64,000 nucleotides of DNA from positions 79,691-143,690 of the forward strand of contig CAZWPT010000045.1 in assembly GCA_964635675.1 (NCBI GenBank). The letters run 5' to 3'. How positions within the stretch are numbered: the stretch's first letter is position 1; each line of letters starts with the position of its first letter. The position numbers and the translations under genes were made by a program. The notes beneath the pieces are model-generated. The model had not been told where the DNA came from. It ran no database searches and worked only from the letters and a program-made list of their open reading frames with translations. Positions 1 through 64,000 of this stretch are shown one piece after another. This DNA comes from an uncultured Nitrososphaerota archaeon. Lineage in GTDB: Archaea > Thermoproteota > EX4484-205 > JAAOZP01.

Positions 1-358
1 TGACATAGCGGTTCTCAGGCAAATAGCCGACTTAATCGCAATCATGTACGCAGGCAAAATAGTTGAGCTGAGTTCTACTGATAACGTGCTATACAACCCC
101 AAGCACCCATACACCACCGGATTGATCAACGCTGTTGTCACTCCTGAACCCGAGGTCAGGAGGCGGGGAATCGTTTCAATAGCTGGCGAGCCGCCGAATC
201 TTTTGAAGCCGCCTAGCGGGTGCCGCTTCCACCCGCGTTGCAAGTTTGCAATGGATTTATGTTCGAAAGAGGAGCCCCCCCTATTAGAGGTAGGAGACAA
301 AACTCTCGTAGCATGCCATCTTTTCTCCTCAAAGAGGGAGGATAAGGTTGCTTCTTGA
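1..358 (+). CDS. ABC transporter ATP-binding protein of the oligopeptide/dipeptide family (OppD/DppD-like), C-terminal fragment. The 5' end lies outside the window.
   Basis: The translation ends with the Opp/Dpp-type C-terminal domain (NPKHPYTTGLI ... CRFHPRC ... C). The reading frame is open to the window edge. The stop overlaps the start of the next ABC ATPase gene. Confidence 0.8.
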   Translation, partial: DIAVLRQIADLIAIMYAGKIVELSSTDNVLYNPKHPYTTGLINAVVTPEPEVRRRGIVSIAGEPPNLLKPPSGCRFHPRCKFAMDLCSKEEPPLLEVGDKTLVACHLFSSKREDKVAS

Positions 359-1139
359 AGTGAACAACCTGACTAAGGTTTTCACCGTCGGACTGCTTAG
401 GAAGAAGGAAATAGTTGCCGTAAAGGACGTGACGTTTCAAGCGACCCCCGGCCAGTTCATATCTCTAGTGGGGGAAAGCGGCTCCGGAAAGACAACGACG
501 GCAAAGATAATTCTGAAGCTGCTTCCACCAACCTCTGGCCAGATACTGTTTGAAGGCAAGGATGTAACCAGGCTTCGGAAGCATGAGGAGCTAAGGGAAT
601 ATTGGCGTAAAGTACATGGTATTTTCCAAGACCCGTATGCCTCCTTCAACCCCCTTCAGAAGGTGGATAGAGTACTCTATCAAGCTTTTGAACTCATGGA
701 CGATAAGGATATCAATAAGGATAGGGTTGTTCGCGAGGCATTAAGGGAGGTCGGCCTTAACTGGGATGAGGTGTTGGGTAAATATCCGCATGAGCTCAGC
801 GGCGGGCAGAGGCAGAGGATCATGGTAGCCAGATGCTACATGATTAAGCCTAGACTCATACTGGCTGACGAGCCTGTCTCGATGATAGATGCTTCCACCA
901 GGAAGAGTGTTCTCCAGCTCTTCACAAACTTAAGGGACGAGTATAAAACTTCAGTCATATTCATAACCCACGACCTAGGCCTAGCCTACTATGTTAGTGA
1001 CGAAATAATCATAATGTATAGGGGCGTGATAGTGGAGAGGGGGCCGCCTGAAGAAATATTGGAGCACGCGCGTTCAGAGTACACTAAAAGACTCAGGTCT
1101 GATGTCCCGCTTTTGTATAAGAAGTGGGAGGGCTTTTAG
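348..1139 (+). CDS. ABC transporter ATP-binding protein (OppF/DppF-like)
   Basis: Walker A is GESGSGKTT, the ABC signature is LSGGQRQR, and Walker B is LILADEP. The start overlaps the preceding ATPase gene, which is typical for a D-F pair. Confidence 0.9.
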   Translation: MLLEVNNLTKVFTVGLLRKKEIVAVKDVTFQATPGQFISLVGESGSGKTTTAKIILKLLPPTSGQILFEGKDVTRLRKHEELREYWRKVHGIFQDPYASFNPLQKVDRVLYQAFELMDDKDINKDRVVREALREVGLNWDEVLGKYPHELSGGQRQRIMVARCYMIKPRLILADEPVSMIDASTRKSVLQLFTNLRDEYKTSVIFITHDLGLAYYVSDEIIIMYRGVIVERGPPEEILEHARSEYTKRLRSDVPLLYKKWEGF

Positions 1140-1202
1140 CCACAGGCCGTGACCAGCCTACCGCAAAGCTTTTAAATTTGACCAAGACAAATCGAGTATA
1201 GG

Positions 1203-2216
1203 TTGAACCCATTACTCCGGTACATTGCCAGGCGCGTTGCATTTCTCTTAACAACCTTCTTTGCCTTCCTGCTTATAATATTCGCCTTGCCGAGAGCAAT
1301 ACCTGGAAACCCGCTCGCCCAGATTCTCTACCGCATGTTTCAACAGGCACAGACAAACCCGGACCTTGTTCAGGCGGTTTACAAACAGCTTATGGAGGAG
1401 TTCGGCATAGGAAAGCCGTTACACGAACAGATGATAGAGTTCTTCACCAGACTGCTTCAGGGAGACCTAGGCACTTCTATAGCATTCTACCCCAGAAAGG
1501 TTGCTGACCTAGTTTTCATCTACCTGCCCTGGTCCCTTGGGCTATTAATACCTGCCACGCTCGTCTCCTGGATCCTTGGTAATCTTCTAGGCGCTTTAGC
1601 AGGCTATAAAAGAAAAACCGCGGTTGACAACGCTTTGTTAACGGTTTTTCTAACGCTTTCCCAGACGCCTTACTATTGGCTTGCGATGATCCTGCTCTAC
1701 GTGTTTGCCGTGACTTTCAGAGTGTTTCCACTCGGCGGAGCCTATAGCAAAGCTCTCATGCCTTCTCTCACCTTAACATTCATAATGAACTTCTTATATC
1801 ATTACGTGCTTCCTTTCTTCTCCATAGTCCTCGCCGCCATAGGTGGCTGGGCCATCGGCATGCGCTCAATGGTGATTTACGAGCTTGGAGCAGATTACGT
1901 GAGCTATGCTGACTCACTGGGCTTATCGGACAGCAAAATGTTAAGATATATTTTTAAAAACTCGATGCTTCCTCAAGTAACTGGACTAGCCTTAAACTTT
2001 GGAACGATTCTCGGCGGCTCTCTAATAACGGAGCTGGTCTTCAGCTATCCGGGCACCGGTTATCTTATATTCAGGTCGCTAAGTATGCTTGACTATCCTA
2101 TGATTCAGGGGACATTCATACTGCTTATATCAACTTTGCTGCTTGCAAACTTCATAGTTGACCTGATATATTCTTATATCGACCCTAGAATAAGGACAGG
2201 CTATGCTACTAGTTGA
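1203..2216 (+). CDS. ABC transporter permease (DppB/OppB-like)
   Basis: The N-terminus (MNPLLRYIARRVAFLL) is typical of DppB. The protein is polytopic and carries an EAA-like loop region. It sits in an operon with the ATPases and the substrate-binding protein. Confidence 0.85.
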   Translation: MNPLLRYIARRVAFLLTTFFAFLLIIFALPRAIPGNPLAQILYRMFQQAQTNPDLVQAVYKQLMEEFGIGKPLHEQMIEFFTRLLQGDLGTSIAFYPRKVADLVFIYLPWSLGLLIPATLVSWILGNLLGALAGYKRKTAVDNALLTVFLTLSQTPYYWLAMILLYVFAVTFRVFPLGGAYSKALMPSLTLTFIMNFLYHYVLPFFSIVLAAIGGWAIGMRSMVIYELGADYVSYADSLGLSDSKMLRYIFKNSMLPQVTGLALNFGTILGGSLITELVFSYPGTGYLIFRSLSMLDYPMIQGTFILLISTLLLANFIVDLIYSYIDPRIRTGYATS

Positions 2217-2330
2217 AAACTCTGTTACCTCTGTTACATGTTGAGGATTGAAAGTACGCGCGTGCTGTTTATATGGATATTTTATAGAAGAAAAAGCTTA
2301 AATAGTGCTTTCCAATATTCTAACCGATGT

Positions 2331-4292
2331 AAAATGAAAGGAAGAATATTCTCATTGTTCCTGCTGTCTTTCATATTGCTTCTGAATTTTCTCCCGTTCA
2401 AACCCATAAAAGCCCAACAAACGTTTCCAAGGGATCAAACGGTCTACATCTCTTCGCCCTGGTCCATACCCGGTTGGAACCCGACGATGAGTGACACGAA
2501 CTGGATGACCCAGATTCAATACCCGACTTTTTACCTATACAATCTTTTCACGGATGAGTGGATTCCGTACGCTGCCTCCGCCTATACGTGGGTTGACAAA
2601 TATACCTTAGAGGTAAAGATAAGGACTGAGGCGAAGTGGTGGGATGGTAAACCTGTGACTGCCGATGATGTAATGTATACTTGGGAGCTGGGAAAGAGGA
2701 TGTTTGTTCCCTTCATAACCCCATTCTGGGATTACTTGGAAGAAGTTGTAGCTATCGACTCTAAAACGGTGCATTTTAGGACGAGTGAGAAGAAACTAAA
2801 CTACTTCCAGTTGCTAGGCGTCCTGCAGCAAATAATTCTGCCAAAGCATAGATGGGAAACGCTGGAAGCAAGATATGGTAAGAAGCTTACGACCGATTTC
2901 AGGGATGATAAGCCAGAGGACATAATTGGGGCGGGTCCATATAGAGCTTACACGGTTTCGGAGTCGAGTTTCTCATACATAAGAGTCGACGACTGGTGGG
3001 GGAAGGACATATTTGGCATTCCAAATCCCAAGTACGTGGTTATATGGATACCCAAGGACAACGTGGCCGCAGCTTTAGCATTTGAACAAGGAGAACTTGA
3101 CTACATGACTCATTTCACTCCCAAGATATGGGAGATGTGGGAAGTTAAGAAGTTGCCAGTAAGGACCTACTACGCGCGTCCTCCGTACTATGTTGGCGGA
3201 GGAGTTGTTTTCCTCTGGATGAACTATAAGACAAAGGGATTGGACAACCCGACGGTTAGAAGGGCCATAGCACACGCGTTGAACATAAGCGAGATGATAG
3301 AGAAGGCCTACTACAACTATGGTTTACAGGCTAAGCCGGTCCCCATAATACACACTAGTGCTGCCGCCATATACATCAATGAATCGCTAATAAGTAACTA
3401 CGGATGGTCTTTTAACATTGAGAAGGCTAAGAAGATACTTGATGACGCCGGCATAAAACCGGGTCCCGATGGCATAAGGAGGCTGCCTGACGGCACAAAG
3501 CTTGGTCCATACACCATACAGGTTCCATATGGTTGGACAGATTGGATGATGATGTGCGATATGATAGCCTCAAACCTCAAGGCAATAGGGATAGAGGTTG
3601 AACCAGTATTTCCAGACTTCTCCGTTTGGTGGCAACGCTTAACCGAAAAGAACTGGGATATGGTCTTAGGATGGGCTGACGCTTCGCCTGGCTATTCTCA
3701 TCCATGGAATGCTTTCAGGTCAACGATGGACCCGAGGCTAAGCCATCCGTCTGGTAATTGGGAGAACTATAACAACCCTGAGGTTACCACTCTTATCGAT
3801 GCGCTTCCCGTAGAGACAGATCCCGCAAAAATAAAGGCTATTTATAATAAGCTGCAGGAAATATGGTTAAAAGACATACCTGGAGTACCGCTCTTCTATG
3901 GTGCATCGTGGTATGAGTATTCCGAGGCCCACTGGGTCGGCTGGGCCAACGAGGAGAACAAGTTCTGGTTCCCTCAGGCCTGGAACTGGCCTTCCAACAT
4001 GCCAATATTCTTCAGAGTAGTGCCGAAGGGTCAAACGCCAAAGGAAGTTCCTTGGGTCGAGACAAAATTTCCAACCAGCAAGATACTTGCAGACCTGGCA
4101 GCTGCTCCAGTCCATGGACTAGTAACCGTGACGAGAACCGTTACGGAAACCGTGGTTCAGACGGTTGCGACCACCGTCACGACCACGCAAACCGTCCCGG
4201 CTTTCGACGTGGTTAGCGCTGGAGGCATAGGAGTAGTAGCCCTAGTAATAGGAGTAGCGGTTGGCTGGCTAGTCGCCTCTAGAAAGAAGTAG
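2331..4292 (+). CDS. ABC transporter substrate-binding protein of family 5 (OppA-like). It has an N-terminal signal peptide, a C-terminal Thr/Val-rich linker and a TM anchor.
   Basis: The ORF in the track runs 2238..4292. The likely true start is the internal ATG at 2331 (MKGRIFSLFLLSFILLL, a signal peptide). A family-5 SBP core follows. The C-terminus (TVTRTVTETVVQTVATTVTTTQTV, then a hydrophobic helix, then SRKK) is the archaeal membrane-anchored SBP type. Confidence 0.85.
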   Translation, partial: KMKGRIFSLFLLSFILLLNFLPFKPIKAQQTFPRDQTVYISSPWSIPGWNPTMSDTNWMTQIQYPTFYLYNLFTDEWIPYAASAYTWVDKYTLEVKIRTEAKWWDGKPVTADDVMYTWELGKRMFVPFITPFWDYLEEVVAIDSKTVHFRTSEKKLNYFQLLGVLQQIILPKHRWETLEARYGKKLTTDFRDDKPEDIIGAGPYRAYTVSESSFSYIRVDDWWGKDIFGIPNPKYVVIWIPKDNVAAALAFEQGELDYMTHFTPKIWEMWEVKKLPVRTYYARPPYYVGGGVVFLWMNYKTKGLDNPTVRRAIAHALNISEMIEKAYYNYGLQAKPVPIIHTSAAAIYINESLISNYGWSFNIEKAKKILDDAGIKPGPDGIRRLPDGTKLGPYTIQVPYGWTDWMMMCDMIASNLKAIGIEVEPVFPDFSVWWQRLTEKNWDMVLGWADASPGYSHPWNAFRSTMDPRLSHPSGNWENYNNPEVTTLIDALPVETDPAKIKAIYNKLQEIWLKDIPGVPLFYGASWYEYSEAHWVGWANEENKFWFPQAWNWPSNMPIFFRVVPKGQTPKEVPWVETKFPTSKILADLAAAPVHGLVTVTRTVTETVVQTVATTVTTTQTVPAFDVVSAGGIGVVALVIGVAVGWLVASRKK

Positions 4293-4352
4293 AGAGGCAA
4301 ACCCCCAAAAGGTTTTTTATTTCTATGCTATTTTTCTCCAATAGGGCAGGGT

Positions 4353-4562
4353 GTGAACAGCATGTTCAGAAGGATATTGCTGACGATTCTCGTGTGGGGT
4401 CTTATCCTGGAAATACTGACCCTTATATATCTCCGCGATATGGCTTGGAGGTTTGAATTCGCATACAATCTTTTCCTCCTAATAATAACTTCAATAGCCT
4501 TGCTAATACTTGTGGCAAGGATGAGAAGCGAGTATAGGAGGACGGTGGCTTCGAAAGACTAG
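4353..4562 (+). CDS. small hypothetical membrane protein (2 predicted TM helices)
   Basis: 69-aa ORF with two hydrophobic segments. No recognisable domain. Confidence 0.3.
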   Translation: MNSMFRRILLTILVWGLILEILTLIYLRDMAWRFEFAYNLFLLIITSIALLILVARMRSEYRRTVASKD

Positions 4563-4569
4563 GGTGCTG

Positions 4570-6873
4570 TTAAACCGGCAACCCGAGGGACATGAAGAGG
4601 TCGATGACGACCTTGGGCTTAACCGGGAACCATAAGGCGAACCAAAAAACCTGCGTAATTACGACTAAGGCTTGTAGTAATCTATGGTGTTTCCCTCGGC
4701 TCAGGCAGCCGGATAGGCCGATGTAGAGTCCCGGCAACACCGAGTAGAAGTAAAACGGGTATACCCACCTCGTCATCAGGTATGCGAGCAGAACGTACGG
4801 TAAAAAGCTGGCTAAAACCCATAGTAGAGTGAAAAGAAGCGGCCTCTCGAAACTCCGGCTCCTTATTCCTTTGAATATGTAGAATAGGCTGATGGGTATG
4901 AATACCCATATGCTCCACCAGAGCGGAGTGTAGATGCCGTAGTAGGCGAAAGAATTATATTCTCTCACAACCCCTTCAACCACTTCCCTTGTCGTCAGCA
5001 GGTAGAATGGCATGGGGGAGAATGGTTCCAACGGGTTTACCCACTGTAACGGAAGGATCACGTCCCTAGGGTCTTGATATTTTAAGCTGCTGTGGTAAGC
5101 CAGCATATAGCTAACATGTTTCAAAGGATTCCTGTCAAAGATCGAGTAGTAGGAATCGTATATCCATAGGCCAGTCAAAAATACGACGAGCACAGTAGCC
5201 GCAACCCTCATGCAGGATTTTGCAACATGTTTAAATGAGTTCTCCGAGCCCCCCGCGCTTATGATTAGAAACAGTGCAATGCCAGGATATATAAACAAGG
5301 AACTGAGCTTGCATAAAGAGGCTAGGCCCAGGAAAAGACCGCCCAGATCATGCTTCCCTCTTAAAACAAGTAGGCTCGCAGCAAGTATGAACGCCATAGC
5401 TGGAGCATCAAGAATAGCCATCTGCCCTATGTTGAATGCCATAATGTCGAAAGCGAACAGAATTACGGAGCATAGGGAAACATCTTTTCTGCCGCCCAGG
5501 AGTAAGGCAAGCATATAGATTAGTAGTATAGATGCTAAGCTGGCCGAGATGACTGATGCACGCCAACCTGCCGGGTTATCTCCTAATAGTGCAATACTTA
5601 ACGCGATTAAAAGCTTCGTCAGAGGCGGATGCTCGTTATTCGTCGCCTCGCCGCGAAGCATGTCTCTAGCTGCACTAACGTAATACCTTTCATCAAAGAT
5701 AAGGTCCCAGCTTACCATCCCTCCGGGTGTTTCACGCTTAGGGTATTCGAGAATGGACAGCCTCAGGATCAACGTGAGAGCAACTACGGCTAGCAAAGCC
5801 AGCTCAGGAGTTGCTTTCTTGAAAGAATTCAAAGCCAGCATTCTTCTCTTTATTGTCACGCGGGCCCTAGACACCAGCATCGTGAAACTCTGCCGATATT
5901 TCCCGCAAGTGGACGAAACCGTCTTAACCATGCTTCTCGTGTTCAAAAGCACCAACAGGGCCAGGGTTAGTATCGCCAAGACCATTGACACTGCTTCGCT
6001 GAACAAGTCTAGGAATGATAGATTTGGATGTAAAACCGCGACCAGCCTGTTAGTGTACAGGTAGTGATTAAAATACCAGTGAACCAGAAGGGAGGCGTAG
6101 ATGCCGTAAAGTACGTATGACAGGGCCATAGCAAACCCCTGTATGAACGCTAAGGTGAGCTTTCCAACACCCCAAGCGTTTGGAACCGCGTAGTGCGAGA
6201 AAGCGAAGAGAGCTGAGGAAAAAATAATGGTCACCCATTCGTCATTTTCGATCTTAAAAGATACGGGTAAGCCCCATGATCTTAAAAGCCTCTTCGCGCT
6301 TTCAGGGCTAAAGAATGAGAGTAGAGAAACATTCAGCTTTTTGCGAAACGAAAGGTTGCCGACACCCCTGTTCAGGTAGAAAGAGTAGAAAAAACCCAGC
6401 AGTAGCATTCTGAACACGATCTCCTCCAGTATGGGGGACCAGGCTAATTGAAAGTAGGCTGATATTGGATCCGGGCTTAAGGGTGGGATGCCTGTCGATA
6501 TCTGTAGATTTTTTTGGATCGATTCGATAAGGCTCAGAGCCGTATGAGTTAGGCTCGTGATAACAGGCATAAGCAGCAAGAAATTGCCGCTTGGAAATGC
6601 AACAGGCTCTTGAAGAAATCTGCGTGCCGCTTCTCTGAGGCTTTCTCCCGACTTGAAAGCGAAAACGAAGCATAAGGAATAAATAATTTCAGCAAGTACA
6701 AAGTAGAAGTACCATGATGTTTGGATTTCCGACACTGCTTTCGATAGGCCTTCGGTTAAAATTATACTGATACCTAGAGGAATCGAGAGGAGGCTTAGTG
6801 CAATCAAGACGACAATAAGGATGAATGTAAATGGTTTCAGACACGAATGGGCAGCTTTCAAAGATATGTTCAT
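4570..6873 (-). CDS. Fusion protein. The N-terminal part is a CPBP-family (CAAX/Abi) intramembrane metalloprotease domain. The C-terminal part is a GT-C-fold glycosyltransferase resembling PMT/ArnT-type dolichyl/undecaprenyl-phosphate-sugar transferases.
   Basis: All three CPBP motifs are present: EEIVFR (EExxxR), FAFSH (FxxxH) and HWYFN (HxxxN). The C-terminal 430 aa or so are polytopic and carry a DE-containing first-loop motif (IFDERYYVSAARDM) like GT39/GT83 enzymes. Confidence 0.7.
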   Translation of the reverse strand: MNISLKAAHSCLKPFTFILIVVLIALSLLSIPLGISIILTEGLSKAVSEIQTSWYFYFVLAEIIYSLCFVFAFKSGESLREAARRFLQEPVAFPSGNFLLLMPVITSLTHTALSLIESIQKNLQISTGIPPLSPDPISAYFQLAWSPILEEIVFRMLLLGFFYSFYLNRGVGNLSFRKKLNVSLLSFFSPESAKRLLRSWGLPVSFKIENDEWVTIIFSSALFAFSHYAVPNAWGVGKLTLAFIQGFAMALSYVLYGIYASLLVHWYFNHYLYTNRLVAVLHPNLSFLDLFSEAVSMVLAILTLALLVLLNTRSMVKTVSSTCGKYRQSFTMLVSRARVTIKRRMLALNSFKKATPELALLAVVALTLILRLSILEYPKRETPGGMVSWDLIFDERYYVSAARDMLRGEATNNEHPPLTKLLIALSIALLGDNPAGWRASVISASLASILLIYMLALLLGGRKDVSLCSVILFAFDIMAFNIGQMAILDAPAMAFILAASLLVLRGKHDLGGLFLGLASLCKLSSLFIYPGIALFLIISAGGSENSFKHVAKSCMRVAATVLVVFLTGLWIYDSYYSIFDRNPLKHVSYMLAYHSSLKYQDPRDVILPLQWVNPLEPFSPMPFYLLTTREVVEGVVREYNSFAYYGIYTPLWWSIWVFIPISLFYIFKGIRSRSFERPLLFTLLWVLASFLPYVLLAYLMTRWVYPFYFYSVLPGLYIGLSGCLSRGKHHRLLQALVVITQVFWFALWFPVKPKVVIDLFMSLGLPV

Positions 6874-7205
6874 CTTAGCTTATTATCCGGCAAATTATTA
6901 ATGAGAATGCCAAAGTTTAAAAGCATTACGGCAACGCGTGCAGACTCAGGGTTAGTCAATAGTTTAAGTCCCAATGCTCATCCTCCTCGCAGAAGCCCGG
7001 GATGGGAGGCTAGTTTTCAACATTTCCCCAAAACACCCTTTACCTTTAAGACGGGTTCTCTTTCATTTCTCTTCAAATTAGTCTAGGGGAAACGGGTTGA
7101 AACACTTCGGTTAAGCGTGGCGAGGAGCGTTGAACAATGCCTTGCTTAAAGTTTGAGATGATTTTACGGAGTAGGCTAACATTAACACTTGGTGACCAAT
7201 ATAGC

Positions 7206-8324
7206 CTAACTCTTCCATACGATTGAGATACTGGTTGAATAACCCCAAACTAGGCTTAAAGCAATACCTACGAGGTTTGCGAGAAGATAGTGTAGTCCAG
7301 AGTAAACAGTTAAAACATGTAATGTGAAAAGCTCTATACAGATTCCTACTATTCTTGTCCAGTTGTATTCGAAGGCTCTCCTAAACACCGATCTTAAAGA
7401 GGAATCGGCCACCAGGTCTCTGAACGTGAAAAATTCATTCAGAGCGAAGTTTGATAAGACGGAGGCTTCTGCGCTGATCGAAGCGGAGAACACGTAATGC
7501 AGATGAAAGTTTTCAGTCAAAAACCATAAGATGGCCTCGTTAACTAGGATCCCCACCAACCCGACCAGCATGAAGCTTATAAGCCTCCTGTATTCGCTTG
7601 CCTCCTTTACTAAGGAGTATAAGTGTTTAAGATAAAGCAGAATCTCGCGTAACCCGAGTTTACTTCTGCCTCCAGCCCTACGCTGAAAACTGTAAGGTAT
7701 TTCGCAGACCCTTCCATATCTGCCTTTCGCAAGTATTTCAAGCAGGATCTTGTAACCTATAGGGTTCAGCTTAATTCCATTAATCACTTTCTTATGGAGG
7801 GCGAAGTATCCGGAGAGCGGGTCTGAAACGCGGCTCGTCTTCGGCAGGGAAATGTGCGCAAGGATGGTGGCTCCTTTAGATACAAGTCTCCTCCACGCGC
7901 TAAGGCCCTCGGCTCCACCCCCCTTAACATACCTTGAGGCGATGACAATGTCGCAGCCTCTTCTTAACCCTTCCAACATGTGTGTCAGGGCTTCCGGAGG
8001 GTGCTGCAAGTCAGCGTCCATAACCGCTATCAGCCGTGCTCTCGCCAACCTTAGACCATCCGTAACCGCAGAGCCCAATCCCAGCTTTCCAGGCCTTCTC
8101 ACCACCCTGATGTTTCCAAACTTTATGTTAAGCCCCTCAGCGATGCCGGCTGTCCCATCAGGACTATTGTCGTCGATGATGATGATCTCGAAATCTACAC
8201 CCTTCAACGCATCCTCTATTCTTTCGATAAGCTTAGGAATGGTTTCTGCTTCCATGTACGTGGGTATTATGATTGACAATTGCATACTGTACTCGACCGA
8301 TTCTCCCGCTTCCTCTTCGACCAA
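7206..8324 (-). CDS. GT2-family polyprenol/dolichol-phosphate sugar synthase (DPM1-like) with a C-terminal GtrA-like membrane domain
   Basis: LSIIIPTYMEAETI ... IIIDDNSPDGT ... VMDADLQHPPE is the classic Dpm1/GT2 core. The C-terminal hydrophobic GtrA-like segment follows. It lies immediately upstream, on the same strand, of the GT-C fusion gene. Confidence 0.85.
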   Translation of the reverse strand: MVEEEAGESVEYSMQLSIIIPTYMEAETIPKLIERIEDALKGVDFEIIIIDDNSPDGTAGIAEGLNIKFGNIRVVRRPGKLGLGSAVTDGLRLARARLIAVMDADLQHPPEALTHMLEGLRRGCDIVIASRYVKGGGAEGLSAWRRLVSKGATILAHISLPKTSRVSDPLSGYFALHKKVINGIKLNPIGYKILLEILAKGRYGRVCEIPYSFQRRAGGRSKLGLREILLYLKHLYSLVKEASEYRRLISFMLVGLVGILVNEAILWFLTENFHLHYVFSASISAEASVLSNFALNEFFTFRDLVADSSLRSVFRRAFEYNWTRIVGICIELFTLHVLTVYSGLHYLLANLVGIALSLVWGYSTSISIVWKS

Positions 8325-8614
8325 TATTTTTCCTCCAGTGCTTGCTAACTAAGTCTATTCATATTAAAGCTCCCGGCTATAAACTTAAACCAGGATGACA
8401 ATACCTTGAACCCGGGTATGAGGCTTATTAACAATGCTGGAGAAAACCGTCTCCATGCGTTGTATCAGCGGGAGACAATGGTCGAAAACTTTCTGAAGAA
8501 ATACTCTATTCGACTTCTGCAGCATCGCGAGGACAGTATTGCTTCAATTTTCATAACCATGGTTTGCATTAGGCATAAATGTTTTAAATAACTTTTCAAC
8601 ATTCTGCCGAATAA

Positions 8615-10812
8615 ATGGGGACAGGCTTGGAATGGTGGAGAAAACCCGTTAGAATGATGAGGCTCGACTACTTGGATGCTCTAAGCAGGATGGCTGAATC
8701 AGACATGGATAAGCTGGCCCGGTGGAAAAAGGAGGAGTGGAATATTAACTGCGAATGGGTGATAGGGACCCCGGGGACAGCTCCGGGCCTAGGCTACTTG
8801 ACGACTTTCAACACGCCCAGGTTTGAGAAGTATCCTGCTCTAGGCGACTTCGACCTGGTAAGGGAGTACTTGCCCCGCGCTAGGAAGCACGGCATCAGGG
8901 TCCTAGCGTACCTGAACATGCACTGGTACTCGTACGAGTTTGGACAGAAGCATAGTGATTGGGAGCAGCGTGTCGAGGACGGCAGGAGCTATGGGAGGGT
9001 GCATCCGCTCTACGGCTCCGGGACAACGTTCTGCGTAAACTCGGGGTGGAGGAACTGGGCGTTCGAACTTATAGAGGAGGCTATGAAAACAGGTATTGAC
9101 GGGGTTTTCCTAGATGGACCGGTCGTCTTCCCAGAGTGCTGCTACTGCAAGTCATGCCGGGAAAAGTTTTCAGCAAAGTATGGCGGCGAGGCTCCCAGCT
9201 GGGAAGACTGGTCTAACCCTCTCTGGAGGAAATTCATAGAGTTTAGAGAAGACTCCATGGCGGAGTTTCTCAGGGATGCTCGACGAGCTGTTAAGAAAGT
9301 GAACGAGAAGGGAGTCATATTTCTAAACGGCGGGGCCTGGTGGCCCGGCAGCTGGAGGGTTGCACGCAACATTGAAAAGCTGAGCGAGCATGAGGATTTT
9401 AACGGTGCAGAGGCTTTCTTCCACCCTGGTTCTCAAAACGTGCCTTTAATCTTCTGGGCGCTTGAAGCCAAGCATCTCGCCGCCAAAGGCAAGCCGGCGG
9501 TCGTCTTCAGCCATCACGCGTTGGGCAGCTGGCACTACGTGCCCCTCCCCCGTTTCGAGGCCGAGATCTCGGTTGCGCAAACCGTCTCCTGCGGGGCAAA
9601 CCCCTGGTTCGCCGTCTTCGACTATGCTTTAGACACTAGGCTGGAGGATGCTCTAACCCCTATGAGAAACATTCTAGGCTTTCTGTCAAGAAACGAAGAG
9701 TACTATGTGGACACTGTTTCGAAGGCTGAAGCAGCCCTGCTGCTCTCTTACAAACCTCCACGTTCTACCTTTCTGAACTCAGGGAACTCTACCTTGATCC
9801 GGGGACTGGTGTTGAGAGAGACCTTAAAATAGAGGAGGGCACAGGCCGGAGGACAACAGACCTGAAAGCGAGGAAAGCCGTGTGCGACGAAGTCTACACT
9901 AACTCCATCCTGGGCGCGGCAACCATTTTAAGTCGTAACCATGTTGCGTACGACATAGTTCTAGACAACGCTCTGGTCAACGGTGAGCTGGAGAAGTACT
10001 CTCTACTGGTTCTTCCAAACTCTGCCTGCTTGAGCGATGAACAGGTCCGCGGCATCCAGGGTTTCCTCGGAAAGGGCGGAAGCCTTGTCTGCTCCTTTGA
10101 AACAGGCTGCTACGATGAGTATGGCAACCATAGGCTTGAAAACCCGCTCTGGAGCATTCTCGGCATAGAAGAGTGCGACGGCATGATGCTTCCCAGAGTC
10201 GGGGAGGAATACATGAAGCTCTCTGACTCCGCCGGGGGAATCTTCTCGATCCCCCCTGGCGCGTTGATACCTAGGCCAGTGTACAGTCTCAAAACCCTTC
10301 CGAGAGAAGATGCTGTAGCACCATGCTTCTTCATGAAACCGATAGGTGCCTACTACACTGCTCCCAAGGGTGTTTCAAAATATGCTGCGATCGTTTGCAG
10401 CCGTCACGGCAGGGGTAGAACGGTCTACTTCTCCTCGCTGATTGAAGACTTTTACACCAGGTACAGGATGCCTGACATCTCAAGGGTTTACGCTGACTGC
10501 GCTAGGTTTGCAATAGGCAGGCCGCCGGTTGTGGAGGTTGAAGCTCCGGAGACTGTGCAGTTCGAAGTCAGAGAGCAGAGAAGCACCGGGAGAATACTAG
10601 TCCACCTTGTTAACACCACTGGGGACATGCAGAGGCCGGTTTCAAGCATAACCTGTGTGCACGGCATTAAGGTTAGGACCAGGGGGATCCGGCCTAGGAG
10701 AGTGTTTAAGCTTAGCGATGGAAACATGCTTGCTGGGCGAGAGCTTTCAGACTGTTTCGAATTCACTCTGGATAATCTGATGGTTTACGACGTGATCGTC
10801 TTCGAGTTCTAA
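8615..10812 (+). pseudogene. GH42-family-like glycoside hydrolase (beta-galactosidase or exo-beta-glucosaminidase-like) split by a frameshift into two ORFs, 8615..9832 and 9880..10812
   Basis: The first ORF has TIM-barrel GH features and a Cys cluster (CCYCKSC), the CxCxxC pattern of the GH42 Zn site. The second ORF has the GH42 trimerisation-like domain (AYDIVLDNAL ... YSLLVLPNSACLSDEQ ... GGSLVCSFETG). Frame 1 is open from 9730 and overlaps the frame-2 stop at 9830-9832. The only in-frame start codon for the second part is the GTG at 9880. Confidence 0.55.
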
Positions 10813-11776
10813 ACCCCGAGTGACCAGTATTTCCCCAGTCCTTTTCCTCCTCGCGAACAAGCTTTATCGCCTTCCAGACCAGGCCTTGGCTTTTCCTCAA
10901 AGCCTTCCTAGCCTCCTCCGCCTCAACCCTTGCTAGAGCCATGACTAGAGCAACCTTCAAATCATACCTGCTTCTCCTGTAGATTTCCTCAGCCTCCTCG
11001 CTTGAGATTCCTGCGAAAAAGCGCAGCAGCCTCCTAGCCCGCGACCTAAGCTTCACGCTTAAAGGCTTAATATCTATCATCAGGTTCGTATACACCTTTC
11101 CGATCCTCACCATGGAGACTGTTGAAATCATGTTTAACACCATTTTCTCCGCGGTACCCGCCTTCATCCTTGTCGACCCCGCTATAGCCTCTGGACCCAC
11201 TATGGGCGTTATCACTATGCTAGCGTAGGAGCCGATCTTGGGGTTTGGCACTGTTGCGACAGCTATGGTTTTAGCACCCCTCCGCCTAGCCTCTTTAAGA
11301 GCCCCGATCACGTAGGGCGCCCTGCCTGAGGCGCTCAGCCCTATGACAACATCTCTCTCAGAAACCTTGAGGCGCTTAACATCTTTAACACCAGCCCTCA
11401 TATTGTCCTCAGCCCCTTCAACAGCCTTGAACATGGCTCTCCTCCCGCCAGCTATCAGTGCCTGAACCATGCTGGGGCTTGCGCCGAAGGTAGGTGGGCA
11501 CTCGGCCGCGTCTATAACCCCTATCCTGCCGCTCGTGCCTGCGCCAACATATATTAGTCTACCGCCTTTCTTAAAGGCTTGGGCAACGCTTTCAACAGCC
11601 CTAGCGATCCTCGGTATCTCGAGTTCAACAGCCCTAGCCACCTTCTTATCCTCCCTGTTTATCATCTTCAAAGCCTCAACCACCTGAACCCTGTCTATTC
11701 TAACCGTCCTAGGGTTTCTATGCTCAGTCAACAGTTTTTCAAACTCCGCATCTATTCTCTCCAGTCTTGAAACCAT
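10763..11776 (-). CDS. murQ: N-acetylmuramic acid 6-phosphate etherase-like SIS-domain protein
   Basis: The N-terminus (TEHRNPRTVRID) and the SIS motif (GGRLIYVGAGTSGRIGVIDAAECPPTFG) match the MurQ/GckR family. The gene is divergent from the amino-sugar operon. Confidence 0.75.
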   Translation of the reverse strand: MVSRLERIDAEFEKLLTEHRNPRTVRIDRVQVVEALKMINREDKKVARAVELEIPRIARAVESVAQAFKKGGRLIYVGAGTSGRIGVIDAAECPPTFGASPSMVQALIAGGRRAMFKAVEGAEDNMRAGVKDVKRLKVSERDVVIGLSASGRAPYVIGALKEARRRGAKTIAVATVPNPKIGSYASIVITPIVGPEAIAGSTRMKAGTAEKMVLNMISTVSMVRIGKVYTNLMIDIKPLSVKLRSRARRLLRFFAGISSEEAEEIYRRSRYDLKVALVMALARVEAEEARKALRKSQGLVWKAIKLVREEEKDWGNTGHSGFRTRRRSRRKPSDYPE

Positions 11777-11792
11777 TTTTCTAAGCCGCTAT

Positions 11793-12785
11793 ATGTTAAC
11801 CAGGTGGATGATAAATCTTGGGTTTGAAAAACACTTATATGTCTCCGTTCTAAACAGATTCCTGTTGAACCTGGAGGAAAGGAGTTTTAAAGGCCGGGAT
11901 CTCAGGCCTGTTCTAGAAGTCGTCAACGATGCAATGCCTCTCGACAGGCTTAACGAGGAGTCCTTCAGGTACAGGGTTCTCCTGCAGGAGAATTATGATC
12001 CTGAGCTCTGCATCGTGTCGGAGTCGGAGGGAAGGGTGGTTGGCTTCATCTACTCGGTGACCAGGGGTGAAACCGGCTATATCAACATACTGGCTGTGAA
12101 AAACGGGTTTAGAGGAAGGGGCATCGGGTCAAGAATGCTTGCAACAGTTGAGGAAAAACTCAGGAAGAATGGTTTTAAGAGAATAGTCTTCTCAGGCGGG
12201 CCTAGATACCTTGTTCCCGGGGTTGACGTTAAGGCTTACCCTGGGGCAATAGGCTTCTTCACTAAGAACGGTTACAGTGAATCAAGCAGGGAATCGGTTT
12301 CAATGAGCATGTCGCTCATGGGTTACACAACGCCCGGAGGAGTTTTCGAGCTTGAGAGAAGGCTTGCTGCAGAAGGCTACTCGTTCCAGCAGCTTGACGA
12401 TGAACACGTGTTGGAGCTTCTCCTCTTTCTGAAAGCCAGGTTCCCGTGGTGGTATGAAGACGCTAGAAGAACTATGGAGAAACACCCTAGGTGTCTCGAC
12501 TGGTTTACGCTTGCCCTCCACAATGGGGAGTTAGTCGGCTACTGTCAAATAGGCACCGACGGGCTGATAGAGCATTTCGGCCCTTTTGGGGTTGCTGAGG
12601 AGCATAGGAACAAGGGGGTTGGGACAGTGCTGTTCCACAGGTGTTTGAGGCTAATCCAGTCTCTCGGCGGTAAGAATGCTTGGCTGGCTTGGGGCGGGGG
12701 GAGAAACTACGGTTTCTACGTTAGGAACGGCATGTCTGAGGCCCGGAGGTTCGCGGTTTTCACCAAGAGTCTTGAAAGAGGGTGA
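11793..12785 (+). CDS. tandem-GNAT (two acetyltransferase domains) N-acetyltransferase with an MshD-like architecture
   Basis: Two GNAT cores are present. The first reads GFIYSV ... INILAVKNGFRGRGIGSRML. The second reads GYCQIG ... FGPFGVAEEHRNKGVGTVLF. Confidence 0.75.
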   Translation: MLTRWMINLGFEKHLYVSVLNRFLLNLEERSFKGRDLRPVLEVVNDAMPLDRLNEESFRYRVLLQENYDPELCIVSESEGRVVGFIYSVTRGETGYINILAVKNGFRGRGIGSRMLATVEEKLRKNGFKRIVFSGGPRYLVPGVDVKAYPGAIGFFTKNGYSESSRESVSMSMSLMGYTTPGGVFELERRLAAEGYSFQQLDDEHVLELLLFLKARFPWWYEDARRTMEKHPRCLDWFTLALHNGELVGYCQIGTDGLIEHFGPFGVAEEHRNKGVGTVLFHRCLRLIQSLGGKNAWLAWGGGRNYGFYVRNGMSEARRFAVFTKSLERG

Positions 12786-12791
12786 TCACCG

Positions 12792-13505
12792 TTGGGCATT
12801 AAAATACTCGCGTTCAGCGCCCATACTGGGGATGTTGAAATCACGGCGGGCGGGACAATTCTGCGTAACTTTGAGGAAGGGGGGAGGTGTCTAATACTCC
12901 ACATGTTTAAGCCGTCTGGCAAATGGGCCCGGCCACCGGGGCTCTCCGCGGAGGAGTATGCTGAAATAAGGCTTAAGCAGGCTTTAGAAGCATCCAAGAA
13001 GCTGAATGCTGAAGTCGTCTTCCTAGGGTGTGTCGAGGGCGTCCCCTATGATGCTGAGGAGGTTAAGGTGAAGATGTATAAGGCTATTTTAGAGTTCACG
13101 CCTGACGCGATCCTGATGCACTGGAAGGGAAGCTATCATCCTGATCATCTTGCATGCCACCTTCTCGCCATACAGGCTTTCGAACGCTTCACGGGAGAAC
13201 GGAGGGCGGAGGGGAAACACGGCGAGCCGGTGGAGCTTTACTACCCGGAGAACTGGGAGGACCCGCAGGGCTTCCAGCCGGAGGTTTATGTTGACGTCAG
13301 CAATGTTTTCGAAAAATACTTGGACGTGATTAAGACTTACGATTTTACCTCTGGAAAGTACAGCGGGTTCAACTACGTGGACTACTATTCCTGCTTGAAA
13401 AGAGTCAGGGGACTTGAAGTCGGTTTCAAATACGCGGAAGCCTTCATGACGTTCGGAGACTGGGGTGTTAAGAGGATAAGGAGGAAAAGCCTCCTGGGCG
13501 AGTAG
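12792..13505 (+). CDS. LmbE/PIG-L family N-acetylglucosaminyl deacetylase
   Basis: The N-terminus (ILAFSAHTGDVEITAGGTI) is a variant of the AHPDDE..GGT motif. A later HPDH motif is present. The start codon is TTG. The gene is operon-linked to the GNAT gene and the DUF1343 gene. Confidence 0.8.
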   Translation: MGIKILAFSAHTGDVEITAGGTILRNFEEGGRCLILHMFKPSGKWARPPGLSAEEYAEIRLKQALEASKKLNAEVVFLGCVEGVPYDAEEVKVKMYKAILEFTPDAILMHWKGSYHPDHLACHLLAIQAFERFTGERRAEGKHGEPVELYYPENWEDPQGFQPEVYVDVSNVFEKYLDVIKTYDFTSGKYSGFNYVDYYSCLKRVRGLEVGFKYAEAFMTFGDWGVKRIRRKSLLGE

Positions 13506-13506
13506 T

Positions 13507-14655
13507 TTGGCGAGCAGGGTTAAGCCCGGCCTAGATGTTCTTCTCCAGGGGAAAACACTGCTTGAAAGACTCTCTGGCCTAAGCATTGGGCTGGTTGTAA
13601 ACCACACGTCCGTGACGAGAAGCCTTGAGCCGTCTTACCTACGGCTCTTAGAGAAAGGGATACGGGTGAAAACCCTTTTTACTCCTGAACACGGGCTTTG
13701 GGGAGCCTACGCTGCCGGTGAGCCTGTGGAGTCTGAAAACCCTTCTTTAAACGGGGTTATGGTTCAAAGCCTATACGGCTCTCAGAGGAAGCCGAGTGTT
13801 GAGGCTCTTGAGAATCTAGACCTGCTGGTTTACGATATTCAAGACGTTGGGTGCAGAACCTACACTTACATATCGACTATGCTGAACTGTTTTGAAGAAG
13901 CCTGTAGGAACAGCGTCGGCTTCATGGTTCTTGACAGGCCTAACCCGCTGGGGGGCCTCACCGTTGAGGGGCCGGTTTTGAAGAAGGGCCTGGAATCATT
14001 CGTCGGACCACATTATCTTCCCCTTAGATACGGTATGACTCCTGGTGAACTTTGCCTCCTCTACGCTTACGATAAGGGTTTGAAGCCTCCTCACATGGTT
14101 AGAATGGCCGGGTGGAGCAGAATGATGTACTATCATGAAACAGGCCTCCCCTGGGTATATCCTTCGCCTGCAATACCGACTCCAGTCACCGCGCTGCTTT
14201 ACTCCGGGATGGTTCTGCTTGAAGCAACGAACCTGTCTGAGGGCAGGGGAACGTATAAGCCGTTCGAAGTCTTCGGCGCCCCATGGCTTAAGTCGGCGGA
14301 GCTTGTTTCCACGTTGAAAAGAAGACTGGGTAAGGATTGTCTCGTTATGGAAACAAGGTTTATACCTTCCTCGTCGAAGCATAAGGGGCAGGTTTGCAGA
14401 GGAGCTCACCTGGTGGTTAAAAACCCAAAGGGGGTTAGGCCTTTCAAGGTCGTGGTGCACATTATTCAATCCGTGCTGGAGACTAACCCTGTGGAATTTG
14501 AAGTTGATCATGGAAAGATGGATAGGCTGCTAGGGGACAGTGCGACTAGGAGAAACATCTTAAGCGGGATGAGTGTTGAGGAGATAGTTTTAAAACTGAG
14601 GGACGAGCAAAAAAGGTTTAAAGCCAGAATCAGAAGGATTCTTCTATACGATTGA
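13507..14655 (+). CDS. DUF1343-family protein (NamZ/YbbC-like exo-beta-N-acetylmuramidase family)
   Basis: GLVVNHTSV and LFTPEHGLWG match the conserved N-terminal motifs of DUF1343/NamZ proteins. The gene is tightly packed between the deacetylase and the kinase. Confidence 0.65.
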   Translation: MASRVKPGLDVLLQGKTLLERLSGLSIGLVVNHTSVTRSLEPSYLRLLEKGIRVKTLFTPEHGLWGAYAAGEPVESENPSLNGVMVQSLYGSQRKPSVEALENLDLLVYDIQDVGCRTYTYISTMLNCFEEACRNSVGFMVLDRPNPLGGLTVEGPVLKKGLESFVGPHYLPLRYGMTPGELCLLYAYDKGLKPPHMVRMAGWSRMMYYHETGLPWVYPSPAIPTPVTALLYSGMVLLEATNLSEGRGTYKPFEVFGAPWLKSAELVSTLKRRLGKDCLVMETRFIPSSSKHKGQVCRGAHLVVKNPKGVRPFKVVVHIIQSVLETNPVEFEVDHGKMDRLLGDSATRRNILSGMSVEEIVLKLRDEQKRFKARIRRILLYD

Positions 14656-15620
14656 AACGCATTGTTGTAGCCGGTGTAGACGGGGGTGCTAGCTCAACCA
14701 GATGCCTCGCTGTCGAGACGTGCTCTTGGCGTGTCGCCGCATGTAAATCCGGGCCTTCGAACATTCTTTCAGCAGGCTCGGAGACAACCCTGCTTTCAGT
14801 GAGGAAAGCGTTTAACGGGGCCTTGAGGAAGCTTGAATGCGAAGAAGCTGAAGTCGTTGCACTCTGCCTCTCAGGAGCTTGGACAGCAGGTGGAAGGCTA
14901 GCGAAACTGTTTCGCGGAAGGATTAAAGCTGGTAAAATCCTGATTAAAAGTGATGTTGAAGCTGCTGCAGCAGCCTGCCTAGGGTTTGACAGGCAGGGTA
15001 TTGTAGTCATAGCTGGAACGGGCTCAGTAGTTATAGGTGTTTCAGAAGGATTATTCTTCCGAGCCGGTGGCTGGGGGCATGTCTTTGACGATGAGGGTGG
15101 AGCATACTCCGTTGCAATAGAGGCTTTGAGAGCGGCTTTCCAGTCTTACGATGGGAGAGGGAGGGAGACAAGCCTGGAGGAGGCGGCCCGCCGTTTCTTC
15201 AAAGCCAGGAGCATGGAGGAGCTGGCTGAAAGAGTTCATGAAATGAGGAAGGAGCGTATAGCTCTATTCGCGAAAACAGTTAACGCTGAGGCGGAGAAGG
15301 GGGACTTGGTCGCCAGGAGCATAATTGAGAATGCGGCAGGACCCCTCTCGAGAGGCGTGCTGGCTGTGGCTAGGCGAATGAGGCTGACCCGTGAAGACGG
15401 GTTGAACATTTACTTCTCTGGGGGAATGTTCAATCATCATCGGAACATGCTTGCTAGAAGCATTCGGAAACATCTTTCATCAGAGTACGTGAAGGTTATT
15501 GTTAGGAGGCCTGCGTACCCTCCTGCTGTAGGAGCGTTAATGATAGCTTTTAGAGAAGTTGGCTTAAAACCCCCGGTTGAAGTCTTGAAGAAAGCGAAGA
15601 AGGCTTTAAGAGATGAGTGA
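14652..15620 (+). CDS. BadF/BadG/BcrA/BcrD-type ATPase-family sugar kinase (MurNAc/GlcNAc kinase MurK/NagK-like)
   Basis: The N-terminal phosphate-1 loop is VAGVDGGASSTRC. AGTGS and the ASKHA-fold organisation follow. The start overlaps the preceding gene by 4 nt. Confidence 0.75.
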   Translation: MKRIVVAGVDGGASSTRCLAVETCSWRVAACKSGPSNILSAGSETTLLSVRKAFNGALRKLECEEAEVVALCLSGAWTAGGRLAKLFRGRIKAGKILIKSDVEAAAAACLGFDRQGIVVIAGTGSVVIGVSEGLFFRAGGWGHVFDDEGGAYSVAIEALRAAFQSYDGRGRETSLEEAARRFFKARSMEELAERVHEMRKERIALFAKTVNAEAEKGDLVARSIIENAAGPLSRGVLAVARRMRLTREDGLNIYFSGGMFNHHRNMLARSIRKHLSSEYVKVIVRRPAYPPAVGALMIAFREVGLKPPVEVLKKAKKALRDE

Positions 15621-15714
15621 AAAGGTTTTGAGCCGCATTAAGCGTTGAAGCCGTAAAAAGCCTGTTAAGCTGTTCCATGCTTTCTCCAAATGTTTCTGCT
15701 CAAAAGTTTTTCGG

Positions 15715-15727
15715 AAAAAGTTTATCT
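15715..15727 (+). promoter_or_regulatory. putative BRE/TATA element for the peroxiredoxin gene
   Basis: A purine-rich run (ggaaaaag) followed by tttatc lies about 35-40 nt upstream of the ATG at 15761. This spacing fits a short-leader archaeal promoter. Confidence 0.3.
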
Positions 15728-15760
15728 GCAGAAGGGCAGGATAATCAGGGGTGAGGTAAA

Positions 15761-16453
15761 ATGGAGAAATTAGAGAAGATCGTCGAGATTAGAAAAAAGG
15801 GTATGCCTCTGCTTGGGGATGATTTTCCGGAGATGAAGGTTCAAACGACGCACGGGGTTATGGAGCTCCCGAAGGCTTTCTCCGGAAAATGGTTCGTGTT
15901 GTTCAGCCATCCTGCAGACTTCACTCCAGTCTGCACAACCGAGTTCGTCGCCTTCCAGAAAAGATACGACAGGTTTAAAGCGTTAAACTGCGAGTTAATC
16001 GGTCTCAGCGTTGACCAGGTTTTCTCACACATGAAATGGATTGAGTGGATAAAGGAGAAGCTGGGTGTTGAAATAAAGTTTCCGATAATCGCTGACACTG
16101 GCGAGGTTGCTGAAAGACTGGGTCTCATACATCCGGGGAAAGGAACCAACACGGTTAGAGCAGTATTCGTAGTCGACGATAAGGGGAAGATACGTATAAT
16201 CCTCTACTATCCTCAGGAGCTGGGGAGAAACATGGATGAGATAGTTAGGGTTGTGGAAGCCATGCAGGTCTCCGACAGGAATAGTGTTTCGATGCCGGCA
16301 AACTGGCCGAACAACGAGCTGATCGGCGACCGCGTCATAATTCCGCCGCCTAGGGACGTGGAAACAGCTAGAACCCGTATAGAGAAGGCTAAAGCAGGCG
16401 AGTTAGAATGCTTCGACTGGTGGTTCTGCCATAGGAAGCTTCAGGAAAAGTAA
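15761..16453 (+). CDS. peroxiredoxin (archaeal Prx, thioredoxin peroxidase)
   Basis: The peroxidatic Cys motif [17 protein letters not shown] is present. Length is 230 aa, as in the decameric Prx of Aeropyrum. Confidence 0.9.
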
Positions 16454-16457
16454 ACCC

Positions 16458-17147
16458 CTATTTTTTATCCCTCAAAAAGTCTACCTTCCTTTCAAGAGCG
16501 TCAAGTTTACGTTCAATGCTTTCAATCCTCCTCTTACTGTTAATCCTGTTTTTAACAAGCAGTGCTGTAAGCTTAAGTTGGCTGAAGCCCTGCTTATCCC
16601 CAGCCCTGAAAACACTCGCATCGGAAACCATTTTTCCAAGCTCCTCCTCCGAAATGTTCAGCTTCGCAGAGGCTTCTGTAAAACTGTTCGAGCTGGCAAT
16701 AGCCTCAACTATTCTCTCCTCCTCACTGCTAATCTCCTCAACATCGAGCGACAAGTACGTTGTCAACAAATCATTTATAATCTCTTTCGAAACCTCTTTA
16801 AAGTCTTCAAACGTGAAAAGGTAGTACTCTGGGAGGAGAACGTATCTGACGCCCAGCTCGCTGGCAAGGCTGGCGGCTGAAGCGTCGGAAAACCCTCTGC
16901 AGACTAGGAGCGGCTTAACCTTCAAAAGCTTGGAGTTGCTGAAAGCCTGTCTAACATCAGTGACAGAAGCCTTTCCAGACTTAACCTCAACCGCTAAAAC
17001 ATTCCCCTCCTGGTCCCTGGCGACCAAATCTATCTCGGCAACCTTTACTCCACCGACGATCACAGGCTTCCTTTTCTCTAAGACCGTGTAACCAAGCTTC
17101 TCCAGAATGGAGACCGCAACGTCTTCTGCGCCTAATCCTTTTCTCAT
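16458..17147 (-). CDS. Hjc-like PD-(D/E)xK nuclease-fold protein with a C-terminal coiled-coil extension of about 100 aa
   Basis: GAEDVAVSILEKLGYTV ... AEIDLVARDQEGNVLAVEVKSGK has the E ... D ... E-x-K arrangement and spacing of the archaeal Holliday-junction resolvase fold. The C-terminal third is Glu/Lys-rich and helical. Confidence 0.45.
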   Translation of the reverse strand: MRKGLGAEDVAVSILEKLGYTVLEKRKPVIVGGVKVAEIDLVARDQEGNVLAVEVKSGKASVTDVRQAFSNSKLLKVKPLLVCRGFSDASAASLASELGVRYVLLPEYYLFTFEDFKEVSKEIINDLLTTYLSLDVEEISSEEERIVEAIASSNSFTEASAKLNISEEELGKMVSDASVFRAGDKQGFSQLKLTALLVKNRINSKRRIESIERKLDALERKVDFLRDKK

Positions 17148-17266
17148 TAACCGGTTTACGGAGGGTTATCCGGTCTTCTTATTTAAGTGTTTATTTTTCA
17201 AGGGGAAATAATGCTTCTGAAAACTAGGAAGATTCGCTATGCTTCAACCAATGTTTTTCAAAAACT

Positions 17267-18289
17267 TTAAGCGAGAACTTTAAGCTTCTCGTACGGCACC
17301 TCGTTAATAGGCTTCTCTCCTGAAAAGAATCTTTTTAAATCCTCAACGACTGTGCCGAACAACTGTCTAATCCTTTCATCAGACCCGCCCGCTATATGGG
17401 GTGTTAGAAAAACGTTCTCCAAATCGTACAGGGGACTGTTACTCTCTAAAGGCTCCTGTTCAAAAACATCCAGCGCTGCCCCCGCTAACCGTTTCTCCTT
17501 TAAAGCCTTAACGAGAGCATCCTCATCTATAAGCGAGCCTCTGGACGTGTTTATCAAGAATGCCGTAGGCTTCATGAGTCTAAACTCTTTCTCGCCGATC
17601 ATGTGGCGGGTTTCGCGGATTGAAGCCGCGTGCAGACTTATTACGTCTGAACATGCAAGCAGCTCGTTCAAACCAACCTTTCTCGCCCCGAAAGCAGCAA
17701 CCTGGCTCGGCTCAACGTAAGGGTCGTAAACCATTAGGCTGACCTCAAACGGCTTAAGAAGCTTCACCAGTTCTCTAGCCACTGCGCCAAACCCTACTAT
17801 TCCTACCGTCTTCCCGCTCAAATCATAAGTCGTAAAGCATCTCTGATCCCTGTAAACCCAGTTTCTCCCCCTCATTGCTTCAATATATCTCGGTATCCCC
17901 CTTAAACAGTTAAGGATCATGGCTAGGGCATACTCTGCCACGGGTTTAGCTATTGTTGATGCGGCGTTGACAACCACTATCCCTTTCTTAAAAACCTCGT
18001 CCGTCACATAGGGCTTAACGCTTCCAGCAGCGTGACCTATGATTTTAAGCCTGTTAGCTTTGCTCAACACTTTTTCAGTGAACCTCGGGGAACCCCAGCT
18101 TGTAATGCAGCCATCTATATCAACTATTAGCTCGGAAAGCTCGTCCTCATTAAGATTCCTGTTAAATGGGTTAAAGACGCATTCTGCGAAAGACCTAAGC
18201 TTCTCCTCGTCTTCGGTTCTCGAAATCTTGCTGTAGAGCTCCGCGGGTATTGTAATCAGGACTCTCACCCGCTTACCGCTAAGGCTCAT
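17267..18289 (-). CDS. D-isomer-specific 2-hydroxyacid dehydrogenase (glyoxylate/hydroxypyruvate reductase or PGDH-like)
   Basis: The NAD-binding motif GIVGFGAVARELVKL is present. Catalytic R/E/H are in the expected places (TSRGSLIDE ... HIAG). Confidence 0.85.
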   Translation of the reverse strand: MSLSGKRVRVLITIPAELYSKISRTEDEEKLRSFAECVFNPFNRNLNEDELSELIVDIDGCITSWGSPRFTEKVLSKANRLKIIGHAAGSVKPYVTDEVFKKGIVVVNAASTIAKPVAEYALAMILNCLRGIPRYIEAMRGRNWVYRDQRCFTTYDLSGKTVGIVGFGAVARELVKLLKPFEVSLMVYDPYVEPSQVAAFGARKVGLNELLACSDVISLHAASIRETRHMIGEKEFRLMKPTAFLINTSRGSLIDEDALVKALKEKRLAGAALDVFEQEPLESNSPLYDLENVFLTPHIAGGSDERIRQLFGTVVEDLKRFFSGEKPINEVPYEKLKVLA

Positions 18290-18334
18290 GACCCCGTGTT
18301 TTCACCTTAAGCAATATTTAAGTATGATATTGAA

Positions 18335-19318
18335 GTGAAACCGGTGAAAAACATGAAGCATGTGCGAGTAGCTTCAGTATCTTTTAAAGGAGCCAGGAGA
18401 GCGACGGTTGATGAAACAATAGAGAACAATGTGAAGGAAATACTGTTCATCCTTAGGAAAGCACTTTTAGACGAGCCTGACATAATTTGTCTCCCTGAAT
18501 GCTCGCCATTTCTAGGGTTAAGCATGCAAGAAATGGTGGAGAAAGCAGAGGAAATCCCGGGAACTATTTTTAATAAGATAGCTTCCTTCGCTAAGGAGAA
18601 TAGAGTCTATACGATTTTCCCAACCATGAGGAGGGATGGCGATAAGATTTACAATTCTGCAGTCTTGATAAGTAGGGATGGGGAGTATGTTGGAATCTAT
18701 GATAAGGTTCACCCTACAATATGGGAGATTGAGGCCGGTGTTAAGCCCGGGTTTGAGCCTAGGCCGTTTGAATTAGAGTTCGGGAAAATCGGAGTAGCGA
18801 TATGTTTCGACCTAAATTTTGAAGACGTCATTAAGGGTTTGACGAGAAACAGGGTTAAAGCCGTGTTCTTCCCATCCATGTATCCTGGAGGATTACAGTT
18901 GAAGATATGGGCTTTCAACAATAGTGTCTACATGGTGTCCTCGATAGCGGACGATGAGGGAAGCATGATCGTAAACCCTCTGGGCAGGATTCTGGCTGTT
19001 TCAAACAGCTATCAGCCGGTTATATGCCGCACCATAAACCTTGATTACGATGTTCTACACTTAGACTATAATTTTGAAAAAATCGACATGATTAAGGAAA
19101 AATACGGCTCTAAAGTCAGTTTCGAAGTGTCTAGACCGGAGGCAGTATTCCTAATGTCTTCGGAAGTTGGAGGGATTACTGTGAGCAACATTATTGAGGA
19201 GTTTGGGTTGGAAACAAGGGAGGAATATTTCAAGCGGGCTTCTGCGGCTAGAGAAGCAGCACTGAGAAAACAGCCTAGGCTTTTTAACGGATTACCGTTT
19301 GATGAGGGAAAGGCTTAA
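18335..19318 (+). CDS. carbon-nitrogen hydrolase (nitrilase superfamily amidase)
   Basis: The Glu-Lys-Cys triad is in context: ICLPE ... (K) ... GVAICFD. Confidence 0.8.
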   Translation: MKPVKNMKHVRVASVSFKGARRATVDETIENNVKEILFILRKALLDEPDIICLPECSPFLGLSMQEMVEKAEEIPGTIFNKIASFAKENRVYTIFPTMRRDGDKIYNSAVLISRDGEYVGIYDKVHPTIWEIEAGVKPGFEPRPFELEFGKIGVAICFDLNFEDVIKGLTRNRVKAVFFPSMYPGGLQLKIWAFNNSVYMVSSIADDEGSMIVNPLGRILAVSNSYQPVICRTINLDYDVLHLDYNFEKIDMIKEKYGSKVSFEVSRPEAVFLMSSEVGGITVSNIIEEFGLETREEYFKRASAAREAALRKQPRLFNGLPFDEGKA

Positions 19319-19345
19319 AGACAACGAGGAGCTTACGGGTGAATC

Positions 19346-20701
19346 ATGAGTAAGGATTCCGATATCCGCCCGGTTGAAATCAATTTTGAATACAGGAGCT
19401 TCAGGCTGAGAGCTCCTTTGAAATTCGGGAGCGTCGTGGTGGAGGAGTCTACTTCGCTTCTCGTCACTACTGTCGTGAAAAATAGGAATGGAGATGAGTC
19501 TGAAGGCTTGGGCTCCATGCCGCTTGCATGCGAATGGGCGTTTCCAAGCCACGTGGAGACCCATGAGAATAAGCTTGAAGCCATGAAGCTTGTTGCAGAA
19601 CGCTATGGGAAACTTCTGGTGGAAGAGGCGGGAGATAAATACATGCATCCCGTAGACTGGTTTATAAAGTATGAGGATGAAATACCCAGGATTACGAGAA
19701 GAGTTTCCTCAGAGCTGAGACTTAAAGAGGAGCTCCCCATATTAGCCTCTTTAGTAGCAGTCTCCCCAATAGATGCTTCAATGCATGACGGCTTCGGAAA
19801 GGTTAATGAAATATGTAGCTATGACGGGTATGGGCCTAAATACGTTGACCACGACCTGAGTTTCTACCTTGGGGAAAAATTCAAAGGCAAGTATATAGCT
19901 GACTACATTAAGCCAGAATATTCCTCAGAAATCCCGGTATTCCACTTGGTCGGTGGTCTGGATAAACTGAGGAGTGAAAAAGATTCGGATGAGTCTGACG
20001 GTTTGCCGGCGAGTTTAGAGGAATGGATCGAGAAGGAGGGAGTTTTTTGTTTCAAAATCAAGCTTAAAGGCAACGATGTAGAATGGGATGTGAAAAGAAC
20101 TAAAGACGTGGCTGAAACCGTTGCGGAAACGCTGGGAAAGAAAGGCATGAAGAATTTTTACTTGTCTGTCGATTCTAACGAGATGCACCCGTCTCCAGAA
20201 GCTGTTTTAGAATACCTGCGAAAAGTTAGGAAAGTGGCTCCTGAAGCCTTTGAGAAGATCCTTTACGTTGAGCAACCAGTTAGCAGAGACCTAGCGTCGC
20301 ACATGTTTAACATGAGGAAGGTGGCTGAGGTTAAGCCTGTTTTAGCGGACGAGAGCATTACTGACTTGGAGAGTTTCGACTTGGCTATGAGGCTAGGCTG
20401 GTCCGGGGTAGCTTTGAAAACATGCAAGTGTCACAGCTCGATTCTCCTCCTTGTGTCTAAGGCAGAGGAGCTTGGAGTGCCTTACAGCATACAGGACCTG
20501 ACGTGCCCCGGGTTATCACTCGTCCATTCCGCAGGATTCGCTGCGAGGACAAACCCGATACTTGGGGTCGAGTATAATGCTAGGCAATACCTGCCTTCCG
20601 CCTTTAAAAAGGTTCAGGAGAGGTTCCCTGAAATATTTAACGTTAGACAGGGGAAAATAAGGACCGGGTGTCTTAACCAGACAATAGGCCTTGGTTTTTA
20701 G
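19346..20701 (+). CDS. enolase-superfamily enzyme (mandelate racemase / muconate-lactonizing-enzyme-like)
   Basis: The KxK motif is FKIKLKG. Metal-ligand positions are LSVDSNE (D), YVEQPV (E) and LADES (D). The capping domain is long. Confidence 0.6.
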   Translation: MSKDSDIRPVEINFEYRSFRLRAPLKFGSVVVEESTSLLVTTVVKNRNGDESEGLGSMPLACEWAFPSHVETHENKLEAMKLVAERYGKLLVEEAGDKYMHPVDWFIKYEDEIPRITRRVSSELRLKEELPILASLVAVSPIDASMHDGFGKVNEICSYDGYGPKYVDHDLSFYLGEKFKGKYIADYIKPEYSSEIPVFHLVGGLDKLRSEKDSDESDGLPASLEEWIEKEGVFCFKIKLKGNDVEWDVKRTKDVAETVAETLGKKGMKNFYLSVDSNEMHPSPEAVLEYLRKVRKVAPEAFEKILYVEQPVSRDLASHMFNMRKVAEVKPVLADESITDLESFDLAMRLGWSGVALKTCKCHSSILLLVSKAEELGVPYSIQDLTCPGLSLVHSAGFAARTNPILGVEYNARQYLPSAFKKVQERFPEIFNVRQGKIRTGCLNQTIGLGF

Positions 20702-20725
20702 CCTTTAAACGGAGGAGGAGCAATT

Positions 20726-21529
20726 TTGCAACTAGTGTTGTTTTCAAAAATGTTTCAAGCCCTCTCCTTAAAGGAGTTCGCAGAAATAGCTGCAGAAACA
20801 GGTTTTGAAGGCGTGGACCTTACAGTCAGGTCTAACGGTTACATAAAGCCCCATGAGGCCGAGGAAAAACTTCCCTGGGCTGTTGGAGTATTCGAGTCAG
20901 AAGGCCTGAAGGTGCCGATGATAACGACTGAAATAACTAGTGTCAACCAGCCTTATGCTGAGGATGTTTTCAAGGCTGCTTCCGAAAACGGGGTGAAATA
21001 CTTGAAGCTGGGTTATTGGCAGTACAGGGGTTTCGGCTTTCTGCGGAGGCAAGTGGCGGAAATACGTGGGGAGCTTAGAAAGATTCAGGAGTTAAGCAGG
21101 AGGTACCAGGTGACTTCAGCAGTGCATATTCATTCAGGCATGTTCATGTGTGCAGAGCCAACAGTCGTATGGCTGATTCTGAAAGGGTTTAACCCAGATC
21201 TCGTTGGCGCCTATGTTGACCCTGGCCATATGGCTGTGGAGGGAGGGTTAGCAGGATGGCTAATGGGCATGGATATTTTAAGTAGAAAGATAAGAATGGT
21301 TTCCGTAAAGGATTACGGCTGGTTTAGAGAAGAAGGAGAATGGCGGGTGAGAACAGTCCCGCTGGGGGAAGGACTGGTTCCGTGGAGAAAGGTTTTCGAA
21401 ATACTTGGGAAAACGGGTTTCAATGGCCCGGTATCTGTACACAGTGAATACGACTTGCCGCTGGCCGAGATCCTGAAGCAAACCCAGAAGGATGTTAAGT
21501 ATTTGAAAAACATTTTAAGTCCGCTCTAG
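20726..21529 (+). CDS. sugar phosphate isomerase/epimerase (xylose-isomerase-like TIM barrel)
   Basis: The N-terminus is typical of the family: LVLFSKMFQ ... LKEFAEIAAETGFEGVDL. His/Glu/Asp metal ligands are present. Confidence 0.7.
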   Translation: MQLVLFSKMFQALSLKEFAEIAAETGFEGVDLTVRSNGYIKPHEAEEKLPWAVGVFESEGLKVPMITTEITSVNQPYAEDVFKAASENGVKYLKLGYWQYRGFGFLRRQVAEIRGELRKIQELSRRYQVTSAVHIHSGMFMCAEPTVVWLILKGFNPDLVGAYVDPGHMAVEGGLAGWLMGMDILSRKIRMVSVKDYGWFREEGEWRVRTVPLGEGLVPWRKVFEILGKTGFNGPVSVHSEYDLPLAEILKQTQKDVKYLKNILSPL

Positions 21530-21609
21530 AAGGCTTTAAAACCTGCTTCAAGCATGTCAAGTTTCTAAGCGGCAGTAAACCTTTAAACTCTACTGCTCAC
21601 TGTTTTCAC

Positions 21610-22221
21610 GTGAATGCTACAATCAGAAGGCTGAGGAGGATTAAGACATACTCTGAAGAGCTAGGCTTGGATTTGAATAAGCCTGAGGACCGTTTCAAAT
21701 GGTTTCTAGCCTCAATGCTATTCGCTAAAAGAATATCGTCGAAAATTGCTAAGAAGACTTTCAAAAGGCTTCAGGAAGAGGGTCTCGTAACTCCGGAGGC
21801 AATACTCAAAGCAGGATGGGACAAGCTGGTGGAGGTTCTCGACTCAGGAGGATACGTCAGGTATGATTTTTCAACCGCCACGAACCTGCTGGATGCTTCG
21901 AAAAAACTTTTGGAAGAATTCGGAAGCATAGACGAGGTTCATCACAGAGCCAAATCATCTAGACACCTGGGGGAACTGCTAGCCGGTTTCCGGGGAGTCG
22001 GCCCGGTGGGGGTCAATATTTTTCTCAGGGAACTGAGAGGAATCTGGAGTAAAGCGGATCCTGAGCCTTCTAAACTTGCTGTTGAAACCGCTCGGAGACT
22101 CGGAGTAAAGAGGATTAGAGAAGTAGAGTCTCAACTCGTTAGGCTTAACTTAGAATACTGTAAGAAAAAGGCCTGTGAAGCTTGCCCTGTAAGCAGAACA
22201 TGCCTTAAATCCTCTGAATAA
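21610..22221 (+). CDS. HhH-GPD superfamily DNA-glycosylase-like protein with a C-terminal Cys4 cluster
   Basis: The helix-hairpin-helix is LAGFRGVGPVGVNIFLRELRG. The C-terminal CKKKACEACPVSRTC has spacing C-x4-C-x2-C-x5-C, close to the Endo III FeS loop. Confidence 0.55.
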   Translation: MNATIRRLRRIKTYSEELGLDLNKPEDRFKWFLASMLFAKRISSKIAKKTFKRLQEEGLVTPEAILKAGWDKLVEVLDSGGYVRYDFSTATNLLDASKKLLEEFGSIDEVHHRAKSSRHLGELLAGFRGVGPVGVNIFLRELRGIWSKADPEPSKLAVETARRLGVKRIREVESQLVRLNLEYCKKKACEACPVSRTCLKSSE

Positions 22222-22303
22222 TGTTTTTCAAGTATTTAAAGCGTTTACATAGTTTTAAGAAACATTTTTACAGGATCTGGGCTTAGCAAGGGATAACCTT
22301 TAT

Positions 22304-23755
22304 ATGGAGGAATGTGGAATAACACCTAAGATGAGAGAGTTAAGCAGTTTGGATAAGCAGAAACAAGTCGCGTTCTGTCTAATCCTTCTGATAATTCTGT
22401 CGCTAACCGGAAACCAACCAATAGCGTCCTATGCTCAGGAATCCGAGTATGAGAGGGTGGCAATCCTGCTGAACAACGTTAAATCAGCCAAGTATCGTTT
22501 CTCAGATGAAGAGGGAACCGTTGGAGCCATAGGTTTCCGAGTCCTTGGAGAGGAGACGGTAAGCGGAGAGAATACTTGGAAGGTTGAATGGGAGTATGAG
22601 GAGGAGGGTGAGACTCCTGAGACAATGCTCCTGTGGATCTCTAAATCGACTGGAAAATGCCTACAGGTTATGATTGACGAGGAAACCTTTACGGGACAAT
22701 ACGCTGAGATGTATGGCAACATAATGCTGTATGTTTGGGTTGCTTGGGTAGGCGCGTGGAGCGAAGCATGGAACTTCACCACAGTATACAGTTACGAGGA
22801 GCTCGGGTATGGAAGGCTGATTTACCTGGGATCCGAAATAGAAACATACGGTCCAAGCCGGCTTCTAGTCTACAAGTACAGGTGGGAAGGGTATGTGAAC
22901 GCACCGGAATCTTACCGTGGTGTTGCAGAATGGTGGTTCGCCCCCGTCAGCTTCGGCACCCTTATAGTTAAAATCTATTTTGAAACTCTCGATACTAAGG
23001 AATGGGATAAGATAGAGCTTTTATCAGTTGATCTGGTTAACCCTCAGCCAAGACCGAACATAGTGATTGACGCCCGGTTTGACAAGACGCAGCTAAAGCC
23101 GAGTGAGGAACTCACTATAACTATCACTGCTTCTAACACGGGGAACGCCATGGGCACTCATAACCTTACCTTAAGTGTAGGCGGAAAAGTCGAGAAAAGT
23201 TGGCTGATTGTCCTGAAACCGGGTGAGAGCAAGAGTCTAAGCCATAAACTATCCTTCGCTGCAGACGGCTCGTATTCAGTGAGGATCGGCGATCAAACAG
23301 TTACTATAACTGTTTCAACAACCCTGCCGGCAAGGTTTGAGGCTAGCGGCCTTAACATAAGCCCGAGTTCAGTTAAGGTCGGCCAGTCGTCGACAATCTC
23401 CGTCACGGTTAAGAACACTGGCGGCGAATCGGGTACGTACGAGGTTACGCTGAAGGTTAACAATCAGGTTGTCGAAACAAAGAGGGGTACCCTGGACTCA
23501 GGCCAGTCAACCACTGTGAGCTTCGCATACACGCCGACTAGCGAGGGAACGTATAATATTGACGTGAACGGCTTAACTGGAAGCCTGACCGTTAGCAAGG
23601 AGGAGGGGGGTGGAGCAGCCCCAGAAACTCCCTGGCTCATGATAATAGGGGCTATTGTAGCAGTGGTCGTCCTAGTCTTGGTGTTGCTGCTTTTAAGGAG
23701 AAAGCCTAAAGCAGAGTTTCCACCACCCCCGCCTCCGCCGCCTCCACCCAGATAA
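22304..23755 (+). CDS. secreted cell-surface protein with CARDB-like domains, a C-terminal TM anchor and a cytoplasmic polyproline tail
   Basis: A signal peptide is present. The likely start is the internal M near 22331. Two CARDB-type repeats are present (ITASNTGNAMGTHNLTLSVGGKV and VTVKNTGGESGTYEVTLKVNNQVV). The C-terminus is a TM helix, then RRKPKAEF, then ten prolines. Confidence 0.7.
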   Translation: MEECGITPKMRELSSLDKQKQVAFCLILLIILSLTGNQPIASYAQESEYERVAILLNNVKSAKYRFSDEEGTVGAIGFRVLGEETVSGENTWKVEWEYEEEGETPETMLLWISKSTGKCLQVMIDEETFTGQYAEMYGNIMLYVWVAWVGAWSEAWNFTTVYSYEELGYGRLIYLGSEIETYGPSRLLVYKYRWEGYVNAPESYRGVAEWWFAPVSFGTLIVKIYFETLDTKEWDKIELLSVDLVNPQPRPNIVIDARFDKTQLKPSEELTITITASNTGNAMGTHNLTLSVGGKVEKSWLIVLKPGESKSLSHKLSFAADGSYSVRIGDQTVTITVSTTLPARFEASGLNISPSSVKVGQSSTISVTVKNTGGESGTYEVTLKVNNQVVETKRGTLDSGQSTTVSFAYTPTSEGTYNIDVNGLTGSLTVSKEEGGGAAPETPWLMIIGAIVAVVVLVLVLLLLRRKPKAEFPPPPPPPPPPR

Positions 23756-23839
23756 TAAGTACCCCTTTTCTTTTTAATTCCTTTAGGCATGTTGCTAAAA
23801 CTTTTATTCATCCTTTGCGAAGGCAGGTTGGTGGAGAAG

Positions 23840-24367
23840 ATGGATTTCTACGAGGTAGTGAGAACCAGGAGAAGCATAAGGTCTTACAAGCCTGACCCTA
23901 TACCGGACGACGTTTTAACCAGGGTTATGGAGGCTGCGAGAATAGCCCCTTCAGGTTCAAACCGTCAGCCTTGGAGGTTCATAGTGGTGAGGAACGAGGC
24001 TTTGAAGAGGAGGCTTGTACCAGCATGCGGCAACCAGGTTTTCATAGCTGAGGCCCCGGTGGTTATTGTTGCGTGCGGCCGCGACATAGGGTGGAACAGG
24101 GGAGGCTACATGGGTTCCATGAGCATGCTTGTAGACGTTTCAATAGCTTTCACACACCTCATCCTCGCAGCCAGGGCTGAGGGTCTTGGAACATGCTGGA
24201 TAGGCTCATTCGACAACGCGAAGGTTAAAGAAATCCTTGGAATACCTGAGGAGTATAACGTTGTCGCCATAACACCGCTTGGGTATCCTGCCGGCGAGGA
24301 GTTTAGAGAACCAGATGCTAGGAAGCCTTTGAGCGAAATAGTTTCTTTCGACGGCTTTAAACAGTAG
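23840..24367 (+). CDS. nitroreductase-family protein
   Basis: FYEVVRTRRSIRSY ... RIAPSGSNRQPWRFIVV is present. The ORF in the track starts at 23789. The internal ATG at 23840 fits the family length. Confidence 0.85.
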   Translation: MDFYEVVRTRRSIRSYKPDPIPDDVLTRVMEAARIAPSGSNRQPWRFIVVRNEALKRRLVPACGNQVFIAEAPVVIVACGRDIGWNRGGYMGSMSMLVDVSIAFTHLILAARAEGLGTCWIGSFDNAKVKEILGIPEEYNVVAITPLGYPAGEEFREPDARKPLSEIVSFDGFKQ

Positions 24368-24494
24368 CAGAAGGTTGGTCAAGACAGTGTCCGTCACACG
24401 TATGGTTTAAGCTAAGACTAGCGTTATCGGCTGGCTTTAAAACAATTAAACCAGGCTATGTTTAAAAAGGCCCTCTTCAGCTGAACATTGTCAG

Positions 24495-25715
24495 ATGCGC
24501 TTACGCCTGCCGAGCATGGTTGAAGTCCAGTTCCCATTCGTTCTAATCAGGACTAGAATCGGGCTGACACTAATGGATAGAATTGGGGAAACCCGGTTCT
24601 CCAAGAGAATGGGGCTTATCTCCCTAGTGGTAATGCCGTTCCTAGGAGCGGTAATGGTTTACCTGCTGCTTAATGCGATAAACAATATGCTGAGCAACCC
24701 CAGCGTTAGCAGAGTTTTAAGGGAGCTCGGACCCGCTGCCAACATTCTTCTACCAGGCGTAAACCCATACCTGCCTGTTTTCTACGGTTGGGTGGCGCTG
24801 CTCATAGCCATGGTAATTCACGAGTATGCGCATGGGACTCAGGCTAGGGCTAACGGCATGAGTGTAAAGTCTACCGGCTTAGTCCTGTTTCTAGTAATAC
24901 CTGTCGGCGCTTTCGCAGAGGTTGATGAGAAGCAGCTTGAGGAAGCTGGGCTTGAGAAAGCTGGTAGAATCCTATCCTCAGGCCCCGTTTCCAACGTCAT
25001 CGCTGCTTTAGCCGCGCTAGCCGTTTTCATACTTCTAATGCTCACTTTGAAGCCGGTGGTCAACGGGGTTCTCGTAGTTGGAATCTCCATAAACGGGTCG
25101 GCTTACCAAAAAGGAGTGAGGCCTGGCGACATAATAATAGGTGTGGACGGTGAGCCGACGCCCGACTGGAATAGTTTTGTCAGAGCTGTTGAGAACGTTT
25201 ACAAGCAGGGGGGAAACGTAACATTCAGGGTTTCACGGAACGGTTTTCCAAACTATACGTTCACGATAGGGAGCAACCTTAGCTCCAGCGGAATACTTAG
25301 CTTGGTTCCGCTTAAAGATGTTCTCAAGAACTATTCCCTAGCCTTTGCACGCTCGCCTCTTGAAGGCCTCGTAACATACCTTATGATACCTACAGTACCC
25401 TTTCCATGGGTTTACGAGACAATACCGTTTTCAAGCCTTCTTCAAAAATACTATGTCTCAACAATTCTAGGTGAGGATTATCATTATCCTGTGAACCTTT
25501 TTTTCTGGGTCTGGTTTGTAAACCTGAACCTCGGGGTTTTTAACGCTCTCCCTCTTTATCCAATGGACGGCGGGGTCTTCTTCAAGCTGTTCTGCAGGAA
25601 AAAGCTTGGCGGCAGAGTGAGCATTGGGACTGTTGATAAAATGGTTTACGCTGTAAGCCTAGCCCTATTAGGACTTATAATAGGAATGATAATTTTGCCC
25701 TACGTATTCGGATGA
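24495..25715 (+). CDS. site-2 protease (M50 family intramembrane zinc metalloprotease) with an inserted PDZ domain
   Basis: The HExxH is HEYAHG. The PDZ domain is RPGDIIIGVDGEPT. The LDG-type motif is NALPLYPMDGG. Confidence 0.85.
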   Translation: MRLRLPSMVEVQFPFVLIRTRIGLTLMDRIGETRFSKRMGLISLVVMPFLGAVMVYLLLNAINNMLSNPSVSRVLRELGPAANILLPGVNPYLPVFYGWVALLIAMVIHEYAHGTQARANGMSVKSTGLVLFLVIPVGAFAEVDEKQLEEAGLEKAGRILSSGPVSNVIAALAALAVFILLMLTLKPVVNGVLVVGISINGSAYQKGVRPGDIIIGVDGEPTPDWNSFVRAVENVYKQGGNVTFRVSRNGFPNYTFTIGSNLSSSGILSLVPLKDVLKNYSLAFARSPLEGLVTYLMIPTVPFPWVYETIPFSSLLQKYYVSTILGEDYHYPVNLFFWVWFVNLNLGVFNALPLYPMDGGVFFKLFCRKKLGGRVSIGTVDKMVYAVSLALLGLIIGMIILPYVFG

Positions 25716-25793
25716 ATCATCCTGAAACATTCAGGAGTTAGCGCGCTAAAGCTTTGAAAAGAGAAACAGATAGGCATCTCAGGCTGAGCGGCT

Positions 25794-26972
25794 TTACGAC
25801 GAGCCTGGGCTTACGCTTCTGATTTTCCTAGACTCGCGGTAGATATGGATGGATAGTGTCAAAGGTATGATCGCGATCATGTTTAAAGCCAGTATTGCGG
25901 TTGCGAAGCCGAATTCCTGCCCGATTAGGCTGACGGCTAGAGTGGATGGTGACGAGGAGATGAAGCTTAGGAAAAACCAGATGCTGTAAGCGTGGGTTCT
26001 CAACTCCTCCACGCTCTTCTTCCCTAAAAGAGAGTTTGCAGCAGGCTGGTGAGAGTAGAAAGCTAACCCGAGCAGAGCGGTGGCAAGCATAACTAGAATA
26101 CTGCTGGAGGCTGTTTGAAGCAGTATGAGCGAAGCCAATTCTAATACTGATGCTGACAGGAGGACCGTGGCCTCGTTCAGCCTGTCTCCCATTAGCCCGC
26201 CTAAGTATTGGCCGAACGCGCCTGCAAACAGCAGTATTGAGAGGGCGACGCTACCGGCTTCCCCGCTAAAACCCTTCTCCGAATTCAAGTAAGTCGGCAG
26301 GAATACTTCTATCCCCCTATAGTAGAGCCCGAAGAGAAGCGAGAAGCATATTAGGAGGAGGAGTGGCCTTTGCGAAACAACCTTAATGAACCCACGTATG
26401 ACACCCGGTGTTTCAAAAACATTTTTCTCAACACGTGGTGTTGCGAGATACGGGACTGACGAGAGGGAAACCATGAAACCGGTTAGGATGAGCGCCGACC
26501 TCCAGCCGAGGTTGACTGCCATCAGGAAAGACATTAATGGGAACACGAATTGAGCCAGGTTCCCGCCGGTGCCGTGCAGCCCCATCGCGAAATTAACGTT
26601 TTTCCTAAACCTGTTGAATATGAAGATATTCGAAACAGGGTGGTAAAGGCTGGCGGACACTCCTGAGAAGAGTATGAAGAGGCCTAGGCCCGTTAAACCA
26701 GGCAGGAGCAGGAATAGTGTCGACGAGCCCTGGAGCATGAGGGATGTGAACAGGATTTTCCTGTCTTCCATGCGCCTTAGAATGGGTGCTGAGAGTAGTG
26801 CGCCGAAGCTGTAGAGAAGAAGGTAGATGGATAAGAGTAGGCCTATGCTAAGGTAGTCGTATCCTTCAGAAACGATCATCGGGATTAAAGGCGTTATTGA
26901 TGTGAATAAACCATGGTTTAAAGAATGCGTCCACCCCATGTAGATGAGCACTCGTAGCCGTCTAAGCTCCAT
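25794..26972 (-). CDS. MFS transporter
   Basis: The topology is 12-TM-like, with two 6-helix halves and basic loops. Confidence 0.75.
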   Translation of the reverse strand: MELRRLRVLIYMGWTHSLNHGLFTSITPLIPMIVSEGYDYLSIGLLLSIYLLLYSFGALLSAPILRRMEDRKILFTSLMLQGSSTLFLLLPGLTGLGLFILFSGVSASLYHPVSNIFIFNRFRKNVNFAMGLHGTGGNLAQFVFPLMSFLMAVNLGWRSALILTGFMVSLSSVPYLATPRVEKNVFETPGVIRGFIKVVSQRPLLLLICFSLLFGLYYRGIEVFLPTYLNSEKGFSGEAGSVALSILLFAGAFGQYLGGLMGDRLNEATVLLSASVLELASLILLQTASSSILVMLATALLGLAFYSHQPAANSLLGKKSVEELRTHAYSIWFFLSFISSSPSTLAVSLIGQEFGFATAILALNMIAIIPLTLSIHIYRESRKIRSVSPGSS

Positions 26973-27040
26973 GTTTCCGAATGTCTTTCACCGGATTGTT
27001 AAAAACTTAAAAATTCTATTCTTCTCTCAGAACTTAAGTC

Positions 27041-27823
27041 TTGCTCCAGGCGCGTGACGAATGCTTAGGAAACGGGGTTCTGCTGAATATTGAGGATCTC
27101 TGGAAGAGCTATGGGGAAACAGTAGGCGTAGCAGGCTTATTTATGAAGGTTAACTCCGGGAGTATTCATGGCCTAATAGGTCCAAACGGGGCCGGTAAGA
27201 CAACCACCGTGAAATGCGTAGTCGGCCTTCTCAAGCCGGACAAGGGGAGGATAATGGTCATGGGCAGGGATGTTAAAAGCGACGAGGGCTTCAAAAGGCT
27301 CATCGGATACTTGCCTGAAACCCCGTCTCTCCCAGACTATCTTACCCCCAGGGAGTTTCTAGGGTATGTCGCGAGAATCAGAGGGGTTGAACCCGGGGAG
27401 GAGACTAGAAGAAGGGTTCATGAGTTTCTAAGCATGTTTGAGCTTAACGATTGTGAAAACAGGTTTATCCTCGAGCTTTCAAAAGGCCTGAAGCAGAGGC
27501 TCGCCTTAGCAACAGTATTCATTCACCAGCCTAAGCTGATAATAATGGACGAGCCTTTCATCGGCCTAGACCCCGAGGGCCAGCGCCTCGTGAAAAACCT
27601 TGTTAAAGACATTGTTGGCGAGGGTGGAGCCGCGCTCGTGTGCACGCACATGCTCGACATGGCTGAAAGATTCTGCACCAGCGCCACAATAATAAACAAG
27701 GGTAGAAGCATAGCTGAAGGCTCTATAGACGCGCTTAAGAGAATCGTGGGGCTAGAATCCTCAGGGACGCTGGAGGAAGCCTTCTTCAGAATAGTTGGGG
27801 GGACGAGGGGTGGAGGGCTCTAG
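27041..27823 (+). CDS. ABC transporter ATP-binding protein (ABC-2/CcmA-like)
   Basis: Walker A is GPNGAGKTTT, the signature is LSKGLKQRL, and Walker B is IIMDEP. The start codon is TTG. Confidence 0.9.
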   Translation: MLQARDECLGNGVLLNIEDLWKSYGETVGVAGLFMKVNSGSIHGLIGPNGAGKTTTVKCVVGLLKPDKGRIMVMGRDVKSDEGFKRLIGYLPETPSLPDYLTPREFLGYVARIRGVEPGEETRRRVHEFLSMFELNDCENRFILELSKGLKQRLALATVFIHQPKLIIMDEPFIGLDPEGQRLVKNLVKDIVGEGGAALVCTHMLDMAERFCTSATIINKGRSIAEGSIDALKRIVGLESSGTLEEAFFRIVGGTRGGGL

Positions 27824-30317
27824 GCTCCTGCAAATATTCTTTTTCAAGCTTCTCCAGTATTACGGGCCGTTGAGGAGAAGCCTTTCAGTAAAGTTTTCCA
27901 CAATCATGTTTTACTTCATCATAGTTTTCTCATCACTTTTCAGCGGGTTTTTCATAAGAGTGTTCTACGGTTTCTCCGGGATGAGTGAGAAGGAGCTTGT
28001 TAACATAGTTTCAATAACTTTTTCAAGCGTGATAGCCATGGGTGTTTTCCTAGGCCTCAAAGGCGGGATAACGGCGCTTGAACCGGAAATAGATTTCGTC
28101 TTAACATCCCCCATTAAGCCGTCGACGTACCTTGTGGCAGACCTGCTTTTCCAATTCTTCTTCCTAAACTTCGCAGTCACACCGCCGCTGGTTTCCTTCA
28201 TGGCTGTAATGCTCCATCCTCGCTTAAACATTCTGCCGGCTGTCTTCCTATCCTATGAAACCATGCTTTTCGCCTCTTCCATAATAGCCCAGACGCTGGG
28301 GATTCTGAAGAGCATTATGAAGGATGTTGAAGTGGAGGCTGTGGGATGGACTATCCTCATGATACTCTTCACGCCCCTGATAAGCATGGTCATGGGGCTC
28401 GGGCTGAACTACTCTGACCTGCCTTATCCTTCAACACTGCTGGCTAAATGCTCCCTCGGCTCTATAGGAAGCTTGGAAAGCATCATAGGGTTGGCCTACA
28501 TGGTTTTGATTGCCGGCGGCTATTTTTCTGTGATGAGGATTAATTTCCTTCCGAACGTTACCCCCCTGCTAACCACGGCATTAATGGAGATGCCTTCAAG
28601 CAGCCGGAGAATACTCAGATGGGTGCCGAGACTATTTACACAGATACTTTCGCCTAAAATGAGTGAGAAACCAATGGCTCTAGTCGTTAAGCTGAATCTC
28701 CTGAGAATACTGAGGGACGGCAGTCTTTTCACAGCCATCATGCTTTTCGCAATCGCCACAGTATCCAATTTAAGCTTCCCGATTCTAGTCAGGCAGTTTA
28801 GATTCTTCGCTCTGGCAGCCTTAACCTTCAGCATACTCTACACGCCTCTAATCCCAGCGATCTTCTCGATAAACTGGGGTATAATAGAGCGTGAAACCCT
28901 TTGGACGGTGGCGGTCTCGGAAAAAGGGTTCCGGAGATACGTGAAGGGCATGCTTACGGCATACTTTATAGCAACCTTTAGCTTCGCCCTTGTTTTCTAC
29001 AGTATTTTCAGCATTCTTTTGGCTGGAACACCTTTCCTAGTGCTGGATTTCCTGCTCCTGTTGTCTGTGACGCTCTTCTCATCCATACTTTCAGTAGCTA
29101 CAGCACTAGTTTTAAGCAAGCCTTCCAACGCGCTTTCCCTCAGCGCACTACTATACGTTTTCATACCGTTGTTCGGAGCAGTATTCCTCTCAATGCCCGC
29201 AATAATTGCGAGAACCACGATCAGCATTGCAGACACGCCCCCGCCCACGATAATCCTCATACTGGTCTCCTACACGATCCTAATCGCCTTCCTGCTGGCT
29301 AAGTACACGCTCGCAAAGTCAGGAACGTTCTTCAGCCAGGCTCCTGTTGAGAAAGCTTCTCCGCCACCACCTCCGGAACTCCGAGCACAATACCGCGTAG
29401 ATTACAGGAATTACTTGTTGAACTTTTCGACACTGGCTTCGTCAATACTTCTTGTTGTAAGCCTGATCGGGCTATTTCTCGGAAAACCTGAAGCGGTTTC
29501 ACCCGGCAAGTCCGACTTGGAAAGATTGGTGTACGGCCCAGCCTTAGCGGGGTTAACAAGCCTAGTGCTTGCGACATCAATCCTTCTCCAGATGAAGACA
29601 GCAAACCAGGCTGGTGAGAAAGCCTTGTACGAGGCTCCTCGCAACGTGCCCTGGAGAGCGTCACAGTCCTTCCTCATGCTGGTTCTAGCAATGTTTCTCC
29701 CGGCTGTCTTAGAACTACCCTTTCTAGCATTCTCTCTTTCAAAAGGCTTGAGCATTGATGATTTATCACTGCTCGTAATAGGAGAGGCTGCGATGATAAT
29801 TCCCGTGCTGCTCTACATGGTTAGCAAGAAGATAAGTTTAGCATTCCTCGGATTAGACTCGCAGAGCGCCCTGCAGGAGTATAAAGTAGCGCTGCTGATC
29901 CTGCCTTTAACCGTGTTAACAGGTATTTCAGCCGGAGTGATCGTTGAGACTCTAATACCGGTTCCACCATGGTTTGAAGAGTTTTTTCAAATACTCTCGC
30001 CCTCCTCGTTCACAGAACTAGTTACGCTCTCTATAATCACGATTCTCGTCGTCGCTCCTTGCGAGGAAGTCTTGTTCAGAGGATTTATACAGCGGGGCTT
30101 GGAGTCGAGCCTTGGAAGCAGGGGAGGAATACTGTTGTCGTCACTCCTTTTCGGGGTTTTCCATCTGAACCCCTGGCAATTTCTTCCTGCTTTCCTACTT
30201 GGAGCTATACTCGGATACGTTTCCAAGAAAAGAGGCTACAGGCTATGGTGCCCAATAGCGCTGCACGCCTCCTACAACGTTGCACTATTCGTCTTAAACT
30301 ATGTTTTAAGCGTCTAG
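27795..30317 (+). CDS. large polytopic membrane protein: an ABC-2-type permease-like N-terminal region fused to a C-terminal CPBP-family (CAAX/Abi) intramembrane protease domain
   Basis: The gene overlaps the ABC ATPase gene, or starts shortly after it if the true start is the ATG at 27906. About 650 aa of hydrophobic helices come first. An intact CPBP motif set follows: EEVLFR, FGVFH and HASYN. Confidence 0.7.
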   Translation: MGGRGVEGSRLLQIFFFKLLQYYGPLRRSLSVKFSTIMFYFIIVFSSLFSGFFIRVFYGFSGMSEKELVNIVSITFSSVIAMGVFLGLKGGITALEPEIDFVLTSPIKPSTYLVADLLFQFFFLNFAVTPPLVSFMAVMLHPRLNILPAVFLSYETMLFASSIIAQTLGILKSIMKDVEVEAVGWTILMILFTPLISMVMGLGLNYSDLPYPSTLLAKCSLGSIGSLESIIGLAYMVLIAGGYFSVMRINFLPNVTPLLTTALMEMPSSSRRILRWVPRLFTQILSPKMSEKPMALVVKLNLLRILRDGSLFTAIMLFAIATVSNLSFPILVRQFRFFALAALTFSILYTPLIPAIFSINWGIIERETLWTVAVSEKGFRRYVKGMLTAYFIATFSFALVFYSIFSILLAGTPFLVLDFLLLLSVTLFSSILSVATALVLSKPSNALSLSALLYVFIPLFGAVFLSMPAIIARTTISIADTPPPTIILILVSYTILIAFLLAKYTLAKSGTFFSQAPVEKASPPPPPELRAQYRVDYRNYLLNFSTLASSILLVVSLIGLFLGKPEAVSPGKSDLERLVYGPALAGLTSLVLATSILLQMKTANQAGEKALYEAPRNVPWRASQSFLMLVLAMFLPAVLELPFLAFSLSKGLSIDDLSLLVIGEAAMIIPVLLYMVSKKISLAFLGLDSQSALQEYKVALLILPLTVLTGISAGVIVETLIPVPPWFEEFFQILSPSSFTELVTLSIITILVVAPCEEVLFRGFIQRGLESSLGSRGGILLSSLLFGVFHLNPWQFLPAFLLGAILGYVSKKRGYRLWCPIALHASYNVALFVLNYVLSV

Positions 30318-30392
30318 CCTAAGCTTCAAACCGGATGGTCTTCAACGCCCGATTAGTTTAAAAAGAACTGGAAGCGCTTGCCCGGCGGGAAA

Positions 30393-30572
30393 TCATCCTG
30401 CTACTGGTTCAAAAAGATCCTTGCCTGCTCCGCAAACCGGGCAAACCCATTCCTCAGGAAGCTTTTCGAAAGGTGTTCCCGGTGGGACCCCGGAGTCAGG
30501 ATCCCCTTCAGAAGGATCGTAAACATATCCGCATACAGTGCACCTGTATTTTTGCGAAGCACCTGTCGCCAT
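30393..30572 (-). CDS. rubredoxin
   Basis: The manual reverse-strand translation is [59 protein letters not shown] (59 aa). It carries both CxxCG knuckles and the aromatic core. The ORF track missed it because it falls below the 60-aa cutoff. Confidence 0.85.
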
Positions 30573-30715
30573 TGCAGGCTTCTAATTCACCCGGATTTCT
30601 TATTTAAACCTTGCGAGGTGATATTCAAAATGTTTCACGATATTGAGATGTGTCGAGAGGGTTGAGGCTGGTTTCGCGAGATATGTTTTTATACAGCTCT
30701 CCTGAAGCTGGAGAC

Positions 30716-31954
30716 ATGGTTCAACTAGCCTTAAAGGGAGGTAGACCAGTCAGGGATAAGCCATTTCCGAAATGGCCCGTCTTCGATGAAAGGGAGCTTG
30801 AGGCTTTGAAAAAAGTTTTGGAAAGCGGCGTGTGGGGCATAGGTGGACAATACGTTAAGCAGCTCGAGGAGAAATTCGCAGCATACCAGCATGCGAAGTA
30901 CGGGGTTGCTGTTACCAGTGGCACAACCGCTCTCGAAATATCTCTCAGGGCATGTGGAGTAGGCTGCGGGAGCGAGGTTATAACAACCCCCTACACTTTC
31001 ATGGCTACTGCAACAGCAATCCTTTACGTTAACGCCATACCGGTCTTCGTCGACATTGAGCCGGATACTTTCAACATTGACCCGCGGAGAATAGAGGAGG
31101 CTGTAACTGAAAAAACAAAGGCAATCCTTCCCGTCCACATAGGAGGCAGGCCGGCTAACATGGATGAGATCATGAGGATAGCGGAGAAGCATGATCTGCG
31201 TGTTGTTGAAGACGCGTGTCAAGCCTGGGGCGCAGAGTGGAGGGGAAGGAGAACAGGGAGCTTCGGCGACTTCGGATGCTTCAGCTTCCAGTCGAGCAAG
31301 AACATTACCAGCGGGGAAGGAGGAATCACGGTAACAAGTGACCAAGAGCTATACGTCAAGGCTTGGAGCCTGCATAACTGCGGCCGCCTCCCTCAGGGAG
31401 CATGGTATGAGCATTATCTTCCCGGTGTCAACTATCGCATGACTGAGTTTCAGGCTGCACTACTGCTCGTTCAACTCGAGAGGCTTGACGAGCATACGAG
31501 GAGACGAATGGATAACGCGAGCTATCTCAATAGCAAGCTCTCTAAAATAGATGGTTTAAAGCCTCTTAAGAATGATGAGAGGATCACCAGGCATGCTTGG
31601 CACCTCTACATATTCAGGTATGACCCGGAGGCCTTCGGAGGAGTATCCAAGGCTGGTTTCGCCGAGGCGATGAAGGCTGAGGGAATACCTGTAAGCGTAG
31701 GGTATTCTAAGCCGCTTTACAGGGAGCCGTACCTCGAATATTTCCAAAAGTGCCCACTGTCCTGCGCATACTACGGTGATTCAATGGATTACTCTAAGCT
31801 AAGTCTGCCTGTGGCGGAGAAGGCTTGTTACGAGGAGGGCTTATGGCTACCGCAGAACGTGCTGCTCGGCTCCAAGGAGGATATGGATGACATTATAGCA
31901 GCGTTTGAGAAGGTTAGAGAGAACGCAGACGAGTTGGGCTCGACATCTAAGTAG
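30716..31954 (+). CDS. DegT/DnrJ/EryC1/StrS-family PLP-dependent sugar aminotransferase
   Basis: GTTALEISL, DACQAWG and FSFQSSKNITSGEGG (the PLP lysine) are present. The ORF in the track starts at 30650. The family-typical start MVQLALKGG is at 30716. Confidence 0.85.
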   Translation: MVQLALKGGRPVRDKPFPKWPVFDERELEALKKVLESGVWGIGGQYVKQLEEKFAAYQHAKYGVAVTSGTTALEISLRACGVGCGSEVITTPYTFMATATAILYVNAIPVFVDIEPDTFNIDPRRIEEAVTEKTKAILPVHIGGRPANMDEIMRIAEKHDLRVVEDACQAWGAEWRGRRTGSFGDFGCFSFQSSKNITSGEGGITVTSDQELYVKAWSLHNCGRLPQGAWYEHYLPGVNYRMTEFQAALLLVQLERLDEHTRRRMDNASYLNSKLSKIDGLKPLKNDERITRHAWHLYIFRYDPEAFGGVSKAGFAEAMKAEGIPVSVGYSKPLYREPYLEYFQKCPLSCAYYGDSMDYSKLSLPVAEKACYEEGLWLPQNVLLGSKEDMDDIIAAFEKVRENADELGSTSK

Positions 31955-31970
31955 CAGGTTACTGCCGCAG

Positions 31971-31979
31971 CTTTTTTCC
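31971..31979 (+). terminator. oligo-T tract downstream of the DegT gene (candidate archaeal terminator)
   Basis: cttttttcc lies 17 nt after the stop codon and is preceded by a short GC palindrome (ctgccgcag). Confidence 0.25.
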
Positions 31980-32162
31980 AAAGCGTTCGTAAGAATGGGA
32001 AGAACCGGATTATAGTTGGAAACCAAGTGGTTGACAGCATTAAACGGTGGTTACAGTTAATCGCAATCATTTATCCGCTGCAAAACAATCTGAAGCACGC
32101 TATTTAATGGGATGAAAAACGTGAAAGTTAATATATACCTTGAAACGCTTTCTTAGACAGCA

Positions 32163-32549
32163 ATGAGTGGAAAAGGAATTCCCCAGTCGAAACTGATAGG
32201 TATGCAGGTTTATGATCCTGATTGTCTCTTCATCGGAACGGTGAAGGAAATAGGCATAGTCCCGGGCGAAGGAACCATAACACTTTATATTTCTACGAAA
32301 GCCGGGAGCACGATTGAGGTAGAATGGGGCGATGTGAAGACAGTTGGAGACATTATTCTGCTTTCTAAAAAGGTCGAGATACCTCAGCCGACTGTAGCTG
32401 CTGCCCCAGCGGCACAACCGGCTCCAGCCGCTGCGGCTCCTACGGCAGGTCAACCGCCGGCACCACTATGCCCAAAGTGTGGAAAGCCCGGGACATGGAT
32501 ACCGCAGTACAAGAGGTACTACTGTTACAACTGTAAACAATACATCTGA
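32163..32549 (+). CDS. PRC-barrel domain protein with an Ala/Pro-rich linker and a C-terminal zinc ribbon
   Basis: The N-terminal PRC-barrel-like core is LIGMQVYDPDCLFIGTVKEIGIV. The C-terminus is CPKCG ... CYNC. Confidence 0.55.
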   Translation: MSGKGIPQSKLIGMQVYDPDCLFIGTVKEIGIVPGEGTITLYISTKAGSTIEVEWGDVKTVGDIILLSKKVEIPQPTVAAAPAAQPAPAAAAPTAGQPPAPLCPKCGKPGTWIPQYKRYYCYNCKQYI

Positions 32550-32622
32550 GCAAACACCTCTGGCTTTTTTTAATTCATTGGGAAGCCTAGTTGACATGCT
32601 ATCTAGGCTGTGACAGTGTAAA

Positions 32623-33933
32623 CTACTTAATCATGAACGATTCCACTACTTGCTTCAACACCCTGTAGCAGAATACTAGATTCTCTATGGAGATCCTTTC
32701 ATTATCCCCGTGCACCATTCTAGACCAATCATAATAGTTCCCCTCAACCATTAAAGGCTGAAAGCCGTATGCAGGTATGCCCATTTTCCTGAAGTATCGT
32801 GAATCAGTCCCACCTGTCATCGTAGTCGGTTCAAGCCTAGCGCCGGGAACCAGTTTTAAGAGAGAACTCTCAATAGCCCTGTATAAGGGAGTGTCAACCG
32901 GGGAGACAGTGGGCTCCGACTCCTGTATGAACTCCAACTCGTATTCGAGGCCCTGGAACAAATCCCTAATCATCCTTTTCACACGCTCCGTAGAGTAGCC
33001 CGGGGGGACTCTGCAGTCGACTGTTAGCGTACACTCGTATGGAACAACGTTCTCCTTAACGCCTCCCTGTATCACTGTAGGCGTCATCGTAACCCGAAGC
33101 ATTGATTTCGCAGACTCCCCCAATCCCTTATCGGTTTCAGCCAACCCATCTAGGAGAATATCAATATTGTTAATGCTGACCTCTTCATCAGCTAGCCCCA
33201 TCATTTTCAACAGGGATTCAACATGCCTCCAAGAAGGCTCAACCCTCTCGCTGGCCCCCTTGAATTCTGAAACCCTGTTAAGCAGGGGGCGCATCCTATC
33301 TATAGCGTTCACCCCTAGCCCGGGTACTGAGCCATGGGCGGGAGAACCCTTTGTGTGAACACGGTACCAAAAGACCCCTCTTTCAGCAGTCTGGATGTCG
33401 AACAGCCATCCCTTCTTGGTGAGTATCCCCTCTCCCCCGCCCTCGTTGATGACGTAGTCAGCAATAATTTTTTCCCTAGATTTTTCAAGCATTGTTTTTA
33501 TTCCGGAACCCCCCTTTTCCTCGTCAGCGGTTGCTGCAAGAACGAGGTCGCCCTTCAACTCTCTGTCCGCCATCTCGCTGAAAACCACTGTTTCTACTGC
33601 AACCATGCTCTTCATGTCTAACGCCCCCCTCCCCCAGACATACCCGCCTTTAACGGCGCCGGAGAAAGGAGAAACCTTCCACCTAGAAGGGTCGGCTGGA
33701 ACAACGTCGGTATGTGAAAGCAGCAGTAGCGAAGGCCCTTCGCCGGAGCCCTTTATCCGGGAGATCAAGTTTCCCCTTCCTTTCTCGTAATCTATGATTT
33801 CTGACTTAATCCCTCTCTCCCAGAGCCAGTCTTTAAGTAGGCCTGCGGCATTGCTCTCGTTGCCAGGAGGATTACTCGTGTCAGCCTGTATCAGATTTGA
33901 AAGCAACTTAACAAGCTCGTCTATCATGCTCAT
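32623..33933 (-). CDS. M20-family metallopeptidase (ArgE/DapE/carboxypeptidase G2-like)
   Basis: SHTDVVP, GRGALDMKS and ADEEKGG are the metal-ligand motifs. Confidence 0.85.
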   Translation of the reverse strand: MSMIDELVKLLSNLIQADTSNPPGNESNAAGLLKDWLWERGIKSEIIDYEKGRGNLISRIKGSGEGPSLLLLSHTDVVPADPSRWKVSPFSGAVKGGYVWGRGALDMKSMVAVETVVFSEMADRELKGDLVLAATADEEKGGSGIKTMLEKSREKIIADYVINEGGGEGILTKKGWLFDIQTAERGVFWYRVHTKGSPAHGSVPGLGVNAIDRMRPLLNRVSEFKGASERVEPSWRHVESLLKMMGLADEEVSINNIDILLDGLAETDKGLGESAKSMLRVTMTPTVIQGGVKENVVPYECTLTVDCRVPPGYSTERVKRMIRDLFQGLEYELEFIQESEPTVSPVDTPLYRAIESSLLKLVPGARLEPTTMTGGTDSRYFRKMGIPAYGFQPLMVEGNYYDWSRMVHGDNERISIENLVFCYRVLKQVVESFMIK

Positions 33934-34040
33934 GCCTATGACGGCTAAAAACAGATGGATAAAGTTTTCCTCACGAAGCGGGGCATCGGCTAGATTAAAG
34001 CATTAATAATCTTAATCAAGCCTCGTGCTCTCGCAGCCGG

Positions 34041-34946
34041 TTAAAACTTAACACCGGTTTTGGCTGATGTTTTGACGATTAGCCAGCACCCAGCCAAAGT
34101 TAAGATTGAGAAGAAGATTTTATGGGGCGGCATCTCCTCTTGGAATACGGCGACCGAAAGTATGCCGGTGAATACTGGTAGAAGGATCTGAAGGTTTACA
34201 GGCAGGGATGCGCCGAGCCTCTGGATAGCGTAGTAATTTAGGAAGTTGGCGAAACCTATTGCAAGGATGCCTGAGGCGATTAACAGTAGGTTTACTGTCA
34301 ATCCTGCGTTGAAGACCTCATACATCCCCCCGGTCAACATGGATAGAGGCAGATACATGATTCCGGAGAAAAGGAAGATGTTGACTGTTGCTGAAAGCGG
34401 GTCCGAATTTCTGAGGACAATCTTAACGGAAACCGTGTAAACAGCCCAAAGGATCGAGGCCAACAACAGGAAAACAACACCGGCTAAAAATGATTCCTTG
34501 TAGTAGAAGAGACTAGACCCCGTGACGACAACCCCTGAAACCCCTAGGAAAGACATTAACGTTCCAGCTATGAAGCCCCTGCTCGAAATCGCAACTCTCT
34601 CCTCCGGAAACAGGAAGAAGGACATGATGTCGACGAAGATTATACTGAGCCTCGTTATCAATGCGCCTATTGTTGGCGTTGTAAAAACTAACCCATAGAC
34701 CATGAAAATCTGGAACATGAAAACGGTGGTAACAGGCATTGAAAGCTTCTTCAGATTTTTAAAGGATTTTAAATAGTTATCCTTGTTTAAAAACAGTGAT
34801 AGAAACAGCAATACTACGGCGGCTGAAACATACCTGAACAGGTTTTGCGTATAGTTGTCGAAGAATAGGCTAAGATAGGTTACAAATATGTTTCCTAAAG
34901 CCCAGAGGAGAATCGCGAAGAGCTCCGCGAACACAGCTGTTTTCAT
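34041..34946 (-). CDS. DMT-superfamily (EamA-like) transporter
   Basis: The topology is 10-TM, built from two EamA-like 5-helix repeats. Confidence 0.7.
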   Translation of the reverse strand: MKTAVFAELFAILLWALGNIFVTYLSLFFDNYTQNLFRYVSAAVVLLFLSLFLNKDNYLKSFKNLKKLSMPVTTVFMFQIFMVYGLVFTTPTIGALITRLSIIFVDIMSFFLFPEERVAISSRGFIAGTLMSFLGVSGVVVTGSSLFYYKESFLAGVVFLLLASILWAVYTVSVKIVLRNSDPLSATVNIFLFSGIMYLPLSMLTGGMYEVFNAGLTVNLLLIASGILAIGFANFLNYYAIQRLGASLPVNLQILLPVFTGILSVAVFQEEMPPHKIFFSILTLAGCWLIVKTSAKTGVKF

Positions 34947-35013
34947 ACGGCTACGCAGACCGTTAACGCCTAATTTAACGTTTATGCGTACGGCCGAACG
35001 GATCCTCTTAATG

Positions 35014-35979
35014 CTATTTGATTAAAGCATTAACTATTTTAAGCCACACTTCAGCCGTATTATTGGGATTATACCCTCCGCCGCCCAGTATGATTAGGGG
35101 ACGCATGCCGGATTTGCTTGACAACTCCTTAAGGAATGAAACCATTTGAAGATGAGCAGAGGCACTCAGCTTCAGGTGCGTGATCGGGTCGCCGGCTATG
35201 CTGTCAGCACCAGCTTGGAAAATCGTCAGCTCGAAGGATTTTTGAGATACGAACTGCTTCGCCTTCTCCATTTTTTCCTCGAAATCTCTATCGGTCGCCC
35301 ATGGTTTTAAGGGTATATTTAGCTTCGTCCCAATTGCTTCCCCTCCTCCCGTCTCGCCTTCAAAACCGGTTCCGGGATAAAGATACCTGCCACTTTCATG
35401 GAAGTCAACTATATACAGGTCTGGATCATAATAATAATCGTACATCACTCCGTCGCCGTGGTGAGCATCCAAGTCTACGTAAAGTATTTTCCTCAAGCCG
35501 TATTCTCTCCTAGCCTTCTCGATCAAAACGCCAACATCGTTGAAAACACAGAACCCGGCCGCCTTGCCGCGCCTCGCGTGGTGTAGTCCCCCCATCGGAT
35601 TCATAGAGTATAAAGCGTCTCGCCTCATGACTGCTTCAAGCGCTTCAAGCGTAGAGCCGACTACAAGCGACGCCGCTTCGAAAACACCTGGGAAAGCAGG
35701 AGTATCCCCGTGGTCGAGAAGACCTTTGCCCTCTTCAGACATTTCCTCCACGAACTCTATGTACTTCCTGTCATGGTAGAGAGCTATCTCCTCCATCGTG
35801 GCCCTCCTAGGCTTAATCAGAAGGATCCGGGAGTCTGAAAGCAGCCCGGATGATTCTAGGGAGGTGAAGAAGGATTTAAGCCTGGCTGAATTCATCACGT
35901 GGCTTGGGCCGAAATCATAGGATAACAGTTCCTCCCCATAAACCAAGCCTAGGATCCTTTGCGGTCTGCCTAATGCCAT
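35014..35979 (-). CDS. histone-deacetylase-family protein (AcuC / acetylpolyamine amidohydrolase-like)
   Basis: DLDAHHGDGV and the surrounding HDAC-fold motifs are present. Confidence 0.85.
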   Translation of the reverse strand: MALGRPQRILGLVYGEELLSYDFGPSHVMNSARLKSFFTSLESSGLLSDSRILLIKPRRATMEEIALYHDRKYIEFVEEMSEEGKGLLDHGDTPAFPGVFEAASLVVGSTLEALEAVMRRDALYSMNPMGGLHHARRGKAAGFCVFNDVGVLIEKARREYGLRKILYVDLDAHHGDGVMYDYYYDPDLYIVDFHESGRYLYPGTGFEGETGGGEAIGTKLNIPLKPWATDRDFEEKMEKAKQFVSQKSFELTIFQAGADSIAGDPITHLKLSASAHLQMVSFLKELSSKSGMRPLIILGGGGYNPNNTAEVWLKIVNALIK

Positions 35980-36025
35980 GAGTTTACCGCTAATCCTTAG
36001 AATATTAATTTTTAGGCTTCTCGGG

Positions 36026-37549
36026 CTATCTTCCTTTCCAGAGCCCGGATGGCGCGATGTTCACGGAAATCGTTTTTATAACGGTCAACTCGTCTATACT
36101 GTATCCAAGCCCCTCTCTCCCCATTCCTGAGTCTTTAACCCCGCCGAAAGGAAAGTTCCCAACCCCGTGTGCAGGAGCATCGTTCACACTCACCGTGCCG
36201 ACTTGAAGAGTCTTAGCAACCCTCCACATGCTGTACAGGGAGCTCGTGAAAACCGCGGAGTCTAAACCCAGGTTGGACTTGTTCGCAATCTCTACGGCTT
36301 CACGCTCGCCACTGACCCTTATCACAGGCAAGACTGGGCCGAATGTCTCCTCCCAAGCGATCCTTGCTTCAAGCGGAACATGGTCTAGAAGCGTTGGCTC
36401 ATATATCAAACCGTGGTTTCTGCCTCCGACAAGTAAAACAGCATTCTTGCTCACAGCATCCTCAACGAGGCTGGCAACATTGTTCAAAGCCCTTTCATTT
36501 ATCAAAGGCCCTACCTGAACACCCTCCTCCCAAGGATAGCCGAACCTGATGCTTCTGAACCTCTCCTCAAGCTTCCCAACAAGCTCGTCTGCGACCTCCT
36601 CAACGACTAAAGCCCGGCTTATGGCGTCACATCGCTGGCCAGAGTTCTTCACAACCCCCAGTGTAATCTTCTCCGCAGCCAGCTCCAGGTCAGCATCCTT
36701 AAGCACTATCGCGGCGGCTTTTCCCCCGAGCTCTAAATGCAGTTTTTTCAAGCCTGCTTTAGCAGGGATCTTTGAACCAACCTCCGTGCTTCCTGTGAAG
36801 CTTACAGCTCTCACCCTCCGGTCCGAGACGAAAACGTCTCCAACCTCGCCTCCAGGCCCGGTTACAACGTTTAAAACACCGTCTGGAAGCCCAGCGGCCT
36901 GCAGAACCCTGGCTAGGAGGAGCCCAGTCACTGGGGTATCGCTAGCAGGCTTATGAACAACGCAGTTTCCAGAGGCGAGTGCAGGCGCAATCTTCGCAAC
37001 AGGGGAGAAAAGAGGGTAGTTGAAAGGCGTGATGGCGGCAACTATCCCAACCGGTTCCCTTAAAACTATTGCAAACTTGTTTTTAGTATCGTTAACCCAG
37101 TCTCCCGGAATGTATTCGCCATAGATCTTTCTAGCCTCCTCCAGCGTGAGCCTCATCCTCTCCATTGCGGCGTTAACCTCCGCCCTCGCGTACGCCAAGG
37201 GTTTGCCAGCCTCGGACACTAGGATGCTAACCAAATAATCCTCGTACTTCGCTAGTAGTCTTGAAGCTGCCTCCAGTATCTCTATCCTGTCTATTGCTGC
37301 AAGATTTCTTATTCTACTTCTCGATGAATCGGCTTCAGAAATGGCTTCCAGGGCCTCGTCCTTGCTTCCCAGCGGCGCCTCCGCTAAAACCCTTCTTGTT
37401 GACGGTGATTTAACACTGAAGTATCTCCCGTTTCTAGGCTTAACCCATTTCCCCCCTATGAAAAGCCTGAACCTCTTCAACCCGTCTTCCTCGTCGTAAA
37501 TATCTCTGAACTCGTCAGGCGGGATTATTTCGTCAAACATTCGAGTCAC
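36026..37549 (-). CDS. gapN: aldehyde dehydrogenase, non-phosphorylating glyceraldehyde-3-phosphate dehydrogenase (GAPN)-like
   Basis: ELGGKAAAIV and GQRCDAI (the catalytic Cys) are present. Extended similarity to Thermoproteus-type GAPN includes IPGDW, VVAAITPFNYPLF, AVSFTGSTEVG and GVGNFPFGG. Confidence 0.75.
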   Translation of the reverse strand: MTRMFDEIIPPDEFRDIYDEEDGLKRFRLFIGGKWVKPRNGRYFSVKSPSTRRVLAEAPLGSKDEALEAISEADSSRSRIRNLAAIDRIEILEAASRLLAKYEDYLVSILVSEAGKPLAYARAEVNAAMERMRLTLEEARKIYGEYIPGDWVNDTKNKFAIVLREPVGIVAAITPFNYPLFSPVAKIAPALASGNCVVHKPASDTPVTGLLLARVLQAAGLPDGVLNVVTGPGGEVGDVFVSDRRVRAVSFTGSTEVGSKIPAKAGLKKLHLELGGKAAAIVLKDADLELAAEKITLGVVKNSGQRCDAISRALVVEEVADELVGKLEERFRSIRFGYPWEEGVQVGPLINERALNNVASLVEDAVSKNAVLLVGGRNHGLIYEPTLLDHVPLEARIAWEETFGPVLPVIRVSGEREAVEIANKSNLGLDSAVFTSSLYSMWRVAKTLQVGTVSVNDAPAHGVGNFPFGGVKDSGMGREGLGYSIDELTVIKTISVNIAPSGLWKGR

Positions 37550-37646
37550 GAGACGTAAGCACTATAACAGGTTTATAAGGTTTCCCCGACATTTTCGCAG
37601 AATAGAGCGAAAAAGATATCTATAGGAGGAGCCTAACAAAACAGGG

Positions 37647-38645
37647 TTGAAGAATCCGACAGTCGTGTTTCAGAAGCCTAAAAGTGTTGTCGTTGAAGAA
37701 AGGGAGACGCCTGACGTCAAGGGGGATGAGGTTCTCATAAGAACTAAGCGGAGCCTGATTAGCATAGGAACCGAGCTTACTATCTTAAGCGGAGAATTTC
37801 CTCCCCAGTCTTATTGGGCGGGCTATGGGAAATACCCGTTTGTCCCAGGCTACGATAATATAGGCTTAGTTGTCGATACGGGTCCAGATGCTGACCGGAG
37901 TCTAATAGGGAAAACCGTAGCCTCATACTCTCCTCACGCCATGTATGTTTCAGCCTCTCAGAAGGATGTTATGCTTGTACCTCAAGGTGTCTCGGAAGAG
38001 GAAGCGTCCTTCTTCACGATAGCTGAAATCGTTATGAACGGTGTTAGGAGAAGCCAGCTTTCCTTCGGAGAATCCGTCGTGATCTACGGTGCCGGGATAC
38101 TCGGCCAGTTGACCGTGAGGATTTGCAAGATGGCGGGCGCGATGCCAGTTATCGTAGTAGACGTATCGGATAATAGGCTTGAATACCTTCCTGAGAATAT
38201 TGTTAGGATAAACCCGTTGAAGCAGAATGTCGCCTCAGAAGTTGAGAAGCTGACTAAGGGGAGGATGGCGGATATTGTTTTCGAGGTTACTGGAAACCAG
38301 AACCTGATTGTTGAAGAGCTTAAATGCTTAAGAAGGCTTGGGAGATTCGTCGTTTTAAGCAGCCCAAGAGGACCAACTTATATAGACCTTCATGATTATT
38401 GCAATGCGCCAAGCTTCACTATAATAGGTGCACACAACTCTTCACACCCGCCTGTTGAAACCCTGAACAATCCGTGGAGCAGGAGGAGGCATGTCGAGCT
38501 CTTCTTCGACATACTACGTAGCAGGGAGCTGGATGTTTCCAGATTAATAACCCATAGAGTGTCCTATGCGGATGCTCCAGAAGTCTACGAGCAGCTCTTA
38601 AAGGACAGGACGAGAGCGCTGGGTGTAGTAATCCTCTGGGATTAA
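37647..38645 (+). CDS. medium-chain (zinc-type) alcohol/polyol dehydrogenase family protein
   Basis: The protein has a GroES-like N-terminal domain. The Rossmann motif is GAGILGQLTV. Confidence 0.8.
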   Translation: MKNPTVVFQKPKSVVVEERETPDVKGDEVLIRTKRSLISIGTELTILSGEFPPQSYWAGYGKYPFVPGYDNIGLVVDTGPDADRSLIGKTVASYSPHAMYVSASQKDVMLVPQGVSEEEASFFTIAEIVMNGVRRSQLSFGESVVIYGAGILGQLTVRICKMAGAMPVIVVDVSDNRLEYLPENIVRINPLKQNVASEVEKLTKGRMADIVFEVTGNQNLIVEELKCLRRLGRFVVLSSPRGPTYIDLHDYCNAPSFTIIGAHNSSHPPVETLNNPWSRRRHVELFFDILRSRELDVSRLITHRVSYADAPEVYEQLLKDRTRALGVVILWD

Positions 38646-38719
38646 GGCTATGTGAATCCGGGACTCGTGAAAAAATTAAGCTGAAAAGTTTTTATAGGGA
38701 TGAGTTAGATGCCAACCCT

Positions 38720-39712
38720 ATGAATGAGCTTATAGAACCATTGATAACGATGGTAATTTCTCTAGTAGCCCTACTCGTAAGCAGCAACATAGCCATTAAA
38801 AATTCTGTAAAGCTCTCTGAATTAACTGGATTAGGAAAATCACGAATAGGCTTCACATTTGTAGCAACGTTAACCTCCCTTCCTGAGCTCGCAGTAACCC
38901 TGTTTGCAACAATATCTGGAGAAGCAGTGGTGTCCATAGGCAACGTCCTTGGGTCGAATGTTGCCAATATTTCTCTAATAATTGGGCTTGGGCTACTACT
39001 TTATGCTTTGAAATTAAAGAAAAAAGAGCTTGTTACTATTAAATTTAAGCCTGAAGAGCTCGATATGTTTTACCTTGGGATTTTCACGGCTTCGGTCATT
39101 CCTATTCTCTTGATAAGTTTTCTTCCTGCAAGCCAGATAGTTGGAGGACTACTTATAGTTATCTATATTTATTATACATACAAAATAATCGCTAAAAGAG
39201 AACTATTACTAGAAGAGCTCGAAGAACCAAGGGAAGCAAGCAAAAGTAAGAAAACCTTAATAACTTGCATAGTGCTGGCCATTTTAGGCATAATTGGGGT
39301 TGCATTGAGCGCAGACTTCCTAGTTGATTCGACTGTGAAACTAGCACTCCTACTCGAAGTATCGCCCTCCATAATATCGGCCACCATCATTGCTATAGGA
39401 ACGAGTTTCCCAGAACTCTTTATCTCCATTCAATCAATGTTGGCAGGTCATACAGATCTTGCTTTTGGCAACGTCGTAGGAAGTAATTTCACAAACATTA
39501 CGCTCATATTTGGCATAACACTTTTACTCTCCCCCGTTAGGCTGAACATCAAGGTTTTCTCGGACCTGGTTACATTTTCTATTCTTGCAAACATACTGCT
39601 GTGGTATCTCATGCATAGGGGAGGCCTCGGCTGGAGGGAAGGATTATACTTGCTAATACTCTACTCTTTATTCCTCTCATCCATTATGGGAATACTGGTT
39701 TTTCCGGAATAG
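38720..39712 (+). CDS. Ca2+/Na+ antiporter (CaCA family, YrbG/NCX-like)
   Basis: Two alpha-repeats are present: GNVLGSNVANISLIIG and GNVVGSNFTNITLIFG. Confidence 0.85.
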   Translation: MNELIEPLITMVISLVALLVSSNIAIKNSVKLSELTGLGKSRIGFTFVATLTSLPELAVTLFATISGEAVVSIGNVLGSNVANISLIIGLGLLLYALKLKKKELVTIKFKPEELDMFYLGIFTASVIPILLISFLPASQIVGGLLIVIYIYYTYKIIAKRELLLEELEEPREASKSKKTLITCIVLAILGIIGVALSADFLVDSTVKLALLLEVSPSIISATIIAIGTSFPELFISIQSMLAGHTDLAFGNVVGSNFTNITLIFGITLLLSPVRLNIKVFSDLVTFSILANILLWYLMHRGGLGWREGLYLLILYSLFLSSIMGILVFPE

Positions 39713-39721
39713 GCCTAAAAA

Positions 39722-40120
39722 CTAGAGTTTAACAAACGACTCCTTAATCATTAACACTCCTCTCTTCCCTACAACCTTCCTCATAAGGCTTTGAACATCT
39801 TTGAATGTCCCCTTAGCGAAAATCGCCAACATGCATTTTTCCTCATCAAGATGAATATGGACGTCTGAAACAATAAGGTTTATGAAGCTGTGTTGAATAT
39901 CTGTTATCTCCTCCTCCAACCCGTGCATCCTGTGACTGTAAACTATCATCAACAAGCCCGCAACCCTATCTTCTTCCTCATGCGGAATGCTTAAGAAATT
40001 CCTTATCGCCTGCTGGACAACCTTAGACCTGTCGGATCTAATTGAACCCACAAAGTTGTCCAGCTCCTTTATCAAATCCCTAGGCAGCGAGATCGACGTC
40101 CTAACAATCCTGCCTGCCAT
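39722..40120 (-). CDS. nikR: NikR-family nickel-responsive transcriptional regulator (ribbon-helix-helix domain plus metal-binding domain)
   Basis: The N-terminal RHH is RTSISLPRDLIKELD. The C-terminal part carries the high-affinity Ni-site pattern H-x-H-x5-C (DVHIHLDEEKCM), plus an upstream His. Confidence 0.7.
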   Translation of the reverse strand: MAGRIVRTSISLPRDLIKELDNFVGSIRSDRSKVVQQAIRNFLSIPHEEEDRVAGLLMIVYSHRMHGLEEEITDIQHSFINLIVSDVHIHLDEEKCMLAIFAKGTFKDVQSLMRKVVGKRGVLMIKESFVKL

Positions 40121-40156
40121 AGTTGAACTCCTTCAGATCAGTATTATAAACATTAC

Positions 40157-40636
40157 CTAGGTAGCGTTGCCAGCCACGTCTTTCTCTAAAAGTTTAACCA
40201 TCACGAGCGCGTCGCACCCGTTCGGATAATATCTTCTTCGCAATCCCATAGGGCTGTAGCCCAAAGACTCGTAGAGCCGGATCGCAGCCTCGTTATCAAC
40301 ACCCACTTCTAAACGAATAGCTTTAACACCGTCTGCCCTAAACCTAGATTCAAGCTCATGCATCAGCATTCTACCCACGCCTCTTCTCCTCAACCTGGGC
40401 TCTACAGCTATGGATACTACTCTTCCAAGGTTTCTTCCAGCAAGACTTCCGCAAACATACCCGGAAACTCCTCCCGAGCATTCGGCCACCAGGAAATATC
40501 TTGGGTACTGCTTCAACAGGATTGTGAAAACATCCATGGAGTAGGGATATCTTGGAAAGGAAGCATTCTCTATTCTCATTACTGCTTCTAAATCAGTCTT
40601 CCTGGCATCTCTCAGCAAACAGTCGTGTCCAAGCAT
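40157..40636 (-). CDS. GNAT N-acetyltransferase (RimI/Ard1-like protein N-terminal acetyltransferase)
   Basis: VVSIAVEPRLRRRGVGRMLM is the acetyl-CoA-binding motif. The protein is about 150 aa. Confidence 0.7.
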   Translation of the reverse strand: MLGHDCLLRDARKTDLEAVMRIENASFPRYPYSMDVFTILLKQYPRYFLVAECSGGVSGYVCGSLAGRNLGRVVSIAVEPRLRRRGVGRMLMHELESRFRADGVKAIRLEVGVDNEAAIRLYESLGYSPMGLRRRYYPNGCDALVMVKLLEKDVAGNAT

Positions 40637-40727
40637 CTTTTCAGCCGTTGAACAATACGGTTTCTCTATGCCATTAAAACCTTACGCAAGCGTCGCCAGA
40701 AGTCTAAGTGTTCGAATAGAAGAGTTT

Positions 40728-43067
40728 TCAGCCTGTTCCGAATGCCATCAACCCCTTCCTAGGTTCTTGCAGCAGGGTCTGCTCATCTACCCCAAACACT
40801 TTTAGTATTCTCATTGCCGCTGGAATTATCTGGTTCTTAACATAGTACTCGTAATCAATATCCTTCTTCTCAACAAGCTGGTAGGGTCTAGCCCTCTCAC
40901 CTATTTTCGAAGACCCCCTTATAACAATGTAGCCAACCTTGTCTCCTACGTCTATTCTCCAGCCTCTCTTAGAGAGCTCGAGCGCAGCTAAAACGTGCGG
41001 CGCCCTGACTTCGTAGGCCTCCGGGGGCTTAGTCATCCTCTTCCATATGATCATCTTCTCCATCTCGATCTTACCGCTTCTGGTATCCGTAATAATGCTT
41101 CTGACGAAGGACACTGCTTTGCCAATATCCATTGTTTCAAGCACCGTCTTGAGAACCCCGAGCTGAGTCTCCTTAGCAATCTCCGCCCAATCACCCCTGA
41201 CAACCTCTAAGCCCACAACCTCGAGACCACCGTCTTCTAAAAGACCACCATACCTTTTCTTCGCCTCGGTGAAAAGTATCCTCCTGTATTTCTTGTCGAC
41301 CCTCGCCTCCATCTCAAGCTCATGCTCAATCCAGCTCAGCAATTCCTTAAGCTTCTCGCCATCCATGATGAAGATGCTGTCCGTATCCCCGTAGACTATC
41401 TTCATCCCCATTTGCCTGGCTTTCTCAATAGCCATTCTTATCGTATACCTTCCCCATTCCGCAACGGATTCAGCAACCTCCCTGAGATACCAGCGTGCAC
41501 CGATCCAGCCGGCGTAACCGTAAAGCGTGTTCGCAAGTATCTTTAGGGCTTTCTGCCTAGCGTCTAGAACCCGGTGTTCAACACCCCCCTCCTTAACGGT
41601 TTCAAGCCTCTTCCTCACGCTCCTCCTAGCCTCAAGGAGTTTCTGAAGCATGCTTGTGTATACCCCCCTGTAGTCCTTCCTAAACCTGTGCTTCGACTCG
41701 GGTGAGACGAAGCAATCCCTGCATTCCTCACCCTCAGGAACATACGTGTCAGGTGAAATATTATATTTCAACATGAGGTTAGGATACATGGATGAGAAAT
41801 CTATAACGCTAACATTCTCGTAAACCCCTTCCTGAGGTTGTAGAACTAGACCCCCCGCGTAAGGAACGTATGGCTTCTCAATCCTTTGAGGGATTAATTC
41901 CCCTAGGGAATAAGCCTCTCTGATCAAGTATGCCTCAGCCCTGTGGCCGGGGGAGGCTGTGAAAACATGGTCCATCGGCAGGCCGGTTATCTGGGAAAGC
42001 TGAATCGCGAAATCGCCCAGCATCATCCAAATCCTGTATACCAGCTTTGCATACTCCTCGGATTGTTTGAAAAGCCTCTCCGCCTCTGAAGAGCAAAGAT
42101 ACTCGGGGTATTTATGCTCAGGAATTCTGTATTCGACGCTTAAACTGAGTGACTGAGCATACTCGTCCAACGTATACTCCGTCAACTGCGGGTTTTCACG
42201 TGCATTGTGGAAAAGATCCATGTTGATCCTCCCTGTTACCGAGACGTGTCCGAAAACGCTTGTGTGAGGCTTAGCATAGTTTCGTCCAACCTCTAGCGGA
42301 ACATCAACCCTCTTGCACCTCTCTGCCAAATAACTCCAGTCCTCAGTTATACCGTACCCTACTATAATATCTGGATCTAAAGTTTTAACATGATTCAGAA
42401 AATCCTCTATAAGATGCTTGTCTGTTTTCCCGTCGTACTTAAACTGTCTCAACATCTTCCCGTCATAGGTAGATATTGCAACAATAGGATCATGCTCTGG
42501 CTTAGGAGACCCTTTTTCACCCACTTTAAGAAAATGCGCAGCCATCACGCGGAGCTCAGGAACCCCTTCTTCCTCCAATGGTTCAACTGTTTTAACCCTG
42601 AAGGTTTCAACATTGGGTAGGGATGGGAGGGACTCGTTGCTTTCAACTTCTGCTTCAAGCCAGGAGGACGGCGTGATGTTCTTCTCAAGAAGATACCTCG
42701 TCGAGAGCCTGATATCCCCTTCGTAAGCTTTTTCGAAAAGTTTAAGCTTCTCCAACTTTCCAACAGCCCTCTCAACATTTTCAGACCTGTCCACGTATAC
42801 TTTAACCACCCGGACAGGCTTCCCGAGAACCCTCTTGGAGCAGACCTCCATCCTGGTGACGCCGTAGCGCCTACCCTCAGGAATGGCTTCCCTAACTGCC
42901 TCCTCAGGTTCAATACTGCTCAAAGGCTTTAGGAAGAAAAAGTTTTCAACCTCGTCATCAACAAGTAAAACTCTTCTTCCAGCATCTGAAACCCCCCAGA
43001 GGAAAACAGCATCTCTGCCGGAAAGGAGATCCACATTTAGATCTAGAAGCCAGAGCTTCAGCCTCAA
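40728..43067 (-). CDS. polB: family B DNA polymerase
   Basis: Pol motif A is VIDFSSMYPNLM, motif B is LKILANTLYGY and motif C is VYGDTDSIF. The positions of exonuclease motifs Exo I and Exo II lack the acidic residues (see findings). Confidence 0.9.
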   Translation of the reverse strand: MRLKLWLLDLNVDLLSGRDAVFLWGVSDAGRRVLLVDDEVENFFFLKPLSSIEPEEAVREAIPEGRRYGVTRMEVCSKRVLGKPVRVVKVYVDRSENVERAVGKLEKLKLFEKAYEGDIRLSTRYLLEKNITPSSWLEAEVESNESLPSLPNVETFRVKTVEPLEEEGVPELRVMAAHFLKVGEKGSPKPEHDPIVAISTYDGKMLRQFKYDGKTDKHLIEDFLNHVKTLDPDIIVGYGITEDWSYLAERCKRVDVPLEVGRNYAKPHTSVFGHVSVTGRINMDLFHNARENPQLTEYTLDEYAQSLSLSVEYRIPEHKYPEYLCSSEAERLFKQSEEYAKLVYRIWMMLGDFAIQLSQITGLPMDHVFTASPGHRAEAYLIREAYSLGELIPQRIEKPYVPYAGGLVLQPQEGVYENVSVIDFSSMYPNLMLKYNISPDTYVPEGEECRDCFVSPESKHRFRKDYRGVYTSMLQKLLEARRSVRKRLETVKEGGVEHRVLDARQKALKILANTLYGYAGWIGARWYLREVAESVAEWGRYTIRMAIEKARQMGMKIVYGDTDSIFIMDGEKLKELLSWIEHELEMEARVDKKYRRILFTEAKKRYGGLLEDGGLEVVGLEVVRGDWAEIAKETQLGVLKTVLETMDIGKAVSFVRSIITDTRSGKIEMEKMIIWKRMTKPPEAYEVRAPHVLAALELSKRGWRIDVGDKVGYIVIRGSSKIGERARPYQLVEKKDIDYEYYVKNQIIPAAMRILKVFGVDEQTLLQEPRKGLMAFGTG

Positions 43068-43166
43068 CTCTGAATACTATGTTAACTGGAGGATTTTAAG
43101 CTTTCTAGGATCCTTCAAAACGAACATCGTTCTAATCTTTTGCCTTTTCCTGAGGAGTTTAAAAAG

Positions 43167-43577
43167 CTACTTGCTGACAATTCTGACCTTCAGCAATCTA
43201 TGGATGTCTTCCGACTTGTTAATAATATTTTCATCAAACGTTGCAAAAATTTCCGCATGGATTTCAGCACAGATTACTAGATGAAACAAATCCAGGGTTC
43301 TAAGCTTAAGCTCTTCAGCCAGCTTCGGAGCTTTAATTATTATGTCGTTAAAATCTACGTCTATAACTTTAGCTCCAGATTGTTCAATCGAATAAAGAGC
43401 GAAAGCCATAGGGTTATCTAAATCAGCTCTGGAAAAAGCTGAAGCTAATTCCGCCAGAGTAAGCCTACTTACAGCTCTATTGCCTTCAAGCGTGCTGAGA
43501 AGGCTTTTTGCATCCCCGTGCTTTGAATCCAACTCGTCAACATAAGAGATAATGACATTCGTATCTAAGTAAATCAT
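43167..43577 (-). CDS. vapC: PIN-domain ribonuclease toxin (VapC)
   Basis: MIYLDTNVIISY gives the first acidic residue. Further conserved D/E positions are present. The gene overlaps the upstream small gene by 4 nt. Confidence 0.8.
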   Translation of the reverse strand: MIYLDTNVIISYVDELDSKHGDAKSLLSTLEGNRAVSRLTLAELASAFSRADLDNPMAFALYSIEQSGAKVIDVDFNDIIIKAPKLAEELKLRTLDLFHLVICAEIHAEIFATFDENIINKSEDIHRLLKVRIVSK

Positions 43578-43828
43578 CTGGCCCTGTCTTCCTCGAGCAG
43601 CTCGTTAAGACGACCGTGCCTAATCCTAAAATTCGTTTTCTTCAACTCCTCAACTTTTTCGTGGGCTGAATCCCAGAATTCAACCTCCTCGACAACCTTG
43701 CTGAGCCCTTTTTCAATCATTATGTTGAAAGCATGCGACCTGCTTTTCGCAAGGCCATACTTAACCATCTTATCGGCTAGCTCCATGAGCTCTTTGCGAA
43801 CCTTTACTGAGACTGTAACCGATACCAT
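43574..43828 (-). CDS. vapB: VapB-type antitoxin (small DNA-binding protein)
   Basis: 84-aa ORF overlapping the vapC start (ATGA-type overlap). It is basic and helical, as expected of an antitoxin. Confidence 0.55.
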   Translation of the reverse strand: MVSVTVSVKVRKELMELADKMVKYGLAKSRSHAFNIMIEKGLSKVVEEVEFWDSAHEKVEELKKTNFRIRHGRLNELLEEDRAR

Positions 43829-43916
43829 GGTATACCATGTATACCATACTCGACTATAAAAACATTTTGCTCGGTTGAAATATGATTGCGAGAGTCCTAC
43901 GCCGCTGGTGAAAAAA

Positions 43917-46900
43917 TTAAGTGGGTGAAGGTGGCGGAGGAAGCCTTTGTCCCCTCCTTCTCAGGATGATCGTTAGGACAAGCAGAGTAATCACCACCAC
44001 TATCGCCAAGCATACTATGGGCATCGTGTAGTTCGGCTTGAACATTGCAACAACAGTTTTGTCGCTATTCATCATTATGGTTGAGGATGGGCTGGTTGAA
44101 GAAGAGTCCCCGGACCATCCGGCAAACTCATAATAGCCCCCTAGGATTCCTAGGAGGCCCTCTATCTTAACCTGCGTCGGCGCAACGCTGAATGTGGCGG
44201 TCTCGTTAACTAGGTACCAGCCTGAGCCCTTGGTATCGCCATATGGCGACTCGACCTTCAGCTGAACGTAGGGCCCTATGGTGAAGACGCCGGAGATGTT
44301 CTCGCTACTATAGAAGCCATCTGAAACAATCACCTTAACCACGTAGTTTTCAGAAGAATCGTAGGGACTCGGATCCCATGTGATGGAATCCACAGTTAAA
44401 TCAATATCTATGGGAAGCCAGCTTTCTCCCCCGTCTGGGCTCATTAGAACAGTATAGTACAACGTGTCCCCGTCAGCATCCCTGCCTTCCCAGGATATCG
44501 TGAAGTTACTCCTCAGGCTCGAAACTATTTCCCCCGCCTTAGGGATGAGGACTTTCACCTGGGGCTTGTTGGCGGATGCAATCCTCCTGTCCAGAACCCT
44601 GTTCTCGGAATCCCTGAGTTCCACGATGCAAATATTCTCACTGAAAGGCAGGTAGAACATGAAGCTATACCTATCCGTATACATTTCTCCCCAGAACGTG
44701 GCGTTTATTCCAAACCTTGAAAGCTCAACCCCATTCGAGTCCAGCAACACTATCGAATAGTCCCCTGGTAAGCCTGGAGATTCAACCCTGCTAGCATTGC
44801 GTACTCTGAAAGGATCTAGGCGGCCAGTTCCATTCAGATAGATCACTCCGCTCACACGTATCGCCATCGGGTCTCCGCCAGAAGGATTAAACCATCCGAA
44901 CATCAGTCTTCTATACATTTCAGGCTGGATCCACCACGGAGCCCCTCCGCACGCCGACATTATGTAGCAACGTCCCGGTGCAATATACTCCTCATTGTTA
45001 ACCCAGTAGCCCTCTGGACATTGATGTGCTTCTGGGCATGAGTAGTCGTCGTAAGGCATCGGGCCTAAGACATGGTACATTTCGTGAGATAAACAGGAGA
45101 CGCAGGAATAGACATCTACGTAGGCTGCCTTTGGCCTAGACGAAGACCAGGTGCATCCTCCTCCACCTACAACTCGAAACGCTATGACGAAGTCATATCC
45201 AGCATCGTCAGCCATCCTCGCCAAGCCATTTGTACCATATAGGAAACTCCAGGCTGCGTTCCCTGAGCAAGTACACCAGTCTCTGCAGGCATCGTCGCAA
45301 GGATAGTTACAGTCTGTACAGGGACAGGTAGATCTAATATATGCATTATATTCTCTCCAACAAGTCAGGTATAAATTTCTAATCCGTATGGTTGGAACAA
45401 TATTCCAACGTATCGCGCCTTCCGCCGTCGGGTAGATTGCTTGAAGAAACTCGACCTGTTCCCTAGCTTTAGGTAACAATACGCCCGTTCTAAAAGCCGA
45501 TTCAGATGACCAATGCCCACCCAAATCAGTGTCTAAGGCACTTGTTCTTTCAGTAGCATTCTCAGCCCAAGGGTAGAAGAGGATTCTTATGGGCCTCGTT
45601 CTCACAACACGTTTAGTTGAACTGAATACATTGTTGTCTTCATCTATTTCTCTCACCCTATCTCCTATATCTGCTATAACACTATAAATTACTGTACCGC
45701 TTTCTCTCCTCTCACCCGTGTGGCTAGGAGGATAACCGAAAATGCAGTATTTTGGTCTGGGTGTAGAGCTAGGATAAGAGGCCGTATAGTAGCTTCCTAT
45801 AAACGGATCTCCTGTTAAGACACCAGTACCGGTATAAGAGTGCACCCTGGGGAGATATATGTCAGTTTCTCCTACATATCTGGAAGCCATATGATCTTCA
45901 ACTACTATTGTTCTTGAAAACATGCTCTGAGGAATTATAACAGTAGTTTCAACCCATCCTGAAGTAGCATCATGATTGTCAGGTAGTTCCCAATCCCATT
46001 CGGAGAATGGTAGAGAGAGACGTATATCAAATTGCACGGGAACTTTAGGCGTTCTGTCGCATATAGCCTGCACATTGATTTTAAAAATAGTCGACTTGCC
46101 CTCTACAAGAGGTACAGAATCCATTAATACTTGAACCGGGATCGCCGAAACCCTTACATCTACACGTAACCCCTTAAAGCTAACCGTAACAATTCTAACA
46201 TCCATTCCTTCAGGACCTGAAGGCTCGATTTCCTCCGGCTCTGTAGTGATTCTAAGCCTGAAATCGCGCTCCTCGCTGAGATAAGGATATCTGGTACCAA
46301 TCTGGATAGCGATTGTGCACACGAGATCCCTGCTGCCGACCACGCCTTCACAAGGGGGAGACAGAGTTACCCCCGGAATATCCAAGATGCTTCCTTCCGC
46401 CGTCACGAAGCAAGGAGTTATTCGAAAAGTCCTGTTTCCCACCCCCGATGTGCGTCTAACGGTGACCTCAAACAGGCTTTGTTCAGTCCCGCGCGCACGC
46501 CCCAAGACAATTTCGTCTAAATACACCACTGCCCTAGACTCGTCCCCCTCATCCGTCAAACGTCTAACCGTGACGCTGTATCTCCACGGAACCTCTTTTA
46601 TTCTTAAAGTGTATGTTTTCGAGGCTGTGAGCCCCTTGTCGTCCCTTACCCTAATTGTAACAGAGTATTCTCCGTGGCTTCCGATCAACGGAGTCCCACC
46701 TATGCTTATCCTGTCTGTTCTCCCCACGGGGCAGCAACCCACGACCTGCCAGGTTAGGTTGGTGCGTTCAGTCGACAAGCCGGTGACACTCCAGCTGTAT
46801 GGCGGTGTGCCTCCCGTAACCTGTATTGTCGCACCGTAGGGAGAGCCTTCAGTCGCCTCTGGGAGGGAATCTGGAGATATGGCGAGTCCTTCCACGTTAA

Positions 46901-47273
46901 TCGCGTAGTCTTTATAAACATATATCGGCTGAGGCTGGCCGAGAACTGTTATCCTAGCCTTCACGGTGAACTGGTATGTGCCTACGCTGGAGGGTGTTCC
47001 TGAAATGACCGCGTTATAAGCGTCCTGCTTGCTCAGCGTTAAGCCCGGCGGTAGGCTTCCTGAAGAGACTTCCCAATTGTCCACTGTTCTTTTCGGTTCA
47101 GTATAGAGCTGAACACTGTAGAACTGCCCTACAGCTGCGTTCGGAAGCGTATCGGGTTTGATGGTTAACTGCGCCAGAACAATAGTGAGGTTAAGGCTTA
47201 GAACAATCAGAAGAATAAACAGGATGGTGACGCTATACTTTTCACTCAATTTATCATTGTTCCGTGTTTTCAA
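43917..47273 (-). CDS. very large secreted surface protein (1118 aa) with N-terminal Ig-like repeats, a central HExxH zincin-like motif, a C-terminal Listeria-Bacteroides-type repeat, a TM anchor and a polyproline tail
   Basis: A signal peptide is present. LPPGLTLS ... ISGTP is a putative Ig-like domain. CVSCLSHEMYHVLG is the HExxH. YYEFAGWSGD is an LB-type repeat. The C-terminus is a TM helix followed by RRRGQRLPPPPSPT. Confidence 0.7.
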   Translation of the reverse strand: MKTRNNDKLSEKYSVTILFILLIVLSLNLTIVLAQLTIKPDTLPNAAVGQFYSVQLYTEPKRTVDNWEVSSGSLPPGLTLSKQDAYNAVISGTPSSVGTYQFTVKARITVLGQPQPIYVYKDYAINVEGLAISPDSLPEATEGSPYGATIQVTGGTPPYSWSVTGLSTERTNLTWQVVGCCPVGRTDRISIGGTPLIGSHGEYSVTIRVRDDKGLTASKTYTLRIKEVPWRYSVTVRRLTDEGDESRAVVYLDEIVLGRARGTEQSLFEVTVRRTSGVGNRTFRITPCFVTAEGSILDIPGVTLSPPCEGVVGSRDLVCTIAIQIGTRYPYLSEERDFRLRITTEPEEIEPSGPEGMDVRIVTVSFKGLRVDVRVSAIPVQVLMDSVPLVEGKSTIFKINVQAICDRTPKVPVQFDIRLSLPFSEWDWELPDNHDATSGWVETTVIIPQSMFSRTIVVEDHMASRYVGETDIYLPRVHSYTGTGVLTGDPFIGSYYTASYPSSTPRPKYCIFGYPPSHTGERRESGTVIYSVIADIGDRVREIDEDNNVFSSTKRVVRTRPIRILFYPWAENATERTSALDTDLGGHWSSESAFRTGVLLPKAREQVEFLQAIYPTAEGAIRWNIVPTIRIRNLYLTCWREYNAYIRSTCPCTDCNYPCDDACRDWCTCSGNAAWSFLYGTNGLARMADDAGYDFVIAFRVVGGGGCTWSSSRPKAAYVDVYSCVSCLSHEMYHVLGPMPYDDYSCPEAHQCPEGYWVNNEEYIAPGRCYIMSACGGAPWWIQPEMYRRLMFGWFNPSGGDPMAIRVSGVIYLNGTGRLDPFRVRNASRVESPGLPGDYSIVLLDSNGVELSRFGINATFWGEMYTDRYSFMFYLPFSENICIVELRDSENRVLDRRIASANKPQVKVLIPKAGEIVSSLRSNFTISWEGRDADGDTLYYTVLMSPDGGESWLPIDIDLTVDSITWDPSPYDSSENYVVKVIVSDGFYSSENISGVFTIGPYVQLKVESPYGDTKGSGWYLVNETATFSVAPTQVKIEGLLGILGGYYEFAGWSGDSSSTSPSSTIMMNSDKTVVAMFKPNYTMPIVCLAIVVVITLLVLTIILRRRGQRLPPPPSPT

Positions 47274-47313
47274 TATATAAATATTGCGTCCCTCATTGTC
47301 GGTTTTAAGGAAG

Positions 47314-47769
47314 CTAAGAGTGATGCGTGAGAAGCTCTATTATGATTCCCAGCGGGCTCTTCGGATCCGTGTAGGCGTATGAGCCTCCTGTGAAACCTCC
47401 CTCCTGCTCTATTTCTATGCCCATTCCCCTTAGATTACTCTTAACCGATTCCATATCTCTCACGTTGAAAGCAATATGATGAATCCCCTCACCATGCTTT
47501 TCTAAAAATTCTCTCCATGTGCTTGGCCCCCCAACAGGCTCTATCAGCTCTATCGTTATGTTTTCAAGCTGTAGGAATGCTAGTTTGGCTCTTCCCTCCG
47601 CAGCCTTACCCCTATACTTCATGCCAGTCTTCTCATGCGGCTCGGTTTCAACTATGTTTGAAGCCTTTACGCCAAGAAGATTCTCCCAAACACCTATGCT
47701 TCTCTCAATGCTTCTAACAACAATCCCGACTTGGACGACTCTTCTAAACTCTGAAGCTGCTTTGCCCAT
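47314..47769 (-). CDS. VOC-family protein (glyoxalase / methylmalonyl-CoA epimerase-like)
   Basis: Two beta-alpha-beta-beta-beta modules are present, with His/Glu ligands (HHIAFNV ... IIELL). The ORF in the track is 47314..47964. The internal ATG at 47769 gives a family-typical 152 aa. Confidence 0.65.
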   Translation of the reverse strand: MGKAASEFRRVVQVGIVVRSIERSIGVWENLLGVKASNIVETEPHEKTGMKYRGKAAEGRAKLAFLQLENITIELIEPVGGPSTWREFLEKHGEGIHHIAFNVRDMESVKSNLRGMGIEIEQEGGFTGGSYAYTDPKSPLGIIIELLTHHS

Positions 47770-48009
47770 GTTTTTCGATGCTCCCCCGCTTTTAAATGTC
47801 TTTCTAAGGTTAACGAATCGTTGACAGAACCTCCTTATGGCCTGTTTTGCTGGCAGCTGCGTAGCGAACGGGCTGATAGAGCAGGTTGAAGCAAGACAGG
47901 AAGGGTGAGCTTTCACAGTATGGGAAACATCTTCCAGAAATGATTTAAAAGGGATGGTTAGCAAAATAGCGCGCGCTACACGTGGGTAAGCCTATGCATC
48001 GCGTTGACT

Positions 48010-48318
48010 TCACGGGTTGGCTGCAAGTTTAATTGCTAGGTCTTGCAGATCGCCAACTGCTTCCTTTAGAAGCAACGTTGCAGCCCCAGGCTTCCTCTCA
48101 TATACCACCATGCCGCTCGTCAATACTTTAAGCTTAAACCATGGCGGAGCGTCATCCACAACTCTGGTGTCAACAGGGATACGGAGCACTTTTGAAAGCT
48201 CAATGCAAAGTTCGGTCTCAAGGCTAAGCGGGTCCTCGACCAGGCCGCCTGTATAAATTGCCACATCCATGTCTCTGAAAAAATTCCTCCGCGTAAAGCC
48301 TCCGTAAACCACAGCCAC
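48010..48318 (-). CDS. minimal nucleotidyltransferase (MNT/MntA-like, Pol-beta NTase fold)
   Basis: VYGGFTRRNFFRDMDVAI is a variant of the GSxxRG ... D-x-D NTase motif. The in-frame upstream region (to 48423) has no start codon. The GTG at 48318 is the first one. Confidence 0.6.
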   Translation of the reverse strand: MAVVYGGFTRRNFFRDMDVAIYTGGLVEDPLSLETELCIELSKVLRIPVDTRVVDDAPPWFKLKVLTSGMVVYERKPGAATLLLKEAVGDLQDLAIKLAANP

Positions 48319-48400
48319 AAGAACTTCTCCATGACGCGAAAGATACTCCCGGAGCTTCTCTAGTGCCTCTTCCTTCTCCTGCGACCCCGCCTCATAGTAC

Positions 48401-48825
48401 TTAACCTCTCTCGACGTACTCCCTCACCTCCTCAACGAACTTGCTAATCAGCCGCATACTGGAGGCTTTAGCCTCCCGATAGATCCTTGAGTCATTAACC
48501 AACCAGTACCTGTGCACGATGAGATTCCTCAAGCTGGCGAGAGCAGCCATTCCGGTGCAGTCTCAGGTTTGATCACGCCGTTGTAGGAGAGCTCCTCAAA
48601 CGCCTCTCCGTAGCTCTCAACCCTCTTTTTGAATTTATCCGATAAGATGTGGAGGGCTATCGATGCTGCAGACTCTACCGTCAATAGCACTAGGTGCTTG
48701 AGAGCGAGTCTGGACTCAAAGCTAGTTGTAAACTCTTCCTCGCTCTTCTCAAGTATAAGCTTCATATAGCTGAGAGCTTCCTCTACTTCCCTTAGCCTAC
48801 GCCCTATGAAATCGGAGTTAATCAC
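48401..48825 (-). pseudogene. HepT/DUF86-type HEPN toxin gene disrupted by a frameshift
   Basis: ORF 48529..48825 carries the N-terminal HepT region with Rx4H (ESRLALKHL). The canonical C-terminal HEPN motif MAALASLRNLIVHRY continues in another frame down to the TAA at 48401-48403. Confidence 0.55.
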
Positions 48826-49279
48826 GCTAATAGCTTTTTCAATGCAGCATTATTTAAGCATGGCGGTTGCAGATGAAGACTTATTGGAACAAGAGTAGCA
48901 GGGTAACACACGTGCTAAGCCCATCTTCCTGTTAGTGTGTAATGGCGTTGTGATAACCCCTTAGATTGAGGTCTTAGGACGTTTTATCAAGCCGAAGCAC
49001 CATGAGGAGTATTATGATGCCTACCAGTATAGTTGGCACGCGAGTTATGAAAACAATGCAGGAGAGATTTTCCAGAGGAGACGTGCACTACTTGAGGCCT
49101 GGCGTCCCAGATATTTGTTTCGCAGCATTTAGAAGCCCGAACAGCAAGCTCCCGCGCGGAAACGAGACGAAGGGGATAAGAACAGTATAGAAGGCAGTGG
49201 AGAAGCCTATAGGATTCGAAGTGAATTGGAAATGATGACGGTGTTAAATATCTTGCCCTTTTCCAAGTATAGCATATTT

Positions 49280-49795
49280 TTAGGCTCGCACTGCTTGTTT
49301 CGGATGATAAACTTTGATACCAAGGCTTTTTCTTATGCTCTCTGCTTTTTTAAGTATTTCTTCGTCTCCAGTGGCAAATAGATTTATGCCGGATGTTTTC
49401 TTCAGAATCCACGCATAAGACAGGTGGAGCATATCCAGTGTTCTAAGGCATAATGAGCCTGCCAGCTTAGTCGCAACATAGTGCTCCAAACTAATTCTAC
49501 AAGCATATCCAGCAAAATCCCTTTTTATGCAGCGACTTTTTGATATTAACTTAAGCCTACAGTCTTTTATTATGAATGTTACCAATGTGTCCATTAAAGG
49601 TTCTGCTTGGAACGGAATGTCAAGCTCATTTCTCAATCTTGAGAGAACGCAATATAATTCAACGAGTGTAATTGGGGATATCACGAAGTTAAAATTGCTT
49701 TCAAAAAACGCGTTAGAATCCTCATACAGTTCGTCCAACGGTTTATACCTGGCTATTATGAGGCTGGTGTCAACGTAGTAGCTTGGAGTATCCAA
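49280..49795 (-). CDS. PIN-domain protein (VapC-like)
   Basis: The N-terminus is YYVDTSLIIA, with later acidic positions. It lies directly downstream of a small RHH-like gene. Confidence 0.6.
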   Translation of the reverse strand: MDTPSYYVDTSLIIARYKPLDELYEDSNAFFESNFNFVISPITLVELYCVLSRLRNELDIPFQAEPLMDTLVTFIIKDCRLKLISKSRCIKRDFAGYACRISLEHYVATKLAGSLCLRTLDMLHLSYAWILKKTSGINLFATGDEEILKKAESIRKSLGIKVYHPKQAVRA

Positions 49796-49802
49796 CTTAC
49801 TT

Positions 49803-50075
49803 TCATTCTCCCCTCCCTTCTCTTACGAGTTCGATAGCGCTTTTCTTCGATTTGATGACAAAAGGTACTCTTCCTTTCTTCCTCCTTTCCTCTAAAGCTG
49901 CTAACAGTTCCTTTGAAACTCGTATTTCGCCTTCGAAAAATTCTTCTCCCTCAACCTCAAGGGCAAGCAATTCTTCAATCAAACTTTTAAGAGTAACCCC
50001 CCTCTTTATCGCAAGTAGTTTCACCTTCCTCCAAAGCTCTGGATTGAGTTTCAGGGAAGTAATTTTATCGGTCAT
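49803..50075 (-). CDS. ribbon-helix-helix (CopG/Arc-like) antitoxin-type protein
   Basis: LKLNPELWRKVKLLAIKRGVTLKSLIEELL fits the RHH fold. The gene lies 8 nt upstream of the PIN gene. Confidence 0.5.
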   Translation of the reverse strand: MTDKITSLKLNPELWRKVKLLAIKRGVTLKSLIEELLALEVEGEEFFEGEIRVSKELLAALEERRKKGRVPFVIKSKKSAIELVREGRGE

Positions 50076-50346
50076 TAATAAAACTAGTTTTAAAGTAGTA
50101 TTTAAACCTTGCTTTATAGCTCGTTGTAGATATCACTGCACGCATCCGATAATTTACATTTGTAAGCACGCGCTAACGTATTTACCATCAATATCCGATA
50201 TATCTATAGCTTACCTGACGGATTATATGCCTTACCTATGCTGACGTGTGCCAATATCTTACCGTTTCCATGAAGTATATCAGCGTGTGCTCAATAATTT
50301 ATATTCGTAAAAAAAACTTATATTAAGTTGGCAACTACAGTAATTT

Positions 50347-51330
50347 ATGAAAGAAGGAGTAAAGAATCCAAGGTTCTGGGATCAGATAATTTCATACGGG
50401 TCTTTCCTGATCCTCCTAACTATTGGATGCATTAGTTTTCTTACAATTAGCACTATTCCATTCTCGATGGGGATAAGCAGCAGGCTCGGCCCCTTTTGTC
50501 CTTCTTGTATGAACACGAACGTAAGTTTTAGAATTGAGTTTCCACAAAATAATATGCCGGAAGTAATTAATACAACTCAAGCATTCATAAATAAATTTAA
50601 CAGAATTCCAAAAAGTTTTCCTTATAAAAGAGTGGAGATAGAGCCCCAAAGTAAAGAGATCTTGAAAGAAATATTTCCCTTTCAAGACGTTGCTACATTC
50701 GAAGTTATAGAGAACTATTATATAACAATTTTTTCAACGGACAAACCTAACCATTATCTTGAGGTTTCTTGGAAACTATCTGGAGGTAAGATTGATGTTT
50801 TAGAAAAAAGGACTCAAGTAAGCATTTTTATCCTAAAGACGATTTATTCAAAGTCCTGCAACGATACAACCAATGAGAAAATTCATTACGAAGTAAAGGG
50901 AGAGGCAACTTACTACGAAATCCCGATTCAAATAAATTCTGTAACTTACGTAGAAGGAACCATCTACCATACTTATGACTGGACTACGACATACGCTTAT
51001 CTAGGATCTAATTTGATATATTCGGTGACTGCAGCAGGGGATTTTTACTGGAATTATGGGGTTGAAATTTGGGTTTATGCATATGCTTCTCATCAAGTTC
51101 ACTTCCCACTTTGGACCACATGCTGGTTAAATAAGGAAGTTTCCGGACAACACACAACTGCCTGTTATGTGGAGGCGAGAGGTAGAGCATCCGCTCTCCT
51201 TTACTACGTGCCTCCTTTTCTCTCAGTGAATTTTGAAAATACTGCACAAGTAGGTCACGATTGCTGGGGTGGAGAGAATCATTGGGGCAATGTAAACTTT
51301 TACTATAGCTATGGGCTTCCTTGCATGTAA
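50347..51330 (+). CDS. hypothetical membrane-anchored protein in an AT-rich segment (ORFan)
   Basis: One N-terminal TM helix is followed by a Tyr/Trp/Thr-rich domain. There are no recognisable motifs. The local GC is visibly lower than in flanking genes. Confidence 0.45.
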   Translation: MKEGVKNPRFWDQIISYGSFLILLTIGCISFLTISTIPFSMGISSRLGPFCPSCMNTNVSFRIEFPQNNMPEVINTTQAFINKFNRIPKSFPYKRVEIEPQSKEILKEIFPFQDVATFEVIENYYITIFSTDKPNHYLEVSWKLSGGKIDVLEKRTQVSIFILKTIYSKSCNDTTNEKIHYEVKGEATYYEIPIQINSVTYVEGTIYHTYDWTTTYAYLGSNLIYSVTAAGDFYWNYGVEIWVYAYASHQVHFPLWTTCWLNKEVSGQHTTACYVEARGRASALLYYVPPFLSVNFENTAQVGHDCWGGENHWGNVNFYYSYGLPCM

Positions 51331-51455
51331 ATAAAACCTCTATCCCCTTTTCCTCGTTTTTGATTAGTATCTGCAAGTAGGTCGAAACCAGGTTAAACTA
51401 GCCTTAACTGTTGGACATTCGAAAGATTTTTTATTTTCTAGTGCACGCTATACAG

Positions 51456-52160
51456 TTATTTAAGTGTGAAGTAAACTCTCCTATTGTTCCTTCCCTTGTT
51501 TTCGACTTTTAAGAGGATCAACTCCCTCACTTCCTTTGTGTTAGCTACGTGAGGCCCACCGTCAGCCTGAATATCCAGCCCCTCTATCTCAACTATCCTG
51601 AGCCTTTCAACACTGGGCGGAGCTGCCTCGGCGAGCTTAACTATCCCAGGTATCTTAAGGGCCTCTTCCCTTGGAAGATAGTATATTTTAACCGTCCTTC
51701 CTGATGCGAGCTCCGTGTTAGTTTCACGGAAAACATCATCTATCAGGGTCCTATCCATCTTCTCAAGGTTCAGGTCGAGCCTAGACTTATCCACGTTAAC
51801 CTGGTTCCCAGTTATTAGGGCCCCAGCCCTCTTATTGAAGACCGATGCTAAAGCGTGAATACCTGTGTGCATCCTCATGATTAGGTATCTTCTCTCCCAG
51901 TCCAGGACACCTTTGACAGTATCGCCCTCGCTAAACCCGTGGCCTGGTGCGGAATGCTGGACCCTTCCCCCTTCGCTTGACACCTGAACGACCTTTACTT
52001 CCCTCCCTTCTTTAATAAGAGTCCCGGTGTCTTCTGGAAGACCTCCTCCCCTAGGGTGAAATGCTGTCTTGTCGAGCACTACACTGTCTCCTAAGACTTC
52101 AACAACCCTAGCTTCGAACTCCTTCAAATACGAATCATTCATATAGAGTAGCTCCGTCAA
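51456..52160 (-). CDS. AlaX-like tRNA-editing domain protein (threonyl/alanyl-tRNA synthetase second additional domain)
   Basis: The HxxxH is MHTGIHAL. A later GGPH motif is present in the form ADGGPHV rather than CGGTH. Confidence 0.55.
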   Translation of the reverse strand: MTELLYMNDSYLKEFEARVVEVLGDSVVLDKTAFHPRGGGLPEDTGTLIKEGREVKVVQVSSEGGRVQHSAPGHGFSEGDTVKGVLDWERRYLIMRMHTGIHALASVFNKRAGALITGNQVNVDKSRLDLNLEKMDRTLIDDVFRETNTELASGRTVKIYYLPREEALKIPGIVKLAEAAPPSVERLRIVEIEGLDIQADGGPHVANTKEVRELILLKVENKGRNNRRVYFTLK

Positions 52161-52399
52161 GCCAATGTAATAACATAGCAGAGGAATTTTAACTTTTCCA
52201 CCACATCCGATTTCAACGTTTTAGGCTCCTATAAAGATTAAGGTGCAAAAAGGACGATTATGCCGATTTCAAAAATCCAATTCTTCCAAAAGGGAGACGT
52301 TATCTCTCATGCTGCGCGCGCTGCCAATGTTTTCATCGACCCTTGCTACCGAACATTTATACATCTTTTTGTAGGCCATAAACATTTTATAATCAATCC

Positions 52400-53254
52400 T
52401 TATTCTTTTATGTAACACACCTTAAAATAATAAAACCTATCTTTGGCTTCGATTACGCTATAATCCCCTTCCTTTATCTTTTTCAACATGTCTCCATCAA
52501 CGTTCTTACGTATCCATGTCAAGTAGACATCTTTAGCGAGTATGCTGGCCGCAGCAACCGCCGGGAAAACCTCCCCTTTCTCAACAGCATAAACCTCCAG
52601 TCCATCCAAGGCCTTTTCGATACCCCTCACCCTCAGACCGCTTTTGCTGGCATCGAACTTATCGATGATCACTCGTGTAGGTTTTTCACGGATCTTCGAA
52701 ACAACCCTTTTCAGAACCAAGCCATGTCCCCTCGCAAGGATATCGTTAAGGTTCCCATACTTCTTCGTCCTAAACATCTCGTTAAGCCTGAAGGGACTGA
52801 TTCTTAAAACATAGTAGCTTAGTGAAGCCCGCTTAATCACTCCAGCAAGATCCTGAATCCTGCTCTCCGGAACAATCTTGCTGTCTGCAACGCCTATCGA
52901 CTGGAGGTATGCTGCCTGTCTAGGGGTCAGGGCTGTTGCCGCGACGACAAGGGGGCCTAGGGCTTCGCCCTTCCCAGCCTCATCCGACCCGACGACTATG
53001 CCATCCATCCTATAATGCTCATAAAGGGCTTCCTCCAAAATTCTTCTCACCTCCTCTAAGGACTCATCGTAAACAATACTGCCGGTGCGATAAACTATTA
53101 CGTTTCTACCCCTCACCCTGCCTCTCAAGGCCTCGTACCGACTAGTCGCCGGAACTTCATCAAAATCCGGTGTAGCCTTTAAAGACTCAATAATCCTATT
53201 TAATAAAAGAGTAGGGATGAAGGCTGATATTTGTCTCCCACGAGGCTTCTTCAA
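52400..53254 (-). CDS. RNase HII/HIII-family ribonuclease with an N-terminal extension of about 85 aa (RNase HIII-like)
   Basis: The catalytic motif is VGSDEAGKGEALGPLVVAA. GVADSK and ASILAK follow. Length is 284 aa, against about 210 aa for archaeal RNase HII. Confidence 0.65.
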   Translation of the reverse strand: MKKPRGRQISAFIPTLLLNRIIESLKATPDFDEVPATSRYEALRGRVRGRNVIVYRTGSIVYDESLEEVRRILEEALYEHYRMDGIVVGSDEAGKGEALGPLVVAATALTPRQAAYLQSIGVADSKIVPESRIQDLAGVIKRASLSYYVLRISPFRLNEMFRTKKYGNLNDILARGHGLVLKRVVSKIREKPTRVIIDKFDASKSGLRVRGIEKALDGLEVYAVEKGEVFPAVAAASILAKDVYLTWIRKNVDGDMLKKIKEGDYSVIEAKDRFYYFKVCYIKE

Positions 53255-53419
53255 CCCTTACGGTAAACGCTATGCTAGCATATTAGTCTTCATTCCACTG
53301 GATTCCGACCTATCCCTTTTCCCTATACGTCGCGCATCCACTCGAATCACGAGCCAATAGGTGGCGGACTCTGAATACCATATTCATACGGCTTTCTTTA
53401 AAAACATGCGAATTAGTCG

Positions 53420-54490
53420 TCACGGGGATTTGGTCAAGCTCCTCATTTTTTCGGCAACGAGCCACGCAGCGGATTCTTCCAACGGCTTTAGGCTCAGAGA
53501 GGCCTCCTCCCTAGCAAGCCGCTTACACTCATCTACGGCAAGGTCGAGTTGAAGCTCCCTAGGTCTAAAGCCTACAATCCTGTGGAAATTCGAACAGTAT
53601 ATTTTCTCGAGCGTCCCCCTCGGCAGATTTAAGCCCTGATCTGTTTCCAGAAATTCCCTGACAAGCCGTACCTTGGCTAGTGCGCTTTCAACCCTCTCGC
53701 CGCCAAATATGTCGGTGCCAAACAGTATCCTGTCCTCATATTTCATGAAGAATTCCCGCCAAGCCTCTTTTTTCATCGAGAAATTATGATACATCTCTAT
53801 TCCTGGTGTTAGGTCGAGGTGAACATTCTCATGTTCCTCCAGAAAGCTTGAAGCCGCCTCCATGTCTGCGGAGAGAAAATAGAAATGCGCAAATACAACT
53901 TTTAAACGAGGATGTTTTTCTAAGACCGTTTCAACCTCTTCGTAGAACTGTTCTTTCGGGGGATAAGTCTGGTCGTAAAACCAGCCTTGCGTCTTAGCCC
54001 AAACCGGAACTTTCTCAGGATCCCAGAATTCCTCGGGGTCAGCGACGTGAAAAAGCAGAGGGAGCCCAGTGTCCTCGAGACGCTGAAAATAATCCTCGTA
54101 GAAAGGATCGTCAAACCTGATTTTCAAAAGTTTCCTGCAAACAGGTTTACCCTCAACCATTTTAATCCCGTCAAACCCAATGTTCAGAAGCCTGTCCACC
54201 TGCTCGCGAAGCGGTTGGGGCCGGCTTCCCGTGAAAATGAAAGAGTAGTCAAGGCTTCCGAAAGCGTAGAACATTTCCGGATGTAAAGCTTTTAGAAGCA
54301 ACACGTCAGGATTAAAATTAACCCTCTTATAATCTATGATGCTTAAGAGGGATGCTCCATGGTAACCTGCTTCAGAAACTATTTCAAGAACATTGCTGGC
54401 CTCCCGGATGCTCGTTACATGCATGTGGCAGTCGATCACCGGTATTCTTGCAAACTCTGTTTCCACAGTGCAAGCCATGTTTAAAAACAT
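53420..54490 (-). CDS. amidohydrolase-2 family metal-dependent hydrolase (TIM barrel)
   Basis: The N-terminal metal motif is VIDCHMHV. His/Asp ligands lie downstream. Confidence 0.7.
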   Translation of the reverse strand: MFLNMACTVETEFARIPVIDCHMHVTSIREASNVLEIVSEAGYHGASLLSIIDYKRVNFNPDVLLLKALHPEMFYAFGSLDYSFIFTGSRPQPLREQVDRLLNIGFDGIKMVEGKPVCRKLLKIRFDDPFYEDYFQRLEDTGLPLLFHVADPEEFWDPEKVPVWAKTQGWFYDQTYPPKEQFYEEVETVLEKHPRLKVVFAHFYFLSADMEAASSFLEEHENVHLDLTPGIEMYHNFSMKKEAWREFFMKYEDRILFGTDIFGGERVESALAKVRLVREFLETDQGLNLPRGTLEKIYCSNFHRIVGFRPRELQLDLAVDECKRLAREEASLSLKPLEESAAWLVAEKMRSLTKSP

Positions 54491-54588
54491 TATTAAGCAT
54501 TACTATCCGATCCGGTTGTCCCGGTGGAAGTCTGTAGACGCTTTAATACGCTGAACGCGAGTGCTATTAACCAACCCTGGCTAGGGCC

Positions 54589-55911
54589 TCAGCTGTTGAT
54601 TAGGTTGAGGTCTCCAGTGAACGCTGCCTCCAATATTCCCTTCATGTACCTCTCTACATCCCCTTTTTCAGGGTCTAACGGCACTGGCATGTTGAGCAGC
54701 TTCATCTTGAGCTGCGGGTCTTTGGCTGCAAGCATCATCCGTTCCAGGTGCAGCCTTGAAGCCCCCGCCTCCCTCAGCGTAGTAGGAACCCCTAGAGACC
54801 TGTAGAAAGAGAGAAAACCCTTAGCAACAGCTTCCGCCAGCTTCCTGCCCGCTAGGTTATCCAGATCCTCGCTTATGAAGCCAGAGTCCCTAAGTATTGG
54901 AGCAATAGTGGTGAGCTGATCCTCTATCCTGTCAGCAAAGAACACTGTGTAGTAAGGGTTAAGAATCGCGCAGGCTCTTCCGTGCGTTAGGACGTCGACT
55001 AGCGAAAAACTACCCAGGTGAGGGCCACTTGTTCCACCGATCATTATAGCGTATCCCCCAAGGTCGGTTCCCAGCCCCAGAGCAACCCTAGCCTTCAAAT
55101 CATTCCTCTCTATAGCTGGCCTGAGGCTGTTCACTATTAGCTTGATCCCGACCTGAGCGATCTCCTTTATCCTGCCGTAGTATTCTTTGCCGGTTGCCCC
55201 CATAAATACTTCCCAGATGTGGGAAATGCCGTCGAGAGCCCCGTCTACAGTTAGGTTCCGGGGAGCGCCGAGCGTCACGAGATAGTCGAAGACAGCTTTT
55301 TTCGGGACTATCGCCTCGTCAACGATGAGCTTCTTCTGCCCGGCTACAGGGTCCGTTATGTTCGAGTACTTAGTCAGGTGGGAAGCGGAGCCTGAAGCGG
55401 TTTGCACAGCAATTATCGGCAGAATATCCCTGCCTGTTGCTTTCCCCATCCTTGTTACTAAGCCTGTGCCGAAGTATGGCTCTATTGTGCAAGCCTTATC
55501 CCAGCTGACGCCCAATACGCTGCTAACTTCAGCAGGAGAATACGTGGCCAAGACGCTTGCAGCCTTAACAGCGTCTATCGTGCTTCCCCCGCCAAGCGCG
55601 ATGAGGCTCCTGGGCCTGTAGAGTGCTGCATGATAAGCTATCCTGTAAAGGTCGGCAAGAGGAGAGTTGGGCCTTGCACCCAGAACCACATCGTGCTTAA
55701 TTCCCTCCTTCTTAAGAGAATCAGAAACCCTTTCCAGCGGCTCCCGGATCCAAGGGTTAGCGCTCGACGCCACGAGCAGAGCATTACCACCATATTCTCC
55801 TACAAGGTTCCCAACCCTATCTAGCACAGCCTCTCCAAAGAGGTATGAGCCACCCTTCCATTCGCGTATAAGCTTCTCCGCAGCTTCCATCTCATCCGTA
55901 TACGTGACCAT
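54589..55911 (-). CDS. iron-containing alcohol dehydrogenase family protein
   Basis: The Fe-ADH signature LGGGSTIDAVKAA is present, with a His-rich metal site downstream. Confidence 0.8.
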   Translation of the reverse strand: MVTYTDEMEAAEKLIREWKGGSYLFGEAVLDRVGNLVGEYGGNALLVASSANPWIREPLERVSDSLKKEGIKHDVVLGARPNSPLADLYRIAYHAALYRPRSLIALGGGSTIDAVKAASVLATYSPAEVSSVLGVSWDKACTIEPYFGTGLVTRMGKATGRDILPIIAVQTASGSASHLTKYSNITDPVAGQKKLIVDEAIVPKKAVFDYLVTLGAPRNLTVDGALDGISHIWEVFMGATGKEYYGRIKEIAQVGIKLIVNSLRPAIERNDLKARVALGLGTDLGGYAIMIGGTSGPHLGSFSLVDVLTHGRACAILNPYYTVFFADRIEDQLTTIAPILRDSGFISEDLDNLAGRKLAEAVAKGFLSFYRSLGVPTTLREAGASRLHLERMMLAAKDPQLKMKLLNMPVPLDPEKGDVERYMKGILEAAFTGDLNLINS

Positions 55912-56014
55912 CTGCCCTTCTCCTTCATAGATTAATACTCATGCTTAGATAAATTTTGCCTAGGAGAGGACGATTAAAAAGCATGGTTTTTACAAACGCG
56001 TAATGGATCGAGTA

Positions 56015-56275
56015 TTATTCGAGGAAGATCGCGAGCTTGTCGAAAGCATCTAGAAACTCCATTCCCCTCGCCGTCAAGACGAAGACCCTCGGGTCGTCAG
56101 TCCTTCTAGCTATCAACCCGTGTGAAGCCAGTTCCCCAACTAGTTTCTTAACCCTGTCGAGAGGCATGTTGGCCCCGTAAGATAGCCTTGTTATTCCACA
56201 TCCTTCTCCGTGAACCTTCAGCGTCCTGAGAATATCTGCGTACAGCTGGAGCCTATGCCTCTTGGCTTTACCCAT
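56015..56275 (-). CDS. small winged-helix transcriptional regulator
   Basis: 86-aa ORF with a wHTH-like core (ILRTL ... ITRLSYGANMPLDRVKKLVGELASHGLI). Confidence 0.45.
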   Translation of the reverse strand: MGKAKRHRLQLYADILRTLKVHGEGCGITRLSYGANMPLDRVKKLVGELASHGLIARRTDDPRVFVLTARGMEFLDAFDKLAIFLE

Positions 56276-56326
56276 GCGCCTCTGCCTTCACCTCCAGACG
56301 CAACTATAAAAAATTTAAGGTTAACC

Positions 56327-56923
56327 CTAGATGGGAGGCTCAGGAAGCTTCTCTACTTTCCTAGAGTTCACCTGTGCCACGTGCTCTAGCTCCAGCTTTT
56401 CAACATACAGGAGTTCACCGGCAACCCTGCAGCCCTGTTTCAAATACGCTTCCCCCGCGTAAACGTTGCGGGCTGAAGAGTTCTCCCCGAGCTCAAGCCG
56501 GCCGGCATAAACATCCTCAACACTCGCGCCACGACCTATTTTCACGTACTCGGCGACAACAGGGCCTATGACTCTACCCCTCCTTCCTATTTCAAACGTT
56601 TTAGACCTGCAACCCCTCCTAGTTTCCACTTTCCCACCAACCTTGACGCCATCCGCGAAACAGGCATCAGCCTCTAAAGCCCCTCCCACTTCCACTACGC
56701 CGGCTTTCAACTCTCCGCCTATCTTCACAACCCCGCCTACCTCCAGCCTGTCTCCTACTGAAGCATTCTCATCCACTTTCAGCCTTCCGCCAACCGACAT
56801 TTTCTTTACGTTAACGGAGCCTTTGACCACGACTGTCCCTCCAACACTTACTTCGTCAACCTCCAAGCTCCCATCCACATCCAGAACACCGCCGACTGAA
56901 ATATGCGTCCCCTTTATTCCCAT
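56327..56923 (-). CDS. bactofilin-like beta-helical repeat protein (polymer-forming cytoskeletal family)
   Basis: The protein is Gly/Val-rich with 11-12-residue repeats (SVGGTVVVKGSVNV / SVGGRLKVDENASVGDRLEVGGVVKIGG ...). Confidence 0.5.
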   Translation of the reverse strand: MGIKGTHISVGGVLDVDGSLEVDEVSVGGTVVVKGSVNVKKMSVGGRLKVDENASVGDRLEVGGVVKIGGELKAGVVEVGGALEADACFADGVKVGGKVETRRGCRSKTFEIGRRGRVIGPVVAEYVKIGRGASVEDVYAGRLELGENSSARNVYAGEAYLKQGCRVAGELLYVEKLELEHVAQVNSRKVEKLPEPPI

Positions 56924-56925
56924 TC

Positions 56926-57561
56926 TTAATCCACCACCTTCAGCTTCGCAACCCCTCCCACATTCAGTTTCTCGAAAACCAGCTTTCCAGCCGATTCGAA
57001 AACTCCTCCAACATTTATATCCACTATTCTCCCCCCGTTGATCTTCGCTACACCGCCCACGTCAAGCTTCTCAAGCTCCGTTAAACCTTTAACAGTCAGC
57101 GTGCCTCCTACACCAAGCTTACTCCCCTTCGCATTCCCCTGAACAGACATAGTTCCACCCACGCTTATGTTTTCAGCATCCACGTCGCCCCCTGATTCCA
57201 AAACTCCTCCGACACTTATACTCCTGCATTTCAAACCATTACCAACCTTAACCACTTTCCCAACATCCACTTCCTCGGCTTCAAGCCTTCCACTCACCCG
57301 CAGCTCGCCATCTTCAAGCCTAACGGCTTTCTCCACGATAAGATTGCCCTGAACATTAATCTTCCCACCGTTTTCAAGATTAAGGCTATAGGCATGCAGA
57401 CTGGAAAGAATATCGCAATCCCCTTCAAACTCCACATTTCCCTTCACGATGATTGCTTCACCAGTCTTAGCCTTGATGGTTGAATGACCCCCGACGAAGA
57501 GGTCTTCCTCTACAACGTCTATTTCCACAGTTTTCCTCGGCTCAATCCTCATTTTTTTCAC
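56926..57561 (-). CDS. bactofilin-like beta-helical repeat protein (paralog of the downstream gene)
   Basis: It has the same repeat architecture (ISVGGVLESGGDVDAENISVGGTMSVQGNAKGSKLGVGGTLTV). The two genes are separated by 2 nt. Confidence 0.5.
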   Translation of the reverse strand: MKKMRIEPRKTVEIDVVEEDLFVGGHSTIKAKTGEAIIVKGNVEFEGDCDILSSLHAYSLNLENGGKINVQGNLIVEKAVRLEDGELRVSGRLEAEEVDVGKVVKVGNGLKCRSISVGGVLESGGDVDAENISVGGTMSVQGNAKGSKLGVGGTLTVKGLTELEKLDVGGVAKINGGRIVDINVGGVFESAGKLVFEKLNVGGVAKLKVVD

Positions 57562-57800
57562 CCACCGGGTTGAAAGAGTGTCAACAGTATTTAAAAGTGG
57601 CTCGCAAAATGTGATTTCGAAAAGTCCTTTCTTAAGGATATGGTTATTCCCCCATCCTCAGCAACAACTATGACATGGCCAAATTAGGCTTGCCGGGGAA
57701 AGCTGAATAACGATAATGTCCACCTGGCTCGTAGCCGGTTTTGAGTTAGCAGTTTTTGAAAACGTTATATACTTATTATGCAGCATATTGCAGGTGAACC

Positions 57801-59111
57801 ATGGTTCTAACTAGGAGGGGAAAGCTAATATACGCCATGGGGAGGCTCGGCTCCTCAATCCTCTTGTCCCTTATAGATCTTGCGACGTTCTGGTTCTACT
57901 GGGATTTTCTGAAGCTGAGTGGTTTTCTAACCGGCGTAGCATTCGCCATCGGAAAACTAGTCATAGCCTTTTTCGGCTGGTACTTCGGCTATCTGAGCGA
58001 CATAACTGTATCAAAGAGATGGGGTAGACGCAGACAGTATGTTTTAGCAGGCAGCCTGCTTCTAGCGTTTTCAACCATCATGATATTCATGCCGAGCTAC
58101 TTCATACCGGTTACGGATGAAATCCTGTTGTTCGTGTACGCGACTTTTTTCATTAGCCTTGCGAACATGAGCTACGGGCTTCTAAGCACGCCCTACATGG
58201 CGTGGCTCGCGGAAATCGTCGGCCCCGAGGATCGAGTTACGGTCTCAGCATACCAGAACATTTTCGGCATGATGGCGCAAGTCGTTGGAATACCAGTTGG
58301 CTTCCTGCTTCCAACCCTTCTGAAAACAGGCTCTCTCGCCTTCCTAGGGATACTACTGGCTCTAGCCGTCTTTGAAATAGTATTGTACATGCCGGCCGTC
58401 CTCAAGATAAGGGAGGAGGAGAAACCGATTCCTAAACCCATTGTTCGGAGAGAGCTCTCCATACTTTGGAGCAACAGGAACTACCGGGCGTGGCTTGCCC
58501 TCCAGGGGGCCATGTCTATTCCAACAGCGGTTCTCGCAAGCCTGGTTATAAGCTATTTGCAGAGAGTTCTGGGCCTAGGCGACGTCGAGTATATGGTGGC
58601 AGGAGGCCTCATGCTCCTGCTAACCATAGTGCTCTTCTTCGTCTGGGCGAGGATAGCTAGGAAAACCGGGAAGAAGAAGCCACTAGTAACGTCTCTCATG
58701 ATCCTAGTGGTTTTCCTGCCTCTAACGCTAGTCTTCGGCCAGCCGGTTCTAAACCCTGTCCCAAGGGTGATTCAAGCAGTCCTGTTCGTCACATTCGTCG
58801 GAGCAGGGATTTCAGGCTGGTACCTCTTGCCGAACCCCGTTACGGCAGACATGGCGCAGGAAGACGAGTTGTCTAAGAGGGAGGCTCGCGCAGGCAGCTA
58901 CGTTGGCTTGGTCAGCGTGCCGCTGAACATACTGCAAGCCTTAGCCCGCTACGTATCCGGCCTCCTTGCAGACCTGCCGCCAGCCCAGGGACAGACATAC
59001 TCCATGGGGCTGTTGCTATGGGGCCCCGTGTCCTCAGTAACTTTAATCCCTTGCCTGCTAATCCTAATAAAATACGTGGAAACAGATCCGTTAAGGAAAT
59101 TCACAAAATAA
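57801..59111 (+). CDS. MFS transporter (glycoside-pentoside-hexuronide/sugar-cation symporter-like)
   Basis: The topology is 12-TM, with a GPH-like N-terminus (FWFYWDFLKLSG). Confidence 0.75.
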   Translation: MVLTRRGKLIYAMGRLGSSILLSLIDLATFWFYWDFLKLSGFLTGVAFAIGKLVIAFFGWYFGYLSDITVSKRWGRRRQYVLAGSLLLAFSTIMIFMPSYFIPVTDEILLFVYATFFISLANMSYGLLSTPYMAWLAEIVGPEDRVTVSAYQNIFGMMAQVVGIPVGFLLPTLLKTGSLAFLGILLALAVFEIVLYMPAVLKIREEEKPIPKPIVRRELSILWSNRNYRAWLALQGAMSIPTAVLASLVISYLQRVLGLGDVEYMVAGGLMLLLTIVLFFVWARIARKTGKKKPLVTSLMILVVFLPLTLVFGQPVLNPVPRVIQAVLFVTFVGAGISGWYLLPNPVTADMAQEDELSKREARAGSYVGLVSVPLNILQALARYVSGLLADLPPAQGQTYSMGLLLWGPVSSVTLIPCLLILIKYVETDPLRKFTK

Positions 59112-59171
59112 CGTGTCCTCTCTCCTATAACGAGTGGAAATTAAGAAATAGCTCATATTACCGGAGAAACA

Positions 59172-59459
59172 GTGTTTTGCAGGTATTGCCAGTTCGGAAG
59201 GCTATTCGCCGCATTACCCAACATCTTCATTCTTAGCCTAAACCTCATACCTATTGGAGTTTCGATCCACATAGCAACCCTCTTAGCAGTATTAATAGTA
59301 GTCCTAATCATTGGAAGAGTCTGGTGCGGATACTGTCTACTCGGCACAATATTCGGAGCATTCAATAGAATCTCAGCCTTAACTATGAACGCGGACTTGA
59401 CAGTGTGCACAGGTTGTAAAAAATGTTTTAATTCATGCCCTATTGGATTGACAGTATAA
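59172..59459 (+). CDS. small membrane protein with ferredoxin-like Cys motifs (NapH/polyferredoxin fragment-like)
   Basis: GRVWCGYCLLG is an RxWCxxxCP-like motif. CTGCKKCFNSCP has the CxxCxxCxxxCP spacing. Confidence 0.4.
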   Translation: MFCRYCQFGRLFAALPNIFILSLNLIPIGVSIHIATLLAVLIVVLIIGRVWCGYCLLGTIFGAFNRISALTMNADLTVCTGCKKCFNSCPIGLTV

Positions 59460-59559
59460 GGGCAATCTGTTCATCTACTTACTGCATTCGTTGCACGAGC
59501 GCGCGCTGAAGTTCTTCCTCAAAAGCAATTCGATTCACTCGAATGTTTAACAGATGCAT

Positions 59560-61095
59560 CTAAGTCAAGAAGGTTGACCTTAATATCTTCCTCCTTCTTA
59601 GCGTCATAAGCAAGAACCCAAAAATAATTACAACGGCTATCATACTTACTAGCAATAAGCGATCTCCAACAGATGATTCGACGGTCGAAGGTTCAACGAT
59701 TAAATATTCGATGCTACTGTTCGCATCATAATAATCATCGTTTCCTTGCCACGAGGCCTTGATAAAATATTCCCCACTTTCAATATTGTTCCATGTGAAG
59801 AAATACGATCCTTCCTCATCCGTATCTATGCTCGTTAGAGAATTCCAGGTTGCTCCGTCAGAAGAAAACCATACTATTACTTTTGAAGAAACGTTAACAG
59901 ATATTTTTCCGAATATTTGAACACTTTCCCCCTCTTTTATCCTTCTAATAGAAAGGCAGCACGTTATGTTTGAAACATCTTTCCCGACGGCGTACAGATA
60001 GGTATCCCAGCTTCCCACATATATTGTTCCGTCAAAGCTGATCGCAGGAGATGACGATATTGCCCACCCTGTTTCACATTTCCACCTTAAAGCTCCATCA
60101 GGGTCTAAAGCGTAAAGAAAATCATCGTAGCTCCCAACATACACTGCTCCGTCTGAGTCAACGGCGGGAGATGAGGCTATCTCTGCACCTGTTTCAAACC
60201 TCCATTTTAAGACACCGTCCGGGTTTAAAGCGTAGATACAATGGTCACCACCACTGAAATATATTGTTCCATCAGAAGCTACAGCGGGAGAAGAAATAAT
60301 CCAGTTTCCTGTTCTATACTTCCATTTCAATCCTCCATCAGGGGTTAAAGCATAAAGATAGGTGTCGCTACAGCCGAAGTATATTGATCCGTCAGGTCCA
60401 ATGGCAGGGGAAGATTCGATCCAGCCTCTAACCGTGTATTTCCATCTTAAAGATCCGTTGGAGTTTAGAGCGTAGAGATTTCCATTATCATCCCCAAAAT
60501 ACATTGCCCCATCGGGGCCAATCGCAGGAGAAGAGAAAATCCTGCCACCTGCATTGTATCTCCATTTTAATGCTCCTTCCGGAGTCAGAGCATACAGGAA
60601 GCCGTCTAAACCGCCAAAGTAAATCGTTCCGTCTAAACCTATTGTTGGAGAAGAATGTACAGAATCCTCTGCCGGAAAGCTGAATTTTAAGCTTCCGTCA
60701 TGATTCAATGCGTATAGAAATCCGTCGTAACTACCGAAAAATATTGTTTCATCAAGGCTTATAGCTGGAGAGGACCTGATTTTACCATTTGTCTTATACT
60801 TCCACTTTAGGCTTCCATCTGGGTTCAAAGCATACAGATTATTATCATCACTGCCGAAGTATATCGTACCGTCTGAACCTATGGCGGGTGAAGACAAAAC
60901 AATACCTCCTGTCTTATATCTCCATTTAAGCCTCCCAACCGGAGACCCTGAATAAGAAGATTCTCCAGTGTGTTTAGCATCATGCATGAACATCGGCCAT
61001 GGGAAATCAGCAAGTGAATCTTGGTTTACGGAAATGATTGGATAAATAGTTATTAAAAGAATGCTTAGAATCACGATTTGATTCAAGTATCTCAA
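59560..61095 (-). CDS. membrane-anchored PQQ-repeat beta-propeller protein
   Basis: At least eight tandem PQQ repeats of about 40 aa are present (GSDGTIYFGSDDNNLYALNPDGSLKWKYKT ...). The protein has an N-terminal signal and a C-terminal TM helix followed by RRRK. The start codon is TTG or GTG. Confidence 0.8.
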   Translation of the reverse strand: MRYLNQIVILSILLITIYPIISVNQDSLADFPWPMFMHDAKHTGESSYSGSPVGRLKWRYKTGGIVLSSPAIGSDGTIYFGSDDNNLYALNPDGSLKWKYKTNGKIRSSPAISLDETIFFGSYDGFLYALNHDGSLKFSFPAEDSVHSSPTIGLDGTIYFGGLDGFLYALTPEGALKWRYNAGGRIFSSPAIGPDGAMYFGDDNGNLYALNSNGSLRWKYTVRGWIESSPAIGPDGSIYFGCSDTYLYALTPDGGLKWKYRTGNWIISSPAVASDGTIYFSGGDHCIYALNPDGVLKWRFETGAEIASSPAVDSDGAVYVGSYDDFLYALDPDGALRWKCETGWAISSSPAISFDGTIYVGSWDTYLYAVGKDVSNITCCLSIRRIKEGESVQIFGKISVNVSSKVIVWFSSDGATWNSLTSIDTDEEGSYFFTWNNIESGEYFIKASWQGNDDYYDANSSIEYLIVEPSTVESSVGDRLLLVSMIAVVIIFGFLLMTLRRRKILRSTFLT

Positions 61096-62447
61096 CGCTG
61101 CTTTCCGAGCCCGGTTTCCCTCTTGTAGACTTTTTCAACAAACGAGTCCCTCACAGGCTTGTAAACCTGGTTGAAAAACTTCTGCTGGTCAAGCAAAACA
61201 TCCTGCGGAAATTCCTCAAGATACTGTAAAGCCCTTCTCCAGGCCTCCTCGTAGGGAACCACCTCATTTATCCTTCTAACTATTTGCTCATCATAATTCC
61301 TTGGAGTCTGTTTAGCATTACCTATCATTAGCCACCCGTCCTCCGACAAGTAGGCAGTCTCATTCCCCAGTTGGAAAACGTTTCTCTCCTCAGCCTGCTT
61401 AGAAGGCTTAACAACACCCCTCCGGCTGGGAGGCTTCTTGGCTTCAACCCCTCTCTGCTTAGCCCAAGCGTAGAATATTGCCCTGTTCAAGCCGAAGGAC
61501 TTGGATTTCTCAATATCTCTTGTTAAAAGGAAGCATCGCGCAGCCTGCAGCAGCGCCATAACCTGGAACCTTCCAAGCCGAGGCGCTTCCTCTCCGCTAC
61601 TTCTCACGCTGCCCGACGGCACGGGGGTCACTCTTTTGAAATATCCTCCGACTGCATTTAAGGCTTTTTCAGCAAGCTCATCCGCCTCCCCGGCTTCAAA
61701 ATCCGTGTAAATCGCTCTATGCTTGAAGCTTCCCGGCTTGACCCATGAAAGATCAAAGTCGTTTATATCATCGGGTTTGAAGCAGACGCATGAGTAGTCC
61801 AGTTCCCTGTGGAGGGATAGCGGGAGGGTGAAAACCCGTTTTAAATCCATCTTGTTCTCGATCTTTGCGCCGGTGGCTAAAGCCGGAAGCCTGGGCTTAA
61901 CCATCCTGGTGACATATTCGACTACTGCGAAGGCAGCGTCAAGAGGATGATGCTTTTCAAGAAGCTCCCTGGAAAACGCTTCTTCAGAAACATGCACGTG
62001 ACACCCCCGGCCGCTCCATTTAAGGTATACTGACTTCACAACCTTCTCCTTCTCAAGCTCCTCAACTATCAGCCTGCAAACAGCCAGGGTTTCACGCCAT
62101 CTTTCAACATCATTATCCACATCCCAGGTTGGGGTTGAGCGGGAAATGTTGGAAACATCCTCCAAGTCCTCGTTTACCGAGAGCCTAACGTATTTATTAG
62201 CTGAGCCGTAGAAAGACCTGGGTTTAGCAAACCAGAATCCTCTGAGCAGCCTATTGATATCGCTTAAATCCTTGAATCTAAGCGGCGACCCGTCTCTATC
62301 ATACCTTATAAAAACCCTTCCCCTGGAACTGCCTTCAATAGCTATCCACCTGTCTCTTCCGTAGTTGAAGAGTTCCCCCGCAACTCTCGGATGAGAGTAG
62401 TACTCGAAAACCCAATCGACACTATTCTGGCGGCTGGGCTTCGCCAT
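61092..62447 (-). CDS. priS: archaeo-eukaryotic primase small-subunit (PriS)-like protein with a C-terminal extension
   Basis: AEP motif I is TWDVDND. Motif II is WSGRGCHVHV. Motif III is MDLKRVFTLPLSLHRE. The protein is 451 aa against a typical 330-390 aa. Confidence 0.65.
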   Translation of the reverse strand: MAKPSRQNSVDWVFEYYSHPRVAGELFNYGRDRWIAIEGSSRGRVFIRYDRDGSPLRFKDLSDINRLLRGFWFAKPRSFYGSANKYVRLSVNEDLEDVSNISRSTPTWDVDNDVERWRETLAVCRLIVEELEKEKVVKSVYLKWSGRGCHVHVSEEAFSRELLEKHHPLDAAFAVVEYVTRMVKPRLPALATGAKIENKMDLKRVFTLPLSLHRELDYSCVCFKPDDINDFDLSWVKPGSFKHRAIYTDFEAGEADELAEKALNAVGGYFKRVTPVPSGSVRSSGEEAPRLGRFQVMALLQAARCFLLTRDIEKSKSFGLNRAIFYAWAKQRGVEAKKPPSRRGVVKPSKQAEERNVFQLGNETAYLSEDGWLMIGNAKQTPRNYDEQIVRRINEVVPYEEAWRRALQYLEEFPQDVLLDQQKFFNQVYKPVRDSFVEKVYKRETGLGKQR

Positions 62448-62546
62448 ACAGTGTTTCCAGCATAGTTTTAAAATAAACTTTTCGAGCTATGGCAGCCAAG
62501 TATTATGTAAAAAGTTTAATAATGGCCGCGCTAAAGAACCGTTAAA

Positions 62547-63728
62547 TTGTCAGATGGACAAGAGGGTTTGAAAAAGGAAGAAGAGGCCCCGCTTCCAGCA
62601 CGCTTCTTAAGACAATTGCTGTTGACAATCATAAATCCTAAGGAGGCTTTTCTCCAGGTTAAGGATTCGCCCACCTTTCTCTCCGTGCTGGCGATTCCAC
62701 CGGTTCTCGTAGTGTTGACTTTCGCACAATACTATGTTTTCTACAAGGTGAAGATGAATATTCCGGCAGCGCTATACACGGAGCAAATAGACTCTTTCAT
62801 AAACAGCCTCATCCAGTTCCGGCTGATGCAGTACATAGTTATAGTGTTGTTCAGCATACTCCTATTACTGCTTATTTTCTCGAGTGGGAGGTTTTTAGGC
62901 GGGTATGGAGACTTTAAGCAGGGCATTTCTGTAACAGGCTATACGCATCTGCCCAATGTTCTGGGCCTAGTTATTATTATCCTGCTGATCCTGTCTACAC
63001 CGCCGGTTCCAACGGGCGTCCTCACATTAGTGGGCTATCCTGCAGGGCAACAGCCGAGGGACGACATAGTAATAAGCTTAATGAATTACACTGGAGAGGA
63101 GTCTAATCTGACGCTGAGGGTGCGGGGTTACTACGGCATCCCGTTAAACGCGACGATAAGTAGTGGCGGCGTGATAATCGGGGCCACTAGAATAGTTGAA
63201 GGTGAAATCAACATTACTTATGCTGTGGCAACTTCCTCAGGAATTAATAAGACTGTGAAACGCATCTGGTTAAACGGAACCAGTCTAAACTATAACACTC
63301 CGCTGATAATGAAAAACATTTTCGACAGCAGAGAGTATTGCGCAGGGGACTGCGCCAAGAGGTTTACTGCCGACTTGACCCTGCTCTTGAACAATACCTA
63401 TGTCTCCCCGGTTCAGGAAAACATGTCCATACCGTACACGCTGACCTTGAATGTTTACGATGAGAGTATGAGGGTGGAAACCCACGTGGTTTCTTCAAGC
63501 TTCTACACGGGAGTGGTGCAGTGTCCGGATCCACAGCCTTTAGTCAACCTTATAAACGAGAGGATTACGCCAATAGTTCAGGTTCTAATCATAGCCATAT
63601 CAGTGTGGCAGTTTCTCCTCTTAGCCATAGCGCTTAGGATTATTCACGAGTTCCAATGGGTCAGAGTCGTGCTTTTCGTAGCTGCGTACGCCGCCGCTAA
63701 GTACTTGCTTCTCGGTTTCACAATATAA
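62547..63728 (+). CDS. Yip1-like/DUF-type membrane glycoprotein (two TM regions flanking a large extracytoplasmic domain)
   Basis: TM segments are present at both ends. The central domain is rich in N-x-S/T sequons (NYT, NLT, NAT, NIT, NKT, NGT, NNT). Confidence 0.45.
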   Translation: MSDGQEGLKKEEEAPLPARFLRQLLLTIINPKEAFLQVKDSPTFLSVLAIPPVLVVLTFAQYYVFYKVKMNIPAALYTEQIDSFINSLIQFRLMQYIVIVLFSILLLLLIFSSGRFLGGYGDFKQGISVTGYTHLPNVLGLVIIILLILSTPPVPTGVLTLVGYPAGQQPRDDIVISLMNYTGEESNLTLRVRGYYGIPLNATISSGGVIIGATRIVEGEINITYAVATSSGINKTVKRIWLNGTSLNYNTPLIMKNIFDSREYCAGDCAKRFTADLTLLLNNTYVSPVQENMSIPYTLTLNVYDESMRVETHVVSSSFYTGVVQCPDPQPLVNLINERITPIVQVLIIAISVWQFLLLAIALRIIHEFQWVRVVLFVAAYAAAKYLLLGFTI

Positions 63729-63742
63729 TCCTGCCTAACTTT

Positions 63743-63940
63743 TCAAAACATCGCCGCTAAACATTTTACGTATGCTTCTGAAACATCCACCCCTGTGCAA
63801 TTCCTAGTGTTAATGTAGAAATCTGGGCGAGAGTTAACCTCTATGAAGTAGACCTCTGCATCCTCCAAAACCTCTTCCAAAAAGCTTCTAAGCTTAACGT
63901 ACTCAGGCGTGCTAAACATTTCTTTGAAGGCTTCATCCAT
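63743..63940 (-). CDS. small hypothetical protein (65 aa)
   Basis: The ORF is present, but there are no motifs. Confidence 0.2.
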   Translation of the reverse strand: MDEAFKEMFSTPEYVKLRSFLEEVLEDAEVYFIEVNSRPDFYINTRNCTGVDVSEAYVKCLAAMF

Positions 63941-64000
63941 TCTCCCCCTTGCCTCCAGAAACCTGTCTAGAGAGAGCCTGGCGCTATTGGAAAAACATTC

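Follow-up and report, generated by a model that had tools for sequence, protein, structure and literature searches.

A CPBP–glycosyltransferase fusion protein of Thermoproteota as a candidate maturation enzyme for an adjacent, C-terminally anchored binding protein

The fusion gene and its two halves

The locus considered here lies in a stretch of 64,000 nucleotides that was analysed as a whole (hereafter, the window) and belongs to an uncultured hot-spring archaeon. On the forward strand, it carries the gene of an Opp-type substrate-binding protein and a short ORF; on the reverse strand, it carries a gene that encodes a CPBP/Rce1-like domain and a GT39/PMT-like GT-C domain in one polypeptide and, 332 bp upstream of it, the gene of a dolichol-phosphate-mannose (Dol-P-Man) synthase homolog (Table 1).

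Table 1. Positions of genes, domains and motifs at the fusion locus, in window coordinates
Feature	Position	Strand	Remarks
Opp-type (SBP_bac_5) ABC substrate-binding protein	2355..4292	+	N-terminal signal peptide; PF00496 2e-61; proposed target of the fusion enzyme
Thr/Val-rich linker of the binding protein, LVTVTRTVTETVVQTVATTVTTTQT	4119..4193	+	Proposed O-mannosylation acceptor
Conserved C-terminal tail of the binding protein	4194..4292	+	VPAFDV signature, TM helix (G-x-G, small-xxx-small spacing, GW pair), SRKK, stop codon
Two-TM ORF	4362..4562	+	66 aa; between the binding-protein and fusion genes; weak TM0026 family match, E 5e-10
Whole fusion gene	4570..6873	-	767 aa; CPBP/Rce1-like domain, cytoplasmic linker, GT39/PMT-like GT-C domain; single ORF
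GT-C glycosyltransferase domain, GT39/PMT-like	4570..5811	-	Residues 355-767
Loop-1 DE motif, IFDERYY	5680..5700	-	Residues 392-398; D394 and E395 in the first extracytoplasmic loop
Interdomain linker, K/R-rich	5812..5937	-	Residues 313-354; 11 K/R; predicted cytoplasmic
CPBP (Rce1-like) domain	5869..6873	-	Residues 1-335; 8 predicted TM helices, both ends predicted cytoplasmic
CPBP motif 3, HWYFN	6067..6081	-	Residues 265-269 (H265, N269)
CPBP motif 2, FAFSH	6193..6207	-	Residues 223-227 (F223, H227)
Family-specific insertion, 41 residues	6247..6369	-	Residues 169-209, between the EExxxR and FxxxH helices; conserved SPExAK; 8 K/R; predicted cytoplasmic
CPBP motif 1, EEIVFR	6409..6426	-	Residues 150-155 (E150, E151, R155)
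Dol-P-Man synthase-type GT2 with C-terminal GtrA/DPMS 4-TM domain	7206..8324	-	372 aa; PF00535 GT2 1e-33, PF04138 GtrA_DPMS_TM 4e-20

The reading frame of the fusion gene is intact over all 767 residues, as had been maintained in a preliminary description of this DNA, which took the CPBP and GT-C parts for one protein and recommended a search for the same fusion in other genomes. Such a search yields at least 29 distinct full-length fusion ORFs, from independent genome and metagenome contigs, that show 39–97% identity and have both halves in one frame. Both halves are likewise in one frame in ten protein clusters. The fusions are found in the Bathyarchaeia and in a sister clade of the Thermoproteota. 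Both halves are also encoded elsewhere as stand-alone genes in housekeeping contexts, so that each of them may have general roles as well; the tail-bearing binding proteins described below adjoin the fusion only, not the stand-alone versions of either half.

The CPBP half is not detected when the whole 767-residue protein is scanned with Pfam; scanned alone, the N-terminal domain matches PF02517 with 27.9–28.2 bits (cut-off, 22.4), a family that is also matched by 9 of the 10 fusion N-domains and by 51 of 85 members of the wider family. It is a divergent CPBP/Rce1-like domain, and the support for its fold comes from HMMs, not from a structure. Its homologs, 320 representatives in all, are nearly always stand-alone proteins of about 350 residues. 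The three CPBP motifs that had been read from the DNA are all in place: E150, R155, F223, H227 and H265 are invariant in an alignment of 85 family members, which are 19–32% identical to the CPBP domain of the window, E151 and N269 reach 90% conservation or more there, and the catalytic residues are the most conserved positions among these distant proteins. Of the 29 full-length fusions that were aligned, 23 keep the complete catalytic set, as does the window protein; together with the top conservation over the 85 members, the integrity of this set points to selection for catalysis. Within the family-specific insertion, P190 is invariant in the 85 members.

The C-terminal half belongs with the GT-C fold and passes the Pfam gathering scores for both PMT_2 (2e-10, 41.3 bits vs. 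26.1) and PMT (9e-7, 29.1 bits vs. 22.7), which agrees with its earlier designation as a PMT-like enzyme with a DE motif in loop 1. This motif aligns with VVFDEVHF of Pmt1, and its D394 and E395 are invariant in all 29 fusions. The best sequence-level matches of this half are protein O-mannosyltransferases, the aligned motifs including DE and HPPLxK; the structure-based matches, namely, Pmt4, GPI-MT-I, ArnT and ALG12, do not discriminate between acceptor types. The NCBIfam equivalog NF058602, which represents the characterised bacterial Pmt, is matched partially, with 33.5 bits where the cut-off is 800; the GT-C half is a distant relative and no ortholog.

Linkage of the fusion to a tail-bearing binding protein

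The sugar-uptake binding protein next to the fusion is distinguished by its C-terminus. Among 35 distinct proteins of this kind, Thr makes up 45% of the 30 residues preceding the tail, as compared to 6.3% in the rest of the protein. The tail itself is tripartite at every adjacent binding protein and consists of a VPxxDV signature, a helix of about 24 residues and S[RK][KR] at the extreme C-terminus; in the tail alignment (A2), the P, D, G, A, G, GW and S positions are invariant. In the window clade, the signature reads PAF or PGF. The tail is covered by no NCBIfam or Pfam model, including those for C-terminal sorting signals, and Cys is absent from all the tails compared (alignment A2 and further tails), which have no other obvious lipidation site. 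Paralogous binding proteins (E 1e-15 to 1e-29) have near-identical tails, and orthologs of the binding protein in Thermofilaceae, Sulfolobales and Thermotogota have different C-termini or none; the tail thus tracks the lineage and not the binding domain. Crenarchaeal binding proteins of the oligopeptide type have been reported to carry a C-terminal TM anchor after glycosylated Ser/Thr (PMC3387779).

Seen from the enzyme side, a tail-bearing SBP_bac_5 gene is found near the fusion at 13 of the 13 genome loci with enough flank, at a distance of less than 600 bp in 12 cases and of 4.1 kb in one; it is convergent and downstream at most loci, upstream on the same strand at others, and each fusion locus has a single tail. 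At loci with the GT-C gene alone, a tail-bearing SBP_bac_5 gene is present in 0 of 48 cases, and no tail occurs in 840 kb of sequence from such loci (Fisher p 1.5e-13 for the two kinds of loci, a statistic that ignores phylogeny). Seen from the tail side, a metagenome search with the tail alone returns 42 carriers, each of them an SBP_bac_5 protein, and the fusion adjoins in about 25 of the 30 informative loci found in this way; it is absent from 5 loci of tail-bearing binding proteins with at least 3 kb on each side. One metagenome-assembled genome (JZ-1_201912_bins_83) contains three separate pairs of fusion and binding protein (L014, L060 and L067). The adjacency holds even though the surrounding catabolic genes, the gene order and the orientation vary.

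The pairing of fusion and synthase, to which the preliminary description had drawn attention, is real in the window but local: the synthase neighbour is conserved in the window clade only and is missing at most fusion loci of the Bathyarchaeia. The partner of the fusion that is conserved at almost all loci is the Opp-type binding protein and not the synthase, which is a new observation. A Nitrososphaerota genome that encodes only a stand-alone GT-C protein and no fusion possesses the orthologous binding-protein operon, and the tail encoded in this operon is devoid of P..D and GW, with the Thr-containing linker kept; this genome is a natural control for the link between fusion and tail.

Enzyme and tail also vary together. 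A P-x-x-D tail is found in 18 of the 18 enzyme–tail pairs with an intact catalytic set, and P..D is lost in 7 of the 7 pairs with a degenerate set, in which the TM core, the Thr linker and the basic end are kept (Fisher p 2e-6). Since the degenerate pairs all belong to one clade, this co-variation probably reflects a single evolutionary event.

A proposed maturation pathway and its alternatives

The canonical Rce1 fold is a bundle of 8 TM helices that surrounds a conical cavity, with the motifs on TM4, TM5 and TM7. In MmRce1, both termini are on the side opposite to the cavity opening (PMC5874806). The topology prediction for the CPBP half, which had also been recommended at the outset, gives 24 K+R in the cytoplasmic loops and 1 in the outside loops, and the same bias is seen family-wide. 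With both ends of the domain in the cytoplasm, the homology to MmRce1 predicts that the catalytic cavity faces outward, beside the site of the GT-C domain; the orientation would be opposite to that reported for MmRce1.

We suggest, with a probability of roughly one half, that the 767-residue protein is a bifunctional enzyme devoted to the maturation of the neighbouring, C-terminally anchored Opp-type binding protein. The binding protein would be exported via Sec and kept in the membrane by its C-terminal helix, the final SRKK lying on the cytoplasmic side. The CPBP cavity, open outward and sideways into the membrane, would dock the conserved tail helix, and CPBP halves with an intact catalytic set, the one in the window included, would probably cut at or near VPxxD, at the outer boundary of the membrane. 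The DE-motif loop of the GT-C half would be located on the same outer face, and this half would move mannose from Dol-P-Man, the putative product of the upstream synthase, to threonines in the linker that immediately precedes the tail. The transfer of mannose from Dol-P-Man to Ser/Thr is suggested indirectly, by the adjacent synthase homolog and by the neighbour with its 45% Thr linker. The idea that the processing of a surface substrate is coupled to its glycosylation, as envisaged from the first inspection of the DNA, gains support from these comparative data, which also name a candidate substrate, the adjacent SBP_bac_5 protein with its Thr-rich linker and tail. One consideration counts against cleavage: because a glutamic protease hydrolyses its substrate and the tail carries neither a Cys nor another obvious lipidation site, cutting would free the binding protein, with no evident means of retention.

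More tentatively, one could envisage a new archaeal system of surface-protein maturation, in which a Cys-less C-terminal signal of Opp-type binding proteins (Thr-rich stalk, VPxxD, GxG…GW helix, SRKK) would be read by one bifunctional enzyme, the outward CPBP domain cleaving at the signature and the GT39-like domain O-mannosylating the stalk with Dol-P-Man. If so, archaeal protein O-glycosylation would have its first identified enzyme in the fusion, which would also be the first protease–glycosyltransferase sorting enzyme, and the stand-alone GT-C protein of Caldarchaeales would be the general archaeal protein O-mannosyltransferase. As it stands, the fusion is a concrete candidate for the still-unknown machinery of archaeal O-glycosylation and tail processing.

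The alternative that fares best, although we consider it rather unlikely, retains the same target and the glycosylation role but regards the CPBP half in the window as a non-cutting membrane docking module, which would bind the tail helix and so keep the Thr-rich linker in place at the active site of the GT-C half. It has a precedent in SpdC, a CPBP-family protein that partners a glycan-processing enzyme, SagB, and the non-catalytic scaffold that the preliminary description had offered as its own alternative appears to be a true description of the one derived clade in which the catalytic residues have decayed. It is probably not a description of the window protein, where, as in most fusions, the catalytic set is intact at the very positions that are most conserved over the 85 family members; moreover, a docking function would not predict that P..D is kept exactly with this set and lost with it.

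Less probable still is a GT-C half that, like ArnT or GtrC, acts on an acceptor other than a protein, for instance on a lipid, a lipoglycan or a glycan of the cell envelope. The adjacency to the binding-protein and ABC-transporter genes would then stem from inherited synteny or from a carbohydrate-utilisation locus common to these genes, and the CPBP half would have an unrelated housekeeping role. The acceptor of the GT-C half could, indeed, be something other than protein. However, the adjacency is specific to a tail-bearing binding protein in spite of the diverse catabolic surroundings, it is not shared by the stand-alone GT-C genes, the protein O-mannosyltransferases are the closest sequence matches down to the aligned motifs, and the co-variation of enzyme and tail would be left unexplained.

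It seems very improbable that the CPBP half works like a classical Rce1 at the cytoplasmic face and trims the final residues of the tail (RKK). Admittedly, the founder Rce1 takes off a C-terminal tripeptide at that face (PMC5874806), and the conserved S-R/K-K/R ends the tail a few residues past the helix; but the charge bias, together with the need of the GT-C domain for a cytoplasmic N-terminus, places both CPBP ends in the cytoplasm and hence, by homology to MmRce1, the cavity outside, and the catalytic residues co-vary with P..D at the outer boundary, not with the basic end, which persists in the degenerate clade. Finally, a fusion created by sequencing or assembly error from two neighbouring genes, in favour of which nothing was found even though the halves exist as separate genes in other lineages, is refuted by the comparative data, namely, the 29 distinct fusions from independent assemblies and sources that run in one frame through a conserved K/R-rich linker.

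Relation to known systems

CPBP proteases cut tripartite C-terminal sorting signals, and some of them form pairs of an enzyme and a single adjacent target (10.1101/2023.06.07.544157; PMC11980579). The myxosortase-type systems (MrtX/MYXO-CTERM, MrtJ/JDVT-CTERM and the archaeal MrtA/CGP-CTERM) resemble the fusion system in that a CPBP/Rce1-like glutamic intramembrane protease is combined with a target signal in three parts, namely, signature motif, TM helix and basic cluster; in the JDVT system, the gene of the enzyme adjoins that of its only target, as is the case here at 13 of 13 informative genome loci and at about 25 of 30 informative metagenome loci found through the tail. The Mrt models are the only NCBIfam models touched by the fusion N-domain, and their cut-offs are not reached (MrtJ, 17.1 bits vs. 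75; MrtS and Mrt_core, weak partial matches only). All described Mrt signals contain an invariant Cys that is thought to be lipidated, whereas the fusion-linked tail has none; further, unlike Mrt, the fusion carries a glycosyltransferase and the 41-residue cytoplasmic insertion, and its putative targets are SBP_bac_5 proteins only.

As compared to the GT39 PMTs (yeast Pmt1, Pmt2 and Pmt4, and actinobacterial Pmt), the GT-C half of the fusion is only about 410 residues long, has no MIR domain, is archaeal and fused to a protease, and has a putative acceptor. SpdC (LyrA) and SagB of Staphylococcus aureus are two separate polypeptides, and the structural match is weak; SpdC is regarded as non-catalytic, and its partner SagB is a glucosaminidase, whereas the second half of the fusion is a glycosyltransferase. 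The layout in the window also resembles that of the archaeosortase A/PGF-CTERM system, where, in the haloarchaeal S-layer glycoprotein, an O-glycosylated Thr-rich stretch precedes a motif, a TM helix and a basic tail that are removed by a dedicated membrane protease; the PAF or PGF found in the tails of the window clade adds to the likeness. ArtA, however, is a Cys-based transpeptidase of the exosortase family, whereas the protease half of the fusion is of the CPBP type; no exosortase-family gene is found among the annotated neighbours, and Crenarchaea have been reported to lack archaeosortases and archaeosortase signals (PMC3387779).

The upstream protein, earlier described as a Dpm1-type synthase with a GtrA-like tail, proves to be a full-length homolog of the Dol-P-Man synthase of P. 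furiosus (PfDPMS, 5mlz_A; residues 12–370 vs. 21–372, E 1e-93), including the GtrA-like 4-TM domain, and is likely to be the maker of the lipid-linked sugar donor. A polyprenol-phosphate-sugar GT2 beside a GT-C enzyme that uses this sugar on the outer face is the standard layout. From the Gtr-type three-component systems (GT2 synthase, GtrA flippase and GT-C), the fusion differs by its extra protease domain and by being paired with a GT2 in the window clade only. The 66-residue ORF between the binding-protein and fusion genes is conserved at the loci L004, L005, L009, L010 and L067 and is present also at the fusion-less locus L121; it is probably an accessory protein of the ABC transporter rather than a part of the enzyme system.

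A CPBP-type domain fused to a GT-C glycosyltransferase

The preliminary description had placed in one 767-aa protein an N-terminal CPBP intramembrane protease and a C-terminal GT-C glycosyltransferase, preceded on the same strand by a GT2-type sugar synthase with a GtrA-like tail. The fusion ORF is, indeed, uninterrupted, and all four motifs lie at the named places, namely, EEIVFR at residue 150, FAFSH at 223, HWYFN at 265 and IFDERYY at 392. In the proposed HMM check, residues ~415-570 exceed the gathering scores of the Pfam models PMT_2 and PMT; the CPBP domain is not reported by the Pfam scan of the full-length protein, and when residues 1-330 are scanned alone, PF02517 (Rce1-like) matches residues 141-269 with 27.9 bits (cut-off, 22.4). 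The upstream ORF combines a GT2 domain with a GtrA/DPMS transmembrane domain (Pfam) and matches over its full length the solved dolichol-phosphate mannose synthase (DPMS) of Pyrococcus furiosus (5mlz, E 1e-93). Thus, the domain, motif and HMM results, together with the 5mlz match, confirm the earlier observation in every detail.

Features of the window discussed in this part
Feature	Coordinates	Strand	Length
SBP_bac_5 (Opp-type) binding protein	2355..4292	plus	
Two-TM small ORF	4362..4562	plus	66 aa
CPBP/GT-C fusion	4570..6873	minus	767 aa
Insertion in the CPBP domain (residues 169-209)	6247..6369	minus	~41 residues
Dol-P-Man synthase-type GT2	7206..8324	minus	372 aa
GHL6 ORF	8615..9832	plus	405 aa
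Glyco_hydro_42M-like ORF	9880..10812	plus	310 aa
Salvage-like gene run	10763..15620		
TM-RRR-anchored ORF	22259..23752	plus	
TM-RRR-anchored ORF	43920..47336	minus	
TM-RRR-anchored ORF	59563..61134	minus	

A large protein database holds ten clusters of full-length fusion relatives (42-100% identity), all from uncultured Thermoproteota, and none of the ten carries a PF02517 annotation; since automated annotation overlooks the CPBP half, the fusions are at present labelled just glycosyltransferases. The search of archaeal genomes that had been suggested was made on one genome per GTDB species and yielded 63 loci; six-frame ORFs were then compared to HMMs built from each half. The two halves share a single ORF in Bathyarchaeia and in the clade of the window; some 48 Caldarchaeales (Aigarchaeota) genomes possess the stand-alone GT-C ortholog alone (425-477 aa), and no CPBP relative, that is, no split version of the fusion, is found within ±10 kb of it in these loci. 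Genome and metagenome loci together provide 29 distinct full-length fusions (39-97% identity), with D394 and E395 of the GT-C half invariant in 29/29.

When 1.84 billion representatives were searched exhaustively with HMMER, the N-terminal half retrieved 320 relatives, 228 of them at E ≤ 1e-10. Nearly all are stand-alone proteins of 320-370 aa in which the whole domain is covered, only two representatives being fusions; one cluster member bears the NCBI name CPBP family intramembrane metalloprotease. Among 85 aligned members, whose identity to the window domain is only 19-32%, E150, R155, P190, F223, H227, G257 and H265 are invariant, E151 and N269 are conserved in at least 90%, and PF02517 matches 51 of the 85. 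Judging from this conservation and these matches, the N-terminal half is a divergent archaeal CPBP subfamily whose most conserved positions are the catalytic residues. Every member of the subfamily has a conserved, K/R-rich, predicted cytoplasmic insertion between the EExxxR and FxxxH helices, with an …SPExAK… motif and the P190 that is invariant in all 85 members; to our knowledge, typical CPBP proteins have no such insertion.

Stand-alone CPBP homologs do not lie beside binding proteins or GT-C genes; their neighbours are conserved housekeeping genes, namely, those of HisRS, tRNA-splicing endonuclease and IF-2B. Specifically, in six loci (L115-L120; P0031, P0188, P0194; ~350 aa), the homolog is convergent with the histidyl-tRNA synthetase gene and near that of the endonuclease, with IF-2B nearby in four (L115, L116, L119, L120). 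An exosortase/archaeosortase-family gene lies 7.6 kb away in L115, and some of the stand-alone homologs have C-terminal zinc ribbons. The stand-alone Caldarchaeales GT-C genes of L018 and L052 (~±4 kb around 10001-11340) are likewise found among housekeeping genes, with an Elp3-like radical SAM protein, SAM synthetase and RIO kinase in one locus and DHODH, DUF2070 and RtcA in the other, which suggests a general rather than locus-specific role.

A binding protein with a conserved C-terminal tail

An SBP_bac_5 gene adjoins the fusion in all 13 genome loci with enough flank, and adjoins none of the 48 GT-C-only genes. Mostly it is convergent and 75-600 bp downstream; in three loci it is upstream on the same strand, and in one it is 4.1 kb off. 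All fusion-adjacent binding proteins end in a Thr/Val-rich linker followed by the tail VP[TA]xDV[AVT]S.[AG]G.G..AL[IV][IV]GV..GW..[AG]S[RK][KR], with Thr making up 45% of the 30 residues that precede the tail as compared to 6.3% of the remainder of the protein. The pattern occurs exactly once per fusion locus, including once in the 64-kb window, and is absent from the GT-C-only loci (840 kb); neither NCBIfam nor Pfam has a model that covers the tail. A protein-database homology search with the tail alignment returned short fragments only and was uninformative on target range. In the reverse test, JGI metagenome contigs searched with the tail alone yielded 42 loci with a genuine C-terminal tail, carried in every case by an SBP_bac_5 relative. 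In ~25 of the 42, the tail gene adjoins the fusion or the GT-C part of one truncated by the contig; five loci with at least 3 kb of flank on each side lack the fusion, and one contig encodes two tail-bearing binding proteins in tandem. In the Bathyarchaeia MAG JZ-1_201912_bins_83, each of three fusion paralogs (L014, L060, L067) has its own adjacent tail-bearing binding protein, so that enzyme and target have been duplicated together, as one unit.

The small ORF between the binding-protein and fusion genes, a weak TM0026-family relative (NCBIfam NF050182, E 5e-10), is kept at the same position in L004, L005, L009, L010 and L067, and the fusion-less L121 has a 69-aa ORF at the matching position; the 66-aa product is probably an accessory protein of the Opp-type sugar ABC transporter.

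By sequence comparison, the tail tracks the lineage rather than the binding domain: within a clade, near-identical tails are found on paralogous binding proteins whose similarity is only remote (E 1e-15 to 1e-29). Orthologs of the window's binding protein have a coiled-coil-like stalk and another C-terminal helix in Thermofilaceae, a Thr-rich linker and a different helix in Sulfolobales, and no C-terminal extension in Thermotogota. A natural control is provided by a Nitrososphaerota genome with the stand-alone GT-C only (L052), where the orthologous operon comprises the binding protein, the small ORF and ABC genes and no fusion; here the tail keeps a Thr-containing linker and a helix, and both P..D and GW are missing.

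The enzyme and the tail vary together. In one monophyletic fusion clade from marine and estuarine metagenomes, the catalytic set decays in series (H265→R/S, then F223→S, E151→V and R155→Q, with H227→N or N269→I in single members), and the P..D signature is lost from the adjacent tail in 7/7 distinct pairs (…VSTTNYTTLAGAG…), with the helix core AGAG.VALIIGV.VGW..ASRKT and the Thr-rich linker retained. The P-x-x-D signature is kept in 18/18 distinct pairs that have an intact catalytic set. The association (Fisher p 2e-6, not corrected for phylogeny) comes from a single clade and probably reflects one evolutionary event. It is the pattern to be expected of a protease that works on the signature motif, with the helix core serving for docking.

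The tail was rejected as a general surface-protein anchor in this genome, as other anchored ORFs of the window use a different C-terminus. The C-termini of three large ORFs consist of a TM helix plus RRR/RRRK, extended in two of them by poly-proline (PPPPPPPPPPR; PPPPSPT); this TM-RRR(-poly-Pro) anchor may represent a second lineage-specific tail type.

Proposed processing and glycosylation of the binding protein

The CPBP fold, the GT-C acceptor and the scheme of cleavage and mannosylation are put forward here as proposals. The binding protein would be exported and retained by its C-terminal helix, on which the CPBP domain would dock, probably cutting near VPxxD in enzymes with an intact catalytic set, such as that of the window; the GT-C domain would mannosylate the adjacent Thr-rich linker, with the neighbouring synthase supplying the Dol-P-Man. 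Each element has a precedent. For MYXO-CTERM signals, CPBP proteases are both necessary and sufficient for cleavage (PMC11980579), and crenarchaeal oligopeptide-type binding proteins have a glycosylated Ser/Thr stalk followed by a C-terminal anchor (PMC3387779). The JDVT-CTERM/MrtJ system likewise consists of an enzyme and an adjacent target. Cleavage would set the binding protein free and, because the tail contains no Cys, leave it with no evident replacement anchor.

The predicted topology, which the preliminary description had called for, can be envisaged as follows. With TM segments taken from AF2 helices, the CPBP domain would span the membrane 8 times; its predicted cytoplasmic loops contain 24 K/R and its outside loops 1, a bias seen likewise across the 29 fusions. 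Loops 123-135 and 230-237 are among those predicted outside, and 169-209 and 313-354 among those predicted inside. GT-C enzymes begin inside the cell and have the DE loop outside (PglB, ArnT, Pmt1), so that the linker between the two domains (42 residues, 11 K/R) should be cytoplasmic. In the MmRce1 structure, the catalytic cavity opens on one side and both termini lie on the other (PMC5874806). Hence, by homology, the cavity of the fusion CPBP domain would open outside, where the GT-C active site, the Thr linker and VPxxD would also be placed.

The strongest rival is a CPBP domain that only docks the target, as in SpdC-SagB. This is apparently the situation in the degenerate clade, so that the non-catalytic scaffold offered as an alternative in the preliminary description appears to hold there; it is less likely for the window protein because its catalytic set is intact. 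A non-protein GT-C acceptor, with the synteny incidental, is disfavoured by the adjacency, which is specific and varies in arrangement, and by the co-variation of enzyme and tail. Rce1-style trimming of the cytoplasmic RKK end was considered and rejected, as topology is against it. A sequencing or assembly artefact as the source of the fusion was also considered, and is excluded.

The components (CPBP sorting protease, GT39-like GT-C and DPMS) are each of a known kind; neither their fusion nor the enzyme-target link has been described before, nor has the Cys-less tail that the archaeal binding proteins carry. In 2021, the archaeal O-glycosylation pathway was still being called elusive (PMC8241124), and our literature searches found no later identification. 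The locus offers a specific, testable trio of donor synthase, transferase and acceptor protein, and widens the recently established role of CPBP proteases in C-terminal signal processing to TACK archaea, to a Cys-less signal and to a glycosyltransferase-fused enzyme. A natural control is already at hand in the clade whose catalytic residues and signature motif have both decayed.

The synthase and other neighbouring genes

A synthase upstream of the fusion and on its strand is peculiar to the window's clade; the Bathyarchaeia loci L009 and L084 have a divergently oriented one, and most other Bathyarchaeia fusion loci, like all GT-C-only loci, lack the gene. In the window, the two genes are 332 bp apart, and a TATA-like TTTTAAA ~48 nt upstream of the start codon is the only notable feature of the gap; Rfam and tRNA scans of the window gave no matches.

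The GHL6 and Glyco_hydro_42M-like ORFs are in different frames, and their counterparts in L002 (4178-6337) form a single 719-aa gene; the split in the window may reflect a frameshift, a pseudogene or a sequencing error. The gene run that follows encodes a SIS/GKRP-type (MurQ-like) protein, a double GNAT, a PIG-L deacetylase, NamZ_N/NamZ_C and a BcrAD/BadF-type kinase, and resembles a bacterial MurNAc/peptidoglycan-sugar salvage set. Its position beside the GH42/GHL6 genes and the Opp-type importer hints at scavenging of bacterial cell-wall sugars by this archaeon.

Follow-up and report, generated by a model that had tools for sequence, protein, structure and literature searches.

A putative peptidoglycan amino-sugar breakdown module of bacterial type in a hot-spring, Brockarchaeota-type archaeon

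The window, that is the whole 64-kb stretch of archaeal DNA analysed, was searched for open reading frames, protein families and conserved intergenic motifs around a cluster previously proposed to encode bacterial-type MurNAc/GlcNAc salvage, and the following features were delineated:

8615..10812, plus strand: GHL6/GH42M-like glycoside hydrolase, split into ORFs 8615-9832 and 9880-10812 and converging on murQ
10763..11776, minus strand: MurQ, identified by the TIGR00274 equivalog, solved MurQ structures and the catalytic Glu pair
11777..11864, no strand: divergent control region with the invariant motifs GATGATAAA (11807-11815) and TTATATG (11835-11841)
11865..12785, plus strand: tandem-GNAT acetyltransferase, GlmA-like, putative GlcN/glucosaminide N-acetyltransferase (longest ORF from 11793)
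12792..13505, plus strand: atypical PIG-L/LmbE-fold (CE14-like) metallohydrolase, Pfam PIG-L
13507..14655, plus strand: GH171/NamZ-family exo-beta-N-acetylmuramidase, putative, cytoplasmic type, with two Pfam domains
14652..15620, plus strand: BadF/BadG-type ASKHA sugar kinase, MurK-like, putative MurNAc/GlcNAc 6-kinase, Pfam BcrAD_BadFG
17267..18289, minus strand: D-isomer-specific 2-hydroxyacid dehydrogenase, Pfam 2-Hacid_dh_C (208 bits)

The five ORFs of the original prediction were recovered at 10763-11776 (minus strand) and 11793-12785, 12792-13505, 13507-14655 and 14652-15620 (plus strand); the gaps between the latter four are 6, 1 and -4 nt, as had been described, and the motifs GLVVNHTSV, LFTPEHG and VAGVDGGASSTRC were all found in the translations. 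Although the coordinates of the GNAT ORF hold, translation probably begins at TTG 11865 and not at the ATG of 11793, because relatives carry frame-breaking indels upstream of 11865 and, in the related locus L082, an ATG sits where the TTG of the window aligns. The two motifs of the divergent control region are the same in 8 archaeal loci, even though L082 and L173, which are distant, are among these; in L002, L004 and L173 the stretch between the motifs has indels of lengths not divisible by three. The motifs are probably TATA-type promoter elements, serving murQ and the plus-strand operon.

The proposed five-gene extent overlooked a sixth module member, the GHL6 glycosidase (Pfam GHL6 55.3 bits, Glyco_hydro_42M 31.9 bits). 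In the window this single gene changes frame near 9751-9772, as seen by alignment with an intact 728-aa orthologue (L082:5124-7310), of which residues 1-380 align in one frame and residues 376-728 in another; in L004-L006 one uninterrupted ORF encodes it, with a length of 732-760 aa. It still adjoins murQ in L082-84 despite differing outer flanks, was not found in L173 and is almost deleted in L002. The best solved relative is 6tvk, labelled alpha-L-fucosidase (E 1e-8), and matches to GH42 structures are weak.

The MurQ protein scores 364.9 bits on the NCBIfam equivalog TIGR00274, where 302 bits are required. It matches solved MurQ structures over its whole length, 4s12 at E 6e-88 and 1nri/4lzj at E 2e-83. 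The positions of E. coli Glu83 and Glu114, which we take to be the catalytic residues, are occupied by E92 and E123, neither of which varies among 9 sequences. The original assignment, for which a check of these residues had been proposed, stands: the protein keeps both residues and scores as a MurQ equivalog and not as a generic SIS isomerase. The C-terminus carries a basic tail of ~30 aa. The dehydrogenase at 17267..18289, which misses all NCBIfam cutoffs, is a possible sink for MurQ-released D-lactate and is listed as a tentative associate only; a 37%-identical homologue lies ~2.3 kb from the module in L088, and none was found near the module in L082 or L173.

The kinase scores 126.9 bits on Pfam BcrAD_BadFG and its top solved relative is 8zo3, an 'N-acetylmuramic acid/N-acetylglucosamine kinase' (E 6.5e-39), with the S. 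tokodaii hexokinase 2e2n next in rank, in agreement with the BadF/BadG-type call. Its sole NCBIfam match, NagK_SO3507, reaches just 89 bits where 370 are required. Residues S100-D101 align with T94-D95 of TfMurK, where homologous sugar kinases have Asn. The DUF1343/NamZ call was likewise borne out when the proposed profile search was run, NamZ_N scoring 232.6 bits and NamZ_C 139.8 bits; the best solved relative is 4k05 (E 2e-62). Of 121 homologues, 118 share E61 of the PEHG motif and all 121 share R247 of GRGT; these residues correspond by offset to Glu92 and Arg279 of BsNamZ. A hydrophobic N-terminal leader was found in none of the 22 archaeal-tier NamZ sequences, compared with 55 of the 99 others.

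Two Acetyltransf_1 stretches support the tandem-GNAT call, which had however missed a likeness to GlmA: among solved structures the best matches are the tandem GNAT GlmA itself (5kf1), at E 1.8e-8 and with both halves covered by the alignment, and 4zm6, in which a GlcN N-acetyltransferase region forms part of a fungal GH3 enzyme. The literature confirms the identity of both proteins (PMC10936415, PMC4680927), and these are the two GlcN N-acetyltransferases that have been characterised structurally. For the adjacent 'deacetylase' the family assignment was upheld (Pfam PIG-L 65.6 bits, cutoff 28.2), but the reaction label was not. Every NCBIfam cutoff was missed (BshB1 64 versus 182.5 bits), and in all 37 members of the subfamily A-H-x-G-D-x-E, with Ala in place of Gly in one exception (P0150), replaces the H-P/S-D-D of solved relatives, while the H-x-D-H motif is retained. 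Judged from this alignment, the protein belongs to an atypical subfamily that lacks the canonical general-base Asp, so that 'deacetylase' is a statement of family only. The nearest folds to its AlphaFold model (pLDDT 92.7) are Pyrococcus diacetylchitobiose deacetylases, GalB hydratase, BC1534, TT1542 and BshB, all with a TM score of ~0.72-0.76.

Conservation of the cluster was assessed in the neighbourhood survey that had been proposed. The five-gene core is held in about ten related archaeal loci (L002, L004, L005, L006, L082-84, L090, L091 and L173) and in three neighbourhoods, namely those of the window type, L082 and L173; linkage therefore persists in related genomes with differing flanks, and this recurrence of the same block rules out chance association. 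The five core genes are under purifying selection, with dN/dS values of 0.08-0.16, like neighbouring genes (murQ 0.08-0.10, GNAT 0.10-0.13, PIG-L 0.09-0.14). Relatives at 77-93% identity are all archaea-labelled MAGs, including Ca. Brockarchaeota DRTY-6.bins.80, and other genes of the window encode AlaX-M, which passes its equivalog cutoff, a DNA polymerase of family B and a GT2 glycosyltransferase whose transmembrane domain is of the GtrA/DPMS type; the host is a hot-spring, Brockarchaeota-type (Thermoproteota) archaeon. A further archaeal locus, L088, which bears Trm5/Taw2 and MtrH, combines GNAT, PIG-L, MurQ and AnmK (479 bits, equivalog cutoff 387) with NamZ and the kinase, and minimal kinase-MurQ pairs occur in L172 (labelled Brockarchaeota) and L171 (labelled Thermoproteota). 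MurQ-based modules have probably been assembled in archaea more than once.

The composition GNAT/PIG-L/NamZ/kinase/MurQ is not specific to archaea. A Clostridiales locus (L061) carries a GntR regulator, ABC transporter genes, GNAT, PIG-L, MurQ, NamZ, GH3 and kinase genes, and an Aerophobetes locus (L086) carries ABC transporter genes, NamZ, a PBP4B-like gene, GNAT, PIG-L, kinase and a second NamZ. A search with the PIG-L profile also gave 40 metagenome loci measuring 8 kb or more, and the partner genes counted in these were GNAT (33/40), NamZ (15/40), PBP4B/AmiE-like genes (10/40), an ABC binding protein (9/40) and, more rarely, kinase (8/40), MurQ (6/40) and AnmK (2/40). A tandem-GNAT gene lies directly upstream of the PIG-L gene in 33 of the 40, and the two form a fixed submodule that accompanies NamZ, kinase, MurQ and AnmK in bacterial loci such as L086 and L061 and recurs on numerous unlabelled contigs from metagenomes, alongside GntR regulators, ABC importers and PBP4B-like genes. 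The pair came with the module. The earlier argument, which drew on the Thermococcus chitin pathway to explain the deacetylase step as habitual in archaea, is not needed, whereas the view of an archaeal cluster of bacterial MurNAc/GlcNAc salvage enzymes was kept. The same gene sets beside ABC importers in bacterial loci suggest that the module was probably acquired from bacteria.

The likely function of this bacterial-type module is to break down peptidoglycan amino sugars in the cytoplasm, and, as the host presumably makes no murein, it would serve to scavenge bacterial wall debris and not to recycle an own wall. With enzyme specificities predicted from homology and gene context, a transporter outside the module would import soluble peptide-free fragments, e.g. 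MurNAc-beta-1,4-GlcNAc, from which leaderless NamZ would take off the non-reducing MurNAc; the MurK-like kinase would phosphorylate MurNAc and GlcNAc at O6, and MurQ would convert MurNAc-6P to GlcNAc-6P and D-lactate. Free or terminal GlcN of de-N-acetylated peptidoglycan would be re-N-acetylated by the GlmA-like GNAT, giving a substrate for the remaining enzymes; the atypical PIG-L protein may catalyse amide hydrolysis or a related reaction on one pathway sugar, and GHL6, intact in relatives, would probably cut the complementary GlcNAc/GlcN-beta-1,4-MurNAc bond in place of NagZ. Several observations count against this reading: the kinase is a distant relative of its characterised namesakes, as is the GNAT of GlmA; characterised GH171 enzymes are secreted, unlike the leaderless NamZ; GHL6 is disrupted in the window genome; and PIG-L, besides lacking the canonical general base, is found together with NagA in four loci. 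A transporter, a MurNAc-L-Ala amidase, a lysozyme, NagZ and NagA/NagB are all missing from the module, and none is evident elsewhere in the 64-kb window.

Three of these absences (amidase, lysozyme, MurNAc transporter) would also suit a different substrate, with NamZ- and MurQ-family proteins of shifted specificity acting on chitin/chitosan oligomers, on GlcNAc/GlcN generally or on another hexosamine of microbial exopolymers, 3-O-lactyl or acidic. PIG-L enzymes and GNATs of the GlmA type have GlcN and GlcNAc as substrates, some members of the kinase family are GlcNAc kinases or broad hexokinases, GH171 is functionally somewhat diverse, and related L085-type contigs carry GNAT and PIG-L near GH18 and GH116 genes without MurQ or NamZ, which fits a broader GlcN/GlcNAc role of the pair. 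We nevertheless regard a substrate of this kind as unlikely: MurQ passes its equivalog cutoff with both catalytic glutamates, and we know of no substrate of the family other than MurNAc-6P; every characterised GH171 enzyme is a muramidase; PBP4B/AmiE-like cell-wall enzymes are among the partners in bacterial loci; and AnmK stands beside MurQ in archaeal L088, peptidoglycan being, to our knowledge, the only source of 1,6-anhydro-MurNAc. It is highly improbable that the module recycles or salvages an endogenous envelope polymer with a MurNAc-like sugar, in the way that Tannerella builds its own wall from scavenged MurNAc. Brockarchaeota envelopes may contain such a sugar, PMT_2 and the GT2 gene lie beside the cluster with a DegT aminotransferase further off, and GT2/GT4 genes adjoin the kinase-MurQ pairs of L171 and L172. 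However, MurQ acts in catabolism, breaking up the lactyl ether, murA/murB, amgK/murU and other anabolic genes were found neither in the window nor in the fetched loci, and we know of no archaeon containing muramic acid; the module flanks differ among L082, L173 and the window, so the association with glycosylation genes is not maintained.

A decaying relic of past transfer, no longer working in the host, is very unlikely. The frameshifted GHL6, its near loss in L002 and the lack of nearby transporter and downstream enzymes would be expected of one, but the GHL6 frameshift could be an assembly error, and the five core genes are intact in each locus examined, with low dN/dS, preserved tight or overlapping spacing and invariant intergenic motifs. 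Mis-assembly or mis-binning of bacterial DNA into archaeal MAGs is barely credible, even though the nearest characterised relatives of every cluster protein are bacterial and the GC content of the cluster genes (0.50-0.54) is slightly above the window mean (0.477). These GC values are inside the range of the remaining window genes, the closest bacterial sequences reach just ~44-54% identity, identical junctions with archaeal flanks occur in several MAGs of differing isolate and assembly names, AlaX-M and the family-B polymerase share the window, and close MurQ homologues lie on archaeal-labelled contigs of 340-858 kb, those labelled Thermoproteota reaching 858 kb.

The enzymes belong to known families; in the literature searched there was no report or description of such a pathway in archaea for N-acetylmuramic acid (MurNAc), a bacterial cell-wall sugar, in keeping with the original remark that no characterised archaeal pathway of this composition was known. 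A precedent is offered by anaerobic ciliates, hosts also without murein, which bear laterally acquired NamZ, anmK, murQ, pbp4b and a nagB-PIG-L fusion (PMC13198582). If the scavenging reading is true, it suggests an archaeon that feeds on bacterial wall debris.

An ORF listing of the window placed the five core genes at the coordinates of the original prediction and reproduced the gaps of 6, 1 and -4 nt between the plus-strand genes, and the peptide motifs quoted in that prediction were found in the translations. The genes are listed below together with one neighbouring gene that is discussed further on.

Genes of the module core and one neighbouring gene (window positions)
10763-11776, minus strand: MurQ (ORF call, Pfam and NCBIfam)
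11793-12785 (longest ORF), plus strand: tandem GNAT (ORF call, Pfam)
12792-13505, plus strand: PIG-L (ORF call, Pfam)
13507-14655, plus strand: NamZ, GH171 (ORF call, Pfam)
14652-15620, plus strand: BadF/BadG-type kinase (ORF call, Pfam)
17267-18289: D-isomer-specific 2-hydroxyacid dehydrogenase, about 1.6 kb from the module

The predicted linkage of the five genes extends to related archaeal loci, including loci with other flanks (L082-84 and L173). In L082-84, whose NamZ is 68% identical to that of the window, the outer flanks are wholly unlike those of the window and the order GHL6-murQ-GNAT-PIG-L-NamZ-kinase is kept, while in L173 (NamZ 66%) the five-gene core is retained in a third type of neighbourhood. 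The GHL6/GH42M glycosidase gene, which in L082 is intact (728 aa) and convergent with murQ, is the sixth member of the block, since intact copies still adjoin murQ in L082-84 despite the unlike outer flanks. In the window this gene is divided between two ORFs (8615-9832 and 9880-10812); residues 1-380 of the L082 protein match one frame and residues 376-728 another, which places a frameshift at approximately 9751-9772 that represents either true gene decay or an assembly error. L004-L006 each have it as one uninterrupted ORF (the intact copies in these loci and in L082 span 728-760 aa), whereas L002 has nearly lost it, retaining a 45-aa remnant, and L173 lacks it. No NCBIfam model matched GHL6, which weakly resembles the solved structure 6tvk (labelled alpha-L-fucosidase) and GH42 enzymes. 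The MurQ encoded on the opposite strand ends in a basic extension of about 30 aa (RTRRRSRRKPSDYPE), which is absent from bacterial MurQs and is coded inside a 50-nt convergent overlap with the GHL6 3' end (10763-10812), an arrangement also seen in L082.

Promoters were sought through intergenic conservation because the sigma-70 scan (5 sites in the window versus 3.2 expected) does not cover archaeal promoters; a terminator scan returned 0 sites versus 6.8 expected. In the spacer between murQ and the GNAT gene (11777-11864), the motifs GATGATAAA (11807-11815) and TTATATG (11835-11841) do not vary among eight archaeal loci and are probably TATA-type promoter elements, judging from this conservation. 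As indels not divisible by three fall between the two motifs, and as L082 has an ATG at the position aligned with an in-frame TTG of the window at 11865, the GNAT start is probably this TTG rather than the ATG at 11793. A start at 11865 would sit approximately 28 nt past the TATA-like box and would make the divergent spacer about 88 nt long, not 16; for both genes, leaderless starts some 26-28 nt beyond the two conserved motifs are proposed. The dN/dS values of all five genes (0.08-0.16 against L002, L004, L006 and L082) are on par with those of neighbouring genes, and on this evidence the five-gene core is judged functional in the window lineage.

All five family assignments of the original prediction were borne out by profile searches. 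The proposed MurNAc-6P etherase passed the MurQ equivalog TIGR00274 (364.9 bits, cutoff 302) as well as NF003915 (400.3 bits, cutoff 168), and aligned end to end over about 290 residues with solved MurQs (4s12, E 6e-88; 1nri/4lzj, E 2e-83). Alignment with E. coli K-12 MurQ (L089) equated Glu83 (SECPP) and Glu114 (EGAED), which Hadi et al. reportedly identified as catalytic in 2008, with E92 and E123 of the window protein, and both residues are invariant among 9 archaeal and bacterial sequences. The protein called DUF1343 (13507-14655) scored on PF07075 (NamZ_N, 232.6 bits) and PF20732 (NamZ_C, 139.8 bits), with each profile wholly covered, and NCBIfam held no matching model; its closest solved relative is 4k05 (E 2e-62), followed by 4jja (E 3e-39). 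The putative catalytic Glu92 and the cleft Arg279 of the B. subtilis enzyme BsNamZ (PMC8054146) were equated, through offsets of 31 and 32 and the motif rather than by direct alignment, with E61 (PEHG) and R247 (GRGT), present in 118 and 121 of 121 homologues, respectively. A hydrophobic N-terminal leader was found in 0 of 22 archaeal-tier NamZ proteins versus 55 of 99 other homologues, and in all 22 the domain begins 19-29 residues past the Met. The archaeal proteins are in this respect unlike the characterised GH171 enzymes (BsNamZ, TfNamZ1/2), which are secreted and act on peptide-free glycans, and the missing leader suggests that archaeal NamZ should work on imported fragments.

The kinase matched PF01869 (BcrAD_BadFG) with 126.9 bits, in line with the BadF/BadG call, and scored 89 bits against NCBIfam NagK_SO3507, for which the cutoff is 370. 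Its top PDB match is 8zo3 (E 6.5e-39), deposited as 'N-acetylmuramic acid/N-acetylglucosamine kinase', with S. tokodaii hexokinase (1e-25) and human NagK (2.5e-13) ranking lower. In the MurNAc kinase of Tannerella forsythia (TfMurK, T94-D95), a small residue before the catalytic Asp, in place of the Asn of homologous sugar kinases, gives room for the lactyl ether (PMC10465942). The window kinase has S100-D101 at this position and cluster-linked kinases elsewhere have T, G or H at the position of S100, but 8zo3 itself has N-D, and the TfMurK authors state that sequence analysis cannot identify MurNAc binding (PMC10465942). The acetyltransferase contains two Acetyltransf_1 stretches, as expected of a tandem GNAT, and its top PDB match is 5kf1 (GlmA, 328 aa), to which both halves aligned, followed by 4zm6; the two GlcN N-acetyltransferases of characterised structure thus rank first. 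Given a tandem architecture of about 325 aa like that of GlmA and a low similarity (E 1.8e-8), it is described here as a putative GlmA-like enzyme.

Membership of the PIG-L/LmbE family is likewise clear (PF02585, 65.6 bits, cutoff 28.2). The motif of its subfamily (37 archaeal and bacterial sequences) is A-H-x-G-D-x-E, where TT1542 has HPDD and BshB1 HSDD. The position of the general base, the first Asp of H-P-D-D (MshB Asp15), is Gly in 36 of the 37 members and Ala in the other, and the protein was therefore not filed as a bona fide deacetylase. Residues H11, D14, H116, D118 and H119 do not vary among 28 subfamily sequences; by comparison with MshB, the metal ligands are presumably the His and second Asp of H-P-D-D and the His of H-x-D-H. 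An AlphaFold model (pLDDT 92.7) matched 42 solved PIG-L chains at a Foldseek E-value of 1.5e-8 or lower, with about equal fold matches (TM 0.72-0.76) to Pyrococcus diacetylchitobiose deacetylases, GalB hydratase, BC1534, TT1542 and BshB. Given the replaced general-base Asp and these near-equal matches, the protein is treated as a family member and putative hydrolase only, and its reaction may differ from deacetylation. Throughout the loci compared (window 12792-13505; L061, L085, L086, L088 and L090-L169) the subfamily gene lies nearly always directly downstream of a tandem GNAT gene. The subfamily is widespread in metagenomes, and no characterised member was found.

Two more specific roles for this protein were weighed. 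The diacetylchitobiose deacetylase (Dac) of the Thermococcus/Pyrococcus chitin pathway, which acts with an exo-beta-D-glucosaminidase, is also a PIG-L-fold enzyme and is nominally the top fold match (TM 0.72-0.75), and the pairing of a deacetylase with a GH42-like glycosidase could hold for PIG-L and GHL6. A Dac-like role was nevertheless set aside, as the Dac match, being indistinguishable from those to GalB, BC1534, TT1542 and BshB, does not decide the matter, identity to Dac is 21-23%, and the general-base Asp is missing; moreover, the window subfamily occurs in bacteria too and is linked to a GNAT instead of a glucosaminidase. Replacement of NagA by PIG-L is weakened by four loci (L147, L148, L161 and L162) in which NagA shares the locus with the GNAT + PIG-L pair, making PIG-L unlikely to be a mere NagA substitute, although a nagB-PIG-L fusion in anaerobic ciliates keeps the idea alive (PMC13198582).

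Taken together as a putative pathway, peptide-free fragments would be imported and NamZ would free MurNAc from them, the kinase would yield MurNAc-6P and GlcNAc-6P, and MurQ would convert MurNAc-6P into GlcNAc-6P and D-lactate; GNAT would re-acetylate GlcN, and PIG-L and GHL6 would contribute accessory steps. Among the Pfam-scanned ORFs of the 64-kb window, no transporter, amidase, NagZ or NagA/NagB gene lies in the module or was evident elsewhere, apart from two transporters off the module, a Dpp/Opp-type ABC system (348-4292) and an MFS_2 sugar transporter (57801-59111). These two are candidate importers of wall fragments, neither of them beside the module. The Dpp/Opp-type system is partial (ATPase, permease and family-5 binding protein), as it runs off the window start. 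None of the archaeal loci compared has an uptake system (PTS MurP, MurT, AmpG or ABC) within the module, whereas the bacterial counterparts have ABC importers. One candidate for oxidising the D-lactate from MurQ is the 2-hydroxyacid dehydrogenase at 17267-18289, and a homologue 37% identical to it is encoded about 2.3 kb from the module of another archaeal locus, L088 (4854-5891); this link was set aside because the enzyme is generic, falls below all NCBIfam cutoffs and does not accompany the module in L082 or L173. The window also encodes large Ig-like-domain proteins (43917-47273 and 22304-23755), with He_PIG in a 1118-aa protein and CARDB in another, which may be surface proteins.

Contamination or mis-binning of a bacterial fragment was rejected on the following grounds. 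The closest NamZ proteins in species-representative genomes come from six archaea-labelled MAGs (77-93% identity), including Candidatus Brockarchaeota DRTY-6.bins.80, with bacterial NamZ next at 44% identity or less; contigs as long as 858 kb with a Thermoproteota label carry near relatives of MurQ (about 91% identity); the window also codes for AlaX-M, which passed its NCBIfam equivalog, for a family-B DNA polymerase, for a PMT_2 glycosyltransferase and for a GT2 enzyme that includes a GtrA/DPMS-type transmembrane domain; and synteny with those MAGs extends to either side of the cluster. No RNA gene came out of the tRNA and Rfam scans, and hence no taxonomic marker of this kind. The host order, GTDB EX4484-205, has been equated with Brockarchaeota and described as one of the main CAZyme-bearing groups of circumneutral springs (PMC11094006). 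Composition gave no clear signal of recent transfer, the cluster GC of 0.50-0.54 lying inside the range of other window genes, and no single coherent bacterial donor emerged from the nearest labelled relatives (Clostridia for MurQ, Acidimicrobiia and Acidobacteriota for NamZ, Aerophobetes for PIG-L).

Other archaeal versions differ in composition. Locus L088, on a contig that looks archaeal from its Trm5/Taw2-type and MtrH genes, carries GNAT, PIG-L, MurQ and AnmK on one strand and NamZ and the kinase on the other; its AnmK (11086-12234), beside MurQ, passed an NCBIfam equivalog with 479 bits (cutoff 387). MurQ of this locus is 60% identical to that of the window, while the other four proteins, at 29-41%, are no closer than bacterial ones, and its NamZ has closer relatives among other, unlabelled sequences (55%) than in the window clade, which points to a separate assembly of the L088 module. 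The substrate of AnmK, 1,6-anhydro-MurNAc, to our knowledge arises only from peptidoglycan, and the presence of AnmK therefore strengthens the peptidoglycan reading; no report of AnmK in archaea was found in the literature. A minimal kinase-MurQ pair was found in L171 (labelled Thermoproteota) and L172 (labelled Brockarchaeota), while L081 has NamZ by itself. Directly upstream of this solitary NamZ (L081 8701-11155) is a RuBisCO large-subunit gene, and another is situated about 6 kb from a kinase-MurQ pair (L171 3401-5376 and 11125-12366), which may be coincidence.

The closest counterparts in gene content, and partly in order, are bacterial GNAT/PIG-L/NamZ/kinase loci. A Clostridiales UBA4706 locus (L061) encodes GntR, an ABC binding protein, two permeases, GNAT, PIG-L, MurQ, an esterase, an ORF beside it without assignment, NamZ, GH3 and a kinase of BadF/G type, while in one from Ca. 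Aerophobetes Ae_b3a (L086) two sets of ABC transporter genes are accompanied by NamZ, a PBP4B-like gene, GNAT, PIG-L, the kinase and another NamZ. The composition of the cluster is, on this evidence, not peculiar to archaea. Both groups share the same atypical H-x-G-D PIG-L directly downstream of the tandem GNAT, at protein identities of 22-48%; ABC importers, GntR, GH3 NagZ and PBP4B/AmiE-like genes occur in the bacterial loci alone, and GHL6 is added in the archaeal module. A search of metagenomes with a PIG-L subfamily profile gave 80 loci, and genes were counted on the 40 loci of at least 8 kb: GNAT was present in 33, NamZ in 15, PBP4B/AmiE-like genes in 10, ABC binding protein and permease genes in 9, the kinase in 8, GntR in 7, MurQ in 6, NagA in 4 (E. 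coli NagA probes), AnmK and GH3 in 2 each, and GHL6 in 1, a window-clade locus; E. coli NagB probes matched 0 of the 40. GNAT and PIG-L thus form a fixed two-gene unit within cell-wall-sugar loci. No archaeal-specific rationale is required for this pair in the archaeal module, and the idea of an archaeal habit of deacetylation, drawn from the Thermococcus chitin pathway, was dropped. In contigs of the L085 type, among them L092-L098, the pair is on its own; L085 has genes for GH18 and GH116 close to it, and an RNase H-like protein at an L085-type locus is 45% identical to that of the window. Beta-lactamase-fold proteins with PBP4B as their best NCBIfam match adjoin NamZ and GNAT/PIG-L in bacterial-type loci (L086 4510-5646; L100, L102, L103, L107, L111-L113, L119, L134, L135, L142 and L152), just as E. 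coli yfeW (PBP4B) adjoins murQ-murP; such a gene is absent from the archaeal module. No experimental work on these bacterial loci was found in the literature.

Among known systems, the B. subtilis murQ-murR-murP-amiE-nagZ-namZ(ybbC) operon likewise encodes MurQ together with a GH171 NamZ and follows the same logic, in which MurNAc is obtained from peptide-free fragments and MurNAc-6P is then converted to GlcNAc-6P. In B. subtilis MurNAc is phosphorylated on PTS uptake via MurP, whereas the archaeal module has a cytoplasmic BadF/G kinase and no PTS gene, lacks AmiE, NagZ and MurR, encodes a leaderless rather than a secreted NamZ, and has in addition the tandem GNAT, the atypical PIG-L and GHL6; the archaeal host is presumably without murein and would scavenge where B. 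subtilis recycles. The C. acetobutylicum recovery pathway (MurK, GlmA and MurQ; 8zo3 is presumably the enzyme of this organism) comprises the same three enzyme types, to which the archaeal module adds NamZ, PIG-L and GHL6, and the GlmA rationale, re-acetylation of GlcN from de-N-acetylated peptidoglycan before further processing, would carry over; the GNAT similarity is low. Tannerella forsythia (MurT-MurK-MurQ, NamZ1/NamZ2 and AmpG), which has no MurNAc synthesis of its own, scavenges the sugar from the peptidoglycan of other bacteria via NamZ-type enzymes, a MurNAc kinase and MurQ, and the L171/L172 pair resembles its MurK-MurQ; however, it uses MurNAc for its own wall and the archaeon presumably as a nutrient only, its NamZs are periplasmic, and TfMurK is not among the sequence matches of the window kinase. 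A precedent in another murein-less lineage is provided by a 2026 paper on anaerobic ciliates, which have laterally acquired NamZ, anmK, murQ, pbp4b and a PIG-L fused to nagB, viewed by the authors as serving peptidoglycan degradation in detrital food webs (PMC13198582). The ciliates, likened here by description and not by sequence, differ in being eukaryotic hosts with dispersed genes and in the fusion of PIG-L to NagB.

As had been supposed, no characterised archaeal pathway of such composition came to light, the literature searched on MurQ, AnmK and MurNAc in archaea giving no report. The text of the Brockarchaeota description mentions neither peptidoglycan, muramic acid nor MurQ, with muramic acid appearing in its supplements in generic CE4 definitions only, and the founding NamZ paper covers bacterial phyla only. 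The genes are not hidden, since NCBI automatic annotation already names the archaeal proteins of the module. The module varies a bacterial system that is already known, in a host domain new to it and with two uncharacterised components. We regard as possible, though doubtful, the fuller reading that Brockarchaeota-type and related Thermoproteota truly consume peptidoglycan sugars in geothermal sediments, that MurQ modules were assembled at least three times (the five-/six-gene module, the AnmK version and the minimal kinase-MurQ pair) and that the GNAT + PIG-L step is novel. Such a step in the processing of cell-wall amino sugars, by the tandem GNAT and the H-x-G-D PIG-L, a pair also common in uncultured bacteria, could act on MurNAc, GlcN or disaccharides of these, either by N-acyl editing or by a non-deacetylation reaction.

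The advance is incremental and not conceptual, as all components belong to known families and catabolic gene transfer into such archaea is expected. The survey singles out a widespread uncharacterised pair in bacterial cell-wall-sugar loci, the tandem GNAT and the atypical PIG-L. Peptidoglycan is a large part of microbial necromass, and MurNAc is held to be a bacterial marker. If the catabolism is true, archaea would count among the organisms that feed on debris of bacterial walls in hot springs and sediments, the carbohydrate-degrading lifestyle described for Brockarchaeota would widen to a bacterial polymer, and the module would be a clear case of a multi-gene catabolic pathway moved from bacteria to archaea and held under selection.

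Follow-up and report, generated by a model that had tools for sequence, protein, structure and literature searches.

Two overlapping genes on the plus strand make up the locus described here, an ABC ATPase gene (27041..27823) and a long fusion ORF (27795..30317) whose product ends in a CPBP protease domain. Both lie where the initial annotation had placed them. The window, i.e. the whole 64,000-nucleotide stretch of DNA that was analysed, comes from an uncultured hot-spring archaeon of the Brockarchaeota. According to the ORF map and the PF02517 match, the fusion ORF comprises 840 codons when read from TTG 27795. The start had been left between this codon and ATG 27906, and the latter is ruled out because five residues invariant in the ortholog alignment (K18, Q21, Y22, G24, and R27) are encoded upstream of it. 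TTG 27795 is possible, whereas GTG 27810 (835 aa) is the likelier true start, judging from these residues and from the N-termini of the aligned orthologs, which begin at residues 6-8 of the ORF. The overlap between the fusion ORF and the ATPase gene measures 29 nt with TTG 27795 as the start and 14 nt with GTG 27810. A TATA-like A/T-rich stretch, TTAAAAACTTAAAAATT, can be read on the plus strand at 26999..27015, about 30 nt before the ATPase gene begins, in a divergent intergenic region 68 nt long. It is a possible archaeal promoter, from which a leaderless or short-leader operon transcript might arise. The sigma-70 promoter and terminator scan relies on bacterial models and is uninformative for an archaeal host.

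The upstream gene encodes an ATPase (nucleotide-binding domain) of 260 aa of the DrrA/ABCA/NosF type, matching PF00005 with an E-value of 5e-29. Its TTG at 27041 is the sole canonical start codon 5' of the ATPase domain. Besides the PF00005 match, it carries all the motifs expected of an ABC transporter ATPase subunit, namely Walker A (GPNGAGKT, aa 47-54), the signature (LSKGLKQR, 146-153), Walker B (LIIMDEP, 166-172), and the H-loop histidine (His 203 in CTHM, 201-204). The top NCBIfam match is TIGR01188 drrA (E 2e-58), under the family cut-off. The closest solved relatives are the nucleotide-binding domains of ABCA4, ABCA3, ABCA1, and ABCA7 (E 1e-53 to 1e-47), together with NosF and Rv1218c. 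The ATPase is expected to act as a homodimer.

The fusion ORF is widely represented in independent material. The homolog search that the initial annotation had called for recovered the same continuous ORF, 811-840 aa in length, in 24 protein clusters with 54-100% identity from JGI, NCBI, ENA, and Logan assemblies. Since these assemblies are independent, the ORF is neither a chance nor an assembly product. All genomes in which the fusion was found are metagenome genomes of Brockarchaeota type. Public records call the protein only a 'CAAX/CPBP protease', overlooking two thirds of it. Across 13 fused orthologs, the N-terminal membrane module shows 62-92% identity and the CPBP core 64-88%, whereas the linker between them drifts (18-64%), which indicates that both parts are under selection. 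Each module is also found alone in other archaea. In one relative (L011), the C-terminal module is a separate gene of 305 aa (P0143) that begins at the equivalent of aa ~533; covalent linkage is thus not obligatory.

The N-terminal module (aa 6-515; 27810..29339, plus strand) is a membrane domain of 12 helices and the predicted permease partner of the ATPase. It consists of two tandem type V (ABC-2-like) exporter half-domains, forming a pseudo-dimer within one chain. The module has the type V layout, with a connecting helix at the N-terminus, two halves of six helices each that are not domain-swapped, and a short coupling helix placed between helices 2 and 3, and the fold resembles that of the peptide exporter PmtD. 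The permease part is thus about 510 aa long and not about 650 aa as initially described; the remainder is made up of the linker, the pair of spacer helices, and the first helices of the CPBP domain. The suggested profile check for an ABC-2 or other ABC permease family gave no sequence match: nothing in Pfam or NCBIfam matched aa 1-620 at E <= 0.01, the isolated module had no match in either even at E <= 10, and the family profile matched no PDB sequence. The permease assignment nevertheless holds, because the module gene directly follows an ABC ATPase gene, the identities of the two proteins fall together, and the ATPase is of the ABCA/NosF/Rv1218c type. Comparison of the two halves by hhalign gave no significant internal repeat (probability 1.3%), aligning only a 19-residue motif that occupies equivalent positions in each half. 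Six residues are near-invariant across the family (G86, R299, R302, G304, W356, and W365 in module numbering). In the predicted model they map at or beside three short helices which, by their order, would be the counterparts of the connecting and coupling helices through which the permease of a type V transporter contacts its ATPase.

The module family is small, with about 62 clusters among the 1.84 billion representatives searched, and searching again with the profile of the family added only one fragment to the proteins already found. Every member with a named source comes from an archaeal metagenome genome and is labelled 'hypothetical protein'. A distant standalone member of 523 aa (P0061) aligns collinearly to positions 5-202 of PF16962 ABC_export (531 positions, hence of similar length; E 2.8e-5), but its 23.2 bits fall short of the 29.7 set as the cut-off. 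Of the 36 members scanned, the remaining 35, the window protein included, did not match PF16962, and membership of the family in PF16962 was rejected as resting on too weak a match.

The module is encoded beside its cognate ATPase and inherited with it. An ABC ATPase gene stands immediately 5' of the module gene in the window and in the loci with upstream sequence (L001-L010 and L012), with the two genes overlapping or abutting, or 4 nt apart in L010. ATPase and module identities fall in parallel (81/75, 78/63, 64/42, 47/33, 44/26, and 34/27%). Standalone pairs of this module and its ATPase are widespread in archaea; the ~5 kb examined at these loci contains no CPBP gene.

The fusion joint is a Lys/Arg- and Pro-rich linker (aa 516-543; 29340..29423, plus strand) that is poorly conserved and contains PPPPP at 523-527. 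Standalone N-terminal modules terminate at this linker. Its surplus of Lys and Arg predicts a cytoplasmic location. Two spacer transmembrane helices follow (aa 544-562 and 578-596; 29424..29582, plus strand), recognised by hydropathy and weakly conserved, with 18-78% identity and an in/out/in charge pattern. They are predicted to return the chain to the cytoplasmic side ahead of the CPBP core. A full-length AlphaFold model, built from 17 sequences, places them at 537-562 and 573-605 with low confidence; as the model is poor (pLDDT 60), the packing of protease against transporter cannot be read from it. Helix parity and the charge pattern across the 13 orthologs suggest that the N-terminus of the CPBP core is cytoplasmic. 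According to a review's description of the MmRce1 structure (4CAD), the catalytic cavity of that protease has its mouth on the side facing away from both termini. If this geometry holds in the archaeal protein, the parity argument would have the cavity open outward. Such an orientation would imply one of two orders of events, either export or flipping followed by cleavage, or cleavage at the outer face followed by expulsion of the remnant.

The C-terminal part (aa 621-840; 29655..30314, plus strand) is a CPBP/Rce1-like glutamic intramembrane protease core of seven helices that correspond to TM1-TM7 of MmRce1. It belongs to PF02517, which matches aa 742-829 with 76.6 bits against a cut-off of 22.4 (E 1.9e-21). 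The domain had been described as intact, and motif scanning bore this out by locating all three motifs on the plus strand: EEVLFR (E757, E758, R762; 30063-30080), FGVFH (H790; 30150-30164), and HASYN (30264-30278), the last supplying the oxyanion-hole pair H824 and N828. A profile of the module and 25 relatives spans TM1-TM7 of MmRce1 (4CAD), its only PDB match (E 1.6e-9). In this alignment, E757/E758/R762 equal E140/E141/R145 and H824/N828 equal H227/N231, residues whose roles in MmRce1 have been described (PMC5874806). No fused ortholog and none of 26 CPBP relatives departs from E757, E758, R762, H790, or H824; N828 is almost as constant, with D in its place in two orthologs. With EExxxR, FxxxH, and HxxxN/D all present, the module is predicted to be catalytically intact. 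It differs from MmRce1 in that it lacks an eighth helix and sits behind a 12-helix ABC domain and two spacer helices. A CAAX-type prenylation system is not indicated. Furthermore, PF02517 is the only peptidase domain that Pfam finds in the fusion; neither C39 nor any other was found.

Permease and CPBP domain thus form a single polypeptide, as initially proposed, although the evidence differs from that first put forward; the fusion is one conserved ORF. Two observations together had been expected to count against a fusion, and they were made in part: the N-terminal region matches no permease family, and a relative carries the CPBP domain as a separate gene. The latter is the case in one relative only (P0143 in L011), and the fusion in the window stands.

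The pairing of an ATPase with a permease-CPBP fusion is already known from the Planctomycetota; what is new here is a different, 12-helix archaeal permease. In the planctomycetotal family NF041647 (ABC_perm_CPBP), the ATPase gene likewise overlaps a gene for an N-terminal permease with a C-terminal CPBP domain, as in the bacterial locus L013 (ATPase 2142-2918, fusion 2915-5071), and the order of ATPase gene followed by fusion gene is common to L013 and the window. NF041647 is also the top-scoring curated model for the CPBP part of the window protein (aa 621-835, E 2e-22). However, only model positions 422-634 align, and the full-length score is 79.6 bits against a cut-off of 435. The bacterial and archaeal CPBP cores share 47% identity over 59 aa. 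The permeases are distinct: that of L013 is about 400 aa long and of the NatB-like ABC2_membrane_2/3 type (aa 9-403), for which the window protein has no counterpart, and hhalign finds no significant similarity between the archaeal and bacterial permease profiles (probability 0.35%). Permeases of the NatB-like ABC2_membrane family have six helices, so a dimer of the bacterial fusion would carry two proteases, unlike the archaeal fusion with 12 helices and one protease per chain. The shared gene order is a likeness of design, not of descent, and because the archaeal gene fails the NF041647 family test, the two fusions look convergent. The literature search on ABC-CPBP fusions and NF041647 returned annotation tables only and no characterising paper.

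Other known systems resemble parts of this design. The single-chain 12-helix type V permease has a precedent in Rv1217c-Rv1218c of M. tuberculosis (PDB 8K1M/N/O), where Rv1217c holds two non-identical membrane half-domains in one polypeptide and pairs with an ATPase homodimer (PMC11406275). The ATPases share a non-canonical S-K-G signature, LSKGL in the window protein and YSKGN in Rv1218c. Rv1217c differs in showing only 9-14% sequence identity to the archaeal module, with no HMM-level relationship, and in having no protease; unlike the archaeal fusion, the pair is a bacterial drug/lipophile efflux pump. In the streptolysin S pathway, the CPBP protein SagE is co-encoded with the ABC exporter SagGHI, a functional precedent for teaming a peptide-maturing protease with the exporter of the peptide (PMC4513790). 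These are, however, separate proteins inside a biosynthetic cluster, and no such cluster stands beside the archaeal operon. In the peptidase-containing ABC exporters (PCATs), the maturing protease is fused to the ABC exporter; there, a soluble C39 cysteine peptidase is joined to an exporter of another fold, type IV.

The neighbourhood adds little. The antisense rubredoxin gene (30393..30572, minus strand) and the DegT aminotransferase gene (30650..31954, plus strand) that had been reported downstream are both present by profile search. The block containing an M50 protease and the DegT, PRC-barrel, and M20 peptidase genes is syntenic in diverged relatives, so the neighbours say nothing specific on function. 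For the same reason, and since standalone N-module loci lack M50, the upstream M50 site-2 protease was rejected as a functional partner; EcsAB-RasP and PptAB-Eep are reportedly partnerships of this kind between a site-2 protease and an ABC transporter. A glycolipid substrate, hinted at by DegT and glycosyltransferase neighbours, was likewise set aside, the evidence being too thin and drawn from two unrelated contexts. No precursor-peptide, RiPP/biosynthetic, sortase-signal, or prenylation genes occur beside the operon, and no tRNA or Rfam features occur in the window. The other CPBP fusion said to lie in the window is real: the gene at 4570..6873 on the minus strand encodes a CPBP domain in its N-terminal 321 aa (PF02517, E 2.2e-6, 28.3 bits over a cut-off of 22.4) fused to a PMT_2 domain (aa 417-571).

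Taken together, the locus is read, with a probability of roughly 0.55, as a two-gene ABC exporter operon with a tethered CPBP protease that cleaves the transporter's own substrate, so that export or clearance is coupled to cleavage. Each molecule of the membrane protein would receive two ATPase copies, and within it the linker and the two spacer helices would tether the CPBP domain to the 12-helix exporter domain and give one protease per transporter. The ABC module would spend ATP on moving or extracting a hydrophobic segment of a peptide or protein associated with the membrane, and the protease may cut that same substrate in the plane of the membrane, whereby cleavage and export or clearance would be coupled. 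The pairing has seemingly arisen twice with different permeases, which argues for functional coupling.

The foremost alternative, still rather unlikely, is self-protection, with transporter and protease removing and destroying peptides that insert into the membrane, whether foreign or the cell's own, for example antimicrobial peptides or remnants of signal peptides. No dedicated substrate gene would be needed, which suits the absence of adjacent precursor or biosynthetic genes and the position of the locus in a conserved, housekeeping-like block. The system would resemble ABC-2 immunity transporters and Abi/CPBP immunity proteins, and CPBP proteins have repeatedly been tied to bacteriocin immunity (PMC9298176). 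Models of lantibiotic-protection and DrrA-type ATPases give the window ATPase good scores, though always under the family cut-offs. Moreover, the fold is near that of PmtD, and an outward cavity, if correctly predicted, would suit an attack on incoming peptides. Against this reading, we know of no case in which CPBP immunity has been linked to a fused transporter; by sequence, it is inseparable from the exporter with a tethered protease.

A bolder proposal, and a doubtful one, is that the type V ABC module, driven by ATP hydrolysis, pulls or flips transmembrane or lipid-anchored segments laterally into the tethered CPBP domain for proteolysis within the membrane, and that archaea and Planctomycetota invented this independently. 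Distinctly improbable is an ATP-powered intramembrane protease in which the ABC module is a motor and not a transporter, pulling transmembrane substrates or presenting them to the CPBP domain, on the model of FtsH or of FtsEX and MacB, which are mechanotransmitting ABC systems. One protease is covalently joined to each pseudo-dimeric ABC module, conservation is equal in the two modules, bacteria have evolved the same pairing, and type V transporters offer lateral access from the bilayer (PMC11406275), all of which favour a motor. However, the archaeal pairs of N-module and ATPase without a nearby CPBP gene mean that the ABC module has a function of its own.

It is very improbable that the CPBP domain serves the transporter as a scaffold or regulator with no catalysis of its own, a role proposed for some bacterial CPBPs such as SpdC/LyrA. 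Some bacterial CPBPs do work without proteolysis, and one ortholog is entered at NCBI as 'lysostaphin resistance A-like protein', but the full MmRce1 catalytic set is kept in all fused orthologs and the 26 relatives (PMC5874806). Finally, a frameshift, mis-assembly, or two-gene read-through, to which the separate gene of L011 and the NCBI record L012, with only a 248-aa CPBP gene called, might point, has a negligible chance of being correct and is refuted as far as sequence can show, given the uninterrupted 840-codon ORF in the window, the in-frame linker in all 24 clusters, and the entire fusion in one frame of L012, where tblastn aligns aa 9-836.

The analysis assigns a fold and a role, those of a single-chain 12-helix type V ABC permease, to a previously unannotated family. 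Prokaryotic CPBP/Abi proteases are very common and their substrates mostly obscure, and the fusion offers a defined complex for reconstitution. The link between ABC and CPBP modules, made apparently twice with unrelated permeases, suggests that both activities share a substrate. If ATP-dependent proteolysis proves true, partnership with an ABC system would point more generally to what prokaryotic CPBP proteases do.

The gene at 27795..30317 (+) is a single unbroken ORF of 840 codons, which supports the reading of the initial annotation that permease and CPBP protease form one polypeptide. The sole Pfam match of this ORF (residues numbered from TTG 27795) is PF02517, the Rce1-like or CPBP family, at aa 742-829 (E 1.9e-21), and the previously reported CPBP motifs were found as EEVLFR (30063-30080), FGVFH (30150-30164) and HASYN (30264-30278). 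On the same strand it overlaps a 260-aa ABC ATPase gene (27041..27823, +; PF00005, E 5e-29), as had also been proposed. In an alignment of fusion orthologs with standalone proteins of the N-module (the 12-helix membrane domain at aa ~6-515), conservation sets in at residue ~9, and no variation is seen at K18, Q21, Y22, G24 or R27, distant standalone proteins included. Since these residues lie upstream of residue 38, ATG 27906, one of two starts left to be decided from conservation, is ruled out. The N-termini of orthologs align to residue 6-8, which speaks for GTG 27810 rather than TTG 27795 as the start; the two overlap the ATPase gene by 14 and 29 nt, respectively.

The N-module has no match in Pfam or NCBIfam, nor any sequence match in PDB with a 36-sequence profile; one distant member matches PF16962, 'putative ABC exporter', collinearly at a sub-threshold 23.2 bits (cut-off 29.7). 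When 1.84 billion representatives were searched exhaustively with a profile, the family came to only 62 clusters, nearly all of ~500-535 aa. Members with a named source all come from archaeal metagenome genomes, including Wolframiiraptor, Caldarchaeum, Methylarchaceae and Thermoplasmata, and almost all bear the label 'hypothetical protein'; within the family, the CPBP fusion is confined to the Brockarchaeota cluster. The AlphaFold model built with 36 sequences is confident (pLDDT 88.9, pTM 0.88) and identifies the N-module as a type V tandem membrane domain. Fold comparison scored the model at 15.1 against NosY, 14.4 against CcmB, 14.1 against ABCG1, 13.6 against ABCG2, 13.4 against PmtD, 13.0 against both ABCA4 and Cdr1 (311 residues aligned for the latter) and 12.4 against Rv1217c (390 residues aligned). 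With Foldseek, the sole high probabilities (0.97-0.99 over ~500 aligned columns) were for Rv1217c, and half-length matches were obtained for NosY and Wzm. Rv1217c is a 548-aa single chain that carries both type V membrane half-domains and pairs with two Rv1218c ATPase subunits (PMC11406275). The modelled helix order, namely an amphipathic helix, two helices, a short helix and four helices (one short and external), after which the pattern repeats, agrees with the type V description given there (PMC11406275). The few residues conserved family-wide (G86, R299, R302, G304, W356 and W365, module numbering) would, judging from the order of elements, lie at or beside the predicted connecting and coupling helices. 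In type V transporters it is these helices that contact the ATPase. At the sequence level, hhalign found no significant alignment between the two halves (probability 1.3%); the sole stretch aligned in this non-significant comparison, DFVLTSPIKPSTYL with WTVAVSEKGFRRYV, occupies the equivalent place in each half. The second-half stretch also aligns, equally non-significantly (probability 0.35%), with ERGTLE..SP of a bacterial ABC-2 permease domain.

The ATPase is cognate to this module. It carries Walker A (GPNGAGKT, aa 47-54), Walker B (LIIMDEP, 166-172) and the H-loop histidine, and its ABC signature is LSKGLKQR (aa 146-153; 27476..27499) rather than LSGGQ. A non-canonical S-K-G signature, YSKGN, also occurs in Rv1218c, the partner of the closest structural match (PMC11406275). 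Among curated models, the ATPase comes closest to TIGR01188, the DrrA subfamily (E 2e-58, below cut-off), and among solved structures to the nucleotide-binding domains of ABCA4, ABCA3, ABCA1 and ABCA7 (E 1e-53 to 1e-47), NosF and Rv1218c, all of them components of type V exporters. Moreover, in the window, as in 11 of 11 fetched N-module loci (L001-L010 and L012), the gene of an ABC ATPase homolog either runs up to the start of the module gene or overlaps it. The identities of ATPase and module to those of the window fall together (81/75, 78/63, 64/42, 47/33, 44/26 and 34/27%), as expected for a co-inherited ATPase-permease pair. No CPBP gene was found within ~5 kb of the standalone N-module loci.

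The C-terminal protease is intact. Across it and 25 relatives, E757, E758, R762, G763, H790, G803 and H824 are invariant, and N828 nearly so. With the profile of these sequences, 4CAD (MmRce1) is the only PDB match (E 1.6e-9, residues 11-260 of MmRce1), and the EE and H...N motifs align; the MmRce1 counterparts are the catalytic residues E140, H173, H227 and N231, plus R145 (PMC5874806). Thus, by its sequence, the protease is very likely active. Its nearest relatives outside the fused clade are ordinary standalone CPBP proteins of 250-360 aa. As for topology, a type V membrane domain both starts and ends in the cytoplasm. The net charges (mean Lys+Arg surplus over 13 orthologs) alternate between positions assigned inside (linker, +1.6; loops 597-625, +3.2; 677-697, +1.3; 761-775, +0.9) and outside (563-577, -0.5; 645-657, +0.1; 717-741, -1.6). 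Together with the cytoplasmic end of the type V domain, this alternation suggests a cytoplasmic start for the CPBP core. The catalytic cone of 4CAD has R145 at its base and its mouth on the side away from both termini (PMC5874806). If this geometry holds and both spacer helices span the membrane, the catalytic cavity would open to the cell outside.

Both modules are under selection. The standalone N-module proteins stop at a position matching aa ~515-520, and these ends, along with the start of a standalone CPBP protein (P0143), place the joint at aa ~516-543, a Pro- and Lys/Arg-rich segment with PPPPP at 523-527. Among 13 fused orthologs, identity to the window protein is 62-92% in the N-module, 18-64% in the linker, 18-78% in the two helices that follow, 37-87% in the CPBP N-terminal helices and 64-88% in the CPBP core; the pattern is that of a drifting tether between two conserved functional modules. 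Whether homologous fusions exist, as the initial annotation had asked, was settled by a search of 5.8 billion proteins, which returned 24 full-length clusters (811-840 aa, 54-100% identity). Those with names all derive from metagenome genomes labelled Brockarchaeota, Thermoproteota, Nitrososphaerota or Ignisphaera, and the public names of the orthologs are limited to CAAX/CPBP protease and 'lysostaphin resistance A-like'. Four further proteins from this search, of ~505 aa and without a Pfam domain, match the N-terminal 60% alone.

P0143 (237..1154 of L011, a 2.9-kb contig) is a split or truncated form of the fusion, 305 aa long, 57% identical to aa 533-839 and comprising only the spacer helices and CPBP module. 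Its reading frame opens with an ATG of its own; the 236 nt before it are A/T-rich, hold stops in that frame and do not match the N-module. P0143 is as close to the window C-module as the fused orthologs are (57% vs 45-59%), so it may have arisen by later fission instead of representing the ancestral form. A further apparent standalone protein, P0144, was rejected as a gene-calling error: the public record of this Brockarchaeota genome (L012; GCA_017601245.1, JAFNJB010000006.1) lists just a 248-aa CPBP gene, and tblastn aligns fusion aa 9-836 in one frame at 354..2768, so that the fusion is under-called there.

The antisense rubredoxin gene and the DegT aminotransferase gene (30650..31954) of the initial annotation are both present. 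Some bacterial ABC-2 systems (EcsAB, PptAB) act together with M50 proteases. An M50 site-2-protease-type peptidase with PDZ lies at 24495..25715 (+), with orthologs in L004 (3350-4570) and L006 (2953-4152) at 57% and 68% identity; across these loci and the window it is 0.7-1.3 kb upstream of the ATPase gene on the same strand. It belongs to a larger syntenic block (DegT, PRC-barrel, M20 peptidase) and is absent from standalone N-module loci, so its linkage to the operon may be simple synteny. L006 also carries, between rubredoxin and DegT, a second, conventional ABC-2 pair (8718..10737, -; ATPase and ABC2_membrane_2/3), which the window lacks. In three standalone loci the gene following the ATPase and N-module encodes a T2SSE-type (type IV pilus or archaellum assembly) ATPase (L001 7630-11296, also with a T2SSF membrane protein; L002 2826-4631; L003 2661-4466); it is absent from the window, and might be a sign that, in those lineages, the pair is connected with surface-filament biogenesis. 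Glycan-related genes near two unrelated N-module members (L008 219..2443, with glycosyltransferases and an RGP-family gene; DegT in the window) are too thin a sign of a lipid-linked glycan substrate. The 64-kb window contains no tRNA genes and no Rfam families at gathering score.

The gene under study had been called the second CPBP fusion in the window, and the other one is real. This 767-aa protein (4570..6873, -) joins an N-terminal CPBP part of ~320 aa (EEIVFR at aa 150-155, FAFSH, HWYFN) to a dolichyl-phosphate-mannose-type glycosyltransferase match (PMT_2/PMT, aa 417-571); a polyprenol-dependent glycosyltransferase is an unusual fusion partner for a CPBP. PF02517 is not reached at E <= 0.01 with the full 769-aa translation (4570..6879, -), whereas the isolated N-terminal 321 aa score 28.3 bits, above cut-off (E 2.2e-6); some 45 residues (~45 aa) inserted between motifs 1 and 2 are the probable cause of the weaker full-length match.

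The pairing of ABC exporter and CPBP recurs in bacteria. NF041647 (ABC_perm_CPBP), whose members were retrieved from Planctomycetota/Phycisphaerae genomes, has the same design of an ATPase gene followed by a permease-CPBP fusion; in the bacterial locus L013, the ATPase (258 aa) and the fusion (718 aa) are encoded by overlapping genes, and the fusion carries ABC2_membrane_2/3 at aa 9-403 and an Rce1-like match at 564-648. However, the bacterial permease is of another family, a recognisable ABC-2 of single-half-domain size, and profile comparison found no significant similarity to the archaeal N-module. The window protein aligns to the CPBP part of NF041647 alone (79.6 bits; cut-off 435), and BLASTP aligned bacterial and archaeal CPBP only within the ~60-aa catalytic core. 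We read these sequence relationships as two independent joinings of the same two functions. As separate proteins, a CPBP and an ABC exporter are combined in the Sag system, where SagE is believed to cut the leader off SagA, which SagGHI then exports (PMC4513790), and CPBP proteins have been tied to bacteriocin immunity, peptide processing and receptor roles (PMC9298176).

In the proposed mechanism, two ATPase copies would drive one 12-helix domain, as in Rv1217c-Rv1218c, and this domain would shift or extract a hydrophobic, membrane-associated peptide or protein segment, while the tethered protease would cleave the same substrate in the membrane plane, probably at the outer face. The substrate could be endogenous, for maturation or release, or a harmful peptide, for protection. 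A general role is slightly favoured over that of a dedicated producer, given the housekeeping-like synteny of the surrounding block and no precursor or biosynthetic gene nearby. That the ABC part serves only as a motor for the protease is less likely, because the same ATPase and module pair is widespread without any CPBP. A literature search found no experimental paper on an archaeal or bacterial ABC-CPBP fusion. Bacterial fusions of this type are already curated yet uncharacterised; the one described here is their archaeal counterpart, restricted to one lineage and built with a permease family that had no annotation.
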